A stretch of 64,000 bases of DNA from an uncultured Pseudomonadales bacterium (lineage in GTDB: Bacteria; Patescibacteriota; Microgenomatia; UBA1400; MFAQ01). A program made the translations under genes and the position numbers. Within the stretch, counting starts at the first letter, position 1. Each line of letters starts with the position of its first letter. Shown here one piece after another: positions 1 through 64,000 of this stretch. A model generated the notes under the pieces. That model ran no database searches and was not told the DNA's origin. It saw nothing but the letters and a program-made list of their open reading frames with translations. The stretch is taken from positions 149,278-213,277 of the forward strand of contig CAZENT010000001.1 in assembly GCA_964513845.1 (NCBI GenBank). Direction: 5' to 3'.

Positions 1-1
1 C

Positions 2-247
2 TATTTGAGAAAAATAAATCGATTGTTCCGAAAAAAATGGATAAAAAGAGTGAGTGTTTTTCGAAAGCCTTTTGCCCAGCCAGTTTTCCCCATAAATTAC
101 TCAGAAGAGTTGCCAAAGATGAAAACGAAGCTGGCTGGACTGTATCTTGCCAACATGAGTATGGTTTATCCATTTGATCGCGGAACAAATTATGCGGTGA
201 AGATGGGGAATGAGGTAGCCAAACAAGTGTTGGGTGACTTAAGATAA
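2..247 (+). CDS. Partial CDS (3' end only; 5' end off-window): C-terminal fragment of a FAD/NAD(P)-dependent oxidoreductase (amine-oxidase / UDP-galactopyranose-mutase-like C-terminus)
   Basis: Reading frame is open from position 2 to the stop at 245-247 with no upstream stop. The tail ...LAGLYLANMSMVYPFDRGTNYAVKMGNEVAKQVL resembles the C-terminal FAD-binding helix of amine-oxidase/Glf-type flavoenzymes. Assignment is weak. Confidence 0.3.
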   Translation, partial: YLRKINRLFRKKWIKRVSVFRKPFAQPVFPINYSEELPKMKTKLAGLYLANMSMVYPFDRGTNYAVKMGNEVAKQVLGDLR

Positions 248-251
248 TAGT

Positions 252-2207
252 ATGTGGAGTGCAGACCTATTGATTATCCTCAAGGCATACATAATTAGTG
301 TGGGTGTGCAGTTTTTGGTGTGGCCATTGATAAGACGTATTTTCCCCAGACTACCCGACGAAGGCTGGGCTTTGGGAAGAGTAATAGTTACCCTGGTGAG
401 CGCATTGATTATTTGGCAGCTGAGCTATTTGGGGATGGCCGACAATAACACAGGGAGACTGTATGCGGTCTTGGGAGTGTTTGGTCTGATTAGCTTATGG
501 CTGGTTATTATGAATGGAATAAAGGCTTTTACGGTCACAAAAGCGACGGCTAAGATTATTGCCATTGAAGAGTATTTGTTTTTGGTGGGTTTTGGAATAA
601 TGGCGTTGATAAGAGCTCACGCACCAAACTTGGATAGCCTGGAAAAGTTTATGGATTTCGGTTTTCTAAATCAGTACTTGGTGTCCCCCACACTGCCCGT
701 GTCGGATATGTGGCAGGCAGGACAAACGATTAACTATTATTCTTTTGGGCATTACTGGGCAAGTATCTGGGTAAGGCTCTGGGGAGTTAGCCCGGCGGTT
801 GGGTATAACCTAATGCTTGCTTTTATCTTTGGAACTTCGATGGGCTTAGTGTTTTTAGCCTGCAAAACGCTGTCGGGAAGCAAGCCCTCCAAAGCCACCA
901 CAATAGGAGGAATTGTTGGCGCGTTGTCGGTAATGGTGGCAGGAAACAGCCATGTGATTTGGTATTTGTTAAAAAACAAGAGTATTGACAATTATTGGTA
1001 TGCTGAAGCCACCAGATTCATCCATAACACCATTCACGAGTTCCCTAGCTATAGTTTTGTAGTTTCGGATTTGCATGGCCACGTACTCGATTTGCCGGTG
1101 ATTTTGAGCTTTCTTGTGATATTGTTTGCCTGGCTGGAGAACAAGAAAAAAATTTACGAAGTGATTATGGGAGTATTGTTTGGGGTAATGATGATGACCA
1201 ATACCTGGGATGTGGCTGTTTATGGCTTGGTGCTTTGTGTTTTGGGAGTGCAAATAATAGTAACCAAGCCGGGAGAAATAAAAAAACTATTACTGTCTGG
1301 AGGAGTAATTTTGATTTCGATGCTTTTGGTTGCTTTGCCTTGGTGGCTATCATTTAAATCTATTTCCAATGGAGTAGCGCCGGTAATAGAAAGATCTCCT
1401 TTTTGGCAGTTACTGGTTTTGTGGGGCGGTGGAATGGTGGTTAATATTTTGGCAGTTTTAGTTGAAGGAAAGGGAGAGAAAAAAATGGTGATTCGAACAC
1501 TGGCTTTGAGCTCGATCTTTTTAATTGCAATTCCAGAGTTTGTTTATGCAAAAGACATTTATCCCAATCACCCAAGAGCTAATACAATGTTTAAGCTGAC
1601 TTATCAGGCTTTTATTATGATGGGTATTTTGCTGGGAACTACTTTTGGAAATATTATCGATAAAAGCAGAAAGGTCTCAGCTTGGTGGAGATCGGCGGTA
1701 ATTGCAATTCTTTTTTGGATTTTTGTGGGCACAATGAGCTTTCCCATGACGGCTTTTGCTACATATTATAGTAATTTTTCAACATATTATGGACTAAGTG
1801 GCGAGAGATGGATGGAAACAAAGTTGCCAGAAAACTATGGAGCAGTGAAGTATCTACGAGCCAACGCAGATGGAAAAAATATGGTTGAGGCTGTGGGTGA
1901 TAGTTATACACTTATGAATGCGGTTTCGGTATATTCCGGAGTGCCAACAATTCAAGGCTGGAGAGTGCATGAGTGGCTGTGGCGAGGGGGCTATGGAGAG
2001 GTCGCTGTTCGAGAAGAAGAGGTTAAAAACATTTATCAAGATGAAGATGTTGAGAAGACGGCAAAAAATTTGAAGAAATACAACGTAGGTTGGATTTTGG
2101 TTGGACAAAATGAACAAATAACATACAAAGTAAACGAAGAAAAATTGTGGCAGTTAGGAGACGTGGTTTGGAGGGAGGGAGAGTCCTATTTGGTCAAAGT
2201 ATATTGA
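252..2207 (+). CDS. Polytopic integral membrane protein, DUF2298/YYY-like putative GT-C-type glycosyltransferase
   Basis: 651 aa with 12 or more hydrophobic helices in the N-terminal 470 aa, a conserved-looking TINYYSFGHYW motif, and a C-terminal ~180-aa soluble domain. Lies next to an LCP-family gene. Confidence 0.45.
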   Translation: MWSADLLIILKAYIISVGVQFLVWPLIRRIFPRLPDEGWALGRVIVTLVSALIIWQLSYLGMADNNTGRLYAVLGVFGLISLWLVIMNGIKAFTVTKATAKIIAIEEYLFLVGFGIMALIRAHAPNLDSLEKFMDFGFLNQYLVSPTLPVSDMWQAGQTINYYSFGHYWASIWVRLWGVSPAVGYNLMLAFIFGTSMGLVFLACKTLSGSKPSKATTIGGIVGALSVMVAGNSHVIWYLLKNKSIDNYWYAEATRFIHNTIHEFPSYSFVVSDLHGHVLDLPVILSFLVILFAWLENKKKIYEVIMGVLFGVMMMTNTWDVAVYGLVLCVLGVQIIVTKPGEIKKLLLSGGVILISMLLVALPWWLSFKSISNGVAPVIERSPFWQLLVLWGGGMVVNILAVLVEGKGEKKMVIRTLALSSIFLIAIPEFVYAKDIYPNHPRANTMFKLTYQAFIMMGILLGTTFGNIIDKSRKVSAWWRSAVIAILFWIFVGTMSFPMTAFATYYSNFSTYYGLSGERWMETKLPENYGAVKYLRANADGKNMVEAVGDSYTLMNAVSVYSGVPTIQGWRVHEWLWRGGYGEVAVREEEVKNIYQDEDVEKTAKNLKKYNVGWILVGQNEQITYKVNEEKLWQLGDVVWREGESYLVKVY

Positions 2208-3278
2208 TTACTGTTTGCCTTTCAAAAGATTGTCGAGATATTTTTTGAGCGCAGACCAACTGTTGTCTTTGGGCATGAGAACCCATTCTCCTTTGTACTG
2301 TTTGGTAGGAGGATTGTAGAGAATGGTGAGACCATTTTCATCAGGCTGATCAGAGAAGGTAACAGAACGAACCGGATTATTCTTGGTTTCGAGAGCTATT
2401 TTGGCAAGAGTGGGATAGAGATTGTGACCAATATTGGTTTTTAGATTGCGATCTAATATGACAAAAAATGAGTCGAGTTTGTTTTTGTCGAGCAAAAAGT
2501 CAGGGGTGAGCATTTTTTGACGAAGAGCGGAAATGACTTGTTGTTGGCGTTTGGAACGAGCAAAGTCCGTACCCTCGTCGCCCACCGAGTGACGCGAACG
2601 AACAAACTTGAGAGAGGTTTCACCATCCAAATGAGCAGAACCCGTGGCGAAAGTAATGGATTCGTAACGAGAAGAAATTGGCATGGCGTTTTCTTTACCT
2701 AGAATTGGAAACTCGGAGTCAGTGAAGCCGGGGTTGACATCAACATCAATACCCCCAAGAAGATCAATGGTTTCTTTAAAAATAGTGAAGTTAACAATGG
2801 CCGTGTAGTGAATAGGAGTACCCAGATCTTCGAGAATGGCAGCCTCAGCCATCTGAATTCCGGCACCAGGACTAGCTTCTTCGCCGTAGTAATAAGCGGT
2901 GTTTATCTTGGCCTGAAGAGAAGGAACCCACAAATCACGAGGCACGCTAATCATAACCGGTGACTTGGTTTCGTGATTGTAGGAAAGAACAATTATGGTG
3001 TCAGCAAGATTGGGAGAGTCGGTGCCTTCCCCCCTTATACCAAGTAATAAAAAATTAGTGACACCATTGGTGTTATCCAGATTTTCGACAGGAGAACCAA
3101 AAAATCCAAGTAAATCTTGAGGTTTGACATGAAATCGAGAGAGGAGGTTGAAACCCTGAGCACCCAGCAAACCTAGGCCTGTCAGGAAAAGCAGAATCAA
3201 AAGAATGACAAGATGACGCCTTATAAAAGAGGCGAGGCGAATAAGAACCCTGACTGGTCTAATGTGGATTAGTTTCAT
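2208..3278 (-). CDS. LytR-CpsA-Psr (LCP) family cell-envelope glycopolymer phosphotransferase
   Basis: N-terminal TM anchor, then the LCP core LLLGIRGEGTDSPNLADTIIVLSYNHETKSPVMISVPRDLWV and the arginine-rich SRHSVGDEGTDFARSKRQQQV region. Confidence 0.85.
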   Translation of the reverse strand: MKLIHIRPVRVLIRLASFIRRHLVILLILLFLTGLGLLGAQGFNLLSRFHVKPQDLLGFFGSPVENLDNTNGVTNFLLLGIRGEGTDSPNLADTIIVLSYNHETKSPVMISVPRDLWVPSLQAKINTAYYYGEEASPGAGIQMAEAAILEDLGTPIHYTAIVNFTIFKETIDLLGGIDVDVNPGFTDSEFPILGKENAMPISSRYESITFATGSAHLDGETSLKFVRSRHSVGDEGTDFARSKRQQQVISALRQKMLTPDFLLDKNKLDSFFVILDRNLKTNIGHNLYPTLAKIALETKNNPVRSVTFSDQPDENGLTILYNPPTKQYKGEWVLMPKDNSWSALKKYLDNLLKGKQ

Positions 3279-3982
3279 TATGGAAGACTGTTGATGATGC
3301 CGGCAAAAAGAGTTGGCTCAAGACTGTCAGTGCCAACCAATACACCGTCGATACGATTTTGGTCAACAAAGGATTTGACGTTGTCGGCGGTGACAGAACC
3401 ACCGTACAAAACAGGGGCAAGATTGTCGATGAGGAAACTTATTTGATTAGTAACGTGATTGGCCTCAACGGGGTCAATGGGCTTCCCTGTGCCAATAGCG
3501 GCTATCGGCTCATAAACAAAGAAACAGCGAGAAACGTCGATATTCTTTTGGAAGAGTTCTTTGATTTGTTCATCAAGATAAGGAAGGTCGATGCAAACAA
3601 TGGGGGTGATGGAGTTCTCCAGAAGGAGTTTGGCTTTTTCGGCAACCATCTCACTGGTTTCGTTGAAATCGCGACGACGTTCGGAGTGGCCAACAATACA
3701 ATAACTGACCAATTCTCCAAGCATGTTGGCAGTGATTTCTCCGGTGTGTTTACCTGGAGCTAGATGAGAAACGTCTTGAGCACCGGTGATGATGGGAATT
3801 TCTAAGTCGGAGAGTTTGTGGTTAAAAGCAGCAATGTCAGTGAAAGGAAGACAAAGAATAACAGAAATGCCTGAAGAAAATTTAGGGTTAAGCGCTTGGA
3901 TGCCATCAATCCAGATTAATGACTCGGTGAGATTTTGATTACTTTTCCAGTTGCCAATAACGTACTTCATGGTTTGAGTCAA
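3278..3982 (-). CDS. tpiA: Triosephosphate isomerase
   Basis: VIGNWKSNQ N-terminus, the catalytic CIVGHSERR motif, and AYEPIAAIGTG with a Ser-for-Trp variant. Confidence 0.9.
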   Translation of the reverse strand: MTQTMKYVIGNWKSNQNLTESLIWIDGIQALNPKFSSGISVILCLPFTDIAAFNHKLSDLEIPIITGAQDVSHLAPGKHTGEITANMLGELVSYCIVGHSERRRDFNETSEMVAEKAKLLLENSITPIVCIDLPYLDEQIKELFQKNIDVSRCFFVYEPIAAIGTGKPIDPVEANHVTNQISFLIDNLAPVLYGGSVTADNVKSFVDQNRIDGVLVGTDSLEPTLFAGIINSLP

Positions 3983-4015
3983 TTATATGCTAAGTTTGCA
4001 ATACAATATATTGGA

Positions 4016-5932
4016 ATGAGTGATTTTTTAACAGGACTAAATGAGGAACAAAAAGAAGCGGTAACCTACGGAAAGGGACCACTTTTAATTTTGGCAGGGG
4101 CAGGCTCCGGAAAAACGAGAGTGTTAACTTACAGAACGGCATATTTAATCCAAGAAATGGGAGTGGAGCCGGAAAAAATTGCGTTACTGACTTTTACAAA
4201 CAAGGCGGCAGAGGAAATGAGACAAAGAGTAAAAAGCCTGGGAGGAAAAGCGGGAACTTTGGGTTTTTCGGGAACTTTCCATACTTTTTGCGCCAAGTTG
4301 TTACGTGAGTATGGCCCAAACGTGGGGGTGATGCCGAACTATGTGATATTTGATAGTGATGACTCGGAAGCAGCCATGAAGAAAGTACTTAAGGAGATGG
4401 ATATTGACCCAAAAGAAAGTAAGCCGGCAATGTTTTTGGCGGTAATTAGTAAAATGAAAAATGATTTGGTGAGTGTGACGGATGCCGAGACGACAGCTAG
4501 TGATTATTTCCGCCGAATGGTGGTAAAAGTGTGGAAAGCGTATCAAGACAAGTTACAAAAAAATAACGCGGTTGATTTTGATGATCTATTAGTTAAGGCC
4601 GTCGCATTATTAAAAATCGAGCGTATTAAAGAGGAGGTGAATAATCGGTTGGAATGGATTTTGGTGGATGAGTATCAAGACACAAACAAGGCACAGTTTG
4701 AGCTAACAAAGCATTTGGCTGGGAAAAAACAAAATATCACAGCGGTGGGTGACGCTGCTCAGGCAATTTATTCTTTTAGAGGAGCAGATTACCGTAATTT
4801 GGTGCTGTTTAAAAGCGAGTACCCGAAAGCGGCAATGGTAAGCCTGCCAATGAATTATCGATCGACACAAAATATTTTGGACACGGCTTACGGAGTGATT
4901 AGTCACAACACAACTCACCCAACGCTACATCTGGAAACCACAGAGGGGGCAGGAGAGATGGTAAGTATTTTTGAGGCTGGAGATGAGCGAGATGAAGCAA
5001 AATATGTGATTGAGCAGGCAAGAAAAATGTCAGAAGAGGATGGCGGGGTGGCAATTTTGTACAGAACAAATGCCCAGTCACGCGCTTTTGAAGACGAGCT
5101 GATGCGCCGAGATATCCCCTACAAATTGGTGGGTGGGTTGCGATTTTATAATCGCGCAGAAATTAAAGATTTGATCGCTTATTTGAGAATACTGAACAAT
5201 CCTGAAGAAGAAATCAGCCGAGGAAGAATTGAAAAATTAGGAAAGAGAAGAATGGAAACTTTTGACAGATGGCTTGAGAAAAAATCTAAAGAAGAGCGAG
5301 AAGAAAACCCGGGAAAATTGCTGGAGGAGATTATAAATGTGGTCGATTTCTTGGGAAGATTTGACGAAAGAGATGAAGATGATGTGGCCAGAATAGAAAA
5401 TATTAACGAACTTTTGGCTGTGGCTTCCGATTACAAAAATGTCGAGAAATTTTTGGAAAGTGCGGCTTTGGCCGAGTCGGATATCAAACAACACAAATCA
5501 AACGCCAAAATTACTTTGATGACGGTACACGCAGCCAAGGGGTTGGAGTTCGAAAATGTTTTTGTGGTCGGATTAGAAGAAGGATTGTTCCCCCATTCTC
5601 GTTCAATGCTTTCCGGTGAAAAAGAAGAAATTGAAGAGGAGCGACGCTTGGTATATGTAGCCATGACACGAGCAAAAAAAATCCTAACGTTGTCTTGGGC
5701 GAGAAACCGTCTGGTTTTTGGAGGACGTCATTCTTCAATTCCGTCGCGATTTTTGTCCGAAATTCCAGAAAATTTGTTGAAAAAAATAGGAGGGGTTCGG
5801 GAAGTGGAAAGAAAAATGTCCAAACCGGCACCAGAAATGGATGAGTTTGGAGAAAAGAAAAGAATAATTGTGCAAGACTGGGAAATTGCCGAAGCCACAA
5901 AGGATGATTTTGCCGAGATTGATAATTGGTAA
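4016..5932 (+). CDS. pcrA: ATP-dependent DNA helicase PcrA/UvrD (SF1)
   Basis: Carries GAGSGKTRVLTYR (motif I), VDEYQDTN (motif II), SFRGAD and YRSTQNIL. The ORF-track start at 3935 overlaps the tpiA 3' end; the ATG at 4016 (MSDFLTGLNEEQKEAV) is the likelier start. Confidence 0.85.
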   Translation: MSDFLTGLNEEQKEAVTYGKGPLLILAGAGSGKTRVLTYRTAYLIQEMGVEPEKIALLTFTNKAAEEMRQRVKSLGGKAGTLGFSGTFHTFCAKLLREYGPNVGVMPNYVIFDSDDSEAAMKKVLKEMDIDPKESKPAMFLAVISKMKNDLVSVTDAETTASDYFRRMVVKVWKAYQDKLQKNNAVDFDDLLVKAVALLKIERIKEEVNNRLEWILVDEYQDTNKAQFELTKHLAGKKQNITAVGDAAQAIYSFRGADYRNLVLFKSEYPKAAMVSLPMNYRSTQNILDTAYGVISHNTTHPTLHLETTEGAGEMVSIFEAGDERDEAKYVIEQARKMSEEDGGVAILYRTNAQSRAFEDELMRRDIPYKLVGGLRFYNRAEIKDLIAYLRILNNPEEEISRGRIEKLGKRRMETFDRWLEKKSKEEREENPGKLLEEIINVVDFLGRFDERDEDDVARIENINELLAVASDYKNVEKFLESAALAESDIKQHKSNAKITLMTVHAAKGLEFENVFVVGLEEGLFPHSRSMLSGEKEEIEEERRLVYVAMTRAKKILTLSWARNRLVFGGRHSSIPSRFLSEIPENLLKKIGGVREVERKMSKPAPEMDEFGEKKRIIVQDWEIAEATKDDFAEIDNW

Positions 5933-5948
5933 ATTGTTACAATGAAAT

Positions 5949-6440
5949 ATGAATAATGTTGAAGTAAGAAAATCTCCCATTCAAGGAACTGGAGTGTATT
6001 CGCTTAAAAATTTTATTGAAGGAGAAATAATATTAAGTATTGATGACTCCCAAGTTGTGACAGATCCTTCGACACTATCAGATGAAGATAATGAGTATAA
6101 CTGCGATTATCTAGATAACGGAAAGGTAGTCTTGATGAAAGATCCGGAGCGTAGTATTAACCACTCTTGTGACCCTTCAACTTACATTAAAACAATTGAC
6201 GGAATCAGAAAAGTTATTGCCAAGAAAAATATAAAAATCGGTGATGAGATAACTTTTGACTATGCCATAAATGGCGAAAACGAGGGATCGTTCGTGTGTC
6301 GATGTGGAAGCGATAGGTGTCGAAAGATATATAACGGAAATTTTTTTAAGCTGCCGATAGAGCTTCAGAAAGAGTATTTACCCTTCCTAGATGATTGGTT
6401 TGTAAACAAGCATAAAGCTGAGTTAGATAAGCTAAAATAA
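5949..6440 (+). CDS. SET-domain protein (putative protein-lysine methyltransferase)
   Basis: NHSCDPS (the SET N-H-S/C motif), the ELTFDY-like FDYAING motif, and a post-SET Cys cluster CRCGSDRCRK. Confidence 0.65.
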   Translation: MNNVEVRKSPIQGTGVYSLKNFIEGEIILSIDDSQVVTDPSTLSDEDNEYNCDYLDNGKVVLMKDPERSINHSCDPSTYIKTIDGIRKVIAKKNIKIGDEITFDYAINGENEGSFVCRCGSDRCRKIYNGNFFKLPIELQKEYLPFLDDWFVNKHKAELDKLK

Positions 6441-6443
6441 ACT

Positions 6444-7460
6444 GTGATAATCGAAGTAGCTGAAAAAGATAAACAAAAATTTGACATGGCGGCTCGCCAT
6501 CCGTTGCAGTCTTGGGCATGGGGTGAGTTTCGCAAAAAAACGGGAGTTGGTTTGTCCCGATTGGGTTTTGGAGAAAAAAACATTGAGAATTCTTTCCAGA
6601 TTACCTGGCACAGTATTCCCTACACTCAGTTTTGTATTGGGTATTGTCCAAAATCAGTGGTGCCAAGTATTGAAGAGGTCAAAGCAATTCAAATAGAGGC
6701 AAAAAAGAGGAAGGCTATCTTTGTGAAGTTTGAGCCAAACGAAAGAATTAATCAGAGCACAGAAAAGAGTATTCATTCTCTGGAAAAGGACTTTAATTGG
6801 GTAAAGGGAAAATCATTGTTTACAAAATATACATTTCAGCTAGATATTTCTAAAAGCGAAGAGGAACTGTTGAAAAACATGCACCAAAAAACGAGGTACA
6901 ACTTGAGGTTGGCCGAGAAAAAAGGAGTTGAAATTATTGAAGATAATAGCGAGGCGGGATTTGAGGATTACTGGAAATTAATGGAAGAAACAACAAAACG
7001 TCAAGGTTTTTTTGCTCACGGGAAAAATTATCACCGTAAAATGTGGCAAACAATGACCGAGTCAGGACAAGGACATCTTTTTAAAGCTGTATACGAAGGA
7101 AAAACTTTGACAACGTGGATGATATTTATTTTAAATGACGTTATTTATTACCCATATGGAGCCTCAAGCAATGAAAATAGAGAGGTGATGGCCAGTAATT
7201 TGATGATGTGGGAAGTGATTCGTTATGGCAAAAAACAAGGTTGTAGATTGTTTGATATGTGGGGCAGTCTGGGACCCGAGCCAGATGTACACGACCCTTG
7301 GTATGGCTTTCATAAATTTAAGCAAGGATATGGGGCAGAGTTGGTAGAGTTTTTGGGAAGTTTTGATTTGGTGATTTCTCCGACATTATATAAAATTTAC
7401 GGACTGACCGATAAAGTGCGCTGGGTGGGACTAAAATTATTGGCTGGACTCCGAAGGTAA
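6444..7460 (+). CDS. FemAB-family peptidoglycan interpeptide-bridge aminoacyltransferase (paralog 1)
   Basis: FemAB/MurM-like layout: N-terminal HPLQSWAWGEFRKKTG, TRYNLRLAEKKGVEI, and a C-terminal GNAT-like half. Confidence 0.65.
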   Translation: MIIEVAEKDKQKFDMAARHPLQSWAWGEFRKKTGVGLSRLGFGEKNIENSFQITWHSIPYTQFCIGYCPKSVVPSIEEVKAIQIEAKKRKAIFVKFEPNERINQSTEKSIHSLEKDFNWVKGKSLFTKYTFQLDISKSEEELLKNMHQKTRYNLRLAEKKGVEIIEDNSEAGFEDYWKLMEETTKRQGFFAHGKNYHRKMWQTMTESGQGHLFKAVYEGKTLTTWMIFILNDVIYYPYGASSNENREVMASNLMMWEVIRYGKKQGCRLFDMWGSLGPEPDVHDPWYGFHKFKQGYGAELVEFLGSFDLVISPTLYKIYGLTDKVRWVGLKLLAGLRR

Positions 7461-8282
7461 ATGGAGGATATTCGTCAAAATATTGGCTGGGCGGGACACT
7501 TAAAGCATCGCGGCTGGAAAACGGTGAAACTGAAATCTTCTGATGGTCGACATACGATTCAAGCTTTTATCTTACGGCTTGGTTGGTGGCCATTTTCGAT
7601 GATGAAAATTCAAAGAGCCATTTATGATCCTGATTTTAATGAATTAAAGAGAATTAAAAGAAAATATTGGGTTGTTAACTCAATTGTTGAGCCACAAAAA
7701 GTGCAAAATCCAGAGGCCTTTAGACGAGCAGGCTATCGCCTAACTCGATTCCCGTATTTGGCGATGAGCTCTTACATTAACAACCTGACAAAAAGTGAGG
7801 GTGAGATTTGGTCTGGTTTGTCGGAGAACGCCAGAAGATTAATTAATAAAAATAAAGAGGTAATAATTGAAAAAGCGAGCCCAAAAGAGTTTTGTAAATT
7901 TTGGAAAAAGTCATCAAAAATCTGGATTATGCAGCCAGCAGAAGTGGAAAATTTGATCAAAAGTTTCAAGGGAAAAGTGAGATTAACCATGAGTCGAGTT
8001 GGAAATGAGTATCACTCCGGACTGATGGTGGTTTATTCAAAAGACACAGCTAACTATTACATGACTTGGACGAGCGAGCTAGGCAGATTGTCTGGAGCTC
8101 ATTACAAATTGGTATGGGAGGAAATGCTTGAAGCAAAAAGAAGAAAGATGAAGTATTTTGATTTTGAAGGGGTATTTGATCCTCGTTGGCCACAAAAAAA
8201 GTGGAAAGGTTTTACGGAGTTTAAACGACGTTTTGGGGGAAAATTGGTGCAGTTTCCTGGAGGATTTTTTCGTTGGCTGTAG
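7461..8282 (+). CDS. FemAB-family protein (paralog 2, shorter)
   Basis: C-terminal KLVWEEMLEAKRRKMKYFDFEGV resembles the FemAB/lipid II aminoacyltransferase C-terminus. Sits directly after paralog 1, separated only by a stop and start codon. Confidence 0.45.
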   Translation: MEDIRQNIGWAGHLKHRGWKTVKLKSSDGRHTIQAFILRLGWWPFSMMKIQRAIYDPDFNELKRIKRKYWVVNSIVEPQKVQNPEAFRRAGYRLTRFPYLAMSSYINNLTKSEGEIWSGLSENARRLINKNKEVIIEKASPKEFCKFWKKSSKIWIMQPAEVENLIKSFKGKVRLTMSRVGNEYHSGLMVVYSKDTANYYMTWTSELGRLSGAHYKLVWEEMLEAKRRKMKYFDFEGVFDPRWPQKKWKGFTEFKRRFGGKLVQFPGGFFRWL

Positions 8283-8290
8283 ATAGTAAA

Positions 8291-8322
8291 AACCCACCCT
8301 TTTTAGGGGGTGGGTTAACAGT
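8291..8322 (-). terminator. Intrinsic terminator hairpin (AACCCACCC / GGGTGGGTT, 9-bp stem) between convergent genes
   Basis: Perfect 9-bp stem 8291-8299/8308-8316 with an 8-nt loop. A T-run follows on the minus strand. Confidence 0.6.
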
Positions 8323-8326
8323 TGTT

Positions 8327-9073
8327 TTATTCTTGATAAGCTTCATAAGCTTCGGGGCGAATTACATCTTTCCGAAGCAACATCAACAATTCCGGTAGAG
8401 ATTTTTCGGGATAGGGAAGATACTTTCCTCCACCGCCACCGGATCCGATCATAAGACCGCCATCTTTGAGAATGCTATACAGAGAACGACCATCCCTCAT
8501 TTTCATACGAGTGCGACCCTTGGTACAGACTTCGACAATCATGGCGTTGAGCGAGGTGATGATTTCGTCCCTGTCAAACAGATTGTCATTGGCCAGTTTA
8601 GCTGCGGCGATGATTCTAATTAACAATTCGGCCGAAATTACATCGGAAACTTTGTCTTTTCCCGCAATGGCGGAGCTTCCGGTAACTTCACGAGACTGGT
8701 CAAGCCAGAATTTTTCTTTGACTAGCCAGTCGTTTGGGGTTAGTCCCCATAAATTTCCGGCCAAATTAAAAATGGCAATTTTTCGTTCCATCTCAGTCCC
8801 TTCGGCCACATTTATTCCGGGTAAATATTCCGACTTCATTTTTGAGATGTCCAAATTACAATAGACTGCATCGAGAAGACCGCGAGTAAATACTCCTTCT
8901 CCGCAGGCTATCCGCCTCCCAACTTCAGTCCAGACAGTCTGATAATCAATTTTCACTTGTTGTCTCCTTAAAAGTGCAAGATTTGGGGATATTATAACAA
9001 ATGCTTCAACTATAGGGCTTTTCCCAACTTTCCACTTCGCCTTCGACGAGATAAAAGAGCGGATTAAGTTCAA
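8327..9073 (-). CDS. Hypothetical protein (no confident family)
   Basis: 248-aa ORF with a Gly5 stretch near the C-terminus. Its first 68 nt overlap the 3' end of the upstream pdg-like gene, so the true start may be internal. Confidence 0.4.
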   Translation of the reverse strand: MNLIRSFISSKAKWKVGKSPIVEAFVIISPNLALLRRQQVKIDYQTVWTEVGRRIACGEGVFTRGLLDAVYCNLDISKMKSEYLPGINVAEGTEMERKIAIFNLAGNLWGLTPNDWLVKEKFWLDQSREVTGSSAIAGKDKVSDVISAELLIRIIAAAKLANDNLFDRDEIITSLNAMIVEVCTKGRTRMKMRDGRSLYSILKDGGLMIGSGGGGGKYLPYPEKSLPELLMLLRKDVIRPEAYEAYQE

Positions 9074-9437
9074 AGTGTTCGATTTTGTTTAAAGTATCCA
9101 GGTCTTTGGGAGAGCGATGGAGTAGTTTATTTTTTAGATGAATCGTTTCATAAATTACCTGACCCGAGTTAACAGCAATCGAAACAGGTTTTGTTTTCTG
9201 AAGTTTTGACGGGTCAAAACAGTAACCTCTTATACAGGATTCGTCATATATGACATGAAGAAAAATATTGATGGCTGAAATTGGATCTGAGGAAGAACGA
9301 AAGCGCGATAGCTGAGGGTGATTGCGGTAACCGTTGGTGTTTCCTTCAAGGACCTTGCGAGCAAGAAGCGCTTCGCGCCAAACAGCCAGAAGACCTTTGG
9401 TGTCGAGGTGTTTGGGATGTAGGCTCCAAAGACGCAT
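9006..9437 (-). CDS. Pyrimidine-dimer DNA glycosylase (T4 endonuclease V / DenV-like)
   Basis: N-terminus MRLWSLHPKHLDTKGLLAVWREALLARKVL matches the conserved start of bacterial Pyr_excise family proteins. Confidence 0.55.
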   Translation of the reverse strand: MRLWSLHPKHLDTKGLLAVWREALLARKVLEGNTNGYRNHPQLSRFRSSSDPISAINIFLHVIYDESCIRGYCFDPSKLQKTKPVSIAVNSGQVIYETIHLKNKLLHRSPKDLDTLNKIEHFELNPLFYLVEGEVESWEKPYS

Positions 9438-9703
9438 TAGAAAAGGGTTTTTTGTTTGGGTAATATTTCAAAATTATGCAAAAGATCTGGGACTTCAATT
9501 TTTTTAATTTTCGATGTATGGCCAGAAATTAGTGAAATTTGAGAGGGTGAAATGGAAAAATATTTGGCAAGGGACTTGATGATAGCGTCGTTGGCTCGGC
9601 CATCAACTGGAGGCTCTTTGACAGAAACAGCATAAGTATTCTGATCGATTTGAACCACCTTTTCCTGTTTCTTTTTGGGTTTGGCAATTATGGTTAGGAG
9701 CAT
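9437..9703 (-). CDS. DUF167 (YggU) family protein
   Basis: DGRANDAIIKSLAKYFSISPSQISLISGHTSKIKKIEV matches the YggU signature (dGkAN ... sG.tsr.K). Confidence 0.75.
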   Translation of the reverse strand: MLLTIIAKPKKKQEKVVQIDQNTYAVSVKEPPVDGRANDAIIKSLAKYFSISPSQISLISGHTSKIKKIEVPDLLHNFEILPKQKTLF

Positions 9704-9704
9704 A

Positions 9705-10367
9705 TTACCAATTGATGGGCTTCTGATTGTGAGCTATTAAATACTCGTTCGTTTGGCTAAAGGGGTGACTGCCAAAAAAACCATTGTAAGCAGAAAGGGG
9801 CGAGGGATGAGCTGATTTGATGACCAAATGTTTCTCCGTATCGATAAAGGCGCCTTTTTTCTGGGCATAGTTTCCCCAAAGAATAAAGACAAGATTGGAC
9901 CTCGATTCCGCAAGACGATGAATAATGGCGTCGGTAAATTGTTCCCAGCCTTTGTTTTGATGAGAACCTGCCTGATGAGCCCTGACAGTAAGAGTGGCAT
10001 TGAGAAGCAAGACCCCTTCTTTGACCCAGTGTTCCAAGTTGCCAGATTGAGGGCGGGCTTTACCGATGTCTGCGGTCAGCTCTTTATAAATGTTTTGTAG
10101 AGATGGCGGAAGTGCGACACCGTCCGGAACAGAAAAAGATAGACCGTGAGCCTGACCTGGGCCATGATAAGGATCTTGCCCAAGAATTACGACTCTAACC
10201 TTGTCGACCGGAAGACTGTCTAGAGCATTGAAAATATATTTGCCTGGCGGATAGACTTCTCCTTTTTTGTACTCTTCATGAAGATACTGAGAGAGAGATT
10301 GAAAATATGGCTTCTCAAACTCGTCCCCAAGCAAGGCTTTCCAGGTTTTTTCGAGCTTAACTTCCAT
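9705..10367 (-). CDS. ung: Uracil-DNA glycosylase (family 1)
   Basis: GQDPYHGPGQAHGLSFSV (water-activating loop) and the HPSPLSA motif. Confidence 0.9.
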   Translation of the reverse strand: MEVKLEKTWKALLGDEFEKPYFQSLSQYLHEEYKKGEVYPPGKYIFNALDSLPVDKVRVVILGQDPYHGPGQAHGLSFSVPDGVALPPSLQNIYKELTADIGKARPQSGNLEHWVKEGVLLLNATLTVRAHQAGSHQNKGWEQFTDAIIHRLAESRSNLVFILWGNYAQKKGAFIDTEKHLVIKSAHPSPLSAYNGFFGSHPFSQTNEYLIAHNQKPINW

Positions 10368-10967
10368 CTAGTTGCCGGAAGGAATGTTGGCCGGCATGGT
10401 CGGAATATTTTTCATCATTTCACTCAAATCTGTGAATTGAACGTCTGAAGGAATGGTGAATTTGCTGTTGTCGACTATCCAGTTGGTACATTTCATGGCC
10501 ACTTTTTCATCAAGATCGACTGCTCCCCCCTGAGAATTGCCACCTTTTGACTCTTCTTCTGCCGGTTCAACTATTTTCATTTTCATTCCTTGAGATTTTG
10601 AGTCAACGTTCCATGAGTACATGAAGGAACCATCTGAGATCATGCGCATGTTCATTTTGGGAATTTCTTTGTCGGTACTGGTAACGGAAACATCTTGGGC
10701 CATTTTTTTGCCGGAGATGTAGATTGTTCCAACTGTGTCTGTTTTGGTTCCGTCATCGTCAGTGCTGGTTGTGGTAACAGTGCATTTTTGGTTTTTTCCA
10801 ATAGCGAGAAGTTCACGTAAAGAAGAAGATTGAGATTGTTCTACTTCTGTTTCCTCGGGCTTGTTTTCACCGTCTTGATTTTCGGTTCCAACTGGAGCTT
10901 TGGTGGTGCAAGCGGAAAGAAAGATAGCGAAAAAAATAACGAGAGGAAAAACGGCTTTTTTACTCAT
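10368..10967 (-). CDS. Lipoprotein, function unknown
   Basis: Signal peptide MSKKAVFPLVIFFAIFLSAC with an LSAC lipobox; the M7 start at 10967 is likelier than the track start. Acidic low-complexity linker, then a ~120-aa domain. Confidence 0.5.
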   Translation of the reverse strand: MSKKAVFPLVIFFAIFLSACTTKAPVGTENQDGENKPEETEVEQSQSSSLRELLAIGKNQKCTVTTTSTDDDGTKTDTVGTIYISGKKMAQDVSVTSTDKEIPKMNMRMISDGSFMYSWNVDSKSQGMKMKIVEPAEEESKGGNSQGGAVDLDEKVAMKCTNWIVDNSKFTIPSDVQFTDLSEMMKNIPTMPANIPSGN

Positions 10968-11038
10968 ATATTCGTAGTATAACAAATAGAAAGAGACTTG
11001 TTATCAAGCCAATTCAAAAGGGTGGTATAATATAGGCT

Positions 11039-11707
11039 ATGACATATTTTAACCGAGGTGGAGGTGACAGTCGATCCCAATTTTATAGTCCAAGAGAAGG
11101 TTTTGGATCAAGAGGTAATGACAGAGGATCTGAGAGAAAAGAGATGTTTGACGCAGTGTGCGCCAAATGTGGCTCAGCTTGTCAGGTTCCTTTTAAACCA
11201 AATGGCAGAAAAGAAGTTTTTTGTAGTAAATGTTTTGGTGAAATGAACGGTGAAGAACCTCGTGGTGGTGGAAATAGATTTGAGAGTAGAGGCAATGACA
11301 GAGGTTTTGGAGACAGACCAAGGTTCGACAAACCCATGTTCAGTGCTATTTGTGATGAATGTGGAGATAACTGCCAAGTTCCTTTTGAACCAAGAAATGG
11401 CAAACCAGTTCTTTGTAGTGATTGTTTCGCTAAAAAGGATGGTGGAAGAGACTTTGCTCCAAGATCATTCTCACCTTCAGCCAGACCAGCAAACACTTCC
11501 AGCAATATTGATCTTAGTGAACTATGTGCCAAATTGGACAAAATCATTAAATTGCTTACTCCTGAGTCTCCCAAGAATATAACTGAGAAAATAATTGAAG
11601 AGATTGAAGCCAGTTCCGGAAAAGAAGTGGTTGCTCCTAAGAAAAAGGCTAAGAAAGCCACATCCTCCAAAGGCGGATTGAGTACAAAGAAAATCGTAAA
11701 AGAATAA
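11039..11707 (+). CDS. Tandem CxxC-x17-CxxC zinc-ribbon-like repeat protein with a Lys-rich C-terminus
   Basis: Two ~85-aa repeats, each RGNDRG ... MF(D/S)A(V/I)C(A/D)(K/E)CG..CQVPF(K/E)P..G(K/R)..(F/L)CS.CF. The C-terminus KKKAKKATSSKGGLSTKKIVKE looks nucleic-acid-binding. Confidence 0.6.
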   Translation: MTYFNRGGGDSRSQFYSPREGFGSRGNDRGSERKEMFDAVCAKCGSACQVPFKPNGRKEVFCSKCFGEMNGEEPRGGGNRFESRGNDRGFGDRPRFDKPMFSAICDECGDNCQVPFEPRNGKPVLCSDCFAKKDGGRDFAPRSFSPSARPANTSSNIDLSELCAKLDKIIKLLTPESPKNITEKIIEEIEASSGKEVVAPKKKAKKATSSKGGLSTKKIVKE

Positions 11708-11734
11708 TTTTTAATTAAGCAATTAAAACAAAAA

Positions 11735-11757
11735 GAGACTCTTTGGAGTCTCTTTTT
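11735..11757. terminator. Bidirectional intrinsic terminator (GAGACTC / GAGTCTC stem flanked by A-run and T-run)
   Basis: 7-bp stem with a 4-nt loop, an A-rich 5' flank and TTTTT 3' flank, between convergent genes. Confidence 0.6.
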
Positions 11758-11771
11758 GTAATGTACACTAA

Positions 11772-12449
11772 CTATCTCTTTCTAATTATTTTGCTGAGAA
11801 TGAACAGCGCTCCTATGATGACAAGATTGAGAAGAATACTGGCACAGATAGTTTTCCATAAAATGTCGAGGATGGTCCAGACAAAGGAGTTGGAGCTAAG
11901 AAAAATTTGAAAACCAAAATACCAAGCGGCTAAAGCGACAACTAGAGAAATAATCACAAAGGGAAGAGCTTGTTTGATATCTGGCCAACTGGGAAAGAAG
12001 GAGTTGGCGATGGTGAAGAATAAATAACCTTCAAGAAGAACAATCCAGTAATTACCGGAAAAATAACTTGTCTGAATCAAAGAAGCAAGCCAGATTAAAA
12101 GAGCAATGCCAGTAATAAAAGGGGCGATGCCAACGAGAAATCCTCTAATCGGATTGAGCTTTTGGGTCTGAACGGAGCCTAGAGCCACGCTAGTATGATT
12201 ATCATTTTCTTCATCTAAATACTCGGGGAATATTTCGATTTTGCCCGTGCGAGCTCCTGTAAGAGCTGCGACAAGAAAATGGGAAATCTCATGAACAATT
12301 GTGCCGGGAAGAAAAATGATACTCCAGATAACAATGGCTGAGTGTTGACTGCCTCCAAGCCGATGAACAAGTCGGGAAATATCGGTGGTCATTTGCTTTT
12401 TGGTAAGAAAAAGACCAAGGAGAGATAGAATTACAAAAAGTAGAGGCAT
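11772..12449 (-). CDS. Integral membrane HExxH protein (putative DUF3267-like zincin metallopeptidase)
   Basis: Six or so TM helices; VHEISHFLVAALTG carries an HExxH motif on the first cytoplasmic loop/TM boundary. Confidence 0.4.
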   Translation of the reverse strand: MPLLFVILSLLGLFLTKKQMTTDISRLVHRLGGSQHSAIVIWSIIFLPGTIVHEISHFLVAALTGARTGKIEIFPEYLDEENDNHTSVALGSVQTQKLNPIRGFLVGIAPFITGIALLIWLASLIQTSYFSGNYWIVLLEGYLFFTIANSFFPSWPDIKQALPFVIISLVVALAAWYFGFQIFLSSNSFVWTILDILWKTICASILLNLVIIGALFILSKIIRKR

Positions 12450-12470
12450 TAATTAATTCTATATCACCTA

Positions 12471-12501
12471 TTGACCTTCCAGTTACTGGAAGGTGTATAG
12501 T
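12471..12501 (+). promoter_or_regulatory. MerR-type promoter: -35 TTGACC, 19-bp spacer containing the perfect dyad CTTCCAGT-T-ACTGGAAG, -10 TATAGT
   Basis: TTGACC (12471-12476), 19-nt spacer (12477-12495), TATAGT (12496-12501). The MerR-family ORF starts 8 nt downstream. A 19-bp spacer with an internal dyad is the hallmark of MerR-regulated promoters. Confidence 0.65.
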
Positions 12502-12508
12502 CGTTTAA

Positions 12509-12919
12509 ATGAAGAAATATTCTATTGGACAAGTGGCAGAAATAACCGGACTTTCGACAAAAACGTTACGTTTTTATGAAGAAAATGAAATTATTGAGAG
12601 CGCTTCGCGTAAGGAAAACGGATACCGATATTTTTCTGAAGAAAATTTAGATGAAATTAAGCTTATTAAATATGCCAAAGATCTAGGATTGCCTCTTTCG
12701 GAAATCAAAAAACTAATGATCGGCTGTACAGGCGGAGATTGCAAACAGACAAAAGCATATAACGAAAAAGTAATTGGTGATTATGTGGCGTTGTTGACCG
12801 AGAGAATAAAACAGATGGAAATATTAAGAAAGAGATTGCGAGAGGTACAAAAAAATGGACCATATTGCTGTGATGTTCTTCAACAATTATCAATTAACAA
12901 TGGAAAGCGAGGTGAATAA
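12509..12919 (+). CDS. MerR-family transcriptional regulator, metal-sensor type (Cys73, Cys78, Cys120, Cys121)
   Basis: N-terminal wHTH MKKYSIGQVAEITGLSTKTLRFYEE, a coiled-coil dimerisation helix, and C-terminal Cys pairs (CTGGDC ... PYCCD) placed as in the metal-binding loops of ZntR/CueR/MerR. Confidence 0.8.
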   Translation: MKKYSIGQVAEITGLSTKTLRFYEENEIIESASRKENGYRYFSEENLDEIKLIKYAKDLGLPLSEIKKLMIGCTGGDCKQTKAYNEKVIGDYVALLTERIKQMEILRKRLREVQKNGPYCCDVLQQLSINNGKRGE

Positions 12920-12922
12920 TAT

Positions 12923-12985
12923 ATGAAAAACTGTACATGCTGTGGCAGTGAGTGCAAATGTGGAGATTGTAAGTGCGGTAAGTAA
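12923..12985 (+). CDS. 20-codon Cys-rich micro-ORF MKNCTCCGSECKCGDCKCGK (metallothionein-like peptide); absent from the ORF track because of its size
   Basis: ATG at 12923 lies 4 nt after the MerR stop, preceded by GAGGTGA (SD-like) 8 nt upstream. 7 Cys in 20 aa in C-x-C / C-C arrangements typical of metallothioneins. Confidence 0.45.
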   Translation: MKNCTCCGSECKCGDCKCGK

Positions 12986-13122
12986 GATTTGTTGACGCTT
13001 GGTCCGCGGCTGAGCGTCAAAGAGTCGTGGAGAATTTTGATAAGTATTGTGGACGCAGGCGATTCTTCGTCTGATTCTTGGTAGGCTAGCCTTGCGTGGA
13101 TTTTAGAAGCTAACTTGCTTGA

Positions 13123-13710
13123 TTATTGTATTCCAAAATCAATTTTTCTTTGTTCAATAATTTTATTTTCAATTTCGGGATTGTAAATCGCTTCGACTTC
13201 GAGGAGAGAAGAAAATGTCTGAGCAATACAAAGGTATTTATCCCGACTTGGAAAGTCAAAATACTTGACCGAAAGATTTTCATGTACAAAGGGCTTAAGT
13301 TTTTGATCTTTGGAAAAATTAAAGAAAATGGCGACAGTTTCTTGACGGTTTTTGTGAAGCAGATAAGTTAAAGAGAGCCAAATAACTTTGGCCATCCGGG
13401 CAAGATCACAGTAAACTGTAATTTTGTCTGTGGAATTAATTGTTCGAGAGACAAATTCTAAATTTTGTGGAGTGGTGAGTGACTGGTCTTCTAGTTCAAC
13501 CAATATTCCTGGATTGAGTTTGATAATGTAGTTGCGAACTGTCTCTGCTTCGGATATTTCCGGGGATTTGCTGTTTGTGTGGCCACCACAAACGATAATT
13601 TTTTCGACCTGGTTTTCTTGAGTTTCTTTGACAACCATTTCGACATATTGTCGGTATTCTTGATTTGACTCTTCAAATACTCCGTAACAGAGCAAGATGT
13701 TTATTTTCAT
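13123..13710 (-). CDS. DUF218 (YdcF/ElyC/SanA-like) domain protein
   Basis: MKINILLCYGVF ... EKIIVCGGHTNSKSPEISEAETVRNYII fits the DUF218 core. The M31 start at 13710 avoids overlap with the upstream gene end. Confidence 0.6.
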   Translation of the reverse strand: MKINILLCYGVFEESNQEYRQYVEMVVKETQENQVEKIIVCGGHTNSKSPEISEAETVRNYIIKLNPGILVELEDQSLTTPQNLEFVSRTINSTDKITVYCDLARMAKVIWLSLTYLLHKNRQETVAIFFNFSKDQKLKPFVHENLSVKYFDFPSRDKYLCIAQTFSSLLEVEAIYNPEIENKIIEQRKIDFGIQ

Positions 13711-13787
13711 ATTATTTAGTATAGGGGTTTTGTGATATTTGGTCCGTGGGGTTGCGCCATTTGTTGCGAAAATAATGGGTGGAAATT

Positions 13788-16787
13788 CTATCTTTGGCAA
13801 TGACTTTTAAACGGACAGGTGGCACATTTGGTGAAGTCTTCGGTACGGGTGAAGTCCAGGTCGCGGATCTTAGCAACAGAGTCTTTGATTTCTTTTTTTA
13901 GATTGGTGACATCTTCATCGGAGATAATGAAATTTTCTCGGTGGAAATTATTTTGGGCATCGGGCTCAAGGAAGTCTATCTGCGTTTCTTTAACTTCGTA
14001 CTGAAAAGATTTATCCAGCTCGGCCAAAAGCTGGTAGAAAGTGAGCTGACGTTTGTAATCGCCGTCGGAGTTCTTGGTGTTGCCTTCTATTTCATTTCTG
14101 GTTTTGGATTTTCCTGTTTTGTAATCGATGACACGAACGTGATTGTTGGTATGAGATTGCTTCGTCGTCCCTACTCCTCGCAATGACGGAGTCGTGTACT
14201 CGATGCGGTCAACTTTGCCAGTAAGAGCAATATCATCGAGATGAATTTGAGAAGTGAGAGAGGTGCCGAAGTTTTTTTCGGTAAAAAGACAGGCTGTGAA
14301 ATCTTTGGCATAGTGATCGTAATATGCGGTGAGAACTTTTTTACCATGAGCGAGGCGATCTTTGAAATCGGTTTCGGTCATGATTTCTCTTTGGAGAGCG
14401 GCTTCAAAATCATTGAGGAAAATTTCTTTTGGTTCTAATTTGCCATTATTTAGCTCTCTATACAGCTGCTCAAGGGCGTAGTGAACGGCGGTACCGAAAC
14501 ACATGGCCGGAGCTTTAGCTCTCGGGATCCTGTAGAGATTATCGAGCTTGAATTTATAGTGACAGCGGAGATATGTATTGAGGGAGGTTGGGGAAAACTT
14601 GAGGTCTTTGACTATTTCTCGCAGATACTCGGCTTCGCCATCGTGAAGAGTGACTTCGGCGGCTGGAGACATAAGGGAGGCGAGAATTTTGGTGGCGGCA
14701 CTTTCGAATTTTTTGGTGTCCACTTTTTCAATATTTTCTTTCGGCAAGTCTTCAAGGAACATTGCAGGAAAAATCATTTTTGCAGAGTTTGGATACTCGG
14801 TAGAGCCGGTGAGGTAAAGATTTTGTTTGGCTCTTGTGAGGGCTACATAAAAGAGACGGCGTTCTTCGGCATTCTTATCCTCCTTATCGGTATCTTCGTA
14901 AACGATAATGCCGTCGGGGAGCTTAATCATTTCTCTTTTGGCTTTGTTGCCCCAGTGAGTATCGGCAAAACGATATATGTAAACAGTATGCCACTCGAGA
15001 CCTTTGGCTTTGTGGGCAGTGGTGAGGGTGACAGCGTTTTCATTACCAATGAGGACTTGCTCCTCGAGCTTTAGGCTATTCTCCTCCATGATGCCCAGGT
15101 TATAGACGTAACCAAAAAGATCGAGATTGGGAAAAGAAGCAGACTGAGATTTGACGTCGTCAAAGAGAGTGCCGAAACGATTGAGTTCGATGATGGGCTG
15201 GGGAAGGCTCAAAATATATTCGAGAATCCCCGACTCTTGAAGAATCATCTGGAACATTTCAGGGAGAGTGTGGGTAGCAGCTTTGGAATTCCAAGATACA
15301 AATTTGAGATACGCCTCGACGACTTTATCGTCAAGCTCAGGATGATCGGACTGGAGAGAATCTACTAGGGATTTTCTTTCTTGATGAGCAGCTCTACTAA
15401 TTTTGAGAATGGAAAGTGGATTGAGATGAAAATAGGGATAGTTTAATACGGTAAAGAGGTCGAGATCATCGACAGTGTTGTGCAGAGTCGTGGTTACTCT
15501 TAAAATTTTGAGAAACTGGCTGACAAGAGGGGTGGCCAAAATATTGGTGCCACCTTCGAGGCGATATGGAATGTTTTTTTGTTTGAATAAATTGACCAAG
15601 ATATCGACGTCTTTGTTTTCTTTGACTATCACTGCAAAACCTTTGGGGCTTGCCCCCTTTTCAATTTTTTCTTGGATGTCACTCGTTATGAATTCGTCCT
15701 CAAGAATGGTGGAGCTAAACTCGACGGTTTTGATTTTCTGATCTTTCAAATCGGTATTGGAGTGGAGGGCAGTTTCTCCCAAGAGCGCGGCGGCGGAGTC
15801 GAGAATGGTTTGGGTGGAACGATAGCTTTGATCGAGAACTATTTTGGTGTGACCAGGGAAGGATTTTTCAAATTCGCGAACATTTTCTTTGCTGGCGCCC
15901 TGGAAACGGAAAATACTTTGATTAGGGTCTCCGACCGCAAAGATATTGGCATTTTCTCCCCAAAAACTGGCAAGAGCGAAGATGAGGCGGTTTTGGGCCG
16001 AGTTGGTGTCTTGATATTCATCGACTAAAAGATACTGGAATTTTTCTTGGTAACCCAAGAGAAAATCGGCGTCTTTTTCAAAGGCTTCGACAACCCAGTT
16101 GATCATGTCATTGAAATCAAATCTGCCTAATGACGTCAGTTTGTTTTGATATTTTTCGTAAATATCTAAGAGATCGAGATTTTTGCCAACTAGTTTTTCT
16201 TTCTCGAGACGAGCAGTTTTGCTGAGATTGTCTTTTTCAATTTCATATTCGTCTTTGAGAAGTGAAACCAGTTGCGAGTATTTTTCGATGGTGAAGCCCT
16301 CGCGCTTAAGGTCGGAGATACTACTTAAGATGTAGGGGAGATAAAAGAGGGTGTCACCTATGGGTTTTAAGAGGACGAAGTTTCCCTGCTGCAAAATTTC
16401 TTGGATAATTTGAATCTTTTCTAGATCGGTGACGTTTTGCATACCGGCAGGCTTACTAAATCTCTCTGGATTTTGGGCAATAACATCGGCGCAAAAAGCA
16501 TGAAAAGTGGTGACTTGGACAAGATAGCCGTCTTTACCAATTAGTTTGATGAGACGCTCACGCATTTCTTTGGTGGCCGCTTCGGTAAAGGTGAGGGCAA
16601 GGATGGAGCTGGGGTCAGTGTCAGTTTCTTTGAGAATATTGGCAATTCTGGTGGTGAGAACTTGGGTTTTGCCTGTGCCTGGACCTGCGAGAACCAAAAC
16701 AGGACCCTCGATAGTATCGACAGCTTTTCTTTGCGCGTCGTTTAATTTTTTATACACTGAGTCAAATTCGAGAGTGGTTTGAGGCAT
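13788..16787 (-). CDS. UvrD-like SF1 helicase fused to a C-terminal PD-(D/E)xK nuclease with a Cas4/AddB-type 4-Cys Fe-S cluster
   Basis: N-terminus AGPGTGKTQVLTTR, VDEYQDTN, SFRFQGAS, YRSTQTIL. C-terminal ~250 aa carry RCHYKF ... VIDYKTGKSK (D/ExK) ... CATCPFKSHC (C-x_n-CxxC-x5-C). Confidence 0.8.
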   Translation of the reverse strand: MPQTTLEFDSVYKKLNDAQRKAVDTIEGPVLVLAGPGTGKTQVLTTRIANILKETDTDPSSILALTFTEAATKEMRERLIKLIGKDGYLVQVTTFHAFCADVIAQNPERFSKPAGMQNVTDLEKIQIIQEILQQGNFVLLKPIGDTLFYLPYILSSISDLKREGFTIEKYSQLVSLLKDEYEIEKDNLSKTARLEKEKLVGKNLDLLDIYEKYQNKLTSLGRFDFNDMINWVVEAFEKDADFLLGYQEKFQYLLVDEYQDTNSAQNRLIFALASFWGENANIFAVGDPNQSIFRFQGASKENVREFEKSFPGHTKIVLDQSYRSTQTILDSAAALLGETALHSNTDLKDQKIKTVEFSSTILEDEFITSDIQEKIEKGASPKGFAVIVKENKDVDILVNLFKQKNIPYRLEGGTNILATPLVSQFLKILRVTTTLHNTVDDLDLFTVLNYPYFHLNPLSILKISRAAHQERKSLVDSLQSDHPELDDKVVEAYLKFVSWNSKAATHTLPEMFQMILQESGILEYILSLPQPIIELNRFGTLFDDVKSQSASFPNLDLFGYVYNLGIMEENSLKLEEQVLIGNENAVTLTTAHKAKGLEWHTVYIYRFADTHWGNKAKREMIKLPDGIIVYEDTDKEDKNAEERRLFYVALTRAKQNLYLTGSTEYPNSAKMIFPAMFLEDLPKENIEKVDTKKFESAATKILASLMSPAAEVTLHDGEAEYLREIVKDLKFSPTSLNTYLRCHYKFKLDNLYRIPRAKAPAMCFGTAVHYALEQLYRELNNGKLEPKEIFLNDFEAALQREIMTETDFKDRLAHGKKVLTAYYDHYAKDFTACLFTEKNFGTSLTSQIHLDDIALTGKVDRIEYTTPSLRGVGTTKQSHTNNHVRVIDYKTGKSKTRNEIEGNTKNSDGDYKRQLTFYQLLAELDKSFQYEVKETQIDFLEPDAQNNFHRENFIISDEDVTNLKKEIKDSVAKIRDLDFTRTEDFTKCATCPFKSHCQR

Positions 16788-17003
16788 GTATCCATATTAT
16801 AACGAGAAGATAACAAAACCCCCCGAGATTAATCGAGGGGTTAAAACTTTTAGGGAAAAAATGTTTGAACAACACCATCAAGAATATCAATTCAGAAGGT
16901 GAATAGAATAAAAAAGGAGCAGAGGAGGTTATATCCCGGAACATTGACAGCAGTTGAAGCTACCGAAGTCGATGATCCAATAACGTATATCAGTTTTCCT
17001 CCT

Positions 17004-17429
17004 TTAGGAAAAATCAATAAATTTCTTTGTTTGTTGTTTTGAGAAGCGCTGGGCAATTGCATCGACGATATCGATGAACATAAAAACAAAAACTGCAAGA
17101 CTGATAAGTAGCCCGACAATGGTGGTCGGATAGTGAGGGTCGGGATTGAAAATGATCAAGTAGGATACGACAGTAATTGCCCATAAAATACCTGACCCAA
17201 ACCCGAGCTTACTATTTTTATTACTAATCATAAAGAATTTGCATATGATCGTAATACTCATCCAAACCGCATAAAGAAATGCAAAGATGAAAAATTCTGT
17301 CGGTTTGGAGTTATGAGCTGAGTATAAACTCCAAAGAACCGGAGTGGTCATTATGAGAAAAAATAATTGGATATTTATAAAAATCAATCCAGTTTTCTGC
17401 CTACAAGAAAAGTAATTTTGAAAGGGCAT
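17004..17429 (-). CDS. Hypothetical small membrane protein (4 TM)
   Basis: Only hydrophobicity pattern; no recognised motif. Confidence 0.35.
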   Translation of the reverse strand: MPFQNYFSCRQKTGLIFINIQLFFLIMTTPVLWSLYSAHNSKPTEFFIFAFLYAVWMSITIICKFFMISNKNSKLGFGSGILWAITVVSYLIIFNPDPHYPTTIVGLLISLAVFVFMFIDIVDAIAQRFSKQQTKKFIDFS

Positions 17430-17501
17430 TGAGTTTCTCCTTTTTGGAAACGTGAATCAAATTGTTGCGATATTTTACCCAGTTTGTCCCTAAATGTCAA
17501 T

Positions 17502-18500
17502 CTATAGGGTATTGCTTGGAGGAATTTCTTCGGTATCGAGTCCGGACTTGAGACTGTGAGAAGACTCGAGTTTATTACCTATCTGATTCATGGTTTGAGC
17601 CGTGGTGTTCATGGAGTTGTAAGCGTTAGTGAGATGCTTGCCCAAAAGAGTGAAGTTTTCGTTTAATTTTTCGTAGTCTTTTTGGACAGCTCTTAAGAGG
17701 GTAAAGACTTCAGCCGTTTTACCGGCAATTTTTTGGCCCTCCAGGGAAAGGAGAATGGTTTGAAGGTTAGCGTATAAAGTAGTTGGAGAAACAGGATAGA
17801 CCCGAGAATCGCGAGAGATATCTAGAATCTCCTGCTCATTCACAATTTCATAATAGACAGACTCTGAGGGAATATACATGAGGGCAAAGTCGAGAGTGCC
17901 TTCTTCGGGAAGAATGTATTTACCGGAGATGTCTTTTATGTGTTTTTTGACGTCACGAATAAAAGCCGATCTCGCCAGAGTTTTTTCTGATTGAGTGTCT
18001 GATTGGTAAATCTTCTGAAAATTTTCCATGGGGAATTTGGAGTCAATGGGGAGAATACCGGCTTGGGTTTTGATGGCAGCATCGACAATGGCACCACTTT
18101 TGAAATGGTGCTGGAGAACATAGCCAGTTTTCGGGAACATCTGAGAAATTAAGTCTTTGAGAACTTGTTCACCGATGTTGCCTCTTAATTTAGGTGATTT
18201 AAGATAGTCTTGAAGATCTTTCATGGAACGACTGACTTCACCAAAGGCACCGGCTTCTTTTTTTAGATCTCCGATGACCGTGGTGGCCTGATCCAGACGA
18301 GAAAAAAGTTCACGATAGTTTTGCTGGAGCGAGGCTGTAGTTGTTCTGTTGGTAGTGTCAAACGACTGTTGGAGTGATTTGAGCCAGGCATTGAGGGTGG
18401 GATCGGTTTTGGGCTGAGATAACTGAGACCTGAGAAGAAAATACAGAATGAGTAAGCCAAGGAAGAGAAAAACAATTACAATTATGGTATCAGTTGACAT
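17502..18500 (-). CDS. rmuC: DNA recombination protein RmuC
   Basis: N-terminal TM, a coiled-coil region, then the RmuC nuclease-like core LRGNIGEQVL ... PIDSKFP ... MYIPSESVYYE. Confidence 0.85.
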   Translation of the reverse strand: MSTDTIIVIVFLFLGLLILYFLLRSQLSQPKTDPTLNAWLKSLQQSFDTTNRTTTASLQQNYRELFSRLDQATTVIGDLKKEAGAFGEVSRSMKDLQDYLKSPKLRGNIGEQVLKDLISQMFPKTGYVLQHHFKSGAIVDAAIKTQAGILPIDSKFPMENFQKIYQSDTQSEKTLARSAFIRDVKKHIKDISGKYILPEEGTLDFALMYIPSESVYYEIVNEQEILDISRDSRVYPVSPTTLYANLQTILLSLEGQKIAGKTAEVFTLLRAVQKDYEKLNENFTLLGKHLTNAYNSMNTTAQTMNQIGNKLESSHSLKSGLDTEEIPPSNTL

Positions 18501-18517
18501 GAATTCATTTTACATTA

Positions 18518-18889
18518 ATGGAACGAAACAAACACGAAAGAAATAAGAAGTACGGATGGCTGATATTTTTTGCACTACTCAACTGGATAGCTATTGCATT
18601 GACTGTTTGGAAAATTGATCCTGATAATATGGCGAATTTCTTGTTTCACGGAAGTTACTTGCCGATGGGAATTTTACTTACAGGCGGAATCTTTTGGCTT
18701 CTTTCAATCTTGATGCTCTCCTCTGTGCGCGCCCTTAGGTGGACTTTGGGCATTATGATGTATATATATTTAAGAATTTGGGGATTAGGATCGATTTTGA
18801 ATGGCGTTTTGATTTTGGGATTACTGTCTGTTTGGGAAGTGTATAGTTACAAGAAAAAACCAAGGGAGACTGTGTTACACTTTGATTAA
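18518..18889 (+). CDS. Hypothetical membrane protein (4 TM)
   Basis: Hydrophobicity only. Confidence 0.35.
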   Translation: MERNKHERNKKYGWLIFFALLNWIAIALTVWKIDPDNMANFLFHGSYLPMGILLTGGIFWLLSILMLSSVRALRWTLGIMMYIYLRIWGLGSILNGVLILGLLSVWEVYSYKKKPRETVLHFD

Positions 18890-19021
18890 TTAAAGTTATA
18901 AGAGCTTGCTCGATTTTCCATCGTAATTTCATTACTATGATGAAAAACCTTGCGCTTCCTCTTATATTTGACACCCATAATAGCCTATGGCATTATGGTC
19001 GTATATTATTTAGGACAGAAT

Positions 19022-19384
19022 ATGCAACTTTCAAACAATCCACTCAACAAGACAATCGAGAAACAGCTTTCGGAAATGATGTATGGAATTTTGGCTGAAC
19101 TTAAAACTCCTGAAGAAGTAAAAATGGTAATGGGTGATATTCTTACCGAAGGAGAACGAGTGGCAATATTGAAACGCTTGGGAATTGCGGTGTATCTGGA
19201 CAAAGGAAGAAACTACGAAGATATAAAAAATAATATTAAGGTAAGTTCGGCGACCATCGCTTCGGTGGCAGAAAACTTGGGCAACTCCGGTTGGCAAGAA
19301 ATGATAAAAAGAATAAAGGCAGAAGAGTGGGCAAGTGAGTGGACCAACAAAATTTCTGGAGGTATAAAAAAGATTTTTGGATAG
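19022..19384 (+). CDS. TrpR-like protein (YerC/YecD family)
   Basis: LTEGERVAILKRLGIAVYLDKGRNYEDIKNNIKVSSATIASV matches the YerC/YecD Trp-repressor-like HTH. The track start at 18950 adds a hydrophobic extension, so ATG 19022 is preferred. Confidence 0.6.
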   Translation: MQLSNNPLNKTIEKQLSEMMYGILAELKTPEEVKMVMGDILTEGERVAILKRLGIAVYLDKGRNYEDIKNNIKVSSATIASVAENLGNSGWQEMIKRIKAEEWASEWTNKISGGIKKIFG

Positions 19385-19398
19385 GGTAAAATCAACCC

Positions 19399-20811
19399 AT
19401 GGGAAAGTATTACATCACAACAACATTGCCGTACATTAATGCGGAACCCCACATCGGGTTCGCCATGGAAATAGTTCGCGCTGACGTAATGGCTCGCTTG
19501 CATAGGGCTATGGGAGATGATGTTTTCTTTAATACCGGCACTGATGAACATGGTCAGAAAATTTATCAGAAGGCAATAGAGCTCGGAATTGATCCACAAA
19601 AATATTGTGATGAATTTGCTGCAAAATTTTCAATATTGAAAGATGCCTTTAATTTGTCCTACAACAGTTTTATTCGCACTACAGATGAGCATCACATTAA
19701 AGCGGCGCAGGCGTTTTGGAAACTGTGTGACGAACATGGCGATATATATAAAAAGAACTACAAAATAAAATATTGTGTTGGATGCGAATTGGAAAAAACT
19801 GATTCTGACTTGACTGATGGCAAGTGTCCGATTCACCCGAATTTGGAACTGGAAATCCGCGAGGAAGAAAATTATTTTTTCAAGTTTTCAAACTACGCCG
19901 ATAAATTGCTTGAACTATATAAAAATCAACCCGATTTTGTGCAACCCGATTTCCGCCAAAATGAAATGAAAGTTTTTGTGGATAATGGTTTACAAGACTT
20001 TAGTATTTCGCGTTTGAAAACAAAAATGCCTTGGGGAGTTGAAGTTCCTGGTGACCCTGATCAGGTAATGTTCGTCTGGTTCGATGCTCTTGTAAACTAC
20101 ATTTCTTGTCTGGGTTGGCCCGAAAATAAAGCCAGGTTTGAAGAGTATTGGCCTGGAGTGCAAATTTGCGGAAAAGATAATCTTCGTCAGCAAACAGCGA
20201 TGTGGCAAGCAATGTTGATGTCAGCCGGACTACCTACCTCAAAACAAGTCTTGGTTGAGGGTTTTATCACTTCCGGGGGAGCAAAAATGAGTAAAAGTTT
20301 GGGGAACGTAATCGATCCTCTCGAGTATGTAGAAAAATACGGAACTGATGCGGTGCGCTATTTCTTAACAGCGGAGCTGTCTGTCTTTGAAGACTCAGAT
20401 ATGACACGTGAGAGATTTGAAGAAGCATTTCAAGCGAGTTTGGCGAATGGAATTGGCAACTTGTGTGCCCGTGTGGCGGCCATGTCGGAAAAAGAAAATC
20501 TTAAAGTAGCTTCCGAAAAATTAAGCATCAGAAAAGAAGTGGTGGAGAAACTTTCAGAATATAAATTTGATGAAGCGATGGCCTTGATTTGGGAAGAAAT
20601 CAGAAAAGCTGATGCTTTAATTAATCAAAGGCAGGTATGGAAGCTTGAGGGAGACGAAAAAAATACTTCCTTGACTGAATTGGTAAAAATGATTCGACAA
20701 GTTGGAACCGATTTGGTTCCTTTTATGCCCACGGCGGCGGAAAAGATTTTGACTCAGTATGGTGTGGAGGAAATTAAAAAAACAGAAAACCTGTTCCAAA
20801 GACTTCCATAA
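19399..20811 (+). CDS. metG: Methionyl-tRNA synthetase (short form) with a noncanonical HIGF in place of HIGH
   Basis: PYINAEPHIGFAMEIVRADV ... TGTDEHGQKI, zinc knuckle YCVGCELE ... GKCPIHP, a KMSKS motif, and a C-terminal anticodon-binding helical domain. Confidence 0.85.
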   Translation: MGKYYITTTLPYINAEPHIGFAMEIVRADVMARLHRAMGDDVFFNTGTDEHGQKIYQKAIELGIDPQKYCDEFAAKFSILKDAFNLSYNSFIRTTDEHHIKAAQAFWKLCDEHGDIYKKNYKIKYCVGCELEKTDSDLTDGKCPIHPNLELEIREEENYFFKFSNYADKLLELYKNQPDFVQPDFRQNEMKVFVDNGLQDFSISRLKTKMPWGVEVPGDPDQVMFVWFDALVNYISCLGWPENKARFEEYWPGVQICGKDNLRQQTAMWQAMLMSAGLPTSKQVLVEGFITSGGAKMSKSLGNVIDPLEYVEKYGTDAVRYFLTAELSVFEDSDMTRERFEEAFQASLANGIGNLCARVAAMSEKENLKVASEKLSIRKEVVEKLSEYKFDEAMALIWEEIRKADALINQRQVWKLEGDEKNTSLTELVKMIRQVGTDLVPFMPTAAEKILTQYGVEEIKKTENLFQRLP

Positions 20812-21591
20812 ATGTTAATTGATACGCACTGTCATCTGACAGACCCGAAAATTACAGACATTAAAGATGTGATTGTGAAGTCTCGTGAAGCTGGTGTGAA
20901 GCAAATGTTTTTACAACCGACTGATATTGAGGAATCAAAAAGAGTAATTGTCGTGGCTGAACAAGAGAGTTTATACGCCATGGTAGGAGTGCAACCCGAG
21001 TTTTTGGATACTGTGATAGATATTGATCAAATGATTTACGAGATGGAAGAAATGATAGGAAAATCAAAAAGGGTGATTGGGATAGGAGAGATTGGTTTGG
21101 ATTTTTATTGGGATAGAGAGAAAACAACAAAAGAGAAACAAATGAAGGTGTTTAGGGCACAGATGGAGCTGGCGGTTCATTTGAAGCTACCGGTTGTTAT
21201 TCATATGAGAAATGCAGAAGAAGAAATGAAGGAGGTGATCAACTCGATGAAGAAAGTGCCTATGGGTGAGTTTCATTGCTTTGGAGGTAGTGAGGAATTT
21301 TTAAAATACGCTCTTGAAAAGGGATTTTACATTGGCTTCGCAGGGAACATTACTTTTAAATCCGCTCACGAACTTAGAGCTCTACTGAAAAAAGTGCCTC
21401 TAAACAGACTTCTATTGGAGACAGATAGCCCGTATTTATCCCCTGAACCTGTTCGAGGAACAGTAAATATTCCTGCGAATGTTAAAATAATAGCTACAGC
21501 GATTGCAAAAGAGCTGAGTTTAGATACCCAAAAATTAATTGAACAAACCGGAAAAAACGCCATATGTTTGTACTCCTTAGACATCTCTTAA
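20812..21591 (+). CDS. tatD: TatD-family metal-dependent DNase/hydrolase
   Basis: MLIDTHCHL N-terminus, GEIGLDFYW, and HMRNAEEE regions. Confidence 0.85.
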   Translation: MLIDTHCHLTDPKITDIKDVIVKSREAGVKQMFLQPTDIEESKRVIVVAEQESLYAMVGVQPEFLDTVIDIDQMIYEMEEMIGKSKRVIGIGEIGLDFYWDREKTTKEKQMKVFRAQMELAVHLKLPVVIHMRNAEEEMKEVINSMKKVPMGEFHCFGGSEEFLKYALEKGFYIGFAGNITFKSAHELRALLKKVPLNRLLLETDSPYLSPEPVRGTVNIPANVKIIATAIAKELSLDTQKLIEQTGKNAICLYSLDIS

Positions 21592-23069
21592 AAAAATATC
21601 CTCATGGTAGTCAAAGAGCCTTAGAAATATTACCCGGATTTGTAAGCTGGATGTTTATCCTTTTTCCTGTATGGGGATCGATTTTTTGGCCTGTGGGAGT
21701 GGCCTATTTCATCATTTCTTTTAATGTTTATTGGCTTTATCGATCTCTTACCCTGTCGGTTGCTTCAGTAATGTCTTATTTCCGAATAAAAGCGGCGGAA
21801 AAATATGACTGGATGGGTGACGTTGAGGGTTTTGCTGATTGGAAAGATGTAAAACACGTAATCGTAATGCCTACATACAAAGAACCAGGCGATATCTTAA
21901 TGAGAACCTTCAAGGCTCTTGAGAATCAAACAATTGGACCAAAACAAATTATCCCAGTCCTTGCAATGGAAGCAAGAGCAGGAGAGGAAATAAATAATAG
22001 TAGAGTAAAACAACTGGAGGAAGAGTTTAAAGAAAAGTTTGCAGATATCATCTACACATATCACCCGGCCAATCTCACTGGTGAGGTAGTAGGAAAATCG
22101 AGTAATGCCGCTTGGGCGGGATTGCAGATTCGGGAGGCCTTAAAAAAACACAAGGATTGGGATATCGAAAAGATGACTATTTCTTCGGTTGACTGTGACG
22201 TAGCACTCCATCCAAATCATTTGGCTGCTCTAACATATAATTTTTTGGACGACCCAAATCGATATCACAAAATCTGGCAGGGGGCGATTGTTTTTTACAA
22301 CAACATCGAGCGTATTCCATGGCCAATGAGAGTGTTTAACAGAATTGCATCCGTGAACAACATGGCCCAACTTTCCCGACCGGATCGATTAATAAACTTT
22401 TCGACATACTCGATGAGCTTACGATTAATGGATGAAATTGATTACTGGGACACTGATGTGATTCCTGAGGATTACCGCATATTTTTTAAAACATATTTTG
22501 CGACTGGTGGAAAGGTTGAAGTGGAGCCTTTATACGTTTCAGTGTATGCGGATGCAGCAGAAGCTGATGGTTTCTGGAGAACATATACAAATACGTACGA
22601 ACAGGTTAAACGATGGGCTTGGGGGGCTTCGGATGATTCGTATATCATCAAACGTTATATTATGGACACAAAGGCGCCTTTTTGGGACAAAACAATTCGT
22701 GTTTTTAAAGTAATTGAGGATCATTTTATGTGGCCGGTAAACTGGTTTATTATCACGGTGGCCGCAAATCTTCCCCCTCTTTTGAACCCCACATTTTCCA
22801 GAACGGTGATTGGAAAAACATTACCTCAAGTCTCCTCGGCCATCTTAACCCTGTCTTTGATCAGCTTGGTGGCGATGATTTTGATCGACCTTAAAGCTAG
22901 GCCAAAAGTAAAAGGTCTGCCATGGTGGAGAAAATTTGTTTCACCTTTTGAGTTTGTGCTATTACCAGTCGTGGGTTTCTTTTTCTCTGCCCTGCCTGGA
23001 CTAGATGCTCATACCCGGCTAATGATGGGAAGATATATGGAGTACCGCGTTACTGAAAAAAAGGCCTAG
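21564..23069 (+). CDS. Membrane-embedded processive-type GT2 glycosyltransferase
   Basis: N-terminal TMs; VIVMPTYKEPGDIL (GT-A DxD region), VDCDV, Q-x-x-R-W as EQVKRWAWG, and C-terminal TMs. Confidence 0.6.
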   Translation: MFVLLRHLLKKYPHGSQRALEILPGFVSWMFILFPVWGSIFWPVGVAYFIISFNVYWLYRSLTLSVASVMSYFRIKAAEKYDWMGDVEGFADWKDVKHVIVMPTYKEPGDILMRTFKALENQTIGPKQIIPVLAMEARAGEEINNSRVKQLEEEFKEKFADIIYTYHPANLTGEVVGKSSNAAWAGLQIREALKKHKDWDIEKMTISSVDCDVALHPNHLAALTYNFLDDPNRYHKIWQGAIVFYNNIERIPWPMRVFNRIASVNNMAQLSRPDRLINFSTYSMSLRLMDEIDYWDTDVIPEDYRIFFKTYFATGGKVEVEPLYVSVYADAAEADGFWRTYTNTYEQVKRWAWGASDDSYIIKRYIMDTKAPFWDKTIRVFKVIEDHFMWPVNWFIITVAANLPPLLNPTFSRTVIGKTLPQVSSAILTLSLISLVAMILIDLKARPKVKGLPWWRKFVSPFEFVLLPVVGFFFSALPGLDAHTRLMMGRYMEYRVTEKKA

Positions 23070-23097
23070 ATATACTTGCCTGATATATACTCAAGTT

Positions 23098-23445
23098 GTG
23101 GCAGAAAGTAAAAAAATACCAACATCCGTAGTACTTTTTTGGACAGGAATATTTCTGGTTGTAATTATGGGAGGAGTATTAGCCCTGTTTTGGAATAAGC
23201 TGCCACCCCAACTACCCTGGTTGTATTCGTTTCCGTTTGGCGAAAAACAGCTGATAGACAAGATCTGGTTTGCGGCAATTTTTGCCGGAACAGGAATTGC
23301 TCTTGTGACAACTAGGGTAATAGCTAACTGGGCAGGCAAGGATGACGTGACGGTGCAAAACACAGTAATGATTGGGGTGATGACGGCCGTTGTCTTGATG
23401 GCGGCAAGCTTTTTCCGAATTATGACAATATTCCTCAACGTATGA
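23098..23445 (+). CDS. Small 3-4 TM membrane protein (possibly GtrA-like flippase accessory) in the glycopolymer cluster
   Basis: Hydrophobicity and position between the GT2 and WecA-like genes; it overlaps the next gene by 4 nt. Confidence 0.35.
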   Translation: MAESKKIPTSVVLFWTGIFLVVIMGGVLALFWNKLPPQLPWLYSFPFGEKQLIDKIWFAAIFAGTGIALVTTRVIANWAGKDDVTVQNTVMIGVMTAVVLMAASFFRIMTIFLNV

Positions 23446-24515
23446 ACCCAGCTGTAATGATCACAGCGGTTCCTTTTTTAATCGCCCTTGTGATTAGCTT
23501 GATGGTGACTCCTTTAACGATTTTGTTTTTCAAAAAAAGGGGCTGGATGATCGATCCAAAGAAAAATCCACATCCGGCGCATATTCACAAAGAACCGGTG
23601 CCAAAGGGAGGTGGAATTCCCATCTATTTCGCAGTACTAGTGACGGTAATGCTGCTTTTGAAACCTGACAATCACCTAACCGCGATTGGGGTGGCCGGAC
23701 TTTTGACCTTGATTGTGGGTCTGATTGATGACGTTAAAGGTATGAGCCCATTTCCGCGATTGGGAATGAATTTTTTGGTGACGGCGATAATTGTGGGATC
23801 AGGAATTGGTATTGCCTATATCAGCAATCCTTTTGGTGGGGTAATTGATTTGTCGAAACTCAAACTGGGATTTGACTTTTTTGGAGCACATCATGAAATT
23901 TGGATACTGGCGGATTTATTTGCTTTGCTCTGGATTCCGTCTCTGATGAACGCGATAAACTGGTCTTCGGGAGTTGATGGGCAAATTAGCGGAGTAATTA
24001 CGATTGCCGCCGCGGTATTGGGCTTGATTTCTTTGAACTTTAGCGCGGATATTACTCAATGGCCTGTGGCAACTCTGGCTTTTGCAACGGCGGGCGCTTT
24101 TGCGGGATTAACGGTGTTTCACTTTTACCCACAGAAAATTATGCCCGGATACTCGGCAACAAGTTTGGCTGGATTGCTTTTGGGTGTAATTTCTATTTTA
24201 GCCACGGCGAAGGTGGGCGCTTTGATTATCGTTTTAGGAATTCCCCTGATAGACTTTGTGTATCTTGTGATAAAGCGAATAATGTCCGGAAAATCACCCG
24301 TATGGGGAGATAAGAGCCATTTACATCATAAATTGTTGGATCTGGGCTGGGGAAAGAGGAGAGTGGCCTTGTTTTATTGGTTTGCCGCATTGGTGTTGGG
24401 AGTTGCGGCTTTGAGCTTCGAAGCTAGAACGAAGCTCTTAATCATGATAGGATTGGTAATATTAATGACAGTATTTATCTTATGGCAGTACTCATCGCAC
24501 TATTCAAAACAGTAA
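23442..24515 (+). CDS. Polyprenyl-phosphate N-acetylhexosamine-1-phosphate transferase (MraY/WecA GT4 family)
   Basis: LIDDVKGMSP (DDxxD) and NAINWSSGVDGQ (NAINxxDGxDGL-like) with ~10 TM helices. Confidence 0.75.
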   Translation: MNPAVMITAVPFLIALVISLMVTPLTILFFKKRGWMIDPKKNPHPAHIHKEPVPKGGGIPIYFAVLVTVMLLLKPDNHLTAIGVAGLLTLIVGLIDDVKGMSPFPRLGMNFLVTAIIVGSGIGIAYISNPFGGVIDLSKLKLGFDFFGAHHEIWILADLFALLWIPSLMNAINWSSGVDGQISGVITIAAAVLGLISLNFSADITQWPVATLAFATAGAFAGLTVFHFYPQKIMPGYSATSLAGLLLGVISILATAKVGALIIVLGIPLIDFVYLVIKRIMSGKSPVWGDKSHLHHKLLDLGWGKRRVALFYWFAALVLGVAALSFEARTKLLIMIGLVILMTVFILWQYSSHYSKQ

Positions 24516-25414
24516 GACCTAGACAGTGGTTGAAAAACTTTGCTTTGTATGGAGCTTTAATTTTTACTGGTCTTTTGTATCAAAAAGGTGCATTTGGATT
24601 GGTGACACAGGCCTTTTTTGTATTTACAATTCTTTCTAGTGCCACGTACATTTTTAACGATCTGCTGGATATAAAAACAGACAGATTACACCCTTTCAAA
24701 AAAAATAGACCAATTGCCTCGGGAGCCCTTCCGATTCCGGTGGCATTATTTGCCCTTGTTGTAGGAGTGTTTGTTGGCTTGTCTTGGGCGTATACCTTAA
24801 ATTTATACTTCTTCATAAGCTGTTTGGTTTACCTCTTTATTCAAGTGCTTTATACAGGCTATTTAAAGAAGGTGGCCATTGTAGACGTAATTGTGATTGC
24901 TTTGGGGTATTTGATTCGTGTATACGCCGGGGCTTTTGTTATTTCTGCCCACATGGATGTGTGGTTCTTGCTAACGATCATTTCGGCTTCATTATTCCTA
25001 GCTGTGGGAAAACGAAGAGGGGAAATGACAATGATGATGGCTCAGGGTAATGGAGCTTCAACGAGAGAAGCGCTAAAAAGCTACACTGAAAAACTGCTGG
25101 ATATATATACAGCCATGTTTGCAACAGCAACCTGGATTACGTATTCTTTGTTCACCTTCAATCATCCAAAAATCGTGCCAGATGGTAGAGCCCTGTCTTT
25201 AATCTCGATCTTGCCAAAAACTTTGATATCGGAAAAGTGGATGATGCTGACCATCCCGTTGGTTGTATACGGAATTATGCGATACCTCCAGCTGATTTAT
25301 GAAAAGAATGAAGGAGAAAGTCCTGAGCGTGTTTTGCTTTCAGACAAACCGCTAATACTTACGGGAGGATTGTTAGTGGTGACAACTATCGGAGTCTTGT
25401 ACTATATTGGCTAA
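24482..25414 (+). CDS. UbiA-family prenyltransferase, decaprenyl-phosphate phosphoribosyltransferase (DPPR synthase)-like
   Basis: NDLLDIKTDRLHPFKKNRPIASG (NDxxDxxxD plus the RLHP...NRPIA block typical of Rv3806c-type enzymes) with ~9 TMs. Confidence 0.65.
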   Translation: MAVLIALFKTVRPRQWLKNFALYGALIFTGLLYQKGAFGLVTQAFFVFTILSSATYIFNDLLDIKTDRLHPFKKNRPIASGALPIPVALFALVVGVFVGLSWAYTLNLYFFISCLVYLFIQVLYTGYLKKVAIVDVIVIALGYLIRVYAGAFVISAHMDVWFLLTIISASLFLAVGKRRGEMTMMMAQGNGASTREALKSYTEKLLDIYTAMFATATWITYSLFTFNHPKIVPDGRALSLISILPKTLISEKWMMLTIPLVVYGIMRYLQLIYEKNEGESPERVLLSDKPLILTGGLLVVTTIGVLYYIG

Positions 25415-25416
25415 CT

Positions 25417-26310
25417 TTATTTAATCAGCTTGGCGTAGGTGGAAGAAACGAAGCCCCATTTGCCACTTAGATACTCGATATAGTACCAGCTGGCGGTAGA
25501 GTCTTCAGCTTTGTAGTTGAACTTGTCCCCAGGATTAACCTGAGCCAGCTCGACACCTGTAGTTGAGGCTGCGTCCCTGACTCTTAAAAATCCTGTAGGG
25601 GTGGTAAGAATCTCAATGTAGGGCTTTACCAGGTCAGCAGAGGCGGTTGCTTGTTTGGGAAGCGGAGTAATGACTGTTTTGGTGGGTGTAGGCGTAATTA
25701 GGCCGGCTGAAGGGGTGGCAGAAGCAATTGTTGGGGTGGGGGTGGGAGTAATATCAAGAGCGGCCATGGTGAAGTTCAAAATTAGTCGATATCCAGGCTG
25801 AACTGAGGCGTTGACGATTTTATCTTGGAAACCCGGGTTAGTGAAGGTAAAGACATGAGGGCCGGATTCGATATCGATGCTCTTGGGTGAGAAACCTTCA
25901 GGCTTGCCATCAACACTAATCGTGGCGCTGGCCGGAAGACTGACTATACTCACAGCGGCAGCCTTGTTATTACTTAGTTTTTCAAAAGACAGAGTGTAAC
26001 TGTGAGATTTGTCTGGGGTTTCGCCGAATTCGCGATGAACCGTGGTGAGAGTGCCTCCCAAGAGGTCAACCTTGCCCTCCCACGTCTGGCCGCTATCAAC
26101 TGCGGTCATTTGTACGGTGTAGGTGCCTGGTTTTTTGTTGTCTGCATAGTAAGGAGTTTTGCCAACAGACTCACCGTTGACGATAACATTGGCATCGGGA
26201 TGAGCAGTGACTTGAATGCCGGCTTTTTTGGCGAAGGGATTGAGATTACATCCGGCGAGAAAAATTGAAAAGATAAGAGTGGCTAGGAGCCTAGTATAGT
26301 TAGTCTTCAT
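25417..26310 (-). CDS. PEGA-domain lipoprotein with a C-terminal SH3b-like domain
   Basis: Signal peptide and lipobox LAGC, PEGA-like VIVNGESVGKTPY, a TPTPTP linker, and C-terminal WYYIEYLSGKWGFV (SH3b-like). Confidence 0.5.
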   Translation of the reverse strand: MKTNYTRLLATLIFSIFLAGCNLNPFAKKAGIQVTAHPDANVIVNGESVGKTPYYADNKKPGTYTVQMTAVDSGQTWEGKVDLLGGTLTTVHREFGETPDKSHSYTLSFEKLSNNKAAAVSIVSLPASATISVDGKPEGFSPKSIDIESGPHVFTFTNPGFQDKIVNASVQPGYRLILNFTMAALDITPTPTPTIASATPSAGLITPTPTKTVITPLPKQATASADLVKPYIEILTTPTGFLRVRDAASTTGVELAQVNPGDKFNYKAEDSTASWYYIEYLSGKWGFVSSTYAKLIK

Positions 26311-26391
26311 TTGTGTCTATGATAGCAGATTGTGTCAAGTTGGCGAACAACTACAAATTTTTTATCACTAGGGTAAAAATATGTTTAAGTG

Positions 26392-26465
26392 AGGCCGAGG
26401 CGGGATTCGAACCCGCGAATGAGAGTTTTGCAGACTCTTGACTTGGACCACTTGTCTACCCGGCC
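26392..26465 (-). tRNA. tRNA-Cys (anticodon GCA), 74 nt, CCA not encoded
   Basis: Manual fold: acceptor GGCCGGG/CTCGGCC with one G-U pair, discriminator U73, anticodon stem AGAGU/ACUCU, loop CUGCAAA (U33-GCA-A37), T-arm GCGGG-UUCGAAU-CCCGC, and a D-loop with GG. Confidence 0.8.
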
Positions 26466-26620
26466 ACCTCAGGCACTATTTTATCATTTTTGAATTACAT
26501 TATTGCATTATATTGACTTTTGGGTTTTGTTTGGTAATAATAAATTGTGGAGCGAGACAAAAGAGGTGGATATAACAGAAAAAAATAAACGAGGACTTCT
26601 TCAAAAAATGGTCGCCAAAA

Positions 26621-27265
26621 ATGGCATATGTATTGGGATTTATTTATGCCGATGGAGCGGTTGAAGACTGTAGATCGTCTTCGAGAACGTGTTATTTGTT
26701 GTTATCAAATAACGACATTAAAATTCTTAAAGAAATGCTGTCTGTTATGTCTACCGAACAGACTATCCATAGAGTAGACCCTCGAACGATAAAAATACGA
26801 GATAAGGAATATTGGTGTAAGACATCGTACTATGTCAGGATTGGAAACAAAATAATCTACGATGATCTGATTAAATTAGGTCTGTGTCCTCGAAAATCCT
26901 TAGTCATCGAATTACCAGAAATACCTGATAAATATTTTGAATATTTCCTTCGAGGATATTTTGACGGAGATGGGTGTATCAACATTGAGAAAAATAAGAA
27001 GAATAGGGTGAATATTATTTTTACTAGTGGAAGCAAACTGTTTCTTGAACAATTGGCAGAAAAAATTGTTGGCGTGTACCCAAGAATTAAAAGCTCAGTC
27101 TCTTATGGATTTGGGGCATATAAATTGAGATATAACTGGAGAAATGCACTTATGATTGCAGGATATATTTATCGAGATGTGCACAATGCACCATATTTAG
27201 AATACAAATACACTAAATATTTGCATTATTTAAATTCTAGAGTTAATAGAGATTTCCTGCCTTGA
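26621..27265 (+). mobile_element. Free-standing LAGLIDADG homing endonuclease (double-motif, monomeric type)
   Basis: Two LAGLIDADG motifs, LGFIYADGAV and LRGYFDGDGCI, about 100 aa apart. Located between tRNA-Cys and gap, not inside an intron or intein. Confidence 0.75.
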
Positions 27266-28328
27266 TTACCTCTTCAATGAGGCGATTGGAGTAACCCCAT
27301 TCATTGTCATACCAGGCCAGAACCTTTACTAAAGTGCCATCAACGACACGGGTCATGTCGAGATCGACAATGCTCGATTCCGGACGCCCAACAATGTCAG
27401 AAGAAACTAAAGGCTCGTCGGTAACTGCTAGAATTCCGCGATATCTGGGGTCATTGGCAGCATCGATGAATATTTGATTTACCTCATCGACCGAGGTGGC
27501 GTGTCGGGTAACAAAAGTAAAATCGGTGATAGAGCCGGTGATGACCGGAACACGAAGGGAGATACCATCAAACAATCCTTGAAGCTCAGGAATTGCTTGC
27601 GTGGCGGCAATGGCAGCCCCAGTGCTGGTGGGCACGATATTTTGAGCGGCTGCACGAGCACGACGAAGATCTCTGTGTGAGTTGTCTTGAAGATTTTGAT
27701 CGTCGGTGTAGCCATGAACTGTGGTCAGCATGGCTTTAAGAATGCCAAGCTTGGAGTGAAGAATGTCGGCAACCGGAGCAACGCTATTGGTTGTACAAGA
27801 GGCGTTGCTGATGACGGAAAGCGTGCCTGTGCGATCTTTGGTGATTACATCTTGATCGTTGACTCCTAAAACAGCTGTGGGAACACCTTCTCCTTTGGCT
27901 GGGGCAGAGAGGATGACAAAACGGGCACCTCCCTGAAGATGAAGAATGGCTTTGTCTAGACTGGTAAATGCACCGGTAGACTCAATAACAGCTTCGGCAC
28001 CAAACTCAACCCAAGGAATTTTGACAGGATCGCGCTGAGCCAAAACAGGGATTTTATATGTTTTCTTGGGATGTTCAACAATGAGATAGCCAATTAGAGG
28101 TTTGGCGTCAGTAACATCTTTGGGATCTTGTGTTTCTTCTGAGGAAACGGAGTAGGGAAGAGTGCCATAGGCTGTGTCATAGCGAAGGAGGTGAGCCCAG
28201 CCGGCAACATTGAGAGAGCCAGATGTGTTGATGGCAACTAGAGTGGAGTCGTCTAAATGGCTTTGTAGCCAAACACGCATTGCTGAACGACCGATTCGGC
28301 CAAAACCATTAATCGAAAAATTAACCAT
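27243..28328 (-). CDS. gap: Glyceraldehyde-3-phosphate dehydrogenase
   Basis: INGFGRIGR Rossmann motif and the ASCTTN active-site Cys. Confidence 0.9.
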   Translation of the reverse strand: MVNFSINGFGRIGRSAMRVWLQSHLDDSTLVAINTSGSLNVAGWAHLLRYDTAYGTLPYSVSSEETQDPKDVTDAKPLIGYLIVEHPKKTYKIPVLAQRDPVKIPWVEFGAEAVIESTGAFTSLDKAILHLQGGARFVILSAPAKGEGVPTAVLGVNDQDVITKDRTGTLSVISNASCTTNSVAPVADILHSKLGILKAMLTTVHGYTDDQNLQDNSHRDLRRARAAAQNIVPTSTGAAIAATQAIPELQGLFDGISLRVPVITGSITDFTFVTRHATSVDEVNQIFIDAANDPRYRGILAVTDEPLVSSDIVGRPESSIVDLDMTRVVDGTLVKVLAWYDNEWGYSNRLIEEVIKAGNLY

Positions 28329-28346
28329 AGGGCGGGCTATATATAA

Positions 28347-29324
28347 CTATTTCAGTTTAGCATTTTTGAGGACTTCCAGCACTGGATGAGTGCCTGTGGC
28401 CAAGAAATCAAGCATAGCGCCGCCTCCTGTACTCACAAAGTTGAAGTCTTCATAGGAGAAGCCGAGTGCTGAGATGGCAGAAAGAGTGTCTCCACCACCA
28501 ACCACGGAAAAGGCATTGGAGTCGATAATAGCCTGAAAAACGGCCTTCGTAGCCTTGTCGTGAGTTGAGTCTTCGTACATGCCTAGTGGACCATTAAGGA
28601 TAATAGTTTTGGCTTGATTAATCTCGCGTAAAAAGAGAGCGATAGTGTTTTCATTTAGATCAAGGCCGTCAAGAGTTCGGTCTTCTGCCTTGGCAAATAA
28701 GCCTCCAAGAAGGGTTTTGTCGAACTTGGTGGCTATTTGATTGATGATTTCGAGCTTGTCTAGCTTCGCTCCCGAGGCTAAAAGAAGAGTGGGATGAAGG
28801 GGATTGATTAGCACTTTTTTGAGGGTCTCGATCTCCAAATCGAACCTGAATCCGGTCACAGTTGGTAAAACTTCGGGTATAAGGCTTAAACTGGTCGATT
28901 CGTGGTAATTTGCGAATGATTCGTAAATGTAGATATCAGCCCCTTGAGCCAAATCCTCCGCGTATCCCCTATCTATTTTTTCTTCACGAGAGTCAAAGCG
29001 CAAGTTTTCCATCATGACTAGGGGGAGTTCCCCTGTCCAGCCCTCCCCTGGAGAAAAACCCGAAGGAAGGAGTAAAATATCTTGATTTAGCAATCTTTTT
29101 AGACTATCTCTAGCTGGAGCCAGGCTCAAAGAGGGAGTCTCCCCTTCTGGTCGGCCAAGATGGCCAATAATTTTGGTTTTTTTGGCGTGTTCGAGACAGA
29201 ATTGTATTGTTGGAAGAAGCGTCTGGAGACGATAGTCGTTCTCAACCTCGCCCTCTTTGAGGGTCACGTCGAGATCAGCTCGAAGTAAAACGTTTTTATT
29301 TTGAATCAGTTCTTTGGTTAACAT
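28347..29324 (-). CDS. pgk: Phosphoglycerate kinase (short, 325 aa)
   Basis: LLRADLDV, HLGRPEGE, and the GGGDTLSAI (GGGAS-type) C-terminal motif. Confidence 0.8.
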   Translation of the reverse strand: MLTKELIQNKNVLLRADLDVTLKEGEVENDYRLQTLLPTIQFCLEHAKKTKIIGHLGRPEGETPSLSLAPARDSLKRLLNQDILLLPSGFSPGEGWTGELPLVMMENLRFDSREEKIDRGYAEDLAQGADIYIYESFANYHESTSLSLIPEVLPTVTGFRFDLEIETLKKVLINPLHPTLLLASGAKLDKLEIINQIATKFDKTLLGGLFAKAEDRTLDGLDLNENTIALFLREINQAKTIILNGPLGMYEDSTHDKATKAVFQAIIDSNAFSVVGGGDTLSAISALGFSYEDFNFVSTGGGAMLDFLATGTHPVLEVLKNAKLK

Positions 29325-29431
29325 AGATAGATTAAGGATATACCAAATTGAGGGTTATAGGTTTGACTTTGGGTATTTGATATGGTATGATACTGTTCGC
29401 TTGAGAAATTCAAGCATTTTTTGTACTTAAT

Positions 29432-29446
29432 GCGGGATATTCCCGC
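29432..29446. promoter_or_regulatory. Perfect palindrome GCGGGA-TAT-TCCCGC just upstream of the M23 peptidase start (candidate operator)
   Basis: 6-bp arms with a 3-nt spacer, 68 nt upstream of ATG 29514, embedded in an AT-rich promoter-like context. Confidence 0.3.
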
Positions 29447-29513
29447 GTTTATGATACTAAACATAATACCAAAAACCAGAACATCAAACCCGATCTCTAA
29501 ACTTATCAGACCG

Positions 29514-30047
29514 ATGTTCGAAGGAAAAACTATTAAGGCCGCCTTGGGTGGAGTCATTTCAATGACCTCCCTGGCTTCCGGATTAGTTTTCCTACCAATA
29601 GACCAGACAGTGGTCGCCGCTAATATACAAACTCTTAATACCGAGATTCCTGTCGAAACTCGTAAGAGTTATGCAAACGTACTCCCCGCTTACACGGGTA
29701 TTTCTCAGGGATTCCATTATGGACACCCTGGAATTGACCTTACAGCTCCTTTGGGATCAAAAATATTTCCCATTAAAGATGGAGTTGTTATTAAGGTTCA
29801 GTACCTTAGATATGACTATGGTCGTGCTGTGTGGATTGATAACGGAAACGGAACAATCTCACTATATGGACACATGGGTAAAATTTTTGTCAACGAAGGA
29901 GATACCGTTACAGCTGATAAGCCTATTGGAGAAGTTGGATTGACCGGAAAAACTACCGGACCTCATCTTCACCTTGAGGTGATCAAAAACGAGAAGAATA
30001 TCAACCCTCAGCCTTATTTGGCTTTGGGTGCGGTGAATAAGAGATAA
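29514..30047 (+). CDS. M23-family zinc metallopeptidase (peptidoglycan endopeptidase)
   Basis: HYGHPGIDLTA (HxxxD) and GPHLHLEV (HxH) motifs with a signal-anchor N-terminus. The ATG at 29514 is preferred over the track start at 29421. Confidence 0.8.
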   Translation: MFEGKTIKAALGGVISMTSLASGLVFLPIDQTVVAANIQTLNTEIPVETRKSYANVLPAYTGISQGFHYGHPGIDLTAPLGSKIFPIKDGVVIKVQYLRYDYGRAVWIDNGNGTISLYGHMGKIFVNEGDTVTADKPIGEVGLTGKTTGPHLHLEVIKNEKNINPQPYLALGAVNKR

Positions 30048-30190
30048 ATAGAGTTTCCAACAGAATTGCACAATACTTTGATTGATTTATCAATCATTTA
30101 TCTTGTGTGGATAACTCAATTATTTTGTGGAAATCTGTTTTTAGTCGACTCTATTATTGTTATTATTAAAACTTATTAAGCATAAAAAAA

Positions 30191-30212
30191 GACCCCGTGA
30201 GGGGTCTTTTTT
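30191..30212. terminator. Bidirectional intrinsic terminator (GACCCC-GTGA-GGGGTC, A-run/T-run flanks) between M23 and groEL
   Basis: 6-bp GC-rich stem, 4-nt loop, AAAAAAA upstream and TTTTTT downstream. Confidence 0.7.
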
Positions 30213-30257
30213 GTTGCTATTTTCGGAGTTATCCGCCAGAGGCGGATGATAAGTACA

Positions 30258-32188
<1,931 letters not shown>

Positions 32189-32357
32189 ACTTGAAAATTA
32201 TTAATTGATAATGACTGAGACACGAGTATAACAGTTGTGAAGCTATTTTTTTATAAGTAAGAGCTTACTCCGCCTCCTTTCAATAATAATTATTATTGAA
32301 ATGTCGCTGTGCGTTTCCTCTTATATTCGCTTGTAACTTCGTTACAATGCTTGAATA

Positions 32358-32382
32358 TAGCACTCATGACCCATGAGTGCTA
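32358..32382. promoter_or_regulatory. CIRCE operator (HrcA binding site) upstream of groES: TAGCACTC-N9-GAGTGCTA
   Basis: Matches the CIRCE consensus TTAGCACTC-N9-GAGTGCTAA in 8 of 9 positions per arm. Confidence 0.75.
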
Positions 32383-32426
32383 TTTTTATATAAATGAAAC
32401 CCCTTTGTCAAGACCTAGAAAATCAG

Positions 32427-33347
32427 TTAGTTGCCAGTAAAAATATTCCAAGTGGAAGTTTTCCATTTATTACCTTCTCTGACAAACGATATTGATGTCA
32501 GTTTTCCATTAGGATCATTTTCTATATAAAATTTAATATCAAATTTAACTGGTTCAGTGTTGTAGAAATCTTCCTCTTCTTTCGCAGAATGGTATTCATT
32601 CAAAACTTCGAATGTTTTATATTGCGTATAGACAGTTCCTGGCCAGTCAATATTTTCAACTTGTTTTTGGGCAGATACTGTTAAAAATGACATTGCCTTA
32701 TTTCGATCATTGTTGATAATGCTTTCTGAGTAACCCTGAATAGCCTCACGTAATTGTGTCTTGTTGCTTGGTTGCGGAGATAAACTTATGTCTGCAAATT
32801 TGAAGGTGGAAATAAATTGAGTAAAGGTGGGTAAATCTAAACTCCCAACACCACAACCCGGTCCAAGACATTGAGAATAAGCAACCAACAAGTATTTGTT
32901 GTTGGATAAATTAAATTCTCTTTGCGTTTCAAACGTATTTCCTTTTGGCTTTCCTTCAAAGATTGTTCCTGTAACAATCTCCCCTAATTTAAGTGTAAAT
33001 TGAAATTCCTTGTCCTTTGATCTTGGATCAACCTCAAGTGTCCACATGTTGGGGTACTTGAAACTATAGCCATAGGTTGTATTTGTATAAGTTTTCCAGT
33101 CCGCAGTTACGTCGATGGTGGGGGTGGGAGTTTCAAGGCCAACAGAGGTAATGGCAACAGTTGGAGTTGGGGTAGCGATGGCTGTTGAACTTTCTGTCAT
33201 GGGGACAAATCGAGAGGCAAGAACACCAATGAGGATACCAAAAAGAATTAAGGCAATAACAATTAAAAAGGTTTTTAGAAAGCCTGATTTTTTAGACGAT
33301 AAGGGTGCTGCTGGTGCGGGAGGAAGTAATGGGGGTTGAGACTCCAT
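32427..33347 (-). CDS. Membrane-anchored protein with a Pro/Thr-rich linker and a C-terminal globular domain (hypothetical)
   Basis: TM helix FLKTFLIVIALILFGILIGVLA and a TPTPT linker. The track start at 33701 overlaps the upstream ATPase gene by 410 nt in another frame, so the start is uncertain; M119 at 33347 is one candidate. Confidence 0.4.
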   Translation of the reverse strand: MESQPPLLPPAPAAPLSSKKSGFLKTFLIVIALILFGILIGVLASRFVPMTESSTAIATPTPTVAITSVGLETPTPTIDVTADWKTYTNTTYGYSFKYPNMWTLEVDPRSKDKEFQFTLKLGEIVTGTIFEGKPKGNTFETQREFNLSNNKYLLVAYSQCLGPGCGVGSLDLPTFTQFISTFKFADISLSPQPSNKTQLREAIQGYSESIINNDRNKAMSFLTVSAQKQVENIDWPGTVYTQYKTFEVLNEYHSAKEEEDFYNTEPVKFDIKFYIENDPNGKLTSISFVREGNKWKTSTWNIFTGN

Positions 33348-36300
33348 CTGTGTCGTTACTGGGGTTGTCGTTTCCAGTTGGGATATTTCCTCCAGGGGCG
33401 GGTTCATCTTTGATTGTGGCAGGAAGACTGGCTCCGGGTTCATCGACTGGGGCTGGGAGGGAAACTCCTCTATCGGGGATAGAGAGGGATGAGTCTGGTC
33501 GGCTGACCAGTTCTCCGGCGGAGTGATCGTCTGGTTTGATGGTGCGGGAGGAAGAGTCAGATCCTGTGTTTGAAGAGAATCTTGAGGAAGACTGTCTTGA
33601 GGATCCGGTGTCTGATTTGGGTTCATTTTGGTTGTGGTGATTAATAACTTTTGTTTCTGATGCAAGAATGCCCTTTGTTTTAAGAATCTCAAGGGCAGCA
33701 CTGGTAATTCTTAACTTGCCTCCCTGGGACGAGGATTTGGCTAGCTCAAGAGCCTCAGTGAAACTTACCCATTTGAAATCATTATATTCTTCATCTGAAG
33801 GGAACTTCAAACTACTTGATGAGGAGGTGGCATAGAGAAAATAATAGGTTTTCCCCTTCATGGTGACAGAAACACCGGAGTCGGTTTTTAGATCTTTAAG
33901 TCCTTGTTTGTCTGGTGGAAACTCAATACGATCGACAGACACAAAAGTAGGCTTGAAACTGGTTTGTTTGACAAAATCTTGTCCTAGCTCTTCTGTCATT
34001 TCGCGTTTGAAAGCGTCCGTAAGAGTCTCTTTGTTGTCTACTCCCCCTTGAGGAAGCTGCCATAGATTGTGAATTTTGTGATAAACGAAAAGAATTTTGC
34101 CGGAATTTATGAAACAACCAACTACGCTGGGACGGAAACCTTCTTGACGGTCTTTGTCTAGATCTTCCACGTTTGGCTCTTTTGAGGCGTTGGTCGGAGA
34201 TTGCCGCGTCGCTTCGCTTCTCGCAATGACGGGAGTTGGTTGAGATACTGTTGAAGCGGGTTGATTGCTTGGCGAGGATTGCCGCGTCGGAGTATCTTCT
34301 CTTTTCTGAGATGGACTGGTGTGCGATGCCGTGGTTGAGGCAGATAATGAGGGGACCTGAGAAGGGTTTTGAGTACGAGTATCAGTTTGTGCAGGAAATG
34401 ATTGAGGCGTATACGGTTTGGGGGATGATTGTTGAGGGCGATATGGCGTAGCTTGGGAATACGATCGATCTTCACCCCGAGGTCCTTGAGGCTTAGATGA
34501 TGATCGATAGTCTTGTTTGGGAGGAGGTGCGCTGGGAGAATAGACTGAGGCTTGCGTCATGTCGAGAGCTTCGGTTTTGCGGTAGTACTGCTCTTCGCTC
34601 ATGGCGATAATTTTTTCGCGATTGCCATTTTTGTTTTCTGGGAGAGGGAGGGTGGTGGCAGCAAAAGGATTAGAAATGGAAGCGTTGACGGAAATTTTGA
34701 CGATGATTTGATATCTAGCTAACCCAACAAGATCATCTTGGGTATAAAAATTACCGAGCTCGTTCATCAGACGATTAGCATCGGCGGCGCCAACAACAAA
34801 ACTAATGAGGGTACCGGCGTTTCCAAAAATAGCATCTTGAATTTCTATGGGAAGCTGAGCGGTGTACTGGTTAGCAAGAATCAGGTTCAAACGATACTTA
34901 CGAGCCTCGGAGAGAATTTTGATAAAGGATGTGGTGGCAAAGTTCTGGAACTCATCAACATAAAGAAAGAAGTCTTTTCTTTCGCTTTCGGCCATGTTGG
35001 CACGATTCATGGCAGCAATTTGAATTTGAGAGATAAACATGGCACCCAGAAGAGCGGCGTTGTCTTCTCCAATTTTGCCCTGAGGTAGATTGAGGATGAT
35101 GATTTTGCCGCTATTCATCAAGTCTTCAAAATCAACCGTGGACTTGGGATGACTAATGATGTCACGAATTGTGGGTGAAGTGATGAATTGACCAACTTTG
35201 TTTAGAATAGGAGAAATAGCTTCGGACTGGAATTTTTCGGAATATTTGTCGTATTCATCGTGCCAGAAATTGTGAAGCACTGGATCTTGAACTGCGGCAA
35301 GATATTCTTCGCGCCAAGGTTTGTTGGTGAGAAGTCTGGGAACATCTAGAAGAGTGGCACCAGGCTTGGCTACCAAAGTGAGAAGGGTGTTTCTGAGAAT
35401 GTATTCCAAACGAGGACCCCAGGAGTTGCCGTAGAGTTTACTGAAAATGGACACGATACCGGAAGCAACTAGCTCGGCATAGGCTTGGTTTTTGACGTAA
35501 AGAGGGTTCAGGTGAAATGATTTACCAACAACAGAAGGATCAAGATAAGCAACGTCGTTAATTCTGTCTGCTGGGATGTAATCAAGAAGATGTTCGGCCG
35601 TGTCGCCGTGAGGATCAACGAGAGCCATGCCCTCTCCATGACGAATGTCACTAATAGCCATGTTGGCCAAAAGAGTGGATTTACCGGTACCGGATTTACC
35701 CAAAACGTAAACGTGACGACGGCGATCTTCCCCTTTTTTCATGCCAAAAGAAACCATGCGATTTTTGTATTCGGTTTTGGCAAAGAAATTAATTTCGTGC
35801 TTTTCTTCTTCAGACATGTCTTCGGCAATGGGAAGATTGGCTGGCGGTTCTCCACGCAGAGTTTTACCCCAAGCAATACCTTTGATGTTGGCAAGATTAA
35901 AGCCCGGAAGATGATAGATGGCGGCAATTTCGGCGTAGTTTAGATATTGATATTGATTTGAGTAACGAGCGGAACGATCAATGATCATTTCACGAAGTTT
36001 TTTGAGTGAGGTAGGGCTAACAACCTTGAGTCTAAAACTGTTGCCTTCAGACAAAGAATAGGTACCAAAGGCGGCCGAAATTTGAGAGATAAGCTGATTT
36101 GAAGAGGTAACGCTTGAGGAAACAGCAACCAGACGAATATCACAACCAAAAGCTTGATAAACGAGTTTCTTTTCAATAAAAGGCTTTTGGGTACTGGGCT
36201 GAGCCTTTACGCCCTCAGCGACAGGAGCGGGTTCTAATGACTTTCGAAGGGCTTTTTGCCAGTTTACTGGAGCAGCAAATAGACAGATTTGGATGACTGC

Positions 36301-36735
36301 AGCTTGGCCAGATGGAATCCTGGAAAGGCTACCCAAAATAGCGGTCATTTGATCAACTTTCTCGTCTTCAGTAACATTTATAGGAAGAGATGAGGGTGCA
36401 GAAAGAACCAACTGACCCATCTGAGGCTCTCCATGATTAAGCCAGTCGGCAAGATAATCCTTCATGGGGGTAATGAGAGCTGTGGGGTACTGAGCGGCAA
36501 TTTGAGAACGAACTAGATGCTCCAGACGCTCTGGACAAGCGATTACAAAATAGGTTGTTTGGTTGAGATTAGCTATCTCAAGAGTAATAGTTTCGTAGGT
36601 ATTGAGGAGCCTATCCATAAAACTAGCCTTGAGAGAAGACTTAATTGAAGCTAAAAACTCGACAAAAGCAGCTTGGCCCGTGAGCGAGTCTTTGGCAGGA
36701 CGAATCTGCAGTACCGAATATTTGGGCAAGGCCAT
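33292..36735 (-). CDS. FtsK/HerA/VirD4-superfamily P-loop ATPase (DUF87/TrwB-like) fused via a ~130-aa disordered linker to a canonical NUDIX hydrolase domain
   Basis: Walker A VYVLGKSGTGKSTLL plus ALVDPHGD; Walker B FFLYVDEFQNFAT; coupling-protein-like ARKYRLNLILANQYTAQL. S/P/Q/T-rich linker. Nudix box GGVDNKETLTDAFKREMTEELGQ (G-x5-E-x7-REUxEExGU). S-rich C-terminal tail. Confidence 0.75.
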   Translation of the reverse strand: MALPKYSVLQIRPAKDSLTGQAAFVEFLASIKSSLKASFMDRLLNTYETITLEIANLNQTTYFVIACPERLEHLVRSQIAAQYPTALITPMKDYLADWLNHGEPQMGQLVLSAPSSLPINVTEDEKVDQMTAILGSLSRIPSGQAAVIQICLFAAPVNWQKALRKSLEPAPVAEGVKAQPSTQKPFIEKKLVYQAFGCDIRLVAVSSSVTSSNQLISQISAAFGTYSLSEGNSFRLKVVSPTSLKKLREMIIDRSARYSNQYQYLNYAEIAAIYHLPGFNLANIKGIAWGKTLRGEPPANLPIAEDMSEEEKHEINFFAKTEYKNRMVSFGMKKGEDRRRHVYVLGKSGTGKSTLLANMAISDIRHGEGMALVDPHGDTAEHLLDYIPADRINDVAYLDPSVVGKSFHLNPLYVKNQAYAELVASGIVSIFSKLYGNSWGPRLEYILRNTLLTLVAKPGATLLDVPRLLTNKPWREEYLAAVQDPVLHNFWHDEYDKYSEKFQSEAISPILNKVGQFITSPTIRDIISHPKSTVDFEDLMNSGKIIILNLPQGKIGEDNAALLGAMFISQIQIAAMNRANMAESERKDFFLYVDEFQNFATTSFIKILSEARKYRLNLILANQYTAQLPIEIQDAIFGNAGTLISFVVGAADANRLMNELGNFYTQDDLVGLARYQIIVKISVNASISNPFAATTLPLPENKNGNREKIIAMSEEQYYRKTEALDMTQASVYSPSAPPPKQDYRSSSKPQGPRGEDRSYSQATPYRPQQSSPKPYTPQSFPAQTDTRTQNPSQVPSLSASTTASHTSPSQKREDTPTRQSSPSNQPASTVSQPTPVIARSEATRQSPTNASKEPNVEDLDKDRQEGFRPSVVGCFINSGKILFVYHKIHNLWQLPQGGVDNKETLTDAFKREMTEELGQDFVKQTSFKPTFVSVDRIEFPPDKQGLKDLKTDSGVSVTMKGKTYYFLYATSSSSSLKFPSDEEYNDFKWVSFTEALELAKSSSQGGKLRITSAALEILKTKGILASETKVINHHNQNEPKSDTGSSRQSSSRFSSNTGSDSSSRTIKPDDHSAGELVSRPDSSLSIPDRGVSLPAPVDEPGASLPATIKDEPAPGGNIPTGNDNPSNDTDGVSTPITSSRTSSTLIV

Positions 36736-36754
36736 AGTACTAGTATATACAAAA

Positions 36755-37366
36755 CTAGATCGAAGCGGGAGCGGAAACGATGGTTTGGACCGGCTGTTTG
36801 GAGCCTGAATCGACTATCTTTATCTCGGAGAAAAGAACGTTTTCGATAATGAGACCTTTGTCGGCAAAGAGCTTGTTGAGCTCATCTTTAAGAGCGTTTT
36901 CGATTTTTGAGCGTTCGGCACCTATTTCGTCTGATTTGTATTGGCTAAAGCTGGATGAAATACGACTTCGAGAGTAAGGGCGAACAACTTTGGATATAAA
37001 GTTGTCTCCAATATTTTCCCAGAGCTCAGGAGCATTGGCTTTATCGAGCTTAAAAAGAATGGAGCCTTCGATGGAGATAGTTTTGTTGTCTTTGGTCATG
37101 GCAACAATAGGCTCATCCCCTAGTGACTCTTTTTGAGAAAGATCAAAGCCGTGACGGATGGTGTACTCAAGAATTTGAGCGTTGAAAAGTTTGGCAATCT
37201 GCCAAAAAGGGATTTTGAGGTGAAGTCCAGGTCCCCAGACACGCTTGAGAACACCTAAACCACGATCATAAACACAGGCAACATGTCCTGGAGGAACGGA
37301 TATAAAAAAACCGCCGACGATTTCGTCAACGAGGAAGGATACAACCAATTTATCAAAGTCTGCCAT
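36755..37366 (-). CDS. SPFH/band-7 (stomatin/prohibitin/HflC-like) domain protein
   Basis: VPPGHVACVYDRGLGVLKRVWGPGLHLKIPFWQ is typical of the SPFH N-terminus. Confidence 0.65.
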   Translation of the reverse strand: MADFDKLVVSFLVDEIVGGFFISVPPGHVACVYDRGLGVLKRVWGPGLHLKIPFWQIAKLFNAQILEYTIRHGFDLSQKESLGDEPIVAMTKDNKTISIEGSILFKLDKANAPELWENIGDNFISKVVRPYSRSRISSSFSQYKSDEIGAERSKIENALKDELNKLFADKGLIIENVLFSEIKIVDSGSKQPVQTIVSAPASI

Positions 37367-37377
37367 AGCTTCTTATA

Positions 37378-38184
37378 TTATATCGTCTTTTCAGGTGAAG
37401 TTGGGGTTGGCATGGGTGGAAGAGGTGTGTCTGAGGCTGGTTGGACTTCGGTGACTGGCTCGGGGGCGGCTTTTTTGGTGAAGGAGTAATAAAGATAGAG
37501 TGCTTGTTTGATAAGGCGAACCACCATGGTGAATGCGAGGGAGGTGATGATGTAGACTTTTTTGCCTGCCGGAAGGAACATAAAAATGACAAAACAGATG
37601 ATAGGAAAAATGATAACCAGAGAAACGAAGTCTTTTTGGCTCGGCTTGACTGGAGAAAAATATAGGTGCATGGCTTCGTTGGCGGCAATCATTAAACTCT
37701 GAATGATATTCAGGGAGTTGTTGGTGCGAGATAGGTCATAAATCCCAAGGAACATAAGATCGATGGGGGTTTGAATCTTAGGCATAAATTTATAGATCAG
37801 ATGAAGATCGGCACCCTCAAGACCGGTGGTAAAAATACGATAGAGCATGACGATAACGAGAGCCTGGAAAATAACGTTAAAAATCTCCGACAAAATAGCT
37901 CCCGGTTTTTGACGCATGATTCGGTTTGTCTCCGACTTGAGCTTGATGGGATCAGAGGCGAGCTCAGTTTTAAGTTGTTTGATTTGTTGGGAAATTTTGT
38001 ATTTGTCTTCGTCGGAGCGATCACCGATGGCATCGATGGGTAGAAAAATAATACGAACAGCTACGGCGAACAAAATCATGGCGATACCCATGTCCGGATT
38101 AGGAAAAATCTGACCAACTAACCAGTAAATACCAACGAGTAGATTAAAAAATGGTTGATAAAAATAAGTGGTAAAAATATCCAT
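37378..38184 (-). CDS. YidC/Oxa1-family membrane insertase (second, divergent paralog)
   Basis: GIAMILFAVAVRIIFLPI (the conserved TM2 R) and five TMs with a C-terminal Pro-rich tail. The canonical yidC is at 52106-52858. Confidence 0.6.
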   Translation of the reverse strand: MDIFTTYFYQPFFNLLVGIYWLVGQIFPNPDMGIAMILFAVAVRIIFLPIDAIGDRSDEDKYKISQQIKQLKTELASDPIKLKSETNRIMRQKPGAILSEIFNVIFQALVIVMLYRIFTTGLEGADLHLIYKFMPKIQTPIDLMFLGIYDLSRTNNSLNIIQSLMIAANEAMHLYFSPVKPSQKDFVSLVIIFPIICFVIFMFLPAGKKVYIITSLAFTMVVRLIKQALYLYYSFTKKAAPEPVTEVQPASDTPLPPMPTPTSPEKTI

Positions 38185-38195
38185 GACTGGAGTAA

Positions 38196-39011
38196 TTATA
38201 GCGAGTTATGGTCAAGATGCTGAGTTAATACTTGAGAAAGGTCTTTTTTATGAAAGAAGGCTGAGTGAATAGAAACAACTTCGGTGGTTTTTTTGGGGAG
38301 CATGTAGAGATACTGAAGAATATACAGAAAAAAATTTAAGGGAGCAAAAAATAGACATAGTTTTTCTGATTTTTTTTGAGAAATCCCCTTTCTAGATATT
38401 TCTTGGTATGCGTTGGCAAGGTATCGAGAGGTCCAACAATTTTGTTTGATAAACCTAGCATGAGTATCTCCCCTGTCGAACAAAGGAAGTGTTTGAAGCA
38501 CTTCGTGAGCAGTGTAGAGATTGCGACGAGTTTGAGGAACAGAAAGTGAAGCAGTATCTAACCAGAGATTGGGGCAAAAAGAATTCGTTTCTTTGGGAGT
38601 GATATCCCCCGGATGACGGCGATTAAACTTAAGTGACAAAAAGAGAAGGAAAAAGGGCCGGGTTAACCAAAGAGTATTTTGGGAGGTGACAATTAGTAAG
38701 TCCAGATCGTCGTTTTTGTGGCTGTTGTTGGCGGAAACAGATCCGGTAAGGGCAATTAATTTTATCGAAGGAAAAAGCCAGGCATATTTAAGAAGTTTTT
38801 GAGCGTAAAAAATTTTTTTGAGGGTAGTCTTATTAAGTGTTTCTCTGAGTTTGGTGTCTTTTGAAGAAAGTGGGTGGAGATATTTTTTTACTGACGAAGG
38901 AGAAATTGGACGAGAGGTAATTAGCCAGTAATGGACTTCTTGTGGCGAAAGAGGGAAATGAAAAAAAGCCGAGTAGGCAATGGTCTTGGCTACGGAGTTG
39001 GCAAGATTCAT
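38196..39011 (-). CDS. Pol-beta-superfamily nucleotidyltransferase-like protein (GS...DDLDLL), possibly with a C-terminal HEPN-like R-x5-H
   Basis: LTGSVSANNSHKNDDLDLLIV is the minimal NTase signature (hG[GS] ... [DE]h[DE]h). RRNLYTAH in the C-terminal half fits Rx4-6H, but that could be chance. Confidence 0.4.
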   Translation of the reverse strand: MNLANSVAKTIAYSAFFHFPLSPQEVHYWLITSRPISPSSVKKYLHPLSSKDTKLRETLNKTTLKKIFYAQKLLKYAWLFPSIKLIALTGSVSANNSHKNDDLDLLIVTSQNTLWLTRPFFLLFLSLKFNRRHPGDITPKETNSFCPNLWLDTASLSVPQTRRNLYTAHEVLQTLPLFDRGDTHARFIKQNCWTSRYLANAYQEISRKGISQKKSEKLCLFFAPLNFFLYILQYLYMLPKKTTEVVSIHSAFFHKKDLSQVLTQHLDHNSL

Positions 39012-39014
39012 GTC

Positions 39015-40484
39015 TTAGGGGGCAGGCGTGGCGGCAGGAGCAGCGACTAATCCGTATTGAGACAGAACTTGAATGAATCCGCTATTTAGGGTGGAAAGTG
39101 ACTTAGCTGAGTCTTGGTTTTGGGCTACAGCGTTGACGGCATCTTCCAGATATTTTATTAGGCGTGAGTTAAGGGCGGTTTTGGCATCTCTGGTGTTGCT
39201 GGCGGTGTAGAAAGTGCGAGCCGTGTCTAGGCTTGTTACGTAGGGAGCAACGACAGGATTGTTTTGAGCTAGATTAGCCACGGCTTTATTTGCCGGTGCT
39301 TGGGGATACTCTCTGTCTGCCAGTGCAGCATCAAACAAAATTTGTTGAGCTTTGGCTGAGGCTAGGAAACTAATAAATTTCCAGGCTTCCTGAGGATGTT
39401 TGGAGTTTTTACCAACAGCTTCAAACCAAAACGAGGTCCAGTTGACGGTATCTGAGTCCGGAAGTTGAGGAACGGAAACGGTTTGCCAAGAAAGAGAAGG
39501 GTTGATCGCCTTGATCTCCGGTGCCCTCCAGATGGGAGCAATAATCATAGCAACCTTTTCATTGGCAAAAGCAACGGTTGAGGGTGGCATGGTGTCATCC
39601 CAAACTCTGTGCTTCGTAACAAAATCAGTGTAATAGGTAATTGTGGCAGCAACTTCGGCACCTTTTAGATCGGTGAGCTTAACACCTGCCTGAAGAAGCA
39701 TTAGACTTACGATATCGGACCAGTTGTCTACATTGGAGGTGTTCCCTAGAGCAATACCGGCGCGATTTAGCCTGCCTGTAAGCGGATCAACTTCTTTGAG
39801 AGTTTTGGCGGCGGTAAGAACATCTTCCCAGGTTTTGGGCGGAGTAAGTGATTTTTGTTGAAACATGGCGTTGTTTACATATAAAGCAAGCCCGTCCATA
39901 GCAATAGGAACACCATATACCTGAGTTCCAGAAACTAACATCTTGGACACAATGGGGTAAAAATTGGTGGACATTTCTGTAGCCGAAACAGAGTTGGCTG
40001 GAGCCGGAAAAAGATTCTTGGCAAATAAAGGAAGCCAGGTGGAATGAAGCCTGACAATGTCTGGCGAGCTTTGACCCTCGAGAGCGGTTTTGAGACGATC
40101 TTGGTAATCTTGAGGGCTTTGTAACTGATAGCTGATTTTTATACCTGGATTTTGTTTCTCGAACTCATCAATAACTGGCTTCATAACCGATGATGGCTCC
40201 CAAAGTCCGTAATAAGTAAGCGAAACGGTTTGCCCTGAAGTAACAGATTGAGAAGTTGATTTTGAACCAAGAAGTTTGGAAACACCAAAAACTATTAGCC
40301 CAATTACGATAACGCCGGCGAGGATAGGAAGAATAATTTTGAGCGGAGAAGGCTTAACAACGGGTGGCTTGGCTGAGTCTGGAGCTTGATAGCTGGGTGG
40401 TGGTGGAGTAGCTTCTTCCGGTGTGGGTAAAGGAGTTACATCCCCTGGTGTTGATGGTCCTGGAATTGGGAATTGATTGTCCAT
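39015..40484 (-). CDS. Extracellular solute-binding protein (family 1, sugar-type) with a Pro-rich cytoplasmic tail and TM anchor; orphan (no permease nearby)
   Basis: SBP_bac_1-like core (SLTYYGLWEPSSVMKPVIDEFEKQNPGIKISYQ) preceded by N-terminal PxxP repeats and a TM helix. Confidence 0.55.
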   Translation of the reverse strand: MDNQFPIPGPSTPGDVTPLPTPEEATPPPPSYQAPDSAKPPVVKPSPLKIILPILAGVIVIGLIVFGVSKLLGSKSTSQSVTSGQTVSLTYYGLWEPSSVMKPVIDEFEKQNPGIKISYQLQSPQDYQDRLKTALEGQSSPDIVRLHSTWLPLFAKNLFPAPANSVSATEMSTNFYPIVSKMLVSGTQVYGVPIAMDGLALYVNNAMFQQKSLTPPKTWEDVLTAAKTLKEVDPLTGRLNRAGIALGNTSNVDNWSDIVSLMLLQAGVKLTDLKGAEVAATITYYTDFVTKHRVWDDTMPPSTVAFANEKVAMIIAPIWRAPEIKAINPSLSWQTVSVPQLPDSDTVNWTSFWFEAVGKNSKHPQEAWKFISFLASAKAQQILFDAALADREYPQAPANKAVANLAQNNPVVAPYVTSLDTARTFYTASNTRDAKTALNSRLIKYLEDAVNAVAQNQDSAKSLSTLNSGFIQVLSQYGLVAAPAATPAP

Positions 40485-40549
40485 AATAAAATATCAGCTA
40501 AAATAGTAGAGTTGGATTGTACACCACACTCTATTAGAGTATAGCAAGA

Positions 40550-42265
40550 ATGAATAAATTTAAAAACCTGATATGGATACTGGTAATCAGTATTTTAGCG
40601 ATAGGAGCGGCTTATGCCGGATATCGTCTGGCGTTTAGAAGTCTAATTTTTCCAAAAGTATCCGTGGCCGGAATTGCCGTTGGAGGCATGGATAAAGTTA
40701 CAGCACTAAAGCTAGTTAATAAATATTTCACTACAAACCCGAACTCGATAATACTGAGAATAAATGAAAAAGAGATCGATAACCTGGGCGAGATAGGTGT
40801 CGTGCGTGATTTTAACTGGGCTGTGGAACAAGCTTTTATGGTAGGACGAAATGGTAATCTACTCACCCAGATTGCAGAGCAGTTTAATACACTCTTTTAC
40901 TCTAGAGATATATCTGTGCCGATTAACTACGATGAAGAAGAGTTGGCCGGACTTGTCGACCAGCTAGCAACTGATTACAACCAAAAACCTGTTTGGCCAA
41001 AATTGACGGTTGAAAACAATGTAATCGTGGCTGTTCCCGGAAAAGACGGTATTGAGATTAATAAGAACGCTTTGGTTGGCGACGTAAAAAAAAGCTGGTC
41101 TTTACCAGACAAACAAATCGTGGATGTATCTCGTGAAGTTGTATCGGTTAAGGAGAATAAAGAGTTGGTGAATCAAGCAATTTCATCATTAAATAAATGG
41201 GGTGATAAAAAGTTGATTCTTAAACAAGAAAATTTTGAAACTAGCTTGGAAAAAAATGAGATGATGTCTCTTTTTGGGCTCAACAAAGAGTTAATAAATG
41301 AAGATCAGTTTAAAACTTTAATGGCCAGAATCCAACAACAAGTGGAAACAGACCCAAAAGATGCGGTGTTTCGCTTTGAAGGAGGAAAGGTGCTTGAGTT
41401 TAAGCCTGAGATCATCGGAAGGGTGATTGATGTACCGGCGTTCAATGAAAAATTAGCTCAAGCTTTAATTGCGGCCGACAATGAAGTGTTAGAAATTCCA
41501 GTGATTGTGTCTTACCCAAAAATTAAAGCAGAAGATGTTAACAGTTTAGGAATTAAAGAGTTATTAGGAGAAGGAAAATCGTCTTTCTCACACTCGATCC
41601 CTGGAAGAGTTTTTAATGTGAATCTGGCCTCTTCACGAATTAACAGCACGGTTGTGGCTCCAGGAGAAGTGTTTTCTTTTAATAACTCTGTGGGTGATAT
41701 TTCAAGAGCATCTGGTTATCAGTCGGCATACATCATTAGTGGAGGTAAAACAGTTCTAGGTGATGGTGGTGGAGTATGCCAAGTGTCAACAACGGTCTTT
41801 CGAGCTGCTTTGAATGCCGGATTACCAATTACCGAGAGAAAAGCTCATGCGTATAGAGTTGGTTACTACGAACAGGACAGCAAGCCTGGAATTGACGCGA
41901 CAGTGTACAACCCAACAGCTGATTTGAAGTTTGTGAACGATACCGGAAATCATATATTGATTCAAACAAATGTCGATACAAAAAATTACAAGATGAGTGT
42001 GCAAATTTACGGAACAAAAGATGGAAGAGTGGCAATAGTCTCTGAGCCAAAAATTTCCGGACAGTCGGCTCCTCCAGCAACTTTATATGTCGACGATCCC
42101 ACTCTCCCTCTCGGGCAGATGAAACAGATTGATTGGTCGGCTTGGGGAGCAAAGGTGTCTTTTAACTACAAAGTGATGCGGGGAACTGAAACTGTTTTGG
42201 AAAAAACTTTTTACAGCAATTATCAGCCGTGGCAGGCGATTTATCTTAAGGGGACGAAGATATAG
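40550..42265 (+). CDS. VanW-family protein
   Basis: GGGVCQVSTTVFRAALNAGLPITERKAHAY is the VanW core; an N-terminal TM is present. Confidence 0.8.
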   Translation: MNKFKNLIWILVISILAIGAAYAGYRLAFRSLIFPKVSVAGIAVGGMDKVTALKLVNKYFTTNPNSIILRINEKEIDNLGEIGVVRDFNWAVEQAFMVGRNGNLLTQIAEQFNTLFYSRDISVPINYDEEELAGLVDQLATDYNQKPVWPKLTVENNVIVAVPGKDGIEINKNALVGDVKKSWSLPDKQIVDVSREVVSVKENKELVNQAISSLNKWGDKKLILKQENFETSLEKNEMMSLFGLNKELINEDQFKTLMARIQQQVETDPKDAVFRFEGGKVLEFKPEIIGRVIDVPAFNEKLAQALIAADNEVLEIPVIVSYPKIKAEDVNSLGIKELLGEGKSSFSHSIPGRVFNVNLASSRINSTVVAPGEVFSFNNSVGDISRASGYQSAYIISGGKTVLGDGGGVCQVSTTVFRAALNAGLPITERKAHAYRVGYYEQDSKPGIDATVYNPTADLKFVNDTGNHILIQTNVDTKNYKMSVQIYGTKDGRVAIVSEPKISGQSAPPATLYVDDPTLPLGQMKQIDWSAWGAKVSFNYKVMRGTETVLEKTFYSNYQPWQAIYLKGTKI

Positions 42266-42477
42266 AAGTTAATCTTCTCGTTTCTTCCGTGCATATCCAT
42301 ATAAAAAACCAGATGCTCTTTCACCCAGCGTGAAAGCCATCTATTTTTTGCAGCCGAAAATTCTTGGAGTACCAAGAAACCAGGCTTTTCGGCTTTGCGC
42401 AATATTTTTTATATTGGACATGCACTACGAAACTACGAAGATGTTATTAGGTGTTCGCCTTGATATAAAATAGTGGA

Positions 42478-43506
42478 ATGAAAATATTAGCCATCGAGAG
42501 TACTTGCGATGAAACTGCGGCAGCGGTGGTGGAAAATTGTGGGGCGGGAGTAAAAATTCTATCCAATGTGGTGGCTAGCTCGATGTTGATGCACCAAAAA
42601 TATGGCGGAATTGTACCGGAAGTGGCTGCGAGAGAACAAATAAAAAGCATTGTGCCCGTAATCACGGAAGCTGTCGGCGAAGATAAAGATAATGTTCAAG
42701 GAATTGCTGTGAGCTACGGTCCGGGATTAATGGGGAGTCTTTTGATGGGAGTGGAGTCTGCAAAAGCCTTGGCTTGGGCTTGGAGCAAACCTCTTTATTC
42801 TGTAAATCACATGGCGGCGCATGTTTTTGCCAACTGGATTGTGGAAGAGGAGCTTGGAAGCGTGCCAGAGTTCCCTTGTGTTGGCTTGGTGGTGAGCGGG
42901 GGGCACACTGATTTAGTCTTAATGAAGAACGTGAAAGATTGGCAGTGGATTGGTGGAACTCGTGATGATGCCGTTGGGGAAGCTTTTGATAAAGCAGCTA
43001 GGCTTCTTGGACTGCCCTACCCTGGCGGTCCCGAAATATCTAAAGCAGTAGAAAGAGTCACCGAAGAAATGAAAGAGAAATTTGGAAACAAATATAGATT
43101 GCCGCGACCACTTTTGAATGAAGACAGTCTTGATATGAGTTTTTCAGGATTAAAAGCAGCGATTTCGAAAGTTGTGACTGGGCTTGAAAAAATCGATGAT
43201 GAAACTCGCGATATGTTGGCCTGGGAGTTTTCGGAAGCAGTAATTGAAATACTGGTTAAAAAAACCATGAAGGCGGTAGAAATATACAGACCAAGGAGTG
43301 TATTGATGGCCGGAGGTGTAGCGGCAAACAAACAGCTTCGAGAAAAGTTAAGGCTGGAAGTGGAAAATTCCGAGAGAAAGTTTTTTTGTCCTGAACTAAA
43401 ATATTGTGGAGATAATGCGGCCATGGTGGGAGCTGTGGCAATACTGTCTCCTCATGAAGTAAAAGTGGCGGAGTTAAAACCAGATCCGAGTGTGGCTACG
43501 GTTTAA
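42478..43506 (+). CDS. tsaD: tRNA N6-adenosine threonylcarbamoyltransferase TsaD (Kae1/Gcp)
   Basis: MKILAIESTCDETAAAVV with the HMAAH / GVAAN metal-binding motifs. Confidence 0.9.
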   Translation: MKILAIESTCDETAAAVVENCGAGVKILSNVVASSMLMHQKYGGIVPEVAAREQIKSIVPVITEAVGEDKDNVQGIAVSYGPGLMGSLLMGVESAKALAWAWSKPLYSVNHMAAHVFANWIVEEELGSVPEFPCVGLVVSGGHTDLVLMKNVKDWQWIGGTRDDAVGEAFDKAARLLGLPYPGGPEISKAVERVTEEMKEKFGNKYRLPRPLLNEDSLDMSFSGLKAAISKVVTGLEKIDDETRDMLAWEFSEAVIEILVKKTMKAVEIYRPRSVLMAGGVAANKQLREKLRLEVENSERKFFCPELKYCGDNAAMVGAVAILSPHEVKVAELKPDPSVATV

Positions 43507-43527
43507 AAATGGGGTTAAAATAATGAA

Positions 43528-43983
43528 ATGATGGATTCATCTTCAGAAATTGTTGGGGGTTTGGGAGTGGCTAAAAACACAGAAGAGCCAAAAACAATAA
43601 TTGATGGTTTGAGCGAAGTGCCTGAGAACATTGTACAAGAGGAAACAATTGGAGATTTAGGAGTTACCTTAGAAGATTCTCCTGTAATTGAAGTTGAGGA
43701 ACCTCTAACTGGAGACTGGATAACTATTGGACTCATAGGCGTTAAGCGACCTAATCCCGAGTTTGTTTCTGAAGATGAGGCTGTAAACTTGTTGGATGAG
43801 GTATTTCTTAAATTAAGAAAGGTGGCTGGAATGAAAGATGAGCTCAAGAAACAATTTGGTGATTTGTCTGACAAGTGTATTGATTTGATAAATAAATTGA
43901 AACGAGGGGAAATGTCTGCAAAAGAAGCGTTGAGCCAGCTTGATGGGGAAAAACAAAATGATGATAAAATAGAGGAGCGTTGA
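43528..43983 (+). CDS. Acidic hypothetical protein
   Basis: ORF only; no motif recognised. Confidence 0.3.
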   Translation: MMDSSSEIVGGLGVAKNTEEPKTIIDGLSEVPENIVQEETIGDLGVTLEDSPVIEVEEPLTGDWITIGLIGVKRPNPEFVSEDEAVNLLDEVFLKLRKVAGMKDELKKQFGDLSDKCIDLINKLKRGEMSAKEALSQLDGEKQNDDKIEER

Positions 43984-44096
43984 TCGAGGCTTGTCACTTC
44001 GGGAGCAAGGGAAGAAATCAAAGAAAACTTTTATAGATTCCGGATCAAGTCCGGAATGACTTTGAAACTAGAACCCAAATAAACAAGTACAATACG

Positions 44097-44161
44097 AGGT
44101 GGTACCGCCTGAAATGGCCCTCGTTAGTCCCCTTCACCGGAGATTAACGAGGGCTTTTTTT
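44097..44161 (+). promoter_or_regulatory. T-box-like antiterminator/terminator element in the valS leader
   Basis: GAGGTGGTACCGCC (T-box core, consensus AGGGUGGNACCGCG, with UGGU to pair a tRNA with A73) followed by terminator GCCCTCGTTA-N18-TAACGAGGGC-TTTTTTT. The 5' half of the terminator can pair with the T-box to form the antiterminator. Confidence 0.6.
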
Positions 44162-44214
44162 AATATAGAATTATTTATATAGATTTCGGGTCAAGCCCGG
44201 AATGACAAAGAAAA

Positions 44215-46302
44215 ATGAATAAAAATTACGACCACACACAGTACGAAGATAAACTCTATAAAACTTGGGAGGAAAGTGGCGTGTTTACTCCCCCGACAGG
44301 AGAAGAGTTAAAAAAGAGCGGTAAGAAACCTTTTACAATTATCATGCCTCCACCCAATGCAAATGACCCATTGCATATTGGGCACGCGATGTTTGTGACG
44401 ATTGAAGATATTTTTATTCGCTTTCATCGTATGAAAGGTGAGGCTGCCTTGTGGCTTCCAGGCACGGATCATGCAGGAATTGAAACACAGTTTGTTTTTG
44501 AGAAAAAGCTAGCCAAAGAAGGCAAGAGTAGATTTGATTTTGATCGTGATGCTTTATACAAAATGATTTGGGATTATGTAAAGAAAAATGGAGAAGTGGC
44601 CATCAACCAAATGAAGAAGTTAGGAGCGACCGCTGACTGGAGCAGATATAAATTTACGCTCGACCCTGAGATTGTGACCGAGGTAATTAATACTTTTAAG
44701 AAGTTACACGAGGACGGGCTAATCTACCGGGCCGAAAAATTGGTGAATTACTGTACTAAGTGCGGCACTGCGTATTCTGAGCTTGAGGTAGAACACCAAG
44801 AGAGAGAGGACAAGATTTATACGATCGACTATGGCTTATTGAAAGTGGCCACTACAAGACCCGAAACCATGTTGGGTGACACAGCTGTAGCTGTAAACCC
44901 TAAAGACAGTAGATTTAAAAATTTAATTGGCAAAACGGTTACGGTGCCGCTTATTAATAGGGTGATTCCCATCATTGGAGATGAAATGGTGGATATGGAG
45001 TTCGGGACAGGAGCAGTAAAAATTACTCCAGCACATGATCCAAATGACTGGGAAGTTGGAGTTCGACATAATTTGGAAACAATAGCCGTTATCGGCACAA
45101 ATGGAAAAATGACGAGTGATGCGGGTGAGTATGCCGGACTATCGGTGGCTGCTTGCAGAGAAAAAATATTAGAAGATTTGAGGATCAAGTTGGTGGAAGT
45201 AAAACCATACTCTCACAGCGTGGGTGTTTGTTATCGCTGCGGACGCACGATTGAACCGCTACCTATCAAACAGTTCTTTATCAAAGTAAAACCCTTGACA
45301 GAAAAAGCTTTGGCTGCTCTCGACTCAAAAGAGACCAGAATTCTAGGTGCGGGAAGAGACAAGATTTTGCGTCACTGGCTAACGAACCTCCGCGACTGGA
45401 ATATTAGCCGACAGATTGTCTGGGGAATTCGTATGCCTGTATGGTACAAAGACGAGAACAAAACTGAGTATGTGGTTTCGGAAATATCGCCAGGCGAAGG
45501 ATATATTCAAGAAACAGATACTTTTGATACCTGGTTCTCTTCCGGTCAATGGCCCGTGGTTACTTTGAAAACAAATAAACCCGGAGATTTCGAAGCATAT
45601 TATCCGACTGACATTATGGAAACTGCATACGACATTCTCCCCTTCTGGGTGATGAGAATGATGCTTTTGTCTATTTACTTAACTGGAAAATCACCGTTTA
45701 AGTATGTATATCTTCATGGTTTAGTGCGAGATGAAAAAGGACAAAAAATGAGTAAGAGTAAGGGAAATGCAATTAATCCCCTTGATCTGTGCACAAAATA
45801 CGGCACAGATTCAGTACGTATGGCTCTGGTGATGAGCACCACGGCAGGACAAGATAGTAATACGGGTGAAAATAAAGTGCGAGGAATGCGAAATTTTGGA
45901 AACAAGATTTGGAATGCAGGAAGATATATTGATGAGCTTAAGAACCCAAGAGCTCAAGAGCCAAAGGATGAAGAGAGTTTAACTGTTAAAACCAATACCG
46001 GTGAAAAAGATGAGGAGTTCAAAATTAAACTACTGAGCGTCACCAAAGAGATAACCAAGCTCCTTGATCAGATGAAGGTTGGGCTGGCGTCTGAGACGGT
46101 CTACAACGAGTTCTGGCATTGGTTTTGTGATGAGGGTATTGAACTGAACAAGCAAAAACTAGTTAGTGACACGGCTTTGAATGAGGGATACAAAACAATG
46201 CTAGCCCTGCTCCACCCGTTTGTGCCTTTTGTAACTGAAGCAGTATGGCAAGAAATGTATGCAAATGAGGGAATGTTAATCTCATATTCGTGGCCAAAAT
46301 AG
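44215..46302 (+). CDS. valS: Valyl-tRNA synthetase (short form lacking the C-terminal coiled-coil)
   Basis: PPPNANDPLHIGHAM (HIGH), TDHAGIETQ, KMSKSKGN, and a ValRS-type editing domain. Confidence 0.75.
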   Translation: MNKNYDHTQYEDKLYKTWEESGVFTPPTGEELKKSGKKPFTIIMPPPNANDPLHIGHAMFVTIEDIFIRFHRMKGEAALWLPGTDHAGIETQFVFEKKLAKEGKSRFDFDRDALYKMIWDYVKKNGEVAINQMKKLGATADWSRYKFTLDPEIVTEVINTFKKLHEDGLIYRAEKLVNYCTKCGTAYSELEVEHQEREDKIYTIDYGLLKVATTRPETMLGDTAVAVNPKDSRFKNLIGKTVTVPLINRVIPIIGDEMVDMEFGTGAVKITPAHDPNDWEVGVRHNLETIAVIGTNGKMTSDAGEYAGLSVAACREKILEDLRIKLVEVKPYSHSVGVCYRCGRTIEPLPIKQFFIKVKPLTEKALAALDSKETRILGAGRDKILRHWLTNLRDWNISRQIVWGIRMPVWYKDENKTEYVVSEISPGEGYIQETDTFDTWFSSGQWPVVTLKTNKPGDFEAYYPTDIMETAYDILPFWVMRMMLLSIYLTGKSPFKYVYLHGLVRDEKGQKMSKSKGNAINPLDLCTKYGTDSVRMALVMSTTAGQDSNTGENKVRGMRNFGNKIWNAGRYIDELKNPRAQEPKDEESLTVKTNTGEKDEEFKIKLLSVTKEITKLLDQMKVGLASETVYNEFWHWFCDEGIELNKQKLVSDTALNEGYKTMLALLHPFVPFVTEAVWQEMYANEGMLISYSWPK

Positions 46303-46316
46303 AATTAATACAAAAA

Positions 46317-46341
46317 GACCCGCCTGAGCGGGTCTTTTTTT
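46317..46341. terminator. Bidirectional intrinsic terminator (GACCCGC-CTGA-GCGGGTC) between valS and rplY
   Basis: 7-bp GC stem flanked by AAAAA and TTTTTTT. Confidence 0.7.
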
Positions 46342-46355
46342 GAGTTACTAATTTC

Positions 46356-47045
46356 TTATTCTTTAGGAGTTTCTTCGGACTTGGCTTCACCTTCAGCTGG
46401 TTTTTCACTTTCAGCGCCTTCTGCTGGAGTTTCGGCACCGGTTGCATCTTCGGAAACTTCTTCGGTAACGAGAGGCTCTTCTTCTTTTTGAGGTTCTTGT
46501 AGAGAGACAACCATTTGTTCAGGGTCTGTCTTGATTTCAACTTCAGCACCAACTTTGGCATCGGAAACCAAGAGGTGATCGCCAATTTCTTTCAGCGAAC
46601 TGATGTCAAAAACGATACTTTCCGGAATTTCAGTTGGTAATGCTTCAATTTCAATTTCATTTAGAGATTGAGAGAGAACGGCCATGTTGGACGAAATCAG
46701 TTCTGACTCACCAATTATTTCAACAGGTACATTGGCGGTAACTTTTTCTTTAAGATTGACTTGGTGAAAATCAACATGCATTTTGTCACCAGTCATTGGA
46801 CTGAAAGCGACAGAAGTAACAAGGGTGGGGCGTTCTTTGTCTTCTCCTTCGACCTTAACCCAGATAAGACTGGTTTCGCCAGCTTCTTTGTAAACACGAT
46901 TGAAGTCGACGGCGTTAACTTGGATGGCCTGACTTTCAATGGTTTTTCCAAATAGATTGGCTGGTACAATACCTGTTCGGCGAAGTTGTTTAACCTTACT
47001 ACCCAGAACGGTTCTTTTGTCGGCTTTCAATATATACTTTTGCAT
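46356..47045 (-). CDS. rplY: 50S ribosomal protein L25 / general stress protein Ctc with an acidic C-terminal extension
   Basis: MQKYILKADKRTVLGSKVKQLRRTGIVPANLFG matches the L25 N-terminus. Confidence 0.8.
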   Translation of the reverse strand: MQKYILKADKRTVLGSKVKQLRRTGIVPANLFGKTIESQAIQVNAVDFNRVYKEAGETSLIWVKVEGEDKERPTLVTSVAFSPMTGDKMHVDFHQVNLKEKVTANVPVEIIGESELISSNMAVLSQSLNEIEIEALPTEIPESIVFDISSLKEIGDHLLVSDAKVGAEVEIKTDPEQMVVSLQEPQKEEEPLVTEEVSEDATGAETPAEGAESEKPAEGEAKSEETPKE

Positions 47046-47083
47046 GAGTCGTATTGTAACTTATTAGCTTCAGCTAATCAAGT

Positions 47084-49729
47084 TTACTGCCTGTTTTGAT
47101 CAAGAGTGAAGCCAAACACTGAGGTGTGAGGTGGAAGAGAAATTTTCATGGTAGACGGTTCTGCGACGAATGGTGAGGTGACGATAGTTGGGCGTAAATT
47201 TTCCGGATAGAATATTTTTAGATTAATACCTGGGTCGACAGTTCCCGGTTGACGATATTCGGTAATCGAGTATGAGAAAGGAGTAACTAAGGAGGATAAA
47301 GAGGAGGTACTGGCTTTTATAGATACCAGTGAGTCTTGATTAGTTGCAAGTACGAGAGGAATTTTATAATGGTCAAGTGTTCCTTCAGCTATTTTGGTAA
47401 CGTCTTTGGTTGATGCCGGCAGGTCATTAATTAACACCTTGTTTAGGGTTGATGGAGAGGAAAGATATATGTGATAGTTTATTGAAATAGAAGCAGATTC
47501 CACATCAGTATTTTTAGCTTTGTATTCTAATTGATACTCGTGTTGAATAGATGATGAATTAAGATTGATCGAGTGGTTTATGGTGCGATTAGACCAAGGA
47601 TATTGTCTGGAAGGATTCGTGTAAGACTCACTCAGATAGGTTGTTTCAGAAAGACAGGCGTTCGTGGAGTCAATTCCGGCACTACAAGGATGAGTAAGTA
47701 AGACTCCAGAGTATGACTGAGTAGAAATTACTCTTTCGATATTTGGATCAGATGACCATATTAGTACTTGATTGTCCCCTATCGTTTTGGCAATTGACCG
47801 ACCAATTACCGGTAAAGACAAATCGTGTTTAAACAATCTATCAAGATATTGATCAAACGCTTTCTTGTACTCAGATGAACCGGATGCCTCCAGATAGTTT
47901 GCTTTGTACTGTTCAACACTTGTTGAGTTTTCTTCGAGAAGTAGCTGTTCTATCAGTAGATTGTTGGTGGCAATGACAAAGTCCGGTTTTATCTTTAGTG
48001 CCTTCTCTATGTATTGAGATAAATTGTTTGACAGTTGAGCATAATCCGGATTTTGAACAATTTCATTAATTAATATCGGAGTTGTTGGTGCAACGGCGAA
48101 TCTTTTCAATTTTATCGGTTGAACAGTGTTTTTTTGATTAAGTGAGTCTATTTCTGAGCCCGAATAGTATTTTTTTGATATTAAGTTTCCCTGATCGAGT
48201 GTAAGGAGTAAATAGTAATCAACGCTTCCACCACTTGGCTGAAGCGAATGGCTGTTTTGGAGAAGAATCAAAAGATTTTTTACTCCCTTTTCTGAAAACA
48301 CTGCGGGAATAATATCGGTAACCTTGATGTATTGAGCAATCTGTTCTTCGAGTGTATCTAAATTTTTAAACTCTGGATTATTTTTAATTTTTTTCTCTAT
48401 AAACTCAGGAAGCTTTCCTCCACTGCTTAAGAATGATATTTGATTTAAATTTTCATATATCTGACTTAAGTTTGAATGTAAGGCAAGGCTTAGATCGCCA
48501 TATTTTATGTTTGCGTTAGGATTATTGAGCGACAAGAGGAAGTTTTCTGACATGACATAAGTCTGGTGTAAATTACCCAAACTCGTTGAGGTGTAGCTAA
48601 TGAACGAGTAAAGATTGAATATTTTTTCTGTGTATTTTGAAGATATTATATTTGAAACTGGAGTTAAATAGACAAAAACAGAGTCCCCTATTTCTTTAGC
48701 TTTATTGGAGTTATTTAGAGACTCGACTGATAGCTGAAGATTGCCTTTTAGAGCTTGGTTCATCGAAGTTTCTAGCTTGATAAGAGCGAGCGCTGTGGCG
48801 ATGACGAACACACAAATCAGCACAAAATAAATCGCAACGATTGAAATAATTATCTTTTTGATTATTTTGCCTAGTGTGGGCAGCTTTGATTCTTTTTTGG
48901 GCTTAGGTTTATAAATCCAAAGCAGCAAGCGATGCAAAATATTTAATTTTTGATGTTTGATCTCTGGAGTTGTGGGGTTGTCTGAGTACAAACTAACAAT
49001 ATTCTTAAGATCGGCAACAAGTTCGCTTTCGGGGTTCCAGTTAAGTTCTCCTCTTGATTTATTTCCCGCTGAGAGAAGAGAGTTCGCTTTTAGATTATCA
49101 TCTTCAATCGCATTAATCTCTGGCTCGTTCTGGTTTTGGCCTGAAATATACTTTTTTAGTAAATATGATAGTTCAAGATCGTGAATAGCATCGCCTAGAA
49201 TCCAAAAACTTTTTCCTGAGGTGTTCGCCAGGAACAATGTTTTCATGAGTGCATTGTTGAAATCGATAAATGAAACTGGAAAGTATAGATTTTCTCCTTT
49301 GCGAGAAATATTTATCTTTTCTGTGGTGATGGCGATGTGAAGGTATTCATCTAAAGGGGTGGCGGGTTTTGAGGTAAAACCTTGATACACATCTCGAGTA
49401 AAGACAATCCTATGGAGGGGATTGCTTTTACCCAAATCCTCAAGCATTTTTTGAAAGTAATGATTTTTTTCAATATCTATCTGATTTGTGTGAAGAAGAA
49501 CAACCACAAGTTTGCAGTCGTTTTCACGACATTTTCCATAAGTTTCAATTAAATTTTGACTTATGAAATTTAGCTCCTTGTTTAGGTCGATAAAAAATAT
49601 TTGATAGGGAGCGTGGTCGTGTTTTTTGTCAACAAATTTTATTTCCGGATGTTCTATATGAGTCTGAAAAATTGACTCAATCTCCGGATTGTTACTACTG
49701 ATGGCAACTAAGACTTCTCCCTTGGACAT
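47084..49729 (-). CDS. Large (881 aa) bitopic membrane protein; ~290-aa cytoplasmic N-domain, one TM, ~570-aa extracytoplasmic domain (DUF4012-like?)
   Basis: Single strong TM IISIVAIYFVLICVFVIATALALI. No catalytic motif recognised. Confidence 0.35.
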   Translation of the reverse strand: MSKGEVLVAISSNNPEIESIFQTHIEHPEIKFVDKKHDHAPYQIFFIDLNKELNFISQNLIETYGKCRENDCKLVVVLLHTNQIDIEKNHYFQKMLEDLGKSNPLHRIVFTRDVYQGFTSKPATPLDEYLHIAITTEKINISRKGENLYFPVSFIDFNNALMKTLFLANTSGKSFWILGDAIHDLELSYLLKKYISGQNQNEPEINAIEDDNLKANSLLSAGNKSRGELNWNPESELVADLKNIVSLYSDNPTTPEIKHQKLNILHRLLLWIYKPKPKKESKLPTLGKIIKKIIISIVAIYFVLICVFVIATALALIKLETSMNQALKGNLQLSVESLNNSNKAKEIGDSVFVYLTPVSNIISSKYTEKIFNLYSFISYTSTSLGNLHQTYVMSENFLLSLNNPNANIKYGDLSLALHSNLSQIYENLNQISFLSSGGKLPEFIEKKIKNNPEFKNLDTLEEQIAQYIKVTDIIPAVFSEKGVKNLLILLQNSHSLQPSGGSVDYYLLLTLDQGNLISKKYYSGSEIDSLNQKNTVQPIKLKRFAVAPTTPILINEIVQNPDYAQLSNNLSQYIEKALKIKPDFVIATNNLLIEQLLLEENSTSVEQYKANYLEASGSSEYKKAFDQYLDRLFKHDLSLPVIGRSIAKTIGDNQVLIWSSDPNIERVISTQSYSGVLLTHPCSAGIDSTNACLSETTYLSESYTNPSRQYPWSNRTINHSINLNSSSIQHEYQLEYKAKNTDVESASISINYHIYLSSPSTLNKVLINDLPASTKDVTKIAEGTLDHYKIPLVLATNQDSLVSIKASTSSLSSLVTPFSYSITEYRQPGTVDPGINLKIFYPENLRPTIVTSPFVAEPSTMKISLPPHTSVFGFTLDQNRQ

Positions 49730-49964
49730 TGATTTAAGTATAAACGAAGTCTGTTCATGTGTTTTATTCTGTTTTTTCAGTATCTACATATTTTAGTTTT
49801 TTTCTTATGCCTATTTTTATTTATTCCCATGCCTAGTAAATAGTTTTTTCTGTATATACTTTTCACACATGAAAATCTAAGCACGCGCACTGCTAAAGTT
49901 ATCCACACGCTTTTTCTCATAAAAAAACCCTCTTTCGAGGGTTTTTAAATATCTCCGGCTAACT

Positions 49965-50396
49965 TTATTTGTCTAGGGCTTCGTTTACCAGACAGTCTGC
50001 CTTCTTGTTTAGTTCTCTGGGGACGGTGATAAATGTCATTAACTCTACTTGTTCTTTTTCACGTAACTCTTTGACCAAATCCACCACCTGTTGACGAAGT
50101 ATTTTGAGATGGGGTAGTTTTACTTTGTATTTGCCAAGAATTTGTCTGACAATTAATTCTGAGTCCAAAATGTATTTAAGTTTTTGGGTATATATTTTTT
50201 TCTCAAGCAATACCTCTAAACTTCTAATTACGGCGGTGTATTCGGCGACGTTATTGGTGGTTTCACCAATGGTTTCTGAAATGGTAAATACTTTTTTACC
50301 GTTGGATGCGGCATACACACCAATGCCGGCTGGCCCAGGATTTCCACGCGACCCACCATCGGTATTTATTTCTAGAAGTTCATATTTTTCTTGCAT
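49965..50396 (-). CDS. rnhA: Ribonuclease HI
   Basis: INTDGGSRGNPGPAGIG, TNNVAEY, and NKKADCLVNEA motifs carrying the D-E-D-D catalytic residues. Confidence 0.85.
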   Translation of the reverse strand: MQEKYELLEINTDGGSRGNPGPAGIGVYAASNGKKVFTISETIGETTNNVAEYTAVIRSLEVLLEKKIYTQKLKYILDSELIVRQILGKYKVKLPHLKILRQQVVDLVKELREKEQVELMTFITVPRELNKKADCLVNEALDK

Positions 50397-50405
50397 GTAG
50401 GTATT

Positions 50406-51548
50406 TTAGACCATAATCGCAAGAGCGAAAAGGAAAATGAGTTTGTTTTGAGGTAAAGTCCAGGAATAATGATCAAGTGTTCCCGTAAATAGAAGAATGG
50501 CTATCAATCCTAGAACTAGGGGATTGGAAATCACTTTCAATACTTTTTGTTTAAATAGTGAGATGAAAAATATCAGAGTTCCCAATATTCCCATTTCTGA
50601 AAGATATAGATAGAACAGGTTGTGAATTGGTTGTAGTTTTGAGGGGGTTAAGAATGATCCGGGTAAGATTGATCCGAGAGCTGGTATATAGTTGCCATAA
50701 CCATTTCCGACGAGAGGATTGTGCAATATTATCCTTTTGAGATAGGAAAAATAGAATAGACGATCTGATACTGATTGGATAGTGATTGCCGTATTCTGAA
50801 GAAATGGTTGAGCAATGGATAAGAATATTGACAAATAGATAATTATTTCTGGTTTGAGATTATAGATAATGAAAGCGAGCGCAAAAATTGAAGTTTTAGA
50901 AAACGATAGGAGAATGCCTAAGAACGGAACAATCTTTTGCCATGGCTTGGATGCTTTTCGCGAAAATAGATAAAAAACAATTAATAGATATCCGGCGAGA
51001 GAGTTGGCGTGCGAAAAGGTGGCAATCGGACGAAGAATCTCAAGACCAAGTAGGTTGAGGCGACCAATTCCTGGAGTACTGGTAGAGAAAGCTCTTTCGC
51101 CAAGTAGATAAAATAGACCACCAATTGATGATTGAGATATTAATTGCAGTACTTCCAAAAATACAATTCCGACTGTACTAAGAAACAGGGGAGTACGAAT
51201 ATCAGACCATTTGATTTTTTGAAGTCTTAAGGTGATATACACAAAGAGATAAAGAATCAGACGAAGCCACCAAAATATCGAGTTTAGCGGTGAAACCGAA
51301 AAGGCGATGTTTAGAAGAATGAAGAATATAAACAGACCAAGGTTAAAAAGATTTTTTCGAAGATAACTTGCAATTGATTTGAGATTTAACAAAACTAAAA
51401 TTATCAGAAGAATGTCTAAAAAGTATATGGTGGGGGAGAGGTAATCGATTTTGATACCGGCAACACGAGAAAAGGTTGGCCAAAAATGCAGACCCAGTTG
51501 AGTGGGCAAAATAAAAACAATAATCTTAATTAAGAAGTTGCTTAGCAC
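50406..51548 (-). CDS. Polytopic membrane protein, O-antigen ligase/polymerase (Wzy_C)-like
   Basis: About 11 TMs with a larger periplasmic loop; only weak family resemblance. Confidence 0.3.
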   Translation of the reverse strand: MLSNFLIKIIVFILPTQLGLHFWPTFSRVAGIKIDYLSPTIYFLDILLIILVLLNLKSIASYLRKNLFNLGLFIFFILLNIAFSVSPLNSIFWWLRLILYLFVYITLRLQKIKWSDIRTPLFLSTVGIVFLEVLQLISQSSIGGLFYLLGERAFSTSTPGIGRLNLLGLEILRPIATFSHANSLAGYLLIVFYLFSRKASKPWQKIVPFLGILLSFSKTSIFALAFIIYNLKPEIIIYLSIFLSIAQPFLQNTAITIQSVSDRLFYFSYLKRIILHNPLVGNGYGNYIPALGSILPGSFLTPSKLQPIHNLFYLYLSEMGILGTLIFFISLFKQKVLKVISNPLVLGLIAILLFTGTLDHYSWTLPQNKLIFLFALAIMV

Positions 51549-51618
51549 TGCCCCGATTGTACAGGATAACGATATGAGGATAATCTATATAGATCCCCGC
51601 TTTCGCGAGGATGACATT

Positions 51619-52077
51619 TTATTCTGTGGGAACAATGACCATCTGACGGAAAGGCGCTTCTCCACGAGACTCGGTTTTGATTCCCGGGAATTCTGAAAGG
51701 AACATATGGATGATGCGACGTTCGTAAGAGCTAAGATTGGGGAGAATGATTTCTTTTTGAAGACTGACAGCTCTTTCGGCAGCGTCTTGGGCTAGCTCTT
51801 TGAGAGTTTCTTCACGGCGCTCTTGATAGTCATTTACATTGAGATGAAGTTTGGGCCAAACACCAAATCGCTGGAAAATAATGAGAGAAAAAATCATACG
51901 AAGCGCGGACAATCCTTCACCGTGATGACCAACAAAGACTCCAGCTGACTCCTGAGGAAGAGAAAGAGAGATGTTGACGTTTTCGTCATCGGCCAGGTCG
52001 ATCTTAATTTGATCTTCATCAAGAGCAAGTTGAGAAAGCACGTTGGACAAAATTTCTTTGATTTTTGACTGATCCAT
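51619..52077 (-). CDS. Jag/KhpB-like RNA-binding protein (R3H domain)
   Basis: R3H motif ERRIIHMFLSEFPGIKTESRGE. Sits in the canonical position after yidC. Confidence 0.7.
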   Translation of the reverse strand: MDQSKIKEILSNVLSQLALDEDQIKIDLADDENVNISLSLPQESAGVFVGHHGEGLSALRMIFSLIIFQRFGVWPKLHLNVNDYQERREETLKELAQDAAERAVSLQKEIILPNLSSYERRIIHMFLSEFPGIKTESRGEAPFRQMVIVPTE

Positions 52078-52105
52078 TTTATTTTTTAATTGATATACAA
52101 ATTTA

Positions 52106-52858
52106 TTATTTTCCGGTCACACGAGTGACAAAAAGACGAGCTTTTTTGTAAGCCGGAATAAGACCACCCCAACCGGAGAAGAAGTATTGCTGAACGAGAG
52201 AGAAGACAGTAGAAATTACCCAGAAAAGAACAAGGCCAGATTGAAAGTTGAGGGAGATAATGACCGTCATGAGAGGCATCATGTAGATCATTTGCTGCTG
52301 CATACTGGAAGCCATTTCGAGGCTGTTTTCTTCTTTTTTCTTTTCTTCTTTCTTTTTGGGATTTTTTACTTCAGACACAATGCCTGATTGCATCATAAGA
52401 GAGAAAACGAGCTGAGAAACACCAGCGAGAATGGGCATGATGTAGGTTCGGTCTGGTTTGGTGAGATCGAGATACAGGAAATAGGGGTTCATGTTGGTTC
52501 CACCAACTGATGATTGCCCGAGGAAAAACATAAACACCTGGTAGAGAGAGATGAGGATGATGATTTGAAAAATTTGAGGAAGACAACCGGCGGCAGGATT
52601 AATACCTTTTTCTTTGTAGAGTGCGATCTGGGCTTGTTGAAGTGCAGTTTTGTCGGTGTGTTTGGCTTTAAGTCTGTCTAGCTCTGGTTTGAGATCCTGC
52701 ATTTTTTTGGCAGAGCGAAGGGAGGGGATAACTAATGGAAGAAGAATTACTTTGGTGATAAGCGTGATGGCGATAATGGAAAGACCAAGGTTGCCACCAA
52801 AGAGTTGGTAGAAAAACAAGAGAGCTTGGTAAAGGATTCCGTTTATTGGTGCGAGCAT
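52106..52858 (-). CDS. yidC: Membrane protein insertase YidC (short Gram-positive/CPR type)
   Basis: IITKVILLPLVIPSLRSAKKMQ and GCLPQIFQIIILISLY signatures. Confidence 0.9.
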   Translation of the reverse strand: MLAPINGILYQALLFFYQLFGGNLGLSIIAITLITKVILLPLVIPSLRSAKKMQDLKPELDRLKAKHTDKTALQQAQIALYKEKGINPAAGCLPQIFQIIILISLYQVFMFFLGQSSVGGTNMNPYFLYLDLTKPDRTYIMPILAGVSQLVFSLMMQSGIVSEVKNPKKKEEKKKEENSLEMASSMQQQMIYMMPLMTVIISLNFQSGLVLFWVISTVFSLVQQYFFSGWGGLIPAYKKARLFVTRVTGK

Positions 52859-52860
52859 AG

Positions 52861-53091
52861 TTATTTGATTTTATCAGGAACCGGGTCGTATCCACCTTTG
52901 AAGAGGGGGTTACATCTTAGGATTCTATTAAGTGACAGTTTTGTCCCCTGAATAATACCATATTGACGGTAAGCTTTCTTGGCATAGACAGAACAAGTGG
53001 GAGAAAAACGGCAAGCAAAGGAGGAACCAAAGAATGATCTGCCGATGGCATGGTAAAGAGGAGAGAGATATTTGTGATAAAAAGAAATCAT
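52861..53091 (-). CDS. yidD: Membrane protein insertion efficiency factor YidD
   Basis: CRFSPTCSVYAKKAYRQYG is the YidD consensus. Confidence 0.85.
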   Translation of the reverse strand: MISFYHKYLSPLYHAIGRSFFGSSFACRFSPTCSVYAKKAYRQYGIIQGTKLSLNRILRCNPLFKGGYDPVPDKIK

Positions 53092-53132
53092 GCAATAAGA
53101 TTATATCCTTGCTTGAAATATTGCTAAAAGAA

Positions 53133-53987
53133 CTAATTGGATAATTTTTTTTGATTACTGCTTGATTTGATTTTTCTAAGGAAATTTTGTGAGGTAACGA
53201 TACTTTTACCAATTTCTTTCTCTAATTTTTCTCGTGCTCCACCGGCGATTTTACCTCCCCGATGAGATATTTTTTTGTTTTCTTCAAAACCATGAGGGTG
53301 TTCTGTTTTGGTGATTTCTGTTGTCGAAGCTTCTCCCAACATCGAGAAGAGGAGTTCAAGATCTGTCATGTGATCTCGAAGGTTTTGTCTTTCCAGTCCC
53401 TTTATCTTTTTGTGTTCAGAGGGAGATATGCCAAAGGCTGCCTTGGAGATTTCTGCTGTCAGAATGGCGTAATCCAGTTGCTGTCTGACTCCATGGATTT
53501 GCCATTGTTCAGTTAGATCTTCACGAATAACTATAGATCGCATTCTTTTTTCGATCCAACCATCTGGATATCCCTTGGCTTTGTAGATAGCTCTGACTCT
53601 TTTTTGGGCAAGCTCCGGATCTTCAATTTCTTGAATTCTTTCATATCCCACCTTTGCTAACCAACGCTTGAATGGTTCTGCTTTGGGAGAGGGGATGGAC
53701 TGAATAATACGAAAAACGCTCTCTGTGTTTGCACAGTCTGTATCGTATTTTTTTCCATCTGATGACGCTAATTTCAGTTGTCTACAAATTGTAGACAACT
53801 CAACTCCATCGCTTGACTTAACCCTAGTTTTCATGGCGTTCCAATACACCCTTGGTTTTTTACTATTCGTTAACGCCTCGATAACATCAACAACTGAAAA
53901 CCACCATTCGTTTTTGAAGATGATTTTTCTAATCTCCTTTTTTTGGAAAATCGCTATCCTTGTTAACTCCTCAAATTTGTTGGACAT
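53133..53987 (-). CDS. Bro-N domain protein, DinD-like (DNA-damage-inducible protein D family)
   Basis: N-terminal Bro-N-like NEWWFSVVDVIEALTNSKKPRVYW and a DinD-like central/C-terminal region. It is inserted between rnpA and yidD. Confidence 0.5.
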   Translation of the reverse strand: MSNKFEELTRIAIFQKKEIRKIIFKNEWWFSVVDVIEALTNSKKPRVYWNAMKTRVKSSDGVELSTICRQLKLASSDGKKYDTDCANTESVFRIIQSIPSPKAEPFKRWLAKVGYERIQEIEDPELAQKRVRAIYKAKGYPDGWIEKRMRSIVIREDLTEQWQIHGVRQQLDYAILTAEISKAAFGISPSEHKKIKGLERQNLRDHMTDLELLFSMLGEASTTEITKTEHPHGFEENKKISHRGGKIAGGAREKLEKEIGKSIVTSQNFLRKIKSSSNQKKLSN

Positions 53988-54018
53988 AATAACAATTTAA
54001 TCCAAACAATACCCGAAG

Positions 54019-54360
54019 TCAAGAGGATTTTAGAAGGTTGGAAAGGTCTTTTTTAAGAATTTGAAAATCGGTTTCATGAACCTGGCGTTTGGGAACGATG
54101 AGATAGTCTTTTGGAGGAATAGATGAGAGAGTATTTTCTATGATGGCAGAAGTGACTCTTTTTATCTTATTGCGATCAACGGCAAGGGAGGCAGTTTTTT
54201 TGGAGAGAAGGATGGCCAGACGAGGAGATTGAGCTTTTTTATCTTCGGGAGTTTCGGCAACTACAAGAGTAAAGAATTTGCCAAAGACGGTTTTACCGGT
54301 TTGGTTTAAACGTTCTCTATCGAAACGGAGTGATAAACGATGACTCTTTGGTAGAGCCAT
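54019..54360 (-). CDS. rnpA: Ribonuclease P protein component
   Basis: MALPKSHRLSLRFDRERL and the RNR-like KRVTSAI region. Confidence 0.8.
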   Translation of the reverse strand: MALPKSHRLSLRFDRERLNQTGKTVFGKFFTLVVAETPEDKKAQSPRLAILLSKKTASLAVDRNKIKRVTSAIIENTLSSIPPKDYLIVPKRQVHETDFQILKKDLSNLLKSS

Positions 54361-54363
54361 AGA

Positions 54364-54501
54364 TTAAACGGATAATTTAGTCCTGCCTTTGGCGCGACGG
54401 CGTTTGATGACGTTGCGGCCATCATGGGAGGCCATTTTAATACGGAAACCGTGGGTACGGACGCGTTTGATTTTGTGTGGCTGGTAGACTCTTTTTGGCA
54501 T
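54364..54501 (-). CDS. rpmH: 50S ribosomal protein L34 (45 aa; below ORF-track size cutoff)
   Basis: Manual translation gives [45 protein letters not shown], the L34 consensus. Confidence 0.85.
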
Positions 54502-54718
54502 GGTTTTATTTTATCATTGATGAGCGGAGCTTATTATACCGCATCTTTGTTGATTGCCACGATTAAAATGGATCTCTATGAGTATTGAAGAACATTCTGC
54601 GGAGATCGGGCATGAAGATACTTTGTGATGTCTTTTTGATGGGTATTTTGGGGGTTGTAGATTGTGGATAACATGGTAAAACTGAACTACACCTGCCCGG
54701 TTATTAATATTTTACGTT

Positions 54719-56101
54719 ATGGAAATTGACGCCAGTCATCTGTGGCAAGCCGTTTGTGGAGACCTTTCCGTGTCGATGTCTCAGGCCGGTTTCAATGGAT
54801 TCGTAAAACCTTGTTTTATAAGGACGGTGACTCCTATTGATAACGAGAGAATTATCGTAGAGTTAGCGGCGCCGACAGCGTATCATGTGCGCACAATTGA
54901 CGAAAAATATTTTAGTTCAATCAAGCAGTCGATGGAGAAGATCTCACATAAAAAATGTGACGTGGCTTTAATCGTCGTTGAAGCAATAAAGGAGGAGAAA
55001 GAAACTAAAACTAGCGCAAGATCTGAAAAAGAAGAAGCAAATATGAATTTGTTTGCCTCACCAGAACCAGATAAACAAGCCGGCAATAACTTAAATCCAA
55101 GATATTTGTTTGAAAATTATGTTGTTGGTAGTTCAAATCGATTAGCTTTTGCGGCCGGAAAAGCGGTGGTGGATTTCCCCGGAACAAGACACAATCCTTT
55201 GTTTATCTATGGAGGAGTAGGAGTTGGTAAAACTCACTTAATGCACGCCGTGGGCCATGAACTGGTAAAAAAAGGGGTTGGGAAGGTGGTTTATGTAACC
55301 AGTGAGCAGTTTACTAATGACTTAGTATCATCACTTCGCTCAAAAATGACAGATGCTTTTAAAAAGAAGTATCGTCAAGTTGGCGCTTTGTTGATTGACG
55401 ATGTGCAGTTCTTTGGCGGCAAAGACTCAACTCAAGAAGAGTTCTTCCACACTTTTAACGAGCTAACAAATAAGTCGGCTCAAATTGTGATGACTTCCGA
55501 TAGAAAGCCTCAAGATATTGAAGGTTTAGAAGACAGATTAAAAAGTCGCTTTTTGGGAGGAATGGCGGTAGATATCGGTTTGCCCGATTATGAAATGAGA
55601 CTCGCTATCTTGCGCCAGAAAGCTCAAGAAATTAAAGTAGAAGTGGAAGATGGTGCTTATGAGTTGATGGCTAACAACTTCAACACTAATGCACGTGAAT
55701 TAGAAGGCACTTTTGTTAAATTGGCAGTCGGAGCAAGCTTGGAAAATGGAGTGCTCACAAAAGAAATGGTGCAACAAACAATGGGTTTGCCGGCTAACTT
55801 TGTGAAGGAGATAAAAGTCAGACCGATCAAAGTAGTTTCGACGGTAGCTAAGTATTTTGATTATAGAAACAAAGATCTTCTGGGGACAAGCAGAAAGGCC
55901 GATCTGGTGGTGGCTCGACATATTGCGATGTTTCTTTTGCGCGATACTTTGAATATCCAACTGGAAAAAGTGGGGGAGATTATGGGTGGAAGAGATCACA
56001 CGACTGTGATGCACGCAGTGGAAAAAATGAAGGATGAAGTGAGTAATAATGCCGATGTACGGCGTAAAATAACGGCTATAAAACAAGCGTTATACACTTA
56101 A
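54719..56101 (+). CDS. dnaA: Chromosomal replication initiator DnaA
   Basis: AAA+ motifs GGVGVGKTHL and LLIDDVQF, plus the domain IV HTH DHTTVMHA. Confidence 0.95.
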   Translation: MEIDASHLWQAVCGDLSVSMSQAGFNGFVKPCFIRTVTPIDNERIIVELAAPTAYHVRTIDEKYFSSIKQSMEKISHKKCDVALIVVEAIKEEKETKTSARSEKEEANMNLFASPEPDKQAGNNLNPRYLFENYVVGSSNRLAFAAGKAVVDFPGTRHNPLFIYGGVGVGKTHLMHAVGHELVKKGVGKVVYVTSEQFTNDLVSSLRSKMTDAFKKKYRQVGALLIDDVQFFGGKDSTQEEFFHTFNELTNKSAQIVMTSDRKPQDIEGLEDRLKSRFLGGMAVDIGLPDYEMRLAILRQKAQEIKVEVEDGAYELMANNFNTNARELEGTFVKLAVGASLENGVLTKEMVQQTMGLPANFVKEIKVRPIKVVSTVAKYFDYRNKDLLGTSRKADLVVARHIAMFLLRDTLNIQLEKVGEIMGGRDHTTVMHAVEKMKDEVSNNADVRRKITAIKQALYT

Positions 56102-56407
56102 ATATCCACATCTTATCCCCAGGACGTGGATAACTTTCGAAAAAGTGGATTAGTAGGGGGATAAGCACAAGGAGTGTTGATAAAGATACAAAGTTATCCA
56201 GAAAATTATCAACAGAAAATGTTAGTTGTTCTGAAAATAATAGTCACAACGGTTGAATAAATGATTAAAAAGTATGGATATAACAAACGAAGATAAATTA
56301 ACAACAAGAGTAATAGGCAAGAGCCACGCTTATAATCAACAAATCAACACGACCTATTACTATCATTACTATTTTTTAGATTAATATAATAATTAGAAGG
56401 AAATTCT
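56102..56407. other. oriC: cluster of at least 7 DnaA-box-like 9-mers followed by an AT-rich DNA-unwinding element
   Basis: ATATCCACA, TTATCCCCA, GTGGATAAC, TGTTGATAA, TTATCCAGA, TTATCAACA and others within 56102-56214. AT-rich stretch 56340-56400. A perfect TGTGGATAA box also lies upstream of dnaA at 54664-54672. Confidence 0.75.
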
Positions 56408-57517
56408 ATGAAAATAATTGTTCAATCAGGAGAGCTTAAAAAATATCTGGGAATAGTAAGCAGGGGAGTGAGTAGCAGGCCTCAGTTACCAATATTGTCG
56501 GGAGTTCTTCTAAAAGCGGAAAATGATGAGGTGAGTTTAGTGGCAACCGATTTGGAAGTGAGTTTTTGGTTGAGTCTTTCGGCGAAGGTAGAAGAAGAGG
56601 GTGAAGTGGTGGTTCCGGCAAAACTATTTTCTGAGCTGGTTTCAGGTTTTCCTTCCGGCAACGTAATGATAACTGTGGAAAAACACGTGGTAAAAATTGA
56701 AGTTGATGGAATTGTATCGGAAATAGTGGGCCAGGGAGCTGAAGACTTCCCCAGTATCCCCAGAGCAAGTAAGGCTCAAGTAGTTCTTCGAAGCGGAGAC
56801 TTTAGACAAAAAGTGGATAGAGTGTGTGTGAGTGCGGCCAGAGACGACACTCGACCAGTGTTGACTGGAGTACTTTGGGAAATTAATGAAGAAAAAGTGT
56901 CTTTGGTGGCGACTGACGGATATCGATTGTCGGTGGATAAGTTGACTTTGTCAAAAACAGAACTAGAAAAAGAAACGAGATTAATTTTACCTGCAAGATC
57001 TTTGCAAGAAATTTCAAAAATGTTGGGTGAAACCGGTGTTGATGTTTTTTCTTTGGAGTTTAGTAAGGAAAATCAACAAGTCATTTTTAAAGTGGGAGAG
57101 ATTGAGGTAACTTCGAGATTGATTGCAGGCGAGTTCCCGCCTTATCAACAGATTATGCCGAATACTTACTCGTCGAGAGCTGTCTTTGGTAAAGCAGAGA
57201 TACTAGAAGGCGTCAAAAGAGCTAATTTGTTTGCTCGAGATAATGCCAATATTATTAAGTTGCAAATGGAAAAAGATGGTGTGGTGGTTCGAGCTGAGAG
57301 TTCTCAGATTGGTACAAGTGTAAGTAAGGTAGAGGCAGTGGTTGAGGGTGAAGAATTAACAGTGGCGTTTAACGCAAGATATTTACTGGATTATCTGGCC
57401 AGCAGTACTTCGGAAAAAGTAGTATGGGAAACAGAGGGAGAACTGAAACCCAGTGTTTTTCGTAACGAAGATGAAGAAACTTGGGTGCAGGTGGTAATGC
57501 CTGTTAGGGTGCAGTAA
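56408..57517 (+). CDS. dnaN: DNA polymerase III beta sliding clamp
   Basis: Three-domain clamp (369 aa) in the standard position after dnaA. Confidence 0.9.
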   Translation: MKIIVQSGELKKYLGIVSRGVSSRPQLPILSGVLLKAENDEVSLVATDLEVSFWLSLSAKVEEEGEVVVPAKLFSELVSGFPSGNVMITVEKHVVKIEVDGIVSEIVGQGAEDFPSIPRASKAQVVLRSGDFRQKVDRVCVSAARDDTRPVLTGVLWEINEEKVSLVATDGYRLSVDKLTLSKTELEKETRLILPARSLQEISKMLGETGVDVFSLEFSKENQQVIFKVGEIEVTSRLIAGEFPPYQQIMPNTYSSRAVFGKAEILEGVKRANLFARDNANIIKLQMEKDGVVVRAESSQIGTSVSKVEAVVEGEELTVAFNARYLLDYLASSTSEKVVWETEGELKPSVFRNEDEETWVQVVMPVRVQ

Positions 57518-57971
57518 TCCAGTCGACTCTTACAAATTCAAGATCTTTTTCTGAAATATCGAAATAGTTTAGCCATGAAAATAAGTTTTCTCTGTTTTCT
57601 TTTACAGGAGTTTCGATTGTAATTGTGTATGTGGCGTTTGAATAATCGTATTCAATTTGGAATCCTGTTTCGATTATCGGAGAATTTTTACGAATAAAAG
57701 ATAAATTTTTGTCGATTCTAGCTTTGTCGGTTTTACTATAATCTTCTAAATTTTTTTTAAATTGTGTATTCCATTCTTCTGTTGACTCAACTGGGTTTAT
57801 CGGAGGTAAGACAATTGAAGCGCTTGGAGTTGATATTTCCGGAATGCTTTTTGTTATTTTTTTTGATAATGAAATAGAGTCAATGATTTGAATTATGAGG
57901 AAAAGAATAACAATCAATAATATTCCTCCCAGTATTTGATATTTTTTTGAAATATTTATTTTCATAGACAT
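57504..57971 (-). CDS. Bitopic membrane protein (N-terminal TM plus periplasmic domain), candidate VirB8/PrgL-like T4SS component
   Basis: TM ILGGILLIVILFLIIQII. Sits last in the T4SS-like gene array. No motif-level support. Confidence 0.35.
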   Translation of the reverse strand: MSMKINISKKYQILGGILLIVILFLIIQIIDSISLSKKITKSIPEISTPSASIVLPPINPVESTEEWNTQFKKNLEDYSKTDKARIDKNLSFIRKNSPIIETGFQIEYDYSNATYTITIETPVKENRENLFSWLNYFDISEKDLEFVRVDWITAP

Positions 57972-57976
57972 TTATA

Positions 57977-60721
57977 TTATGGAACAACTGCCCACATTCG
58001 GAATAGTTTGTATGATGTATCAAGAGTGTGAATATAGTTTTCACCCATCCATGGATCCATAGTGGTTATTTGATTTCCTTCGTGGGCGACGATGACCAGA
58101 AGATGCCCACACCATCCTCCACCACAAGCCATATCACCTGTTGCTAAAATCATGCCACAGTTCGAGAGAACGCTGTCAGCTTCGGCAAGATCTGATCCGA
58201 TATCGGTAACTGAAAGTCCACTTTCGGAAAGAATTTTTAAAGAGTTAAAATTGTCTGACCCACAAGAAACGTAAGGTATTTTGCCATCATAGACACGTGG
58301 TGGAGAATTGCTATCCCAGTAAACATATCCTCCGATTGAGTGTTGCCAATGCCAGACATCAGTAACATTTGAAGTTACACCAAAGCCGTTTAAAATCATG
58401 GTCATAGAAGCACTACTACAACCTGATGACCCAATTCGACAACTGCCAGCTGGTGAACAGTTTTTACAAAAAACGCCTGCCCATTCGGGGTCTCTTTGTG
58501 AAATAAAAATTCCTTCGGTATTAGCACAACCTGTGGCAGAGGTACGAGTTTTTGGAATTGATTCGAGTTGAACAAGAGTAGAAATAAGGGGGGCGACAAC
58601 AATGGAAGAAACATAAAAGAAGAAACCTACAAGTACGCCTAAAACAAGAGTGCCCACAGCAGAACTGGCGGCGGTTGTTGTGGCGGAACCGATTCCGGAA
58701 AAAAATTTGGATACTGCTGAAACAGCACCAACAACAGGAACGATGAGAACATCTCTAGTTTTAATTTTTTCACCATAGACAGAAACAGCTACTTTTTGAA
58801 CGACATTGACAGTTCCTTTTATGACAGAGAGAATAATGTCTCCAACAAGCCAGATTATAGCAGGAATAGCACCAACTCCTGTTGCTGCAAGACCAAATTT
58901 TGCACCAATACTGACTGCCAGTTTGGATAGAGCTTTCCCAAGACCTTTTTTTGTAAGTTCGGTGGCGATTTTCGTTCCGGCTTTAATGGCTGCTTTTCCT
59001 GCCGTAGAAGAAAGAATTTTTTTAACAACATAGTCACCTACTTTTTTGCCAACCCACGATCTAACGGCACCAATAGGATCTTCAACTATTCGAAAAATAT
59101 TGCCAAAAACAACGGGGAATTTGTCAGATATTTTTGAGAAAAATTTTGTGACAGGTTGAGTTAATTTTGTCCAACCAGTGATAATTTTATTAATATTTTT
59201 TCCTATAGGAGTGTTTGCGAATTTTCCAAGCACAACAGGCACTTTGGTGATTTCTTTTCCTAAAGGTGAGTTGGCAATTCTTCTGATCTGAGTGCCGGCT
59301 GCATCAAATAAATCCTTATTGGATTTGAAAAGTTTACCAAGTTCTGATTCGGGATTGTTTTTTGCGTAGAGACGGGCTTTGGCAAGTAAGGTTGGGGTGA
59401 GCCCTTTGCCGTATAAAAGGATAGCTTGGGGAGAAAGATCGGGATCTTGAGTTTTGGAATTAGTTACTAAAGCAGCGGACATCTCGGCTTGATAGCCGGC
59501 GTGAGCATTTAGCTCTCCAGGCATGTTGTGACGAATCGCTGCTTCTAGAAGCGCTGCGTCGTCGAGAGAAGAAAATAGGCGCGGCTGAACACCATTGTTT
59601 TCGAGATTGGAATGAATGGAGATAAAGACATTGTTGGCGAGCTCAATTCGATCGAGAGTGTCAGGGTCTTTTGATAGTCTTGTTTGACTGTCTTTATTAA
59701 ATTCTTGAAAAGCGACAGCTTGATTGTCAACAAAGACATCGAGTTGTTTGGGAAGATTTTCTATTTTTTGAGCAAGTTTTTGATTTGTTTCGGTGAGAGT
59801 TTTAATCTGAATAAGTTTGATTTCCAGATCTACGACTATATTTTGTTTGACTTCTTCTGCGTATTTTAAGAGAATAATTTCGTTTTCAGCAATTTGAGCA
59901 GTTAGGGTGGCTGCTTGTGTGGTTTGAGTATTGACCGCGTCGTAGACAGAGTGAACAAAATTTGAAGAAATTTTAGATAGATTTTTTTGATCTTCGGCTG
60001 ATAAATCTGAGATGTTAATCAATAGTGAGGCGGATTGAATGGCAACATCAATATTGGTAACACAAATGGAGTTTAGCTCCACAGCCTCTTCGATGATTCT
60101 GTTTTGCGCTTCTACAGATAACTTTAAAAAGCTTTCATGAGTAAGAGCAACTTCTCTCACTGCTGCGTAAGAAGCAGCTAAAGCAGTTTTTTTTGAGTCT
60201 GATTTTGGAGAACCAAGCGAGATTAATACTTTATCTGCGTCTTGAAACTTTTCTCCTCTGGCTTGTCTTTTTTGTTTGTTAAGAAGAGCTTTTTGCTTTA
60301 TCTTTGAATGGGCAATAGCTATTTTGACCTGTTCGGCAACCGATCTCTGAGAGTTTGATTTTATCTCTTCGCTTTCGAGAAGGGCTTTGTTTTTCTCGTA
60401 CTCAGCAACTAAAGACTCGAGTTCTGGGGGAATGGAGGCTTCGGGTTTTGTTTCCTCTTCTTCGTTAAGAGAATTGAGTTTAATTATTAGCTTTTCGATT
60501 TCACCTGAGCCGGCAATATATTTTTGAAAAGAGTAGACGTCGATTATTCTAGGATCAATACGATCATCAGGGAAAAATTTAGGCCAGTATCCTTCATACA
60601 ACGAATAAGCTTTGTTTAGAATTTTTAAAATTCTAGAATTTAGTTTGTCTTCTGAAACAGCCAAATACGAAAGAGAGTTCTTTAGATCCTTAATGTCTTG
60701 CGAATAATCATTTTTTGCCAT
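57977..60721 (-). CDS. T4SS-associated membrane protein with a C-terminal papain-like cysteine peptidase domain (C39-like/CHAP-like); PrgK/TcpG-type cell-wall hydrolase analog
   Basis: Coiled-coil N-domain (~560 aa), amphipathic Lys-rich repeats, 2 or more TMs near residues 600-700, and a C-terminal domain with candidate catalytic Cys (GSSGCSSASMTMIL) and His (GGWCGHLLVIVAHEG). Confidence 0.5.
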   Translation of the reverse strand: MAKNDYSQDIKDLKNSLSYLAVSEDKLNSRILKILNKAYSLYEGYWPKFFPDDRIDPRIIDVYSFQKYIAGSGEIEKLIIKLNSLNEEEETKPEASIPPELESLVAEYEKNKALLESEEIKSNSQRSVAEQVKIAIAHSKIKQKALLNKQKRQARGEKFQDADKVLISLGSPKSDSKKTALAASYAAVREVALTHESFLKLSVEAQNRIIEEAVELNSICVTNIDVAIQSASLLINISDLSAEDQKNLSKISSNFVHSVYDAVNTQTTQAATLTAQIAENEIILLKYAEEVKQNIVVDLEIKLIQIKTLTETNQKLAQKIENLPKQLDVFVDNQAVAFQEFNKDSQTRLSKDPDTLDRIELANNVFISIHSNLENNGVQPRLFSSLDDAALLEAAIRHNMPGELNAHAGYQAEMSAALVTNSKTQDPDLSPQAILLYGKGLTPTLLAKARLYAKNNPESELGKLFKSNKDLFDAAGTQIRRIANSPLGKEITKVPVVLGKFANTPIGKNINKIITGWTKLTQPVTKFFSKISDKFPVVFGNIFRIVEDPIGAVRSWVGKKVGDYVVKKILSSTAGKAAIKAGTKIATELTKKGLGKALSKLAVSIGAKFGLAATGVGAIPAIIWLVGDIILSVIKGTVNVVQKVAVSVYGEKIKTRDVLIVPVVGAVSAVSKFFSGIGSATTTAASSAVGTLVLGVLVGFFFYVSSIVVAPLISTLVQLESIPKTRTSATGCANTEGIFISQRDPEWAGVFCKNCSPAGSCRIGSSGCSSASMTMILNGFGVTSNVTDVWHWQHSIGGYVYWDSNSPPRVYDGKIPYVSCGSDNFNSLKILSESGLSVTDIGSDLAEADSVLSNCGMILATGDMACGGGWCGHLLVIVAHEGNQITTMDPWMGENYIHTLDTSYKLFRMWAVVP

Positions 60722-60726
60722 ATCAG

Positions 60727-62574
60727 TTACAAAGATTCTGCTTGTTGTTTGCGTGCTTCGAGTACTTCTGAAGGCTTGGTAGTGGAAAGAGCGTGTTCGT
60801 CTGGGGAGGAGATTACTTTGATGGCAACATGATTTTGTCCGGCAAAGAAAATACCTTCTCCGACACCGGCTGAAACTAAAAGTTGTTTTTCTCCTTGGGA
60901 GAGATAGAAAACTTCGGCTATTTGATTGATAGCGGCTGAAGATTGTTTGAGAAGGAATTTGAGGGCAGAGTTGGTAATGATGGCTTTACCATAGGGAGAG
61001 GCTAAAAAGTCGTCAACGTTTTGAGAGATGACAGTAACACCAAGATAGTATTTACGGGCACGCTTGACAAAACCTTGGAGAATCTTGGCAGAGTCTTCGT
61101 AGCGCATAAGATACCAGGCCTCATCTACAATGAGCATGCGTTTACGAAGATTTTTGCGTATTTCTGTCCAGACAAAGTCAAGAATCATAAACATAACGAT
61201 AGGACGAATCTCATCAGCAAGATCGCGCATGGAAAAAACTGTAATAGGAGCATCGATATCGATATTTGATTGCTGATCGAAAGTGCCTTTGATACCGCCC
61301 ATGACGTATCGCTCTAGTCTGGCAGCTAGTACCTTGGCTGTTTGATCTTCCATACCGATGATGGCACGGTAAAGATCTTCCATACGAGGAGGTTCTTGGG
61401 TGTGTGTGGCAGGATCATCAGTGATGTTTTTCTGACGATAGGTGAGAACGAGGGCGCGATTCATGGTGGCCTCTTCCATGGGGGACATGGCACCAATCAT
61501 GATTTTAAGTAAGGAAATGAGGAAAAGATATTTGTAGCCCATTTCATCTTCAGTGCTTTCTAAAGGCCTCGCAATTTGAAACGGATTAATTTTGTGGGGA
61601 GAGTTGGCAGAAAAAGAAATGTAGTTTCCGCCTACGGCTTTGGTGACCATTTCATATTCGTTTTCCGGATCGAGAATGATGATTTGGGTGTCAAACATTA
61701 AAGAGCGAAGAATTTCTAGCTTAACGGCATAGGACTTACCGGCACCGGCTGTGGCCAGAACGAGCATGTTGGCGTTTTCGAGAGAGAAACGATCGAAAAT
61801 AATGAGAGAGTCGTTGTGAGCATTGATTCCGTAAAGAATACCTTGGTTGTCTGAAAGTTCGGAGCTAGTGAAGGGAAAGGTGGTGGATAGAGCAGTTGTG
61901 TCCATGTTTCTTGTGATCATCAGCTTGTCTTTGCAGTATGGAAGAGTAGTTTTGAAGGCATCCTCCATAGAGAGTGAGGCGACTTTGCTGATAATGAGCA
62001 GAGAAGCGAGCATGCTTTGAACCTGAGAAGTGACAGTGTTGAGCTCTTTTTCGGACTCGGCAGAGATACTGATGTAAAGAGAAAACTGGAAAAAGCGTTC
62101 GGCACCTTTGACTAGCTGTGCCTGAAGTGTTTTAGCGTCTTCTAAAGCCGCTTCGGTGGCGGCTTGGGGAATACGACCTCTTTCGATGTCAGTGTTAATC
62201 TCGGCTTCCATTTCGGCCAGGCGACGCCTGAGGCTATCAAGAGTGTCTTTGGAGTCACTAGGATAGATGTACATGGAGATATCAAGAGAGTGATTGAAGT
62301 TTACGAGAGGAGCAAGCCAGTTGGCGGAAACATAACGAGGGTAACCAGTGACAAAAAGAGTGCGAATGTAGTTGTCGTCAATCTTGATAAAAGAAAAATC
62401 AACTTCGATGGAGGAGGGAGCTAAAACATCTTGAATTGAAGCGGCGTTGGTAGTGTCTTTGATGGCCGAAAGAGGAGCTCTGGGCTTTTCTTCAGTTGAT
62501 GTGACAGGAGCCGCCGAGACAACGGGTGGTGTTTCGGTCTTTTTGGCACCAAGAGAAAAGAGATTTAACCCCAT
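60727..62574 (-). CDS. virB4: VirB4/TrbE/CagE-family T4SS ATPase (C-terminal about three quarters)
   Basis: CagE_TrbE_VirB region (YIRTLFVTGYPRYV), Walker A LATAGAGKSY, Walker B MLIVDEAWYLM, and DPENEYEM. Confidence 0.8.
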   Translation of the reverse strand: MGLNLFSLGAKKTETPPVVSAAPVTSTEEKPRAPLSAIKDTTNAASIQDVLAPSSIEVDFSFIKIDDNYIRTLFVTGYPRYVSANWLAPLVNFNHSLDISMYIYPSDSKDTLDSLRRRLAEMEAEINTDIERGRIPQAATEAALEDAKTLQAQLVKGAERFFQFSLYISISAESEKELNTVTSQVQSMLASLLIISKVASLSMEDAFKTTLPYCKDKLMITRNMDTTALSTTFPFTSSELSDNQGILYGINAHNDSLIIFDRFSLENANMLVLATAGAGKSYAVKLEILRSLMFDTQIIILDPENEYEMVTKAVGGNYISFSANSPHKINPFQIARPLESTEDEMGYKYLFLISLLKIMIGAMSPMEEATMNRALVLTYRQKNITDDPATHTQEPPRMEDLYRAIIGMEDQTAKVLAARLERYVMGGIKGTFDQQSNIDIDAPITVFSMRDLADEIRPIVMFMILDFVWTEIRKNLRKRMLIVDEAWYLMRYEDSAKILQGFVKRARKYYLGVTVISQNVDDFLASPYGKAIITNSALKFLLKQSSAAINQIAEVFYLSQGEKQLLVSAGVGEGIFFAGQNHVAIKVISSPDEHALSTTKPSEVLEARKQQAESL

Positions 62575-62597
62575 GATTAAGTATAACCGAAAAGGGG

Positions 62598-63254
62598 TTA
62601 TTTAGGGATTAAAGAAGGGTTGATTTGAGCTGGGCTGAGTGTGGTTGAGCCTTGGTTGTAGATAGTGTAGAAAAAAGTAACAAGATCGCTGGTTGTTAGT
62701 TGGGAAGCTTTGAGCCCTAAACGAGCAAACTGTCGAATTAAATGATCGCGACGAGGATAGAGAACAGTAGAAGCTTTTTCTTCGATATACACCAGGTCAA
62801 AAGGAGGTTTTTGAGGAGCTTTGGCAAAAGGATTGAAGTTGGATTTGGACAGGCCAAGTTCGATAGCTGAAAAAGGAATAATCACATAAAACTTTTTTTC
62901 CAAAACACGGTTTTCTTTGACAAGGGATTTGACAAACTGGCGATAAGCCAGAAGCTGTTCCTTAATTTTTTGGGAAGAGACAGACTGAATACGGGTATCG
63001 ATGAGATTGAGGTAGTCGGAAATATTTTTTCTCTGGGAACGGATAAGGATTTGAACAGGGAAAGAAAGAGAGTTTAGAAGGCCAGCGTAGGCATAAATCG
63101 TAGCATCTTGTTCCTCTTCTGAGAGAAGATTGAAGTTGATGGCGGTGGTTTTGAGAACCAAGGCGGCTGAACCATCTTTGAGAAAAACGAGATGATCTTT
63201 GATGGCATAGATATCGAGATGTTCTTGGGTAGAGGCTTTGATGTTGTCGGGCAT
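62598..63254 (-). CDS. VirB4 N-terminal domain encoded as a separate ORF (split VirB4), or a frameshifted pseudogene fragment
   Basis: IKDHLVFLKDGSAALVLKTTAINFNLLSEEEQDATIYAYAGLLNSLSFPVQILIRSQRK matches the VirB4 extreme N-terminal region. It ends 23 nt before the VirB4 ATPase ORF, in a different frame. Confidence 0.5.
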   Translation of the reverse strand: MPDNIKASTQEHLDIYAIKDHLVFLKDGSAALVLKTTAINFNLLSEEEQDATIYAYAGLLNSLSFPVQILIRSQRKNISDYLNLIDTRIQSVSSQKIKEQLLAYRQFVKSLVKENRVLEKKFYVIIPFSAIELGLSKSNFNPFAKAPQKPPFDLVYIEEKASTVLYPRRDHLIRQFARLGLKASQLTTSDLVTFFYTIYNQGSTTLSPAQINPSLIPK

Positions 63255-63259
63255 TTTCT

Positions 63260-64000
63260 TTATTGAGCTTGGATTTTAAGAGGTTTGACAATGTCTCCGG
63301 TAAGTTCGAGAGAGTAAGGAGCAAAGGAAAAGCCTTCTTTTTCGGCGAGAATTTGGAAAAGACCAGAGTCAAGAGGCCTGGCGAACATAAACTGCCCAAG
63401 TTTGTTGCTCTTGGTGGCACGAAGAGTGAGATTGTCTTTTTTGATTTCCACCATAACGCTGTCGAGGATATGTCCTGAAGGGGTGAGAGTCAAACCAACA
63501 AGAGTGTTGGGCGTGGTAGGAGTAAAAGGAATGGGGAGGTTGGTGGTGGGAGCCGGAGCTTGGGCAACAGGGGCTGTTTGAATAGCTGGAGCCGGCTCGG
63601 GTGGGGCAATTGGAGTAGTAATGGGTTCTGGTGAAGGAGTTGGTTGAGTAGCCGAAGGAATTTCTTGGGGTGGAGTTTGAGCCGGAGCTTGGGCAACAGG
63701 GGCTGTTTGAATAGCTGGAGCAGCGGGCTGGTCCGGAGTAACCGTTTTTGAGGCTTCGGTAATCTCGATACGAGCATTGGTGACGGGCTGAGCGATTGCT
63801 AGATTATTTTCTTTTGTGGGGACGGCAGTTTCGGTGCTTGATGGGCTGGCGACAGTTCTTTTCCAAGAATATTGGGTGGGTGAGTAGATAGATTTGATGA
63901 AAGCGATTAGCCAGACATCAAGAGAGCGACCTTGAACGGGAACGAAGGCTATGCCAACACCAAGTAGAAGGAAGGCAAAGACGATGGGGTATTTGAAGAA
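63260..64000 (-). CDS. Partial CDS (5' end off-window): N-terminal TM segment, Pro/Ala/Thr-rich linker with a 129-nt tandem repeat, and a C-terminal beta-sandwich-like domain
   Basis: Manual translation of the minus-strand frame continuous with ORF 63260-63493 is open to the window edge: ...FFKYPIVFAFLLGVGIAFVPVQGRSLDVWLIAF ... PAAPAIQTAPVAQAPA ... EPAPAIQTAPVAQAPAPTTNLPIPFTPTTPNTLVG-LTLTPSGHILDSV.... The track ORF 63490-63777 is the off-frame L/P-rich reading of the same repeat. Confidence 0.6.
   Translation of the reverse strand, partial: FFKYPIVFAFLLLGVGIAFVPVQGRSLDVWLIAFIKSIYSPTQYSWKRTVASPSSTETAVPTKENNLAIAQPVTNARIEITEASKTVTPDQPAAPAIQTAPVAQAPAQTPPQEIPSATQPTPSPEPITTPIAPPEPAPAIQTAPVAQAPAPTTNLPIPFTPTTPNTLVGLTLTPSGHILDSVMVEIKKDNLTLRATKSNKLGQFMFARPLDSGLFQILAEKEGFSFAPYSLELTGDIVKPLKIQAQ
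63550..63721. repeat. Two copies of an identical 43-nt core (129-nt period) encoding the APAIQTAPVAQAPA linker repeat
   Basis: GAGCCGGAGCTTGGGCAACAGGGGCTGTTTGAATAGCTGGAGC at 63550-63592 and 63679-63721. Confidence 0.8.

Follow-up and report, generated by a model that had tools for sequence, protein, structure and literature searches.

A putative copper-type MerR module encoding a cysteine-rich micropeptide in a tiny-genome groundwater bacterium

The question raised by this locus is whether a promoter, a regulator gene of the MerR family and a cysteine-rich ORF of only 20 codons, pointed out side by side in an earlier sequence-only reading, form one metal-responsive unit, and what such a unit would produce. 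The locus lies in a 64-kb stretch of DNA, here called the window, whose host is a tiny-genome groundwater bacterium, Collierbacteria-like. The complete module spans positions 12471-13020 (~550 bp) and consists of promoter, regulator, micro-ORF and a 3' hairpin; the copper-specific type of the operator and the hairpin, which covaries between loci, were overlooked in the earlier reading. The promoter, a short distance from the -10 box to the ATG, a Shine-Dalgarno (SD) sequence and a Cys-rich ORF were found in 28 distinct loci, and the hairpin in 26 of them. MerR identity across these related loci is 41-90%, and the hosts are mostly bacteria of the candidate phyla radiation (CPR). Since the four-part module recurs in 28 distinct loci, it probably represents a real mini system for metal buffering that has not been described before.

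The promoter, read directly from the sequence, is represented by the -35 hexamer TTGACC (12471..12476, + strand) and the -10 hexamer TATAGT (12496..12501, + strand), located 19 nt 3' of the -35 box, as had been proposed. The spacer contains the MerR operator, the perfect dyad ACCTTCCAGT-T-ACTGGAAGGT (12474..12494, unstranded), which proved longer than first described, with arms of 10+1+10 and 10/10 positions paired. With up to three mismatches allowed, the dyad is single-copy in the 64-kb window, where no second operator was found, and 100 shuffles gave 0 matches. In promoters activated by MerR-type regulators, the -35 and -10 boxes are separated by a spacer of 19-20 bp with the palindrome of the regulator inside (PMC1526738), and the putative promoter of the window has this arrangement. 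The HmrR/CueR copper signal ACCTTCCAG-(3)-CTGGAAGG sits in promoters with 19-bp spacers, and the CueR/HmrR operator signal is given as ACCTTCC(C/A)(G)-N-(C)(T/G)GGAAGGT (PMC1526738); the operator of the window, ACCTTCCAG-TTA-CTGGAAGGT, agrees with it. The -35 box is identical to that of Escherichia coli PcopA (PcopA sequence: PMC7317920), and, compared by eye, the two promoters have the -35 box in common together with 15/19 identical spacer bases. By its letters, the putative operator is specifically the copper (CueR/HmrR) signal; the same box is present in the classical CueR-like genes examined (e.g., L080).

The promoter is conserved in the related loci. The -35 box TTGAC[ACT] was found in 28/28 distinct loci (by pattern, in some by eye), and a spacer of exactly 19 nt separates the two boxes in each of the 23 loci that the pattern matched; the other five (L023, L027 and L106-L108) were read by eye for the 19-nt spacer. 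From 6 to 10 of the 10 dyad arm pairs are retained in the 23 loci scored, with at least 7 in all but one, and a compensatory change from C..G to A..T was detected at arm position 3. Each related locus examined contains only one operator site of this dyad type. The absence of promoter and dyad from orthologous loci had been named in advance as grounds for abandoning the proposal; both are present in all related loci examined.

The regulator gene (12509..12919, + strand), recognized correctly in the earlier reading, encodes a protein of 136 aa and ends with the stop codon TAA at 12917-12919. Pfam and NCBIfam matches were obtained, the former comprising MerR_1 (9e-20), MerR (1.5e-14) and MerR-DNA-bind (1.7e-7), and the best PDB profile matches were CueR (5e-25), MerR (6e-21) and CadR (9e-20). 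The AF2 model (pLDDT 83.6) has the MerR fold, with a helix at residues 82-116 and a short helix at 123-129, and the top Foldseek matches to it were NmlR, MtaN, CadR and CueR, with probability 1.00. The modelled architecture of a winged helix-turn-helix, a dimerisation helix and a C-terminal effector region is that of the MerR family.

The cysteines of the regulator had been described as four C-terminal residues placed as in ZntR/CueR, and neither part of this description holds. In the AF2 model, C73 and C78 are located in the loop before the dimerisation helix, and C120 and C121 in the loop after it. Profile alignment to solved structures indicates that C121, aligned with CueR C120 and MerR C123, is the only canonical ligand position kept. 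The equivalent of CueR C112 is missing in the clade of the window, where the loop is shortened (QKN----GPYCC), so that the pair of loop cysteines characteristic of CueR (C112 and C120, linear Cu(I)) is incomplete; the more distant half of the regulator family has C-x5-7-CC. The position of CueR S77 and Bacillus megaterium MerR C79, which discriminates between +1 and +2 ions, is occupied by Ser or Thr in the family (T81 in the window), and by this alignment is CueR-like rather than ZntR-like. The ligand set of ZntR (C79, C114, C115, H119 and C124) is only partly represented: the position aligned with MerR C79, by homology that of ZntR C79, is Thr, the vicinal CC is present, and H119 and C124 have no counterpart. 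C73, C78 and H80 are family-specific additions, and relative to CueR the clade of the window adds C73, C78, C120 and H80. The predicted metal site of the regulator is thus non-canonical. Scores for the CueR models TIGR02044 (69.0 bits, equivalog cutoff 147.4) and PRK10227 (55.9 bits, cutoff 244) and for the ZntR models TIGR02043 (72.6 bits, cutoff 167.95) and PRK09514 (75.3 bits, cutoff 143) were all far below the cutoffs, and ZntR scored slightly above CueR (75 vs. 69 bits); the assignment of the metal is therefore tentative.

With its ATG 7 nt behind the -10 box and no SD sequence before it, merR is predicted to give a leaderless mRNA. In 22 of the 23 loci scored, the gap between -10 box and ATG measures 6-9 nt.

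The micro-ORF MKNCTCCGSECKCGDCKCGK (12923..12985, + strand) was confirmed as an ORF of 20 aa with 7 Cys; its ATG lies 3 nt after the merR stop, and its own stop codon is TAA at 12983-12985. No other ORF of 8-60 aa in the six frames of the whole window reaches both four Cys and a Cys share of 20%. The ribosome-binding site GAGGTGA assigned to it does precede the micro-ORF, but not in the place proposed, after the stop of the regulator gene: it is located at 12909..12915 (+ strand), inside the last merR codons (the 'GE' tail) before the TAA. In the related loci, GGAGGTGA-like SD sequences were found 5-9 nt 5' of the micro-ORF start. Read-through of the stop codon as a general link between regulator and peptide was rejected: the two genes are in the same frame in the window, and in most loci the micro-ORF is in a frame different from that of merR, with ATGA overlaps or offsets of +5/+10.

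In the related loci, the peptide is encoded by a separate Cys/Gly-rich ORF of 5-22 aa in 24 cases and is fused to MerR in four. Taken together, the 24 peptides contain 34% Cys and 19% Gly, and aromatic residues and His each make up no more than 1%. Cysteines are never replaced between relatives, while their codons swap between TGT and TGC; nine pairwise comparisons gave 1-8 synonymous codon changes per pair, TGT/TGC swaps among them. These codon comparisons show purifying selection on the cysteines of the peptide. A reading frame, start, stop, ribosome-binding site and excess of synonymous changes, as expected of a protein-coding small ORF, were found for the 24 ORFs and four fusions, all of which have an SD sequence. 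The conservation check set out in the earlier reading was thus passed: all related loci examined keep the frame of the micro-ORF and vary synonymously. Its statement that standard gene callers miss the micro-ORF was also correct, since it is uncalled in all CPR-type loci for which gene calls were returned. Change outside the cysteines is rapid: loci with 90%-identical MerR encode MKNCTCCGSECKCGDCKCGK and MINCECEEKCGCGSDCKC. The shortest peptides are MGPCC (5 aa), MAPCCANESCC (11 aa) and MKDPTSCPGGCC (12 aa), and at lengths of 5-12 aa metal binding would be possible only as oligomers. Another short version of the peptide is MNGGCCGGGSCC.

In-frame fusions of MerR and peptide arose independently in four loci, and at least one further fusion was found in P0249; the fused variants bear a CxC-rich tail at the MerR C-terminus, and the SD and ATG of the micro-ORF are retained in the four fusions. 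No Cys-rich micro-ORF was found after any of 46 other MerR genes (0/46), a comparison that shows the micro-ORF to be specific to this MerR clade. The natural fusions and the result for the other MerR genes strengthen the case for the module anatomy. The layout is shared by a high-GC sister clade with peptides of 32-40 aa, in which about 10 Cys are present and an acidic/hydrophobic N-terminal segment precedes a Cys-rich core that is invariant over 15 residues (CCDCDCGPDCPPDCC); the CPR hairpin type is absent from this clade.

The hairpin TTGACGCTTGG-T-CCGCGG-CTGAGCGTCAA (12992..13020, + strand) has a stem of 11 bp, and its loop combines a single unpaired base with a GC-rich hexamer that is palindromic; the predicted dG is -22.4 kcal/mol (z = -4.3). 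The same architecture was found in 23/25 loci scored and, by eye, in L106-L108, and the hairpin begins 7-15 nt past the micro-ORF stop in nearly all loci. Pairing holds at 85% of the positions in register and falls to 30-49% if one arm is shifted against the other; with 4-6 pair types per position across loci, the stem covaries. The pair counts were made on an ungapped register centred on the hairpin loop, because MAFFT alignment of the hairpins introduced gaps. A strict scan gave 17 hairpins directly after micro-ORFs and 7 weak matches in the remainder of 183 kb. The hairpin as a generic terminator or repeat of the genome was rejected, only one strong instance being present in 64 kb, and Rfam searches (gathering threshold on the whole window, E<=10 on 12400-13150) gave only chance-level matches. 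In intrinsic (Rho-independent) terminators, a U-run stands directly behind a GC-rich hairpin; a T-run follows the hairpin of the module in some loci only (e.g., L103 and L001) and is absent in the window, where the terminator scanner made no call. A role as a simple terminator would leave the self-complementary loop unaccounted for, and the hairpin has no consistent U-run behind it.

Downstream of the module, the neighbouring genes run convergently in the window, L092, L094 and L101-L103; in the other loci they are unrelated. A conserved third gene was considered and rejected, since the ORFs located there are unrelated between lineages; in some loci this place is taken by the treble-clef zinc-finger gene that the window has upstream of the module. 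A metal efflux gene in the vicinity was likewise rejected, none being detected in Pfam scans of the ten largest ORFs of the window. A larger regulon was considered as well and found no support in the 64 kb of the window or in the related loci, although further members, such as an efflux pump, may lie elsewhere in the genomes. Given the single operator per locus and the unrelated or convergent neighbours, the peptide is the only non-regulator product seen within 1-12 kb per locus.

Established criteria for metallothioneins are CxC, CC and CxxC motifs with few aromatic residues. The window peptide, with 7 Cys among 20 residues, has the composition expected under an operational definition (low molecular mass, ~20-30% Cys or more, CxC/CC/CxxC, few aromatics and His). 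As in metallothioneins, about every third residue of the peptides is Cys, the motifs are spaced by Gly, Ser, Asn, Asp or Lys, and aromatics are nearly lacking; expression of the peptides would presumably be metal-induced. Known metallothioneins of small size include SmtA/BmtA (about 55 aa, under the ArsR-type SmtB), mycobacterial MymT (53 aa) and the Neurospora Cu-thionein (25 aa); we know of no described gene-encoded metallothionein as short as 5-22 aa. Unlike SmtA/BmtA, MymT and the fungal Cu-thioneins, to which they have no sequence homology, the peptides would be MerR-controlled and translationally coupled, and the binding of several metal ions in thiolate clusters that defines a metallothionein is predicted for them. 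Pfam and NCBIfam searches (E<=10) with four CPR peptides, a doubled fused-tail sequence, three sister-clade peptides and two whole fusions gave no match to the Cys part, and the SmtA/BmtA profile, Pfam Metallothio_Pro, did not match the peptides or fused tails at E<=10. Literature searches on MerR with metallothioneins or small ORFs, on metallothioneins in CPR and on Cys-rich peptides 3' of MerR gave no description of the module. Peptide and hairpin are without counterpart in Pfam, NCBIfam, Rfam and the literature searched.

The preferred explanation, to which a probability of roughly 0.55 is given, is a copper-type, autoregulated metal-stress module, the sole product of which, besides the regulator, is a gene-encoded mini-metallothionein. 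A MerR dimer would sit on the CueR/HmrR-type dyad in the over-long 19-bp spacer; by analogy with the family, a soft thiophilic metal, most likely Cu(I), would bind it, and the promoter would be untwisted and transcription switched on. Both activation by metal and the choice of metal are suggested by this analogy. The transcript would begin at or beside the merR ATG, and the regulator, as a leaderless message, would therefore be poorly translated, while the strong SD in the last merR codons would provide efficient, often ATGA-coupled, translation of the Cys/Gly-rich peptide. The peptide, judged by composition and context, would bind and buffer metal in thiolate clusters, singly or as oligomers; as free metal falls, MerR would return to its repressing state, giving negative feedback. 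The hairpin may terminate and/or stabilise the short transcript.

The module resembles the CueR/HmrR copA-type promoters (COG0789) in the operator within a 19-bp spacer, the fold, the correspondence of C121 to CueR C120 and the Ser/Thr at the S77 position. It differs from them in that the output is the regulator's own operon with the micro-ORF, and not a divergent efflux ATPase or oxidase, and in that the regulator gene is SD-less and starts 6-9 nt after the -10 box. The TipAL/TipAS system of Streptomyces reportedly has an autoregulated MerR promoter, with an internal start that gives an excess of a ligand-sequestering C-terminal domain. Here, too, one transcript from an autoregulated 19-bp-spacer promoter would give a regulator and, from a start with a ribosome-binding site of its own, a small ligand-binding product that is presumably the more abundant of the two. 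The in-frame internal-start layout is mirrored in the four fused loci, which with their internal SD and ATG match the TipAL/TipAS logic of a regulator plus an excess ligand sink. The ligand of TipA, however, is a thiopeptide antibiotic and no metal, TipAS is a folded domain of about 17 kDa and no Cys peptide of 5-22 aa, and the two products here are mostly encoded by separate ORFs. In Pseudomonas aeruginosa, CadR activates Zrd, a two-Cys4 zinc-ribbon protein proposed to sequester the inducing metal (PMC12301328). A MerR-family metal sensor with a small Cys-rich output would be common to both systems, but Zrd is folded, has mononuclear sites, and is encoded at a separate locus not translationally coupled to the regulator.

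The fusions also allow another reading, in which the peptide serves MerR as a detachable sensor tail or metallochaperone, setting the threshold of the regulator or resetting the switch by delivery or removal of metal, and is no bulk buffer. In the four independent fusions, and at least one more in P0249, the peptide stands at the MerR C-terminus beside the metal loop; coupling through ATGA overlaps suits a roughly 1:1 output, and the very short versions ending in CC (MGPCC, MAPCCANESCC) fit a ligand-donating tail better than a cluster-forming metallothionein. A comparable element is the C-terminal CCHH of E. coli CueR, a Cys-rich extension after the metal-binding region proposed as an additional thiolate donor to the bound metal (PMC7317920); the fused variants carry their CxC-rich tails at the same end, although the tail of the present module is far richer in Cys and in most cases is encoded as a polypeptide apart, behind a strong ribosome-binding site. 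This reading is nevertheless considered unlikely. A strong SD before the micro-ORF and an SD-less merR start predict an excess of peptide over regulator, the 6-7 Cys of the longer peptides and about 10 in the sister clade exceed what a single sensor site needs, and the fusions retain an SD and ATG of their own. Against the preferred reading, on the other hand, it counts that fusion to a transcription factor restricts buffering capacity unless internal initiation occurs.

Sensing of thiol, redox or electrophile stress or of an Fe-S signal instead of metal, with the peptide as a sacrificial or buffering low-molecular-weight thiol for organisms lacking glutathione, seems quite improbable. Four conserved Cys and a His in the regulator could hold a cluster or form disulfides, as in SoxR and NmlR, which are among the matches, and a peptide with 34% Cys would be a good thiol reservoir; the operator, however, is of the copper-type CueR/HmrR signal and no SoxR or NmlR box, CueR, MerR and CadR lead the sequence and profile matches, the SoxR motif CX2CXCX5C was sought in the regulator and is absent, and the spacing of CxC, CC and CxxC with Gly and no aromatics is typical of metal-thiolate clusters. 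A device similar to a Cys/Cys-tRNA attenuator, where not the product but translation of the micro-ORF matters and the ribosome on the Cys codons controls the hairpin and thereby termination or stability, is held to be highly improbable. The position of the hairpin, 7-15 nt past the stop and thus within reach of the terminating ribosome, the fast evolution of the peptide outside Cys (MKNCTCCGSECKCGDCKCGK vs. MINCECEEKCGCGSDCKC at 90% MerR identity) and the existence of a 5-aa version agree with it, but no conserved co-directional gene lies downstream to be attenuated, and a leader attenuator combines an ORF rich in regulatory codons, placed 5' of the structural genes under its control, with alternative hairpins, where the module has a single one. 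Fusion in frame, like the 15 invariant core residues of the sister clade, speaks for a protein product with a function, and the hairpin type is missing in that clade. The acidic/hydrophobic N-terminus and Cys-rich core of the sister-clade peptides superficially resemble the leader and core of a RiPP-like precursor of a modified or secreted product or signal; yet no conserved nearby maturase, radical-SAM enzyme, protease or exporter was found in any locus, the CPR peptides are devoid of any leader, and it is the core, not the leader, that is conserved, so that a precursor role is hardly credible.

Within the preferred reading of a copper-type buffering module, a broader proposition can be put forward tentatively and at somewhat below even odds. 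The peptides may represent an undescribed cross-phylum family of ribosomal mini-metallothioneins, the sole output of a dedicated CueR-like sensor, with 5-22 aa in CPR and 32-40 aa with the core CCDCDCGPDCPPDCC in the high-GC lineage. They would then be the smallest gene-encoded metal-thiolate peptides known and an encoded stand-in for glutathione or phytochelatin in genomes of ~1 Mb, while the hairpin at the mRNA end, its loop being self-complementary, could serve for RNA-RNA kissing or as the binding site of a dimeric factor. Should the peptide bind metal, it would be the shortest class of gene-encoded metallothionein, and a full metal-homeostasis circuit of sensor plus effector would be contained in about 550 bp. 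Such a circuit would be of use for modelling metal buffering in minimal form and as a compact part for biosensing or chelation, and would show possible handling of copper or soft metals in ultra-small CPR genomes. The split and fused natural forms are a ready-made evolutionary experiment on the coupling of regulator and effector, and the micro-ORF is a clear case of a conserved functional gene escaping standard gene callers. For the putatively leaderless merR gene, gene callers often set the start too far upstream, so that the called gene runs through its own operator.

The promoter, regulator ORF and micro-ORF described in the sequence-only reading are all present in the window. The -35 box TTGACC (12471-12476, plus strand) and the -10 box TATAGT (12496-12501, plus strand) can be read directly, separated by a 19-nt spacer, and the arrangement has the features of a MerR-type promoter. 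The dyad inside the spacer region, ACCTTCCAGT-T-ACTGGAAGGT, exists as claimed and is larger than was given, with 10 of 10 positions paired across 12474-12494; it is the sole match in the 64-kb window with up to three mismatches allowed, and none was obtained in 100 shuffles. The merR ORF of 136 aa (12509-12919, plus strand) is followed by the micro-ORF MKNCTCCGSECKCGDCKCGK of 20 codons (12923-12985, plus strand). When all six frames of the window were searched for ORFs of 8-60 aa with four or more Cys and a Cys content of 20% or higher, this was the single one. The Shine-Dalgarno sequence GAGGTGA of the micro-ORF, previously placed after the merR stop, lies at 12909-12915 (plus strand), within the final merR codons ahead of the TAA stop.

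Relatives were drawn from species-representative genomes, metagenomes and contigs encoding specific homologues. The 28 distinct loci obtained (MerR identity 41-90%) all have an identical layout. The micro-ORF is kept in every one of them, and nine pairwise comparisons showed synonymous differences in 1-8 codons per pair, many of them TGT/TGC swaps, with no Cys replacements while other residues change fast. The Shine-Dalgarno sequence, of the GGAGGTGA type, is encoded by the conserved 'KGGE' tail of MerR, and the start of the Cys/Gly-rich ORF either overlaps the merR stop as ATGA or follows it by a few bases. In four loci (L094, L099, L101, L102) merR lacks its stop codon and reads in frame into the peptide, which becomes the C-terminal tail of MerR; the Shine-Dalgarno sequence and ATG persist inside the fused gene. 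P0249 is an additional fusion. The peptides are 5-22 aa long, contain 2-7 Cys and mostly end in CxC or CC; their composition (n = 24) is 34% Cys and 19% Gly. No Cys-rich ORF follows any of the 46 other MerR genes in the fetched loci. As the sequence-only reading had supposed, gene callers miss the micro-ORF: it is uncalled in every CPR-type (candidate phyla radiation) locus for which gene calls were returned. By operational, composition-based criteria the peptide would count as a metallothionein; it has no Pfam or NCBIfam match and falls outside the SmtA-type family. At one locus (L108, 4470-4560) the micro-ORF is reduced to MGPCC (5 aa), and the merR frame there extends into the hairpin; the copy may have decayed, or else a terminal CC may be the smallest unit that functions.

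The promoter claim also holds in the orthologous loci, 23 of which were scored and five (L023, L027, L106-L108) assessed separately: all 28 carry TTGAC[ACT], exactly 19 nt and a TAnAnT-like box. In the 23 scored loci 6-10 of the 10 dyad pairs are kept (at least 7 in all but one), and arm position 3 shows compensatory replacement, from ACC...GGT to ACA...TGT. The published copper signals, ACCTTCCAG-(3)-CTGGAAGG for HmrR and ACCTTCCC-(5)-TGGAAGGT for CueR, both occur in promoters with 19-bp spacers (PMC1526738), and the window operator matches the HmrR signal exactly. By-eye comparison with the duplex of the CueR-controlled E. coli copA promoter (PMC7317920) showed an identical -35 box and 15 of 19 spacer bases equal. 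The same box is carried by more ordinary CueR-like genes of the fetched loci (L080), which lack any micro-ORF. Because the merR ATG lies 6-9 nt past the -10 box without a Shine-Dalgarno sequence in the loci scored, the arrangement implies that the regulator mRNA would be leaderless. Gene callers often start merR too far upstream, translating the operator as 'LDIPVTGRC' (homologues P0034, P0044, P0049, P0077 and P0024 of window 12509-12919), a systematic start-site error that probably arises from the leaderless arrangement.

The regulator matches Pfam families MerR_1, MerR and MerR-DNA-bind; its top NCBIfam matches, ZntR at 75 and 73 bits and CueR at 69, score far under the equivalog cutoffs of 143-168 bits, and it was assigned to neither the CueR nor the ZntR family. 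A profile of 51 family members searched against solved structures retrieved CueR best (5e-25), followed by MerR (6e-21) and CadR (9e-20). The AlphaFold2 model (pLDDT 83.6) has MerR architecture. The regulator had been credited with four C-terminal cysteines; the actual set is C73, C78, C120 and C121, and therefore not all are C-terminal. The model places C73 and C78 in the loop preceding the long helix 82-116, and C120 and C121 in the loop between this helix and the short C-terminal helix, the usual metal-loop position. C121 aligns to CueR C120 and MerR C123, and Ser/Thr at family position 81 aligns to CueR S77 and MerR C79, the residue known to tell +1 from +2 ions. C73, C78 and C121 are invariant across the family, C120 and H80 nearly so. 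The loop is shortened in the window's clade, without an equivalent of CueR C112; a C-x5-7-CC loop is retained in more distant members. The sensor is therefore CueR-like in how it recognises DNA and in its discriminator residue, but its site is non-canonical and richer in thiols.

A hairpin (window 12992-13020, plus strand; dG -22.4 kcal/mol, z = -4.3) lies 7-15 nt past the micro-ORF stop in 26 of 28 loci (23 of 25 scored, plus L106-L108 by eye), for example at L012 673-703, L103 5496-5526 and L094 6528-6558. It forms a fourth part of the module, and its build does not vary between loci. The stem of 11-12 bp covaries, with 4-6 pair types at each position; 85% of positions pair in register versus 30-49% with one arm slid, the former figure being somewhat favoured because the register was chosen to maximise arm complementarity. 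The 7-nt loop consists of one unpaired T, A or G and a GC-rich palindromic hexamer (CGCGCG, CCGCGG, GCGCGC, GCTAGC, TCGCGA, GGCGCC or GTCGAC) that differs between clades with the palindrome kept. In a strict scan, 17 such hairpins lay right behind micro-ORFs, against only 7 weak hits across the remaining 183 kb; the window has one strong instance. The hairpin matches no Rfam family and was not called by the terminator scanner in the window because no U-run follows it. We take it to be a transcript 3' end or stabiliser; its palindromic loop, unlike a plain terminator loop, recalls kissing-loop dimerisation sites.

A sister clade of MerR genes (32-37% identity; L031-L036 and L109-L111, proteins P0383-P0395) from soil metagenomes with 67% GC shares the layout of the CPR module. 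Its promoter is TTGACC-19 nt-TACGCT or TAGGGT with a CueR-box, the ATG of the merR gene, which has no leader, lies 6 nt past the -10 box, and the Shine-Dalgarno sequence is contained in the codons of a MerR tail that finishes with 'KGGD'. The small ORFs, of 32-40 aa, share one unchanging core, CCDCDCGPDCPPDCC, behind an acidic/hydrophobic N-terminus that varies; each one overlaps the last part of a 156-aa MerR gene, and protein databases list them only as 'hypothetical protein'. The layout shared with this high-GC clade shows that the module is older and wider than CPR.

Since there is one operator per locus (64-kb window and fetched loci), the genes that follow are convergent or bear no relation from one lineage to another, and the ten largest window ORFs include no metal transporter, the peptide is the only visible non-regulator product of the module promoter. 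The best-supported reading, held with a confidence of about 0.55, is that of a copper-type MerR switch that regulates itself and has a gene-encoded mini-metallothionein as its output. Metal-bound MerR would remodel the 19-bp-spacer promoter, the leaderless regulator would be translated weakly as against strong Shine-Dalgarno-driven translation of the peptide, and the peptide would chelate metal in thiolate clusters, relieving the signal. TipAL/TipAS combine a regulator and an excess ligand sink under one autoregulated MerR promoter; the logic proposed here is alike, as it is to that of CadR-Zrd. No description of the peptide family or module was found in the literature searched.

The main rival, held to be unlikely, is that the peptide serves as a detachable sensor tail or chaperone of MerR itself. 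The MerR-peptide fusions point this way, as do the very short CC-ending peptides and the CCHH tail that E. coli CueR carries (PMC7317920). Less likely are thiol/redox sensing by the module, a micro-ORF acting as a translation-coupled regulatory device, and a peptide serving as RiPP precursor.

The window GroEL shares 92-93% identity with proteins named Candidatus Collierbacteria and Microgenomates group bacterium, so the window (41% GC) belongs to a CPR/Patescibacteria genome. The L106 contig (GCA_035477615.1), labelled Spirochaetia bacterium, has the window's gene order (FemAB, UDG, zf_Tbcl_2, MerR, UvrD-like helicase), which suggests that its label stems from an error in binning or labelling. 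The 'uncultured Pseudomonadales' labels of L001 and L002 look doubtful, the module occurring elsewhere in CPR-named genomes.

A two-treble-clef Cys4 zinc-finger protein (Pfam zf_Tbcl_2, 8e-32) is encoded at window 11039-11707 (plus strand), L012 from 733, L015 from 3039 and L106 3167-3829. In Collierbacteria-like genomes its gene adjoins the MerR module, in some cases on the upstream side and in others directly downstream, which may be mere synteny or a functional tie to metal handling. Two unrelated loci have a cupredoxin-like gene within 3-5 kb of the module (L103 384-812, L107 6995-7468), with no second operator found beside them. The divergent upstream neighbour (11772-12449, minus strand), a 225-aa predicted membrane protein, contains a HEISH motif and resembles peptidase M50 only faintly (E 0.03); it adjoins merR in the closest relatives alone (L092, L095). 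At 57977-62574 (minus strand) a P-loop ATPase of 615 aa, TraG/VirB4-like (TraG P-loop 1e-28), adjoins a 914-aa ORF without Pfam match; for a CPR genome, this might represent a locus for type IV secretion or a conjugation-like process. Two UvrD-family helicases are encoded at 13788-16787 (minus strand) and 3935-5932 (plus strand); the L092 homologue of the 999-aa UvrD-family helicase carries a C-terminal PDDEXK nuclease domain (AddB-like).

Follow-up and report, generated by a model that had tools for sequence, protein, structure and literature searches.

The window analyzed here, a stretch of DNA of 64,000 nucleotides, comes from a CPR genome that is Collierbacteria/Woesebacteria-like (Microgenomates-type), in agreement with the non-actinobacterial lineage originally predicted for it. 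A co-directional plus-strand cluster of membrane protein genes at 21564-25414 consists of four genes, not three, which encode a family-2 glycosyltransferase (GT2), a small membrane protein, a polyprenyl-phosphate N-acetylhexosamine-1-phosphate transferase (PNPT) and a UbiA-fold enzyme. These and the other features considered below are as follows.

252..2207, plus strand: DUF2298 membrane protein, GT-C fold (Pfam PF10060, 285 bits)
2208..3278, minus strand: LytR-CpsA-Psr (LCP) family protein (Pfam PF03816, 110.5 bits)
21564..23069, plus strand: membrane-integrated GT2, apparently of the processive synthase (hyaluronan/cellulose-synthase-like) type (Pfam, motifs, Foldseek)
23098..23445, plus strand: small membrane protein with three predicted helices (ORF; homologs directly 5' of the PNPT gene in 47/61 loci)
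23442..24515, plus strand: predicted PNPT of the WecA/MraY superfamily (Pfam PF00953)
24482..25414, plus strand: predicted polyprenyl-phosphate 5-phosphoribosyltransferase (PPPRS; UbiA fold of the Rv3806c/DPPR-synthase type) without a fused phosphatase domain (HMM, PDB and residue matches)
25417..26310, minus strand: PEGA-repeat lipoprotein with a C-terminal SH3_3 domain (Pfam PEGA 51.5 bits, SH3_3 29.7 bits; LAGC lipobox in the sequence)

The three ORFs of the cluster as first described are real and lie at their exact coordinates, all on the plus strand (21564-23069, 501 aa; 23442-24515, 357 aa; 24482-25414, 310 aa), but that description overlooked the conserved small membrane protein ORF at 23098-23445, and its statement that the genes overlap by 4-34 nt holds only in part. 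The PNPT and UbiA ORFs do overlap by 34 nt; the 4 nt overlap is between the PNPT gene and the small ORF; and the GT2 and PNPT genes are 372 nt apart with no overlap, the small ORF filling the gap. A TatD gene lies 5' of the GT2 gene and overlaps it by 28 nt. For the small protein we prefer the GTG start at 23098, since the first helix would be truncated by starting at 23167, the ATG that gene callers choose.

The 24482-25414 product matches the Pfam UbiA family (70 bits) and carries at residues 59-81 the motif NDLLDIKTDRLHPFKKNRPIASG quoted in the original prediction. Its family match and the label '4-hydroxybenzoate polyprenyltransferase' that some pipelines give its close relatives might suggest an ordinary aromatic or lipid prenyltransferase (MenA/UbiA/CyoE/DGGGP-synthase-like); this is almost certainly not the case, as no true prenyltransferase model scores above 48 bits, whereas the top-scoring DPPR-synthase models reach 200-212 bits (NCBIfam NF008977, 211.7 bits; NF008978, 199.5 bits), and PRPP-specific residues are kept. 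The two DPPR-synthase scores are just under the equivalog cut-offs of 234 and 207, respectively, a difference from the Rv3806c DPPR synthase; NF006088, a 482-position 'UbiA family prenyltransferase' model, gives 150.4 bits. The best solved relative in the PDB is Mycobacterium tuberculosis Rv3806c (8j8j, E 1.2e-36; 36% identity in the aligned core), and ApUbiA (4od4) reaches only E 2.6e-3. Eleven of the 12 residues that contact Mg2+, the ribose, the 5'-phosphate or the pyrophosphate in PRPP-bound Rv3806c are identical here: R12, K18, Y56, N59, D63, K73, R76, Q121, Y124, K129 and Y143 correspond to Rv3806c R22, K28, Y70, N73, D77, K87, R90, Q135, Y138, K143 and Y157. In UbiA prenyltransferases the sites that bind phosphoribose lack this conservation (PMC10994848). 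The protein groups with DPPR synthase-type enzymes and not with MenA/UbiA, and the sequence comparisons strongly support the view that it is a PPPRS that would make a lipid-linked ribose donor from PRPP, and not a quinone prenyltransferase.

The WecA/MraY-like transferase of the original prediction was recovered as a protein with a Glycos_transf_4 domain (PF00953, 69 bits), a match to Escherichia coli MraY (8g01, E 6.6e-7), about 10 transmembrane helices, and the DD and HxHH motifs of the WecA/TagO/MraY superfamily as invariant D96-D97 and H293-L-H295-H296. By score it is neither a MraY nor a WecA ortholog (NCBIfam wecA 75 bits, mraY 50 bits, both far under cut-offs). It differs from that superfamily in having Y237 opposite the Asp of the canonical 'FMGD', a position at which Tyr or Phe replaces Asp in most members of this subfamily (Y in 55, F in 8 and D in 4 of 67 sequences), and in having Ser in place of the first Asp of NxxNxxDGxDG. 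We take it to represent a divergent subfamily, and since the canonical metal-ligand Asp is absent from most of its lineages, its activity may differ. A further difference is its apparently obligate small three-helix partner. That protein has a conserved loop, LPP..P..YS.PWGE.QL, and no Pfam match, and one relative is weakly DUF1648-like (E 0.0015, below threshold). Fifty-six free-standing copies were used to build an HMM, which hits residues ~25-125 in the PNPTs, 500 aa long, of eight WWE3 loci (E 1e-7 to 4e-13); therefore the two proteins are fused in WWE3, and the small protein is probably a PNPT partner or accessory subunit.

The 501-aa GT2 (Pfam PF13632, Glyco_trans_2_3, 32.3 bits) has transmembrane helices at both ends, two at the N-terminus and about four at the C-terminus, and its D210xD212, P301-E302-D303 and Q347-x-x-R350-W351 (here QVKRW) are invariant in 50 homologs. 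It has no PDB match at the sequence level; its AF2 model (pLDDT 89) finds Chlorella virus HAS (7sp9, E 7.5e-10, TM 0.57), Xenopus HAS1 and BcsA as best Foldseek matches, full-length over 487 aligned columns that include the transmembrane channel region. These motifs and matches uphold the prediction of a processive enzyme. It thus resembles class I hyaluronan synthases and BcsA in fold, transmembrane architecture, DxD, ED and QxxRW, and differs from them in that sequence identity is only about 14% and in having no PilZ or accessory-subunit context.

Linkage was counted in 61 related loci with at least 5 kb of upstream DNA. The PNPT gene is 2.5 kb or less 5' of the PPPRS gene in 48 of these; the small protein is present in 47, the GT2 in 46, and a GT-C gene lies between the GT2 and small genes in 33. 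Small protein, PNPT and PPPRS form a stable core across these loci. One or two GT-C genes, overlooked by the original prediction, sit within the cluster in most Microgenomates, and none does in the window's own clade. Type B GT-Cs are PMT_2 proteins (44 bits, cut-off 26), to which type A is related (hhalign probability 95%, E 4e-8; EPYWYGDEG opposite WRDEA). The GT2 is the most loosely linked member: the GT-C/small/PNPT/PPPRS module is kept in loci whose GT2 is far off or missing (L029, L039-L042), and one locus (L009) has the GT2 with the other cluster genes not nearby. Synteny in CPR extends to RmuC-TrpR-MetRS-TatD on the 5' side and PEGA, GAPDH and PGK on the 3' side, so gene order alone overstates functional linkage.

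The DUF2298 gene (252-2207) and the LCP gene (2208-3278, minus strand), both confirmed, abut each other convergently 21 kb from the cluster, to which they are tied by co-occurrence only. The DUF2298 AF2 model (pLDDT 89.7) bears out the GT-C-like character claimed for it: all 17 Foldseek PDB matches with E<=1e-3 are GT-C enzymes (DPY19, STT3/PglB and AftA 8if8; TM up to 0.46-0.49). We found no sequence-level link between it and the in-cluster GT-C families of relatives. In this genome, which lacks those in-cluster genes, the DUF2298 protein is a candidate for using the lipid-linked donor on the extracytoplasmic side, and the LCP protein is a candidate ligase of lipid-PP-linked glycopolymer to peptidoglycan.

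Which pentose might be transferred bears on the original proposal of a mycobacterial-type DPA/arabinan (or galactofuranan) route, in which the phosphoribosyl lipid becomes polyprenyl-P-arabinofuranose for an arabinogalactan-like wall polymer. The resemblance of the PPPRS to Rv3806c, the presence of the arabinosyltransferase AftA among the DUF2298 matches, and the PNPT and LCP genes fit such a route, with its similar logic of PNPT primer, lipid-P-pentofuranose donor, GT-C transfer and then LCP ligation. However, the DUF2298 model resembles DPY19 and STT3 no less than AftA. A DprE1 probe picked up a 38.5%-identical DprE1 gene in a Hydrogenedentota MAG (L084, E 1e-103), directly 5' of the UbiA homolog there, but had no hit in the window, nor in the roughly 10 kb around the cluster in >60 (about 70) CPR loci. 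Window ORFs of at least 150 aa contain no FAD-oxidase, SDR/epimerase (DprE2-type) or Glf domain. Nothing at 1-3.3 kb corresponds to the 'possible Glf-like fragment': DUF2298, LCP and the last part of a TIM gene fill that stretch, and no long reading frame lies in bases 1-251. This leaves both the arabinofuranose and the galactofuranose reading without support, and we regard the DPA/arabinan route as improbable. The CPR system also differs from the mycobacterial one in having no linked DprE1/DprE2, no GlfT or Glf, no Rv3807c-like phosphatase or Rv3789-like flippase that we could find, and a lipid that is presumably C55 and not decaprenyl. Ribofuranose is the most likely, default pentose, given that the cluster has no linked epimerase.

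That pentofuranose systems pairing a PPPRS with a GT-C are widespread beyond Actinobacteria is already established, a point the original prediction missed; with a flippase these systems add Ribf, Xylf or Araf (PMC11127046). In the three-component system of Citrobacter youngae O1/O2 these are ORF15 (PPPRS-PRP), ORF14 (MATE flippase) and ORF12 (GT-C/GT136) (Kelly et al., PNAS 2024, PMC11127046). The CPR cluster shares with it a PRPP-using UbiA-fold PPPRS predicted to yield a polyprenyl-P-pentofuranose donor, genetic coupling to a GT-C (in-cluster in most CPR relatives), and an optional epimerase, without which the sugar is Ribf. It differs in that the PPPRS has no fused PRP/HAD phosphatase, the cluster has no MATE or SMR flippase, the GT-Cs have so far been placed as PMT_2-like, a Pfam-less family or DUF2298, where Citrobacter has GT136, there is tight coupling to the PNPT and its small partner and usually also to a GT2 of the synthase type, the envelope of the CPR host is monoderm-like, and the window's own clade lacks an in-cluster GT-C. 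In the window and about 10 kb around the cluster in annotated relatives we saw no 5'-phosphatase (HAD/PRP or PAP2), flippase (MATE/SMR/GtrA/Wzx) or epimerase.

On balance we lean modestly toward a lipid-carrier-dependent pathway of envelope glycosylation, conserved across Microgenomates and WWE3, for which the cluster would supply the cytoplasmic-face half. Such a pathway would be a CPR variant of the three-component pentofuranose systems. The UbiA-fold enzyme would transfer 5-phosphoribose from PRPP to polyprenyl phosphate, the step that sequence supports strongly; a phosphatase would then remove the 5'-phosphate and polyprenyl-P-ribofuranose would be flipped across the membrane. Outside, it would serve as donor for a GT-C glycosyltransferase, as the presence of GT-C genes inside the cluster of most relatives suggests; the candidate in this genome is the DUF2298 protein. 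The PNPT and its three-helix partner would provide a polyprenyl-PP-HexNAc primer that carries the growing glycan or accepts one, which the LCP protein may ligate to peptidoglycan, and the GT2 would synthesize and export a beta-linked backbone. Flippase, 5'-phosphatase, acceptor and sugar are inferred. A PRPP-derived lipid-linked ribose donor is a known route to surface-glycan decoration, undescribed for this CPR lineage.

Conserved neighbors could instead make separate products, the PPPRS and GT-C pentofuranosylating proteins (type IV pilins or surface proteins, as in Pseudomonas aeruginosa) and the PNPT and GT2 serving unrelated glycans. PPPRS-dependent Araf glycosylation of pilins is an established precedent (PMC11127046), and whole-region synteny could account for the conservation. 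The GT2 can stand alone, as in L009, and the type B GT-Cs are PMT_2-like, in a family that includes protein O-mannosyltransferases. We nevertheless consider this arrangement unlikely, as the overlapping small, PNPT and PPPRS genes have kept together in lineages ranging from Collierbacteria to WWE3, with protein identities of 26-48% and despite local rearrangements, GT-C insertions are always within the block, and no pilin gene adjoins it. There is little to recommend a Gtr/CsbB-GtcA-YfhO-type hexose modification, in which the GT2 makes polyprenyl-P-hexose, the small protein is the flippase and the PPPRS acts in parallel. The order GT2/GT-C/small membrane protein in most Microgenomates does mimic GtrB-GtrC-GtrA, and the non-processive membrane GT2 PcManGT is also among the Foldseek matches (E 2.5e-8), but QxxRW and ED are invariant in the GT2, whose match to HAS/BcsA is full-length, and the small protein has three helices, not four, gives neither a GtrA nor an SMR signal, and has the PNPT, not a GT2, as its fusion partner.

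Finally, the PEGA/SH3_3 lipoprotein gene, convergent with the PPPRS gene, is a conserved neighbor whose tie to the glycan system is uncertain; it lies directly 3' of the PPPRS gene in 36 of the 61 loci.

The window is a stretch of chromosome from a candidate phyla radiation (CPR) bacterium; its proteins have relatives that are 70–100% identical in MAGs named Collierbacteria, Woesebacteria or Microgenomates, and dnaA, dnaN, tRNA synthetases, GroEL and YidC are also encoded in it. A region syntenic with it, at up to 85% protein identity, is present in several of the numbered loci we collected from other genomes (L011, L012, L015, L017 and L021–L023 among them) whose record titles read 'uncultured Pseudomonadales', 'Gammaproteobacteria', 'Spirochaetia' or 'Saccharibacteria', and the taxonomic labels of those MAG records look wrong. 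All 2-kb bins have positive GC skew, and cumulative skew rises monotonically over positions 1–64000, with no change of sign around dnaA (54719–56101) or dnaN (56408–57517); one paper (PMC7143001) reportedly, by its title, describes an unusual disparity of strand composition in the genome of a Microgenomates bacterium. From MetRS to a UbiA-family ORF the genes are closely packed and all read on the + strand, and two further genes considered here adjoin one another at the start of the window:

19399–20811, + strand, MetRS
20812–21591, + strand, TatD
21564–23069, + strand, GT2, a hyaluronan/cellulose-synthase-like glycosyltransferase
23098–23445, + strand, small ORF, a three-helix membrane protein
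23442–24515, + strand, PNPT, a WecA/MraY-type phosphosugar transferase
24482–25414, + strand, UbiA-family ORF (PPPRS, see below)
252–2207, DUF2298
2208–3278, − strand, LCP, adjoining the DUF2298 gene

What the original prediction had observed of these genes was largely correct: the motif it quoted is found at residues 59–81 of the UbiA-family ORF, and the DUF2298 and LCP genes are both where it put them. Its gene overlaps of 4–34 nt hold for PNPT with the UbiA-family ORF (34 nt) and for the small ORF with PNPT (4 nt), but GT2 and PNPT are 372 nt apart, and this gap holds the small ORF, which the prediction lacked. GT2 also overlaps TatD by 28 nt. A promoter and terminator scan of 18.4–26.7 kb did no better than shuffled sequence and was uninformative.

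The UbiA-family ORF matches the Pfam UbiA model with 70 bits and the NCBIfam DPPR-synthase models NF008977, NF008978 and NF008976 with 211.7, 199.5 and 143.8 bits, respectively; NF006088 ('UbiA family prenyltransferase', 482 positions) gives 150.4 bits, and the UbiA, MenA-type, CyoE, ChlG, DGGGPS, MqnP and EboC models each give 48 bits or less. Among solved structures in the PDB, Mycobacterium tuberculosis Rv3806c is matched with an E value of 1.2e-36, versus 2.6e-3 for archaeal UbiA, and our family placement rests on these HMM and PDB score gaps. In the cryo-EM structure of Rv3806c, Mg2+ is bound by N73 and D77 and the ribose by N73 and Q135, while K28, Y70 and Y157 contact the 5'-phosphate and R22, K87, R90, Y138, K143 and K208 the pyrophosphate; these phosphoribose-binding sites are unconserved among UbiA prenyltransferases (PMC10994848). 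By HMMER alignment and in our alignment of homologs, 11 of the 12 PRPP-site residues are identical in the window protein (R12, K18, Y56, N59, D63, K73, R76, Q121, Y124, K129 and Y143), the sole change being K208 to Glu beside a conserved Arg. The first motif of the UbiA fold, N-D-x-x-D-x-x-x-D, which in Rv3806c contains the Mg2+ ligands N73 and D77, is present, and N59, D60, D63 and D67, aligned to N73, D74, D77 and D81 of Rv3806c, are invariant among the homologs. A quinone prenyltransferase is ruled out by the HMM scores and active-site residues. The original prediction had called the enzyme DPPR-synthase-like and had named clustering with MenA/UbiA as what would speak against this; since the HMM scores, PDB scores and PRPP-site residues all set the protein apart from that group, the placement stands. 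The scores lie just below the NCBIfam equivalog cut-offs (211.7 versus 234 for NF008977 and 199.5 versus 207 for NF008978), and we therefore name the protein polyprenyl-phosphate phosphoribosyltransferase (PPPRS) rather than a decaprenyl-specific ortholog; judged from its sequence, it probably has this activity. Some pipelines already give close relatives the name 'decaprenyl-phosphate phosphoribosyltransferase', and the family has many members, with 1,105 clusters at 50% identity matched at E ≤1e-30. The 310-aa window protein has no fused phosphatase domain.

A scan of a genome collection with the PPPRS alignment gave 80 loci, at which neighbouring genes were called by BLAST of the locus ORFs with the window proteins and with proteins between the genes. 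Counted over the 61 loci that have 5 kb or more of upstream DNA, PNPT lies within 2.5 kb upstream of PPPRS in 48, and the small gene and GT2 are near it in 47 and 46, respectively; a PEGA/SH3 lipoprotein gene is convergent downstream of PPPRS in 36 of the 61, and 33 have one or two additional polytopic membrane genes in the interval between GT2 and the small gene. The lipoprotein of the window (25417–26310, − strand), with PEGA repeats, SH3_3 and an LAGC lipobox, is also convergent with the PPPRS gene and may act as a partner that binds wall or glycan. Beyond it, a free-standing LAGLIDADG endonuclease ORF (26621–27265, + strand) adjoins tRNA-Cys (26391–26465, − strand); it is also in L001 and L002, is missing at the same position in L003–L006, and is probably a mobile insertion.

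The additional membrane genes are of two types, A and B. Type B belongs to PMT_2, a GT-C family (44 bits versus a cut-off of 26), and sequence and profile searches with type A found no match in Pfam or the PDB. Type A aligns to type B by hhalign with 95% probability (E 4e-8, 382 columns), its invariant EPYWYGDEG falling on the WRDEA of type B. Both types are present in Curtissbacteria-type loci; neither was found in the window's clade (L001–L006, L010–L016 and L086), nor any homolog of them anywhere in the window. The type A-like proteins are polytopic, ~470–520 aa long (L019:7156–8553, L029:6970–8538, L021:6978–8462 and 20+ further loci) and invariant in EPYWYGDEG...DNKPP, with a tie to the PMT_2 GT-Cs at the profile level only; they probably form an undescribed GT-C family. 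In WWE3 the gene order is TatD, GT2 (26% identity), a 500-aa PNPT, a response regulator and PPPRS. The block of GT-C, small gene, PNPT and PPPRS is kept where GT2 is distant or absent (L029 and L039–L042), and GT2 is also found alone (L009); no GT2 or PNPT neighbours were found at the PPPRS homologs of Chloroflexi and other non-CPR genomes (L078–L089). Synteny spans the whole region, with RmuC, TrpR, MetRS and TatD upstream and GAPDH, PGK and GroEL downstream, so that conserved gene order alone is weaker evidence than it appears. The stronger arguments for linkage are the gene overlaps, a fusion (described below) and the fact that GT-C genes are found time and again within the block.

The fusion concerns PNPT and the small protein. 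The small ORF has three predicted helices, a conserved LPP..P..YS.PWGE.QL loop and no match in Pfam, and one of its relatives matches DUF1648 below threshold. When 56 free-standing small proteins are made into an HMM, it matches the first ~100 residues of the 500-aa WWE3 PNPTs (E 1e-7 to 4e-13); the two are thus fused there, which marks the small protein as a predicted partner of PNPT. PNPT itself matches Pfam PF00953 (Glycos_transf_4) with 69 bits and is below the ortholog cut-offs for both WecA (75 versus 326 bits) and MraY (50 versus 192 bits). Its DD and H-L-H-H motifs are retained, with D96, D97, H293, H295 and H296 invariant. The Asp of P-x-x-x-F-M-G-D is a third catalytic, Mg-binding Asp in MraY and DPAGT1 structures, and the residue of PNPT aligned to the Asp of the P..FMGD motif in E. 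coli MraY is Tyr237. Among 67 cluster-linked PNPTs this column holds Tyr in 55, Phe in 8 and Asp in 4; the Phe is that of WWE3, and Asp is seen only in Curtissbacteria-type loci (L039, L041, L042 and L071). We file PNPT as a divergent member of the superfamily, an ortholog of neither WecA nor MraY. Ser also stands at the first Asp of its NxxNxxDGxDG.

Comparison of GT2 with the PDB at the sequence level gave no meaningful match and a fold search was needed. The best Foldseek match of its AF2 model (pLDDT 89, pTM 0.88) is Chlorella virus hyaluronan synthase (E 7.5e-10, TM 0.57, 487 columns), followed by Xenopus HAS1 and BcsA. The residues D210xD212, P-E302-D303 and Q347-x-x-R350-W351 are invariant across 50 homologs; thus GT2 has the DxD, (T)ED and QxxRW motifs by which HAS, BcsA and chitin synthases are recognized, together with a GT-A domain flanked by transmembrane helices that would form a channel. 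By its invariant motifs and the HAS/BcsA fold matches of the model, GT2 is a membrane-embedded synthase of the processive type.

DUF2298 is the only GT-C-fold gene in the window and lies 21 kb from the cluster, whereas 33 of the 61 related loci have a GT-C within the cluster. At the sequence level it matched nothing meaningful in the PDB. All 17 of the PDB entries matched by its model (pLDDT 89.7) in Foldseek at E ≤1e-3 are GT-C enzymes (DPY19, STT3/PglB and AftA; TM up to 0.46–0.49), and since only GT-C folds are matched, DUF2298 is, as modelled, a GT-C-fold protein. It might be thought a displaced copy of the GT-C lost from the cluster; this is ruled out by hhalign, which finds no profile-level relationship with the in-cluster GT-C families (probability ≤10%). 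DUF2298 and PPPRS genes occur together on contigs of 905,580, 835,282, 282,426 and 688,609 bp, and DUF2298 is a plausible user of the PPPRS product. A literature search on the function of DUF2298 or DUF1648 returned nothing relevant.

Which pentofuranose might be made was approached with a DprE1 probe, which is validated by a strong match (38.5% identity, E 1e-103) to the gene immediately preceding the PPPRS homolog of a Hydrogenedentota MAG, L084. The two genes there lie at 3093–4532 and 5275–6195, and L084 likely carries a genuine non-actinobacterial pathway of the arabinofuranose type, judging from these homologies. With this locus as positive control, the probe found no match in the window or any CPR locus, and FAD-oxidase, SDR/epimerase and FAD_binding domains were absent from window ORFs of at least 150 aa and from the flanks of Pfam-annotated relatives. 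The DprE1/DprE2 pair expected of the proposed DPA/arabinofuranose pathway was seen neither in the window nor at the CPR loci. A Glf-like fragment had also been proposed at 1–3.3 kb; bases 1–3982 are taken up by DUF2298, LCP and TIM alone and contain no UDP-galactopyranose mutase (Glf) that would speak for galactofuranose. With no DprE1 or epimerase-type domain in the window and flanks, Araf and Galf are unsupported and ribofuranose is the default sugar. HAD, PAP2, MATE, SMR/GtrA and Wzx domains were not found in window ORFs of at least 150 aa or in annotated relatives within ~10 kb, and a PAP2 motif scan, weak evidence because its regex was strict, was negative; since ~20 kb per genome is in view, the 5'-phosphatase and flippase may be elsewhere in the genome.

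Kelly et al. (PMC11127046) described widespread 'three-component' systems of a PPPRS (with phosphatase), a flippase and a GT-C, which modify glycans outside the membrane with Ribf or, where epimerases take part, with Xylf or Araf, and which have relatives in the arabinosylation of Pseudomonas pilins and the making of arabinan in mycobacteria. Where the related loci have a GT-C inside it, the CPR cluster has the PPPRS–GT-C core in common with them. The differences are that the cluster encodes no phosphatase or flippase, has other GT-C families, is closely bound up with a divergent PNPT and its small subunit, and usually has a HAS-like synthase beside it. Our literature search found no paper that ties a DPPR-synthase-type enzyme or cluster to CPR, although such work may still exist. 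Most probably the cluster is the CPR form of the known pathway that decorates glycans with PRPP-derived pentofuranose, the full model being somewhat more likely than not. The earlier interpretation was right on the family of the enzyme and on the notion of a lipid-linked pentofuranose, but its Glf, galactofuranose and DPA are wrong or unsupported, and the tempting 'arabinogalactan-like' reading is unsupported.

A bolder proposal, which we think rather improbable, is that Microgenomates and WWE3 make an undescribed secondary wall polymer, anchored to peptidoglycan, in a way that resembles the mycobacterial one but uses other parts. The divergent PNPT and an obligate small subunit would prime a lipid-PP-HexNAc anchor, the HAS-like synthase would supply the backbone, GT-Cs without Pfam models would take ribofuranose from polyprenyl-P-ribose on the outer side of the membrane and either polymerise it or attach it, and LCP would ligate the product, a 'ribofuranan' or ribofuranosylated glycan, to the wall. 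If true, such a polymer would be a lineage-wide envelope component new for ultrasmall epibiotic bacteria. CPR/Patescibacteria live attached to host cells and their surface chemistry is almost unknown. The glycosylation-pathway variant that we favour would extend a newly defined PPPRS/GT-C pentofuranose pathway into a deep-branching lineage; the compact conserved gene set points to PRPP-derived pentofuranose on the envelope across a whole CPR superphylum and is a testable handle on surface sugars, possibly for lectin or antibody probes. Our analysis also flags two uncharacterised families that would work with this pathway, the Pfam-less GT-C and the DUF1648-like protein that partners a PNPT without the canonical metal-ligand Asp.

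Further envelope genes of the window are at 6444–8282, 50406–51548 (− strand), 47084–49729 (− strand) and 40550–42265; they include two of the FemAB family, a Wzy_C/O-antigen-ligase-like gene (30.0 bits, slightly below cut-off), DUF4012 and VanW/PG_binding_4. A 1147-aa HerA/DUF87 and NUDIX protein is encoded at 33292–36735 (− strand). A VirB4/TraG-like ATPase (60727–62574) adjoins a 914-aa protein without a family match, and the pair (57977–62574, − strand) may be type IV secretion components. Finally, the UvrD/PD-(D/E)XK helicase at 13788–16787 is 999 aa long and without an intein in the window, and its Collierbacteria ortholog (L005/L006:1–890) is 1362 aa long and carries one (Hint/Intein_splicing).

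What the first reader, a model, noticed from the sequence alone, without database searches (positions are those of the whole stretch)
26392..27265. Free-standing LAGLIDADG homing endonuclease gene next to tRNA-Cys
The 214-aa ORF has two LAGLIDADG motifs (LGFIYADGAV, LRGYFDGDGCI) in the spacing of monomeric intron- or intein-derived enzymes. It is neither inside an intron nor an intein. It sits in a 155-nt gap beside the only tRNA in the window, upstream of gap-pgk. CPR genomes commonly carry these endonucleases inside rRNA introns. A chromosomal free-standing copy adjacent to a tRNA may mark a mobile insertion, or be domesticated.
Basis: partly seen in the sequence, partly recalled or inferred. 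Interest (0 to 1): 0.55.

Follow-up and report, generated by a model that had tools for sequence, protein, structure and literature searches.

The report
Mobile LAGLIDADG endonuclease–tRNA-Cys gene cassette
The gene is a real free-standing LAGLIDADG endonuclease, and it belongs to a large, apparently undescribed lineage in ultra-small bacteria that always sits against a tRNA-Cys or tRNA-Asp gene and seems to move together with that tRNA.

Summary
The 214-aa ORF (26621-27265, +) is real. It has two LAGLIDADG motifs, both catalytic Asp residues, and a predicted monomeric LAGLIDADG fold. No intron or intein surrounds it.

It is not a one-off insertion. In 80 related loci from Patescibacteria and Omnitrophota, every assessable homolog abuts tRNA-Cys(GCA) or, in a sister clade, tRNA-Asp(GUC). 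In about half, the ORF's stop codon lies inside the tRNA gene. Phage relatives lack this linkage (1 of 80).

Evidence for mobility among close relatives:
- Four syntenic relatives chosen through Gap, without reference to the ORF, all lack it.
- Two near-identical genomes (flanks 88-92% nt) carry tRNA-Cys plus ORF tracts only about 65% identical.
- tRNA-Cys alleles are incongruent with the host tree.
- Pseudo-tRNA fragments flank several copies.
- GC drops to 0.34.
- dN/dS is about 0.03-0.17, so the protein is under purifying selection.

Best reading: a homing-endonuclease-plus-replacement-tRNA cassette. The tRNA gene as cleavage target is inferred, not shown.

The window's copy has a real A8-to-A7 deletion that cuts off the conserved 25-aa N-terminus. 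One of seven assemblies has A8.

This is a new variant of a known kind. The closest functional precedent is phage T4 SegB.

The parts
26391..26465 (-). tRNA-Cys(GCA), allele 'A'. It is the linked partner of the endonuclease gene and probably part of the mobile unit.
   Evidence: ARAGORN and Rfam tRNA at 61.9 bits. The sequence is 100% identical in L002 and in the ORF-less L247, but only 70-74% identical to the tRNA-Cys of the close relatives L001 and L003. The discordant tract between L001 and L003 starts inside this gene.
26478..26483 (-). Inferred -10 box (TAAAAT) of the tRNA-Cys promoter, 12 nt upstream of tRNA position +1.
   Evidence: The block CACTATTTTATCAT is conserved in the window, L001, L004, L015, L247 and L248. 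Its function is inferred from the motif only.
26513..26541 (+). Sigma-70-type promoter of the endonuclease gene: TTGACT, 17 nt, AATAAT, with a TG 3 nt before the -10 box. The GTG start lies 5 nt after the -10 box, so the mRNA looks leaderless.
   Evidence: The promoter scan scores 10/12. About 30 nt, including the spacer, are nearly identical in L001-L004 and L015, while the sequence further upstream is not. Remnants of it (ATATTGA..CTTTTGGGT) survive in the ORF-less L248.
26547..26588 (+). Start of the ancestral reading frame: GTG, then VERDKRGGYNRKK, then TAA. This is the first part of the conserved N-terminal extension. It is stopped here by a 1-nt deletion.
   Evidence: Homologs read M.RD.RGG.NRKK.NE.FFK.WSP.MAYVLGF in one frame. 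Restoring one A gives a 239-aa protein.
26579..26585 (+). A7 homopolymer (A8 in the in-frame version). It is the frameshift site and also a perfect A_AAA_AAA slippery heptamer, followed directly by TAA.
   Evidence: A7 is found in the window and in 5 independent Logan assemblies. A8 is found in a sixth, L245. The equivalent stretch in the relatives L001, L002 and L004 is in frame.
26621..27265 (+). LAGLIDADG endonuclease ORF, 214-aa form starting at the nearly invariant internal Met.
   Evidence: AlphaFold2 gives pLDDT 83 and pTM 0.78 with two alpha-beta-beta-alpha-beta-beta-alpha units. The best Foldseek matches are I-Tsp061I, bI3 maturase, I-SceI, I-DmoI and PI-PfuI. dN/dS is 0.11-0.17 against L001 and L002. 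GC is 0.34 against 0.41-0.49 in the flanking genes.
26633..26662 (+). LAGLIDADG motif 1 (LGFIYADGAV), with catalytic Asp11.
   Evidence: D11 is kept in 75/76 chromosomal and 73/73 phage homologs.
26948..26980 (+). LAGLIDADG motif 2 (LRGYFDGDGCI), with catalytic Asp117.
   Evidence: D117 is kept in 76/76 chromosomal and 73/73 phage homologs. Pfam LAGLIDADG_3 matches this region.
27243..27265 (.). 23-nt convergent overlap between the ORF's 3' end and the 3' end of gap. It marks the right boundary of the variable tract.
   Evidence: In ORF-less relatives, gap's stop codon lies 16-68 nt from the tRNA. L001/L003 identity recovers at gap's stop codon.

Best explanation
The ORF encodes a monomeric, double-motif LAGLIDADG endonuclease. 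It belongs to a large chromosomal lineage, related to phage homing endonucleases, whose members are always packed against one particular tRNA gene. That gene is tRNA-Cys(GCA) in this clade and tRNA-Asp(GUC) in a sister clade.

The endonuclease gene and its tRNA behave as one cassette. Among close relatives the cassette is present or absent at an otherwise syntenic site. It can be swapped for a deeply divergent copy. It leaves broken pseudo-tRNA pieces of the former resident gene next to it.

The most likely mechanism is partly inferred. The enzyme cuts the DNA of a sensitive tRNA-Cys gene, probably around the D-loop to anticodon-loop region. Repair from a cassette-bearing copy then installs the endonuclease gene together with its own, presumably resistant, tRNA allele. 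That allele takes over the essential function.

In this window the cassette consists of tRNA-Cys (-), divergent promoters and the ORF (+), wedged between a lipoprotein gene and gap. This copy carries a real 1-nt deletion in an A8 run that removes the conserved basic N-terminal extension. The protein is therefore made either as a shorter form from the conserved internal Met, or occasionally full-length through slippage. The copy may be at an early stage of decay.

Shown: protein family, predicted fold, catalytic residues, tRNA linkage, presence/absence, discordant tract, tRNA allele incongruence, pseudo-tRNA fragments, purifying selection.
Inferred: DNA cleavage activity, the tRNA gene as target, resistance of the linked allele, the promoters.
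For: Family and fold:
- Pfam LAGLIDADG_3 and PHROG 4645 'endonuclease', E 2e-33.
- AlphaFold2 model and Foldseek matches to solved LAGLIDADG endonucleases.
- D11 and D117 essentially invariant.

Linkage to a tRNA:
- 74 of 80 loci have tRNA-Cys (60) or tRNA-Asp (14) within 180 nt.
- The apparent exceptions resolve. L041 has a tRNA-Cys cut by the contig end. L036 and L069 have tRNA-Asp split by a group I intron. L043 and L054 end at the ORF. L057 has tRNA-Val then tRNA-Asp.
- The stop codon lies inside the tRNA D-arm in 33 loci, and 0-20 nt before tRNA +1 in the others with a same-strand downstream tRNA; in the 13 Microgenomates loci, as in the window, the tRNA lies upstream of the ORF instead.
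- Protein clades match tRNA identity.
- Control: only 1 of 80 phage relatives is next to a tRNA.

Mobility:
- L247-L250 (Gap 80-91% identical) keep the synteny but lack the ORF.
- L248 keeps promoter remnants.
- The host tree needs at least 3 losses, or a loss and a regain.
- L001 versus L003: flanks are 93-97% aa identical with dS 0.3-0.56. The ORF is 63% aa identical with saturated dS and dN/dS 0.056.
- The discordant tract runs from inside tRNA-Cys to gap's stop codon.
- tRNA alleles are incongruent with the host tree. They differ in stems with compensatory changes, while the loops are invariant.
- L001 carries a pseudo-tRNA-Cys (anticodon loop to 3' end) between the ORF and gap, exactly where the ORF-less L249 has its intact tRNA.
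- Other pseudo-tRNA fragments occur in L006, L032, L055, L056, L068, L074 and L080.
- GC dips across the cassette.

Precedent: T4 SegB recognises a conserved tRNA loop motif and drives the inheritance of itself and neighbouring tRNA genes (PMC2330249).
Against: - No cleavage activity or target has been shown.
- The window's own copy has no target-site duplication and no significant pseudo-tRNA fragment.
- Across Microgenomates the protein tree broadly follows the host tree and synteny is conserved. Much of the history is therefore vertical.
- dN/dS is as low as for pgk, which would also fit a host function.
- Only one really close genome pair (L001/L003) was available to show discordance.
- How donor and recipient DNA would meet in these bacteria is unknown.
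- The window's copy is N-terminally truncated and may be inactive.
- Taxon labels of the MAGs, including Omnitrophota, were not verified.
Confidence: 0.68

Rival explanations
1. A domesticated LAGLIDADG protein with a host function tied to tRNA-Cys or tRNA-Asp. It could be a DNA-binding regulator of the tRNA promoter, kept next to its target gene.
For: - Strict tRNA linkage holds across two phyla despite three different gene arrangements.
- Purifying selection is comparable to pgk.
- The gene has its own conserved strong promoter.
- In the main clade, a tRNA-Cys-like element (AAGTGGTAA-N9-CTGCAA, antisense) overlaps the ORF's promoter. The stricter tRNA-derived pattern finds it in 10 loci and a looser pattern in 18, which would suit autoregulation.
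- Synteny is conserved in Microgenomates.
Against: - The gene is absent from 4 of 4 syntenic close relatives sampled without reference to it, so it is dispensable.
- A divergent allele replaced it between near-identical genomes.
- Both catalytic Asp residues are retained, unlike WhiA-type domesticated proteins.
- No added DNA-binding or other domain is present.
- GC is atypically low.
- N-terminal frameshifts or a stop occur in the window, L003, L006 and L013.
Confidence: 0.12
2. This particular copy is a decaying remnant. The frameshift has inactivated it, and the ORF is simply not yet eroded.
For: - The A7 run puts the conserved 25-aa N-terminal extension out of frame in the window and in 5 of 6 other assemblies.
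- L003, L006 and L013 also have lesions in the same extension.
- Close relatives have already deleted the ORF.
Against: - The 214-codon body is intact and has both catalytic Asp residues.
- dN/dS against L001 and L002 is 0.11-0.17.
- The internal Met is nearly invariant family-wide. By comparison with I-CreI, the first LAGLIDADG helix appears to begin at about that Met.
- An A8 in-frame variant co-exists in the population.
- The A_AAA_AAA run followed by TAA could allow -1 slippage.
Confidence: 0.12
3. A free-standing maturase that helps the many ORF-less group I introns of Patescibacteria (tRNA-Asp, tRNA-Asn, rRNA) to splice.
For: - bI3 maturase is the second-best structural match.
- ORF-less group I introns lie in or near the linked tRNA in L036, L069, L071 and L074.
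- Such introns are common in Patescibacteria (PMC13011429).
Against: - 74 of the 77 adjacent tRNAs, including every tRNA-Cys, have no intron.
- The window holds no group I intron in 64 kb.
- The catalytic residues are strictly kept.
- The link is to tRNA identity, not to intron presence.
Confidence: 0.05
4. A recent, isolated insertion of a mobile gene beside a tRNA.
For: - Low GC island.
- The ORF is absent in some relatives.
Against: - The same gene sits in the same synteny across Microgenomates, with divergence comparable to that of pgk and the lipoprotein gene.
- Family-wide tRNA linkage.
- No target-site duplication.
Confidence: 0.03

Closest known systems
Phage T4 SegB, a free-standing GIY-YIG homing endonuclease in the tRNA gene cluster (PMC2330249)
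   Same: - It is a free-standing endonuclease gene embedded among tRNA genes.
- Its recognition site contains a conserved tRNA loop motif.
- It drives the inheritance of itself and the neighbouring tRNA genes.
- Relatives lack the gene at the same place.
   Different: - SegB uses a GIY-YIG catalytic fold, not LAGLIDADG.
- SegB acts between co-infecting phage genomes. The present family is chromosomal, in Patescibacteria and Omnitrophota.
- Here each protein clade is tied to one tRNA identity, and the ORF physically overlaps the tRNA gene.
- Cleavage has not been shown here.
Phage LAGLIDADG endonucleases of PHROG 4645 (for example the 'mobile intron protein' of Bacillus phage 0305phi8-36, and Staphylococcus phage homologs)
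   Same: - Same protein family: E 2e-33 to the PHROG and 26-37% identity.
- Shared N-terminal motif KY.(I/V)N..(Y/F)F......AY.LGF..ADG.
- Same catalytic Asp residues.
   Different: - The phage members are intron-encoded or free-standing between protein genes.
- Only 1 of 80 is next to a tRNA. That one, L098, is in the phage group nearest the chromosomal clade.
- Many carry an extra N-terminal region of 60-100 aa.
LAGLIDADG endonucleases in rRNA insertion sequences and group I introns of CPR bacteria (PMC11270868)
   Same: - Same host group.
- Same nuclease superfamily.
- They also target a highly conserved RNA gene.
   Different: - Those sit inside the rRNA gene, in an intron or insertion that is removed from the RNA.
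- This one lies outside the RNA gene and comes with a whole replacement copy of it.
- Sequence relatedness between the two groups was not tested here.
Collaborative homing: F-CphI beside the ORF-less psbA intron of cyanophages (recalled from memory; PMC6083498 appeared in the listing but was not read)
   Same: A free-standing endonuclease gene lies next to a target gene that can carry an ORF-less group I intron. In L036 and L069 the adjacent tRNA-Asp is split by such an intron at the anticodon loop.
   Different: - Most linked tRNAs here are intron-less.
- F-CphI belongs to a different nuclease family.
- Protection by the intron has not been shown here.
Endonuclease genes in fungal mitochondria that insert into a host gene and bring a replacement copy of the disrupted part
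   Same: The mobile unit carries a substitute for the gene segment it disrupts. The original piece is left as a pseudogene fragment.
   Different: - There the replaced part is the 3' end of a protein gene, fused in frame.
- Here it is a complete tRNA gene, and the leftovers are pseudo-tRNA pieces.

Membership tests
LAGLIDADG endonuclease superfamily (monomeric, two-motif) | Two LAGLIDADG motifs in one chain, about 100 residues apart | tested here: met
   Residues 5-14 and 110-120. Pfam LAGLIDADG_3 scores 38.7 bits against a cut-off of 22.5.
LAGLIDADG endonuclease superfamily (monomeric, two-motif) | Two alpha-beta-beta-alpha-beta-beta-alpha domains packed through the motif helices | tested here: met
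   The AlphaFold2 model (pLDDT 83, pTM 0.78) has that topology. Foldseek matches I-Tsp061I at E 1e-8, and also I-SceI, I-DmoI and PI-PfuI. This is a prediction, not a solved structure.
LAGLIDADG endonuclease superfamily (monomeric, two-motif) | Acidic catalytic residue at the end of each motif | tested here: met
   D11 in 75/76 and D117 in 76/76 chromosomal homologs. Both in 73/73 phage homologs.
LAGLIDADG endonuclease superfamily (monomeric, two-motif) | Site-specific cleavage of a target of about 20 bp, leaving 4-nt 3' overhangs | not testable with these tools
   Needs biochemistry.
Homing (mobile) endonuclease gene | Presence/absence polymorphism at one defined site among related genomes | tested here: met
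   L247-L250 have the same synteny and no ORF. L248 retains promoter remnants.
Homing (mobile) endonuclease gene | Gene history discordant with the flanking genes (lateral transfer with co-conversion) | tested here: met
   L001 versus L003: flanks are 88-92% nt identical and the ORF is 65%. The tract includes tRNA-Cys. Only one close pair was available.
Intron-encoded homing endonuclease | ORF lies within a group I (or group II) intron | tested here: not met
   No intron model matches around the ORF or anywhere in the window.
Intein-associated homing endonuclease | Endonuclease domain in frame inside a host protein, with splicing blocks | tested here: not met
   It is a stand-alone ORF bounded by stop codons with its own promoter. 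No Hint or intein domain is present.
Free-standing endonuclease with an adjacent target (SegB-type intronless homing) | Separate gene placed beside or among the genes it targets | tested here: met
   Abutting tRNA-Cys or tRNA-Asp in all assessable loci.
Free-standing endonuclease with an adjacent target (SegB-type intronless homing) | Cuts the endonuclease-lacking allele near the insertion point, while its own allele is resistant | not testable with these tools
   Only indirect hints exist: stem-variable tRNA alleles, pseudo-tRNA breakpoints at the anticodon loop, and intron-split tRNA-Asp.
Free-standing endonuclease with an adjacent target (SegB-type intronless homing) | GIY-YIG catalytic domain (for SegB itself) | tested here: not met
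   The domain is LAGLIDADG, not GIY-YIG. The system works like SegB but is not a member of its protein family.
WhiA-type domesticated LAGLIDADG proteins | Degenerate motifs lacking the catalytic acids, plus a C-terminal helix-turn-helix domain | tested here: not met
   The catalytic Asp residues are conserved. No extra domain is found, and the length is only 214-239 aa.
LAGLIDADG maturases | Encoded in, and assisting the splicing of, a cognate group I intron | tested here: not met
   The ORF is not in an intron. Most linked tRNAs are intron-less. RNA binding was not tested.

The most novel reading that the evidence does not exclude
A 'tRNA-gene replacement drive'. A LAGLIDADG endonuclease reads the invariant D-loop and anticodon-loop sequences of the tRNA-Cys (or tRNA-Asp) gene as its half-sites, and cuts in the variable stem segment between them. 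It spreads as a cassette that carries its own cleavage-resistant tRNA allele and the promoter for that tRNA, embedded in the ORF's 3' end.

This would set up an arms race that makes an essential tRNA gene unusually variable, through compensatory stem changes, among close relatives. The tRNA-like element over the ORF's own promoter would serve as an uncleavable operator for autoregulation. ORF-less group I introns in the anticodon loop of tRNA-Asp would act as immunity.
Probability: 0.35. Interest if true: 0.8.

Novelty: new variant of a known kind. Interest (0 to 1): 0.62.

Why it matters
If the reading is right:
- Many ultra-small bacteria carry a selfish endonuclease that is tied to an essential single-copy tRNA gene and travels with a spare copy of it.
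- That would explain why tRNA-Cys genes differ so much between near-identical genomes, and why tRNA fragments litter these loci.
- It would add a chromosomal, LAGLIDADG-based counterpart to the phage SegB paradigm.
- It suggests that DNA exchange is frequent enough in these uncultured lineages to sustain homing.
- It offers a large natural series of compact (about 210-240 aa) meganucleases with predictable, related targets.
- For annotation, ORFs whose stop codon lies inside a tRNA gene are real here and should not be trimmed. 'Missing' tRNA-Asp genes next to these ORFs can be intron-split.

Tried and rejected
- **Group I intron or other RNA around the ORF.** Rfam with a permissive E-value threshold on 26200-27400, and with gathering scores on the whole window, finds only the tRNA.
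- **Solved structures by sequence.** Only marginal I-CreI hits, E about 1. The fold search was needed.
- **NCBIfam.** Only weak hits to intein-bearing protein models, all far below their cut-offs.
- **PADLOC defence models.** No match.
- **Metagenome scan with Gap to find empty sites.** The generic WYDNEWGY pattern swamped it with unrelated Gap genes. The three nearest loci (L161-L163, 58-60% identical) have different synteny and are uninformative. It was replaced by a Gap homolog search plus contig look-ups.
- **Target-site duplication in the window.** None. The best direct repeat, D1 (26417-26444 versus 26492-26519, 71% over 28 nt), links the tRNA anticodon arm to the ORF's promoter region. 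It is not conserved in L001-L004, so it is treated as possibly chance.
- **nhmmer with a profile of tRNA-Cys 5' halves.** It did not pick up the inverted tRNA-like element upstream of main-clade ORFs. A two-block pattern derived from the tRNA did.
- **A tRNA-Asp-like anticodon-loop element upstream of Asp-clade ORFs.** None found.
- **More close genome pairs among the 80 species representatives.** Only L001/L003 is close enough.
- **Literature.** Five full-text searches found no description of a tRNA-linked free-standing LAGLIDADG family in these phyla. The library is incomplete, so this is not proof of novelty.
Full report
**Observation.** The window holds a 214-codon ORF at 26621..27265 (+). 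It carries the motifs LGFIYADGAV (residues 5-14) and LRGYFDGDGCI (residues 110-120). The only tRNA in 64 kb is tRNA-Cys(GCA) at 26391..26465, on the minus strand. Pfam LAGLIDADG_3 matches the second half above its cut-off. PHROG 4645 'endonuclease' matches residues 1-200 at E 2e-33. An AlphaFold2 model (pLDDT 83, pTM 0.78) has two alpha-beta-beta-alpha-beta-beta-alpha units. Its best solved-structure matches are monomeric LAGLIDADG enzymes: I-Tsp061I, bI3 maturase, I-SceI, I-DmoI and PI-PfuI. Rfam finds no intron, and the ORF is not part of a longer frame. The tRNA is on the opposite strand. The ORF converges on gap (27243..28328, -) and overlaps it by 23 nt, rather than lying upstream of it.

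**True N-terminus and a frameshift.** More than 1,400 homologs were found. Most are 232-240 aa and begin with a conserved basic extension, M.RD.RGG.NRKK.NE.FFK.WSP, before MAYVLGF. In the window that extension is encoded from GTG 26547, but it stops at TAA 26586. A run that is in frame in relatives is A7 here. The exact protein occurs in six further public assemblies from five runs with the same gene order. Five of the six downloaded contigs, including that of the 98%-identical variant P0001, have A7. One (L245) has A8, which restores a 239-aa protein. The lesion is therefore real and polymorphic, not an assembly error in this window. L003 and L006 have other frameshifts in the same extension. 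L013 has TGA at its conserved Trp codon. The Met that starts the 214-aa form is nearly invariant across the family. By comparison with I-CreI, the first LAGLIDADG helix appears to begin at about that Met, so a shorter active form is plausible. The A_AAA_AAA run followed by TAA would also permit -1 slippage. Both of these points are inference.

**The family is tied to a tRNA gene.** A scan of one genome per species returned 80 loci (30-77% identity). They come from many Patescibacteria classes and from MAGs labelled Omnitrophota.
- ARAGORN places tRNA-Cys(GCA) next to the gene in 60 loci and tRNA-Asp(GUC) in 14, always within 180 nt.
- The six apparent exceptions dissolve. L041 has a tRNA-Cys cut by the contig end. 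L036 and L069 have a tRNA-Asp split at the anticodon loop by a group I intron of about 210 nt, the kind described for Patescibacteria in PMC13011429. L043 and L054 end at the ORF. L057 has tRNA-Val then tRNA-Asp.
- With true stop codons, the ORF runs straight into the tRNA. The stop lies in the D-arm in 33 loci, and 0-20 nt before position +1 in the other loci that have a same-strand downstream tRNA. In the 13 Microgenomates loci, as in the window, the tRNA lies upstream of the ORF.
- A neighbour-joining tree separates an Asp-linked clade, a Microgenomates clade with the tRNA upstream (the window belongs here), and a main clade with ORF then tRNA-Cys then tRNA-Leu. Omnitrophota-labelled sequences are nested in several places.
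- As a control, 569 or more viral contigs encode relatives (26-37% identity). These are free-standing ORFs of about 200-335 aa. Only 1 of the 80 retrieved is next to a tRNA. That one is L098, which abuts tRNA-Trp and lies in the phage group nearest the chromosomal clade.
- Both catalytic Asp residues are essentially invariant in chromosomal and phage members.

**Signals packed around the ORF (inferred from motifs).**
- The window's ORF has a near-consensus promoter (TTGACT, 17 nt, AATAAT at 26513-26541), with the GTG start 5 nt after it. About 30 nt of this are almost identical in L001-L004 and L015.
- The divergent tRNA has its own conserved TAAAAT box.
- In the main clade, the conserved C-terminal tail (R)VDKK..IL.YL coincides with TTGATA..TACAAT just upstream of tRNA-Cys.
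- In the Asp clade, IFEKY coincides with TTGAAA. The tRNA promoter therefore seems to lie inside the ORF's 3' end.

**Not a one-off insertion, but not fixed either.**
- The order mraY, ubiA, lipoprotein, tRNA-Cys, ORF, gap, pgk, M23 peptidase is shared by L001-L008, L015 and L021. ORF divergence is similar to that of pgk and the lipoprotein gene.
- Four Gap homologs were then chosen only by identity and contig length. Their contigs (L247, L248, L249 and L250; Gap 91, 88, 85 and 80% identical) keep this synteny and the tRNA-Cys, but have no endonuclease gene.
- In L247 only 68 nt separate the tRNA from gap's stop codon.
- L248's spacer retains ATATTGA..CTTTTGGGT of the ORF promoter, which is a deletion footprint.
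- On a tree of the flanking proteins, the empty genomes lie between ORF-bearing outgroups and the window's ORF-bearing clade. This requires at least three losses, or a loss and a regain.

**Lateral replacement that includes the tRNA.**
- L001 and L003 are close relatives. Their six flanking genes are 93-97% aa and 88-92% nt identical, with dS 0.3-0.56. Their endonuclease genes are only 63% aa and 65% nt identical, with saturated dS and dN/dS 0.056.
- A sliding comparison places the divergent tract from inside tRNA-Cys to gap's stop codon.
- The tRNA alleles do not follow the host tree. The window, L002 and the ORF-less L247 share one allele at 100%. L247's sister L248 is only 73% identical to it. 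L003 matches L248 and L249 (92-95%) but is only 82% identical to its sister L001.
- The differences are paired changes in the D and anticodon stems, while the loops stay constant.
- The ORF's GC is 0.31-0.35 against 0.35-0.50 in the flanking genes.
- dN/dS between the window and L001 or L002 is 0.11-0.17, like pgk. dS is largely saturated, so the ratios are rough.

**Scars of insertion into tRNA genes.**
- In L001, between the ORF's stop and gap's stop, lies a pseudo-tRNA-Cys running from the anticodon loop to the 3' end (CCGCAAAAACCTCCACGCGAGGGTTCGATTCCCTCTCCGTCC). It is in the position and orientation where the ORF-less L249 has its intact tRNA. A cassette of tRNA(-) plus ORF(+) therefore appears to have landed in a resident tRNA(+) at the anticodon loop.
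- Comparable fragments occur elsewhere. 3' pieces follow the ORF in L006 and follow the real tRNA-Asp in L074 and L068. 5' pieces precede the ORF in L080, L056, L055 and L032.
- In the main clade, the ORF's promoter is itself an inverted tRNA-Cys-like element. A pattern built from the tRNA's D-loop and anticodon loop at their natural spacing hits 40 tRNA-Cys genes. It also hits 10 antisense sites 58-68 nt before the MAY codon, and only one other place in 1.5 Mb. Shuffled sequence gives 0.7 hits. A looser version finds 18 loci. These sites share ancestry, so they count as one event.
- The window's own copy shows no significant fragment. Its D1 repeat is not conserved in relatives and may be chance.

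**Interpretation.** The simplest account is a free-standing homing endonuclease that travels with a complete tRNA gene. It invades or replaces the resident tRNA gene, persists for long periods, and is then deleted.
- The tRNA gene as cleavage target is inferred from four things: the match between protein clades and tRNA identity, breakpoints at the anticodon loop, stem-only allele variation, and intron-split tRNA-Asp beside two copies.
- T4 SegB sets a precedent. It is a free-standing GIY-YIG enzyme in a tRNA cluster whose 27-bp site includes a conserved tRNA loop motif, and it drives the inheritance of neighbouring tRNA genes.
- A domesticated regulator remains possible. It fits poorly with dispensability in close relatives, lateral replacement and the retained catalytic residues.
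- A maturase role fits poorly because almost all linked tRNAs lack introns.
- Five literature searches found no description of this linkage, and CPR LAGLIDADG papers deal with rRNA insertions. The library is incomplete.

**Limits.**
- No activity data exist.
- Only one close genome pair was available to show discordance.
- Promoters are motif-level inferences.
- MAG taxon labels are unverified.
- The trees are neighbour-joining only.

Noticed in passing
L036:6599-6919 and L069:884-1156: Loci where ARAGORN saw no tRNA actually hold a tRNA-Asp split after about position 36 by a group I intron of about 210 nt, directly after the endonuclease ORF. Rfam scores are 50.6 and 44.7 bits.
   Followed up: partly
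L071:5583-5804 and L074:5256-5486: ORF-less group I introns lie just upstream of the tRNA-Met that precedes the endonuclease gene and tRNA-Asp. They probably sit inside another tRNA that standard tools miss. The host gene was not identified.
   Followed up: no
L247/L248 versus L249/L250 (tRNA-Cys between the lipoprotein gene and gap): The tRNA-Cys gene has opposite orientations in otherwise syntenic, ORF-less relatives. This suggests repeated rearrangement at this spot.
   Followed up: partly
L013 about 4630 (TGA in ..FFEK*SPEMAY..); L149 and L156 about 5010 (..KAY*LGF..): TGA sits at codons where the family has a conserved Trp, in one Patescibacteria MAG and in two viral contigs. This could be TGA read as Trp (code 4-like recoding), or nonsense mutations.
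   Followed up: no
L002:6700-7200: Between the endonuclease gene and gap, L002 carries an extra ORF of about 110 codons containing ..PFSPHISLGQ... This is reminiscent of an H-x-S/T motif of 2H phosphoesterases (LigT-like). No family search was run.
   Followed up: no
window:26417-26444 and 26492-26519: A 28-nt direct repeat (71% identity) links the antisense of the tRNA-Cys anticodon arm to the region just upstream of, and including, the ORF's -35 box. It is not conserved in L001-L004, so it may be chance.
   Followed up: partly
L098:5001-5740 (426-kb viral contig IMGVR_UViG_3300028920_000001): In a jumbo-phage contig with 11 tRNAs, the related endonuclease ORF's stop codon overlaps the first base of tRNA-Trp. 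It falls in the phage group closest to the chromosomal clade.
   Followed up: partly
L001-L080 (contig ends): Many contigs end within a few hundred bases of the endonuclease-tRNA unit, for example L004, L015, L041, L043, L054 and L075. This hints at assembly breaks from strain-level variation or repeats at these loci.
   Followed up: no
L012/L013 and L060/L073: The endonuclease ORFs are more similar (87% and 80% nt) than the flanking DNA (67-68%). This is the opposite discordance to L001/L003 and a possible sign of recent transfer. The flanks include non-coding DNA, so the evidence is weak.
   Followed up: no
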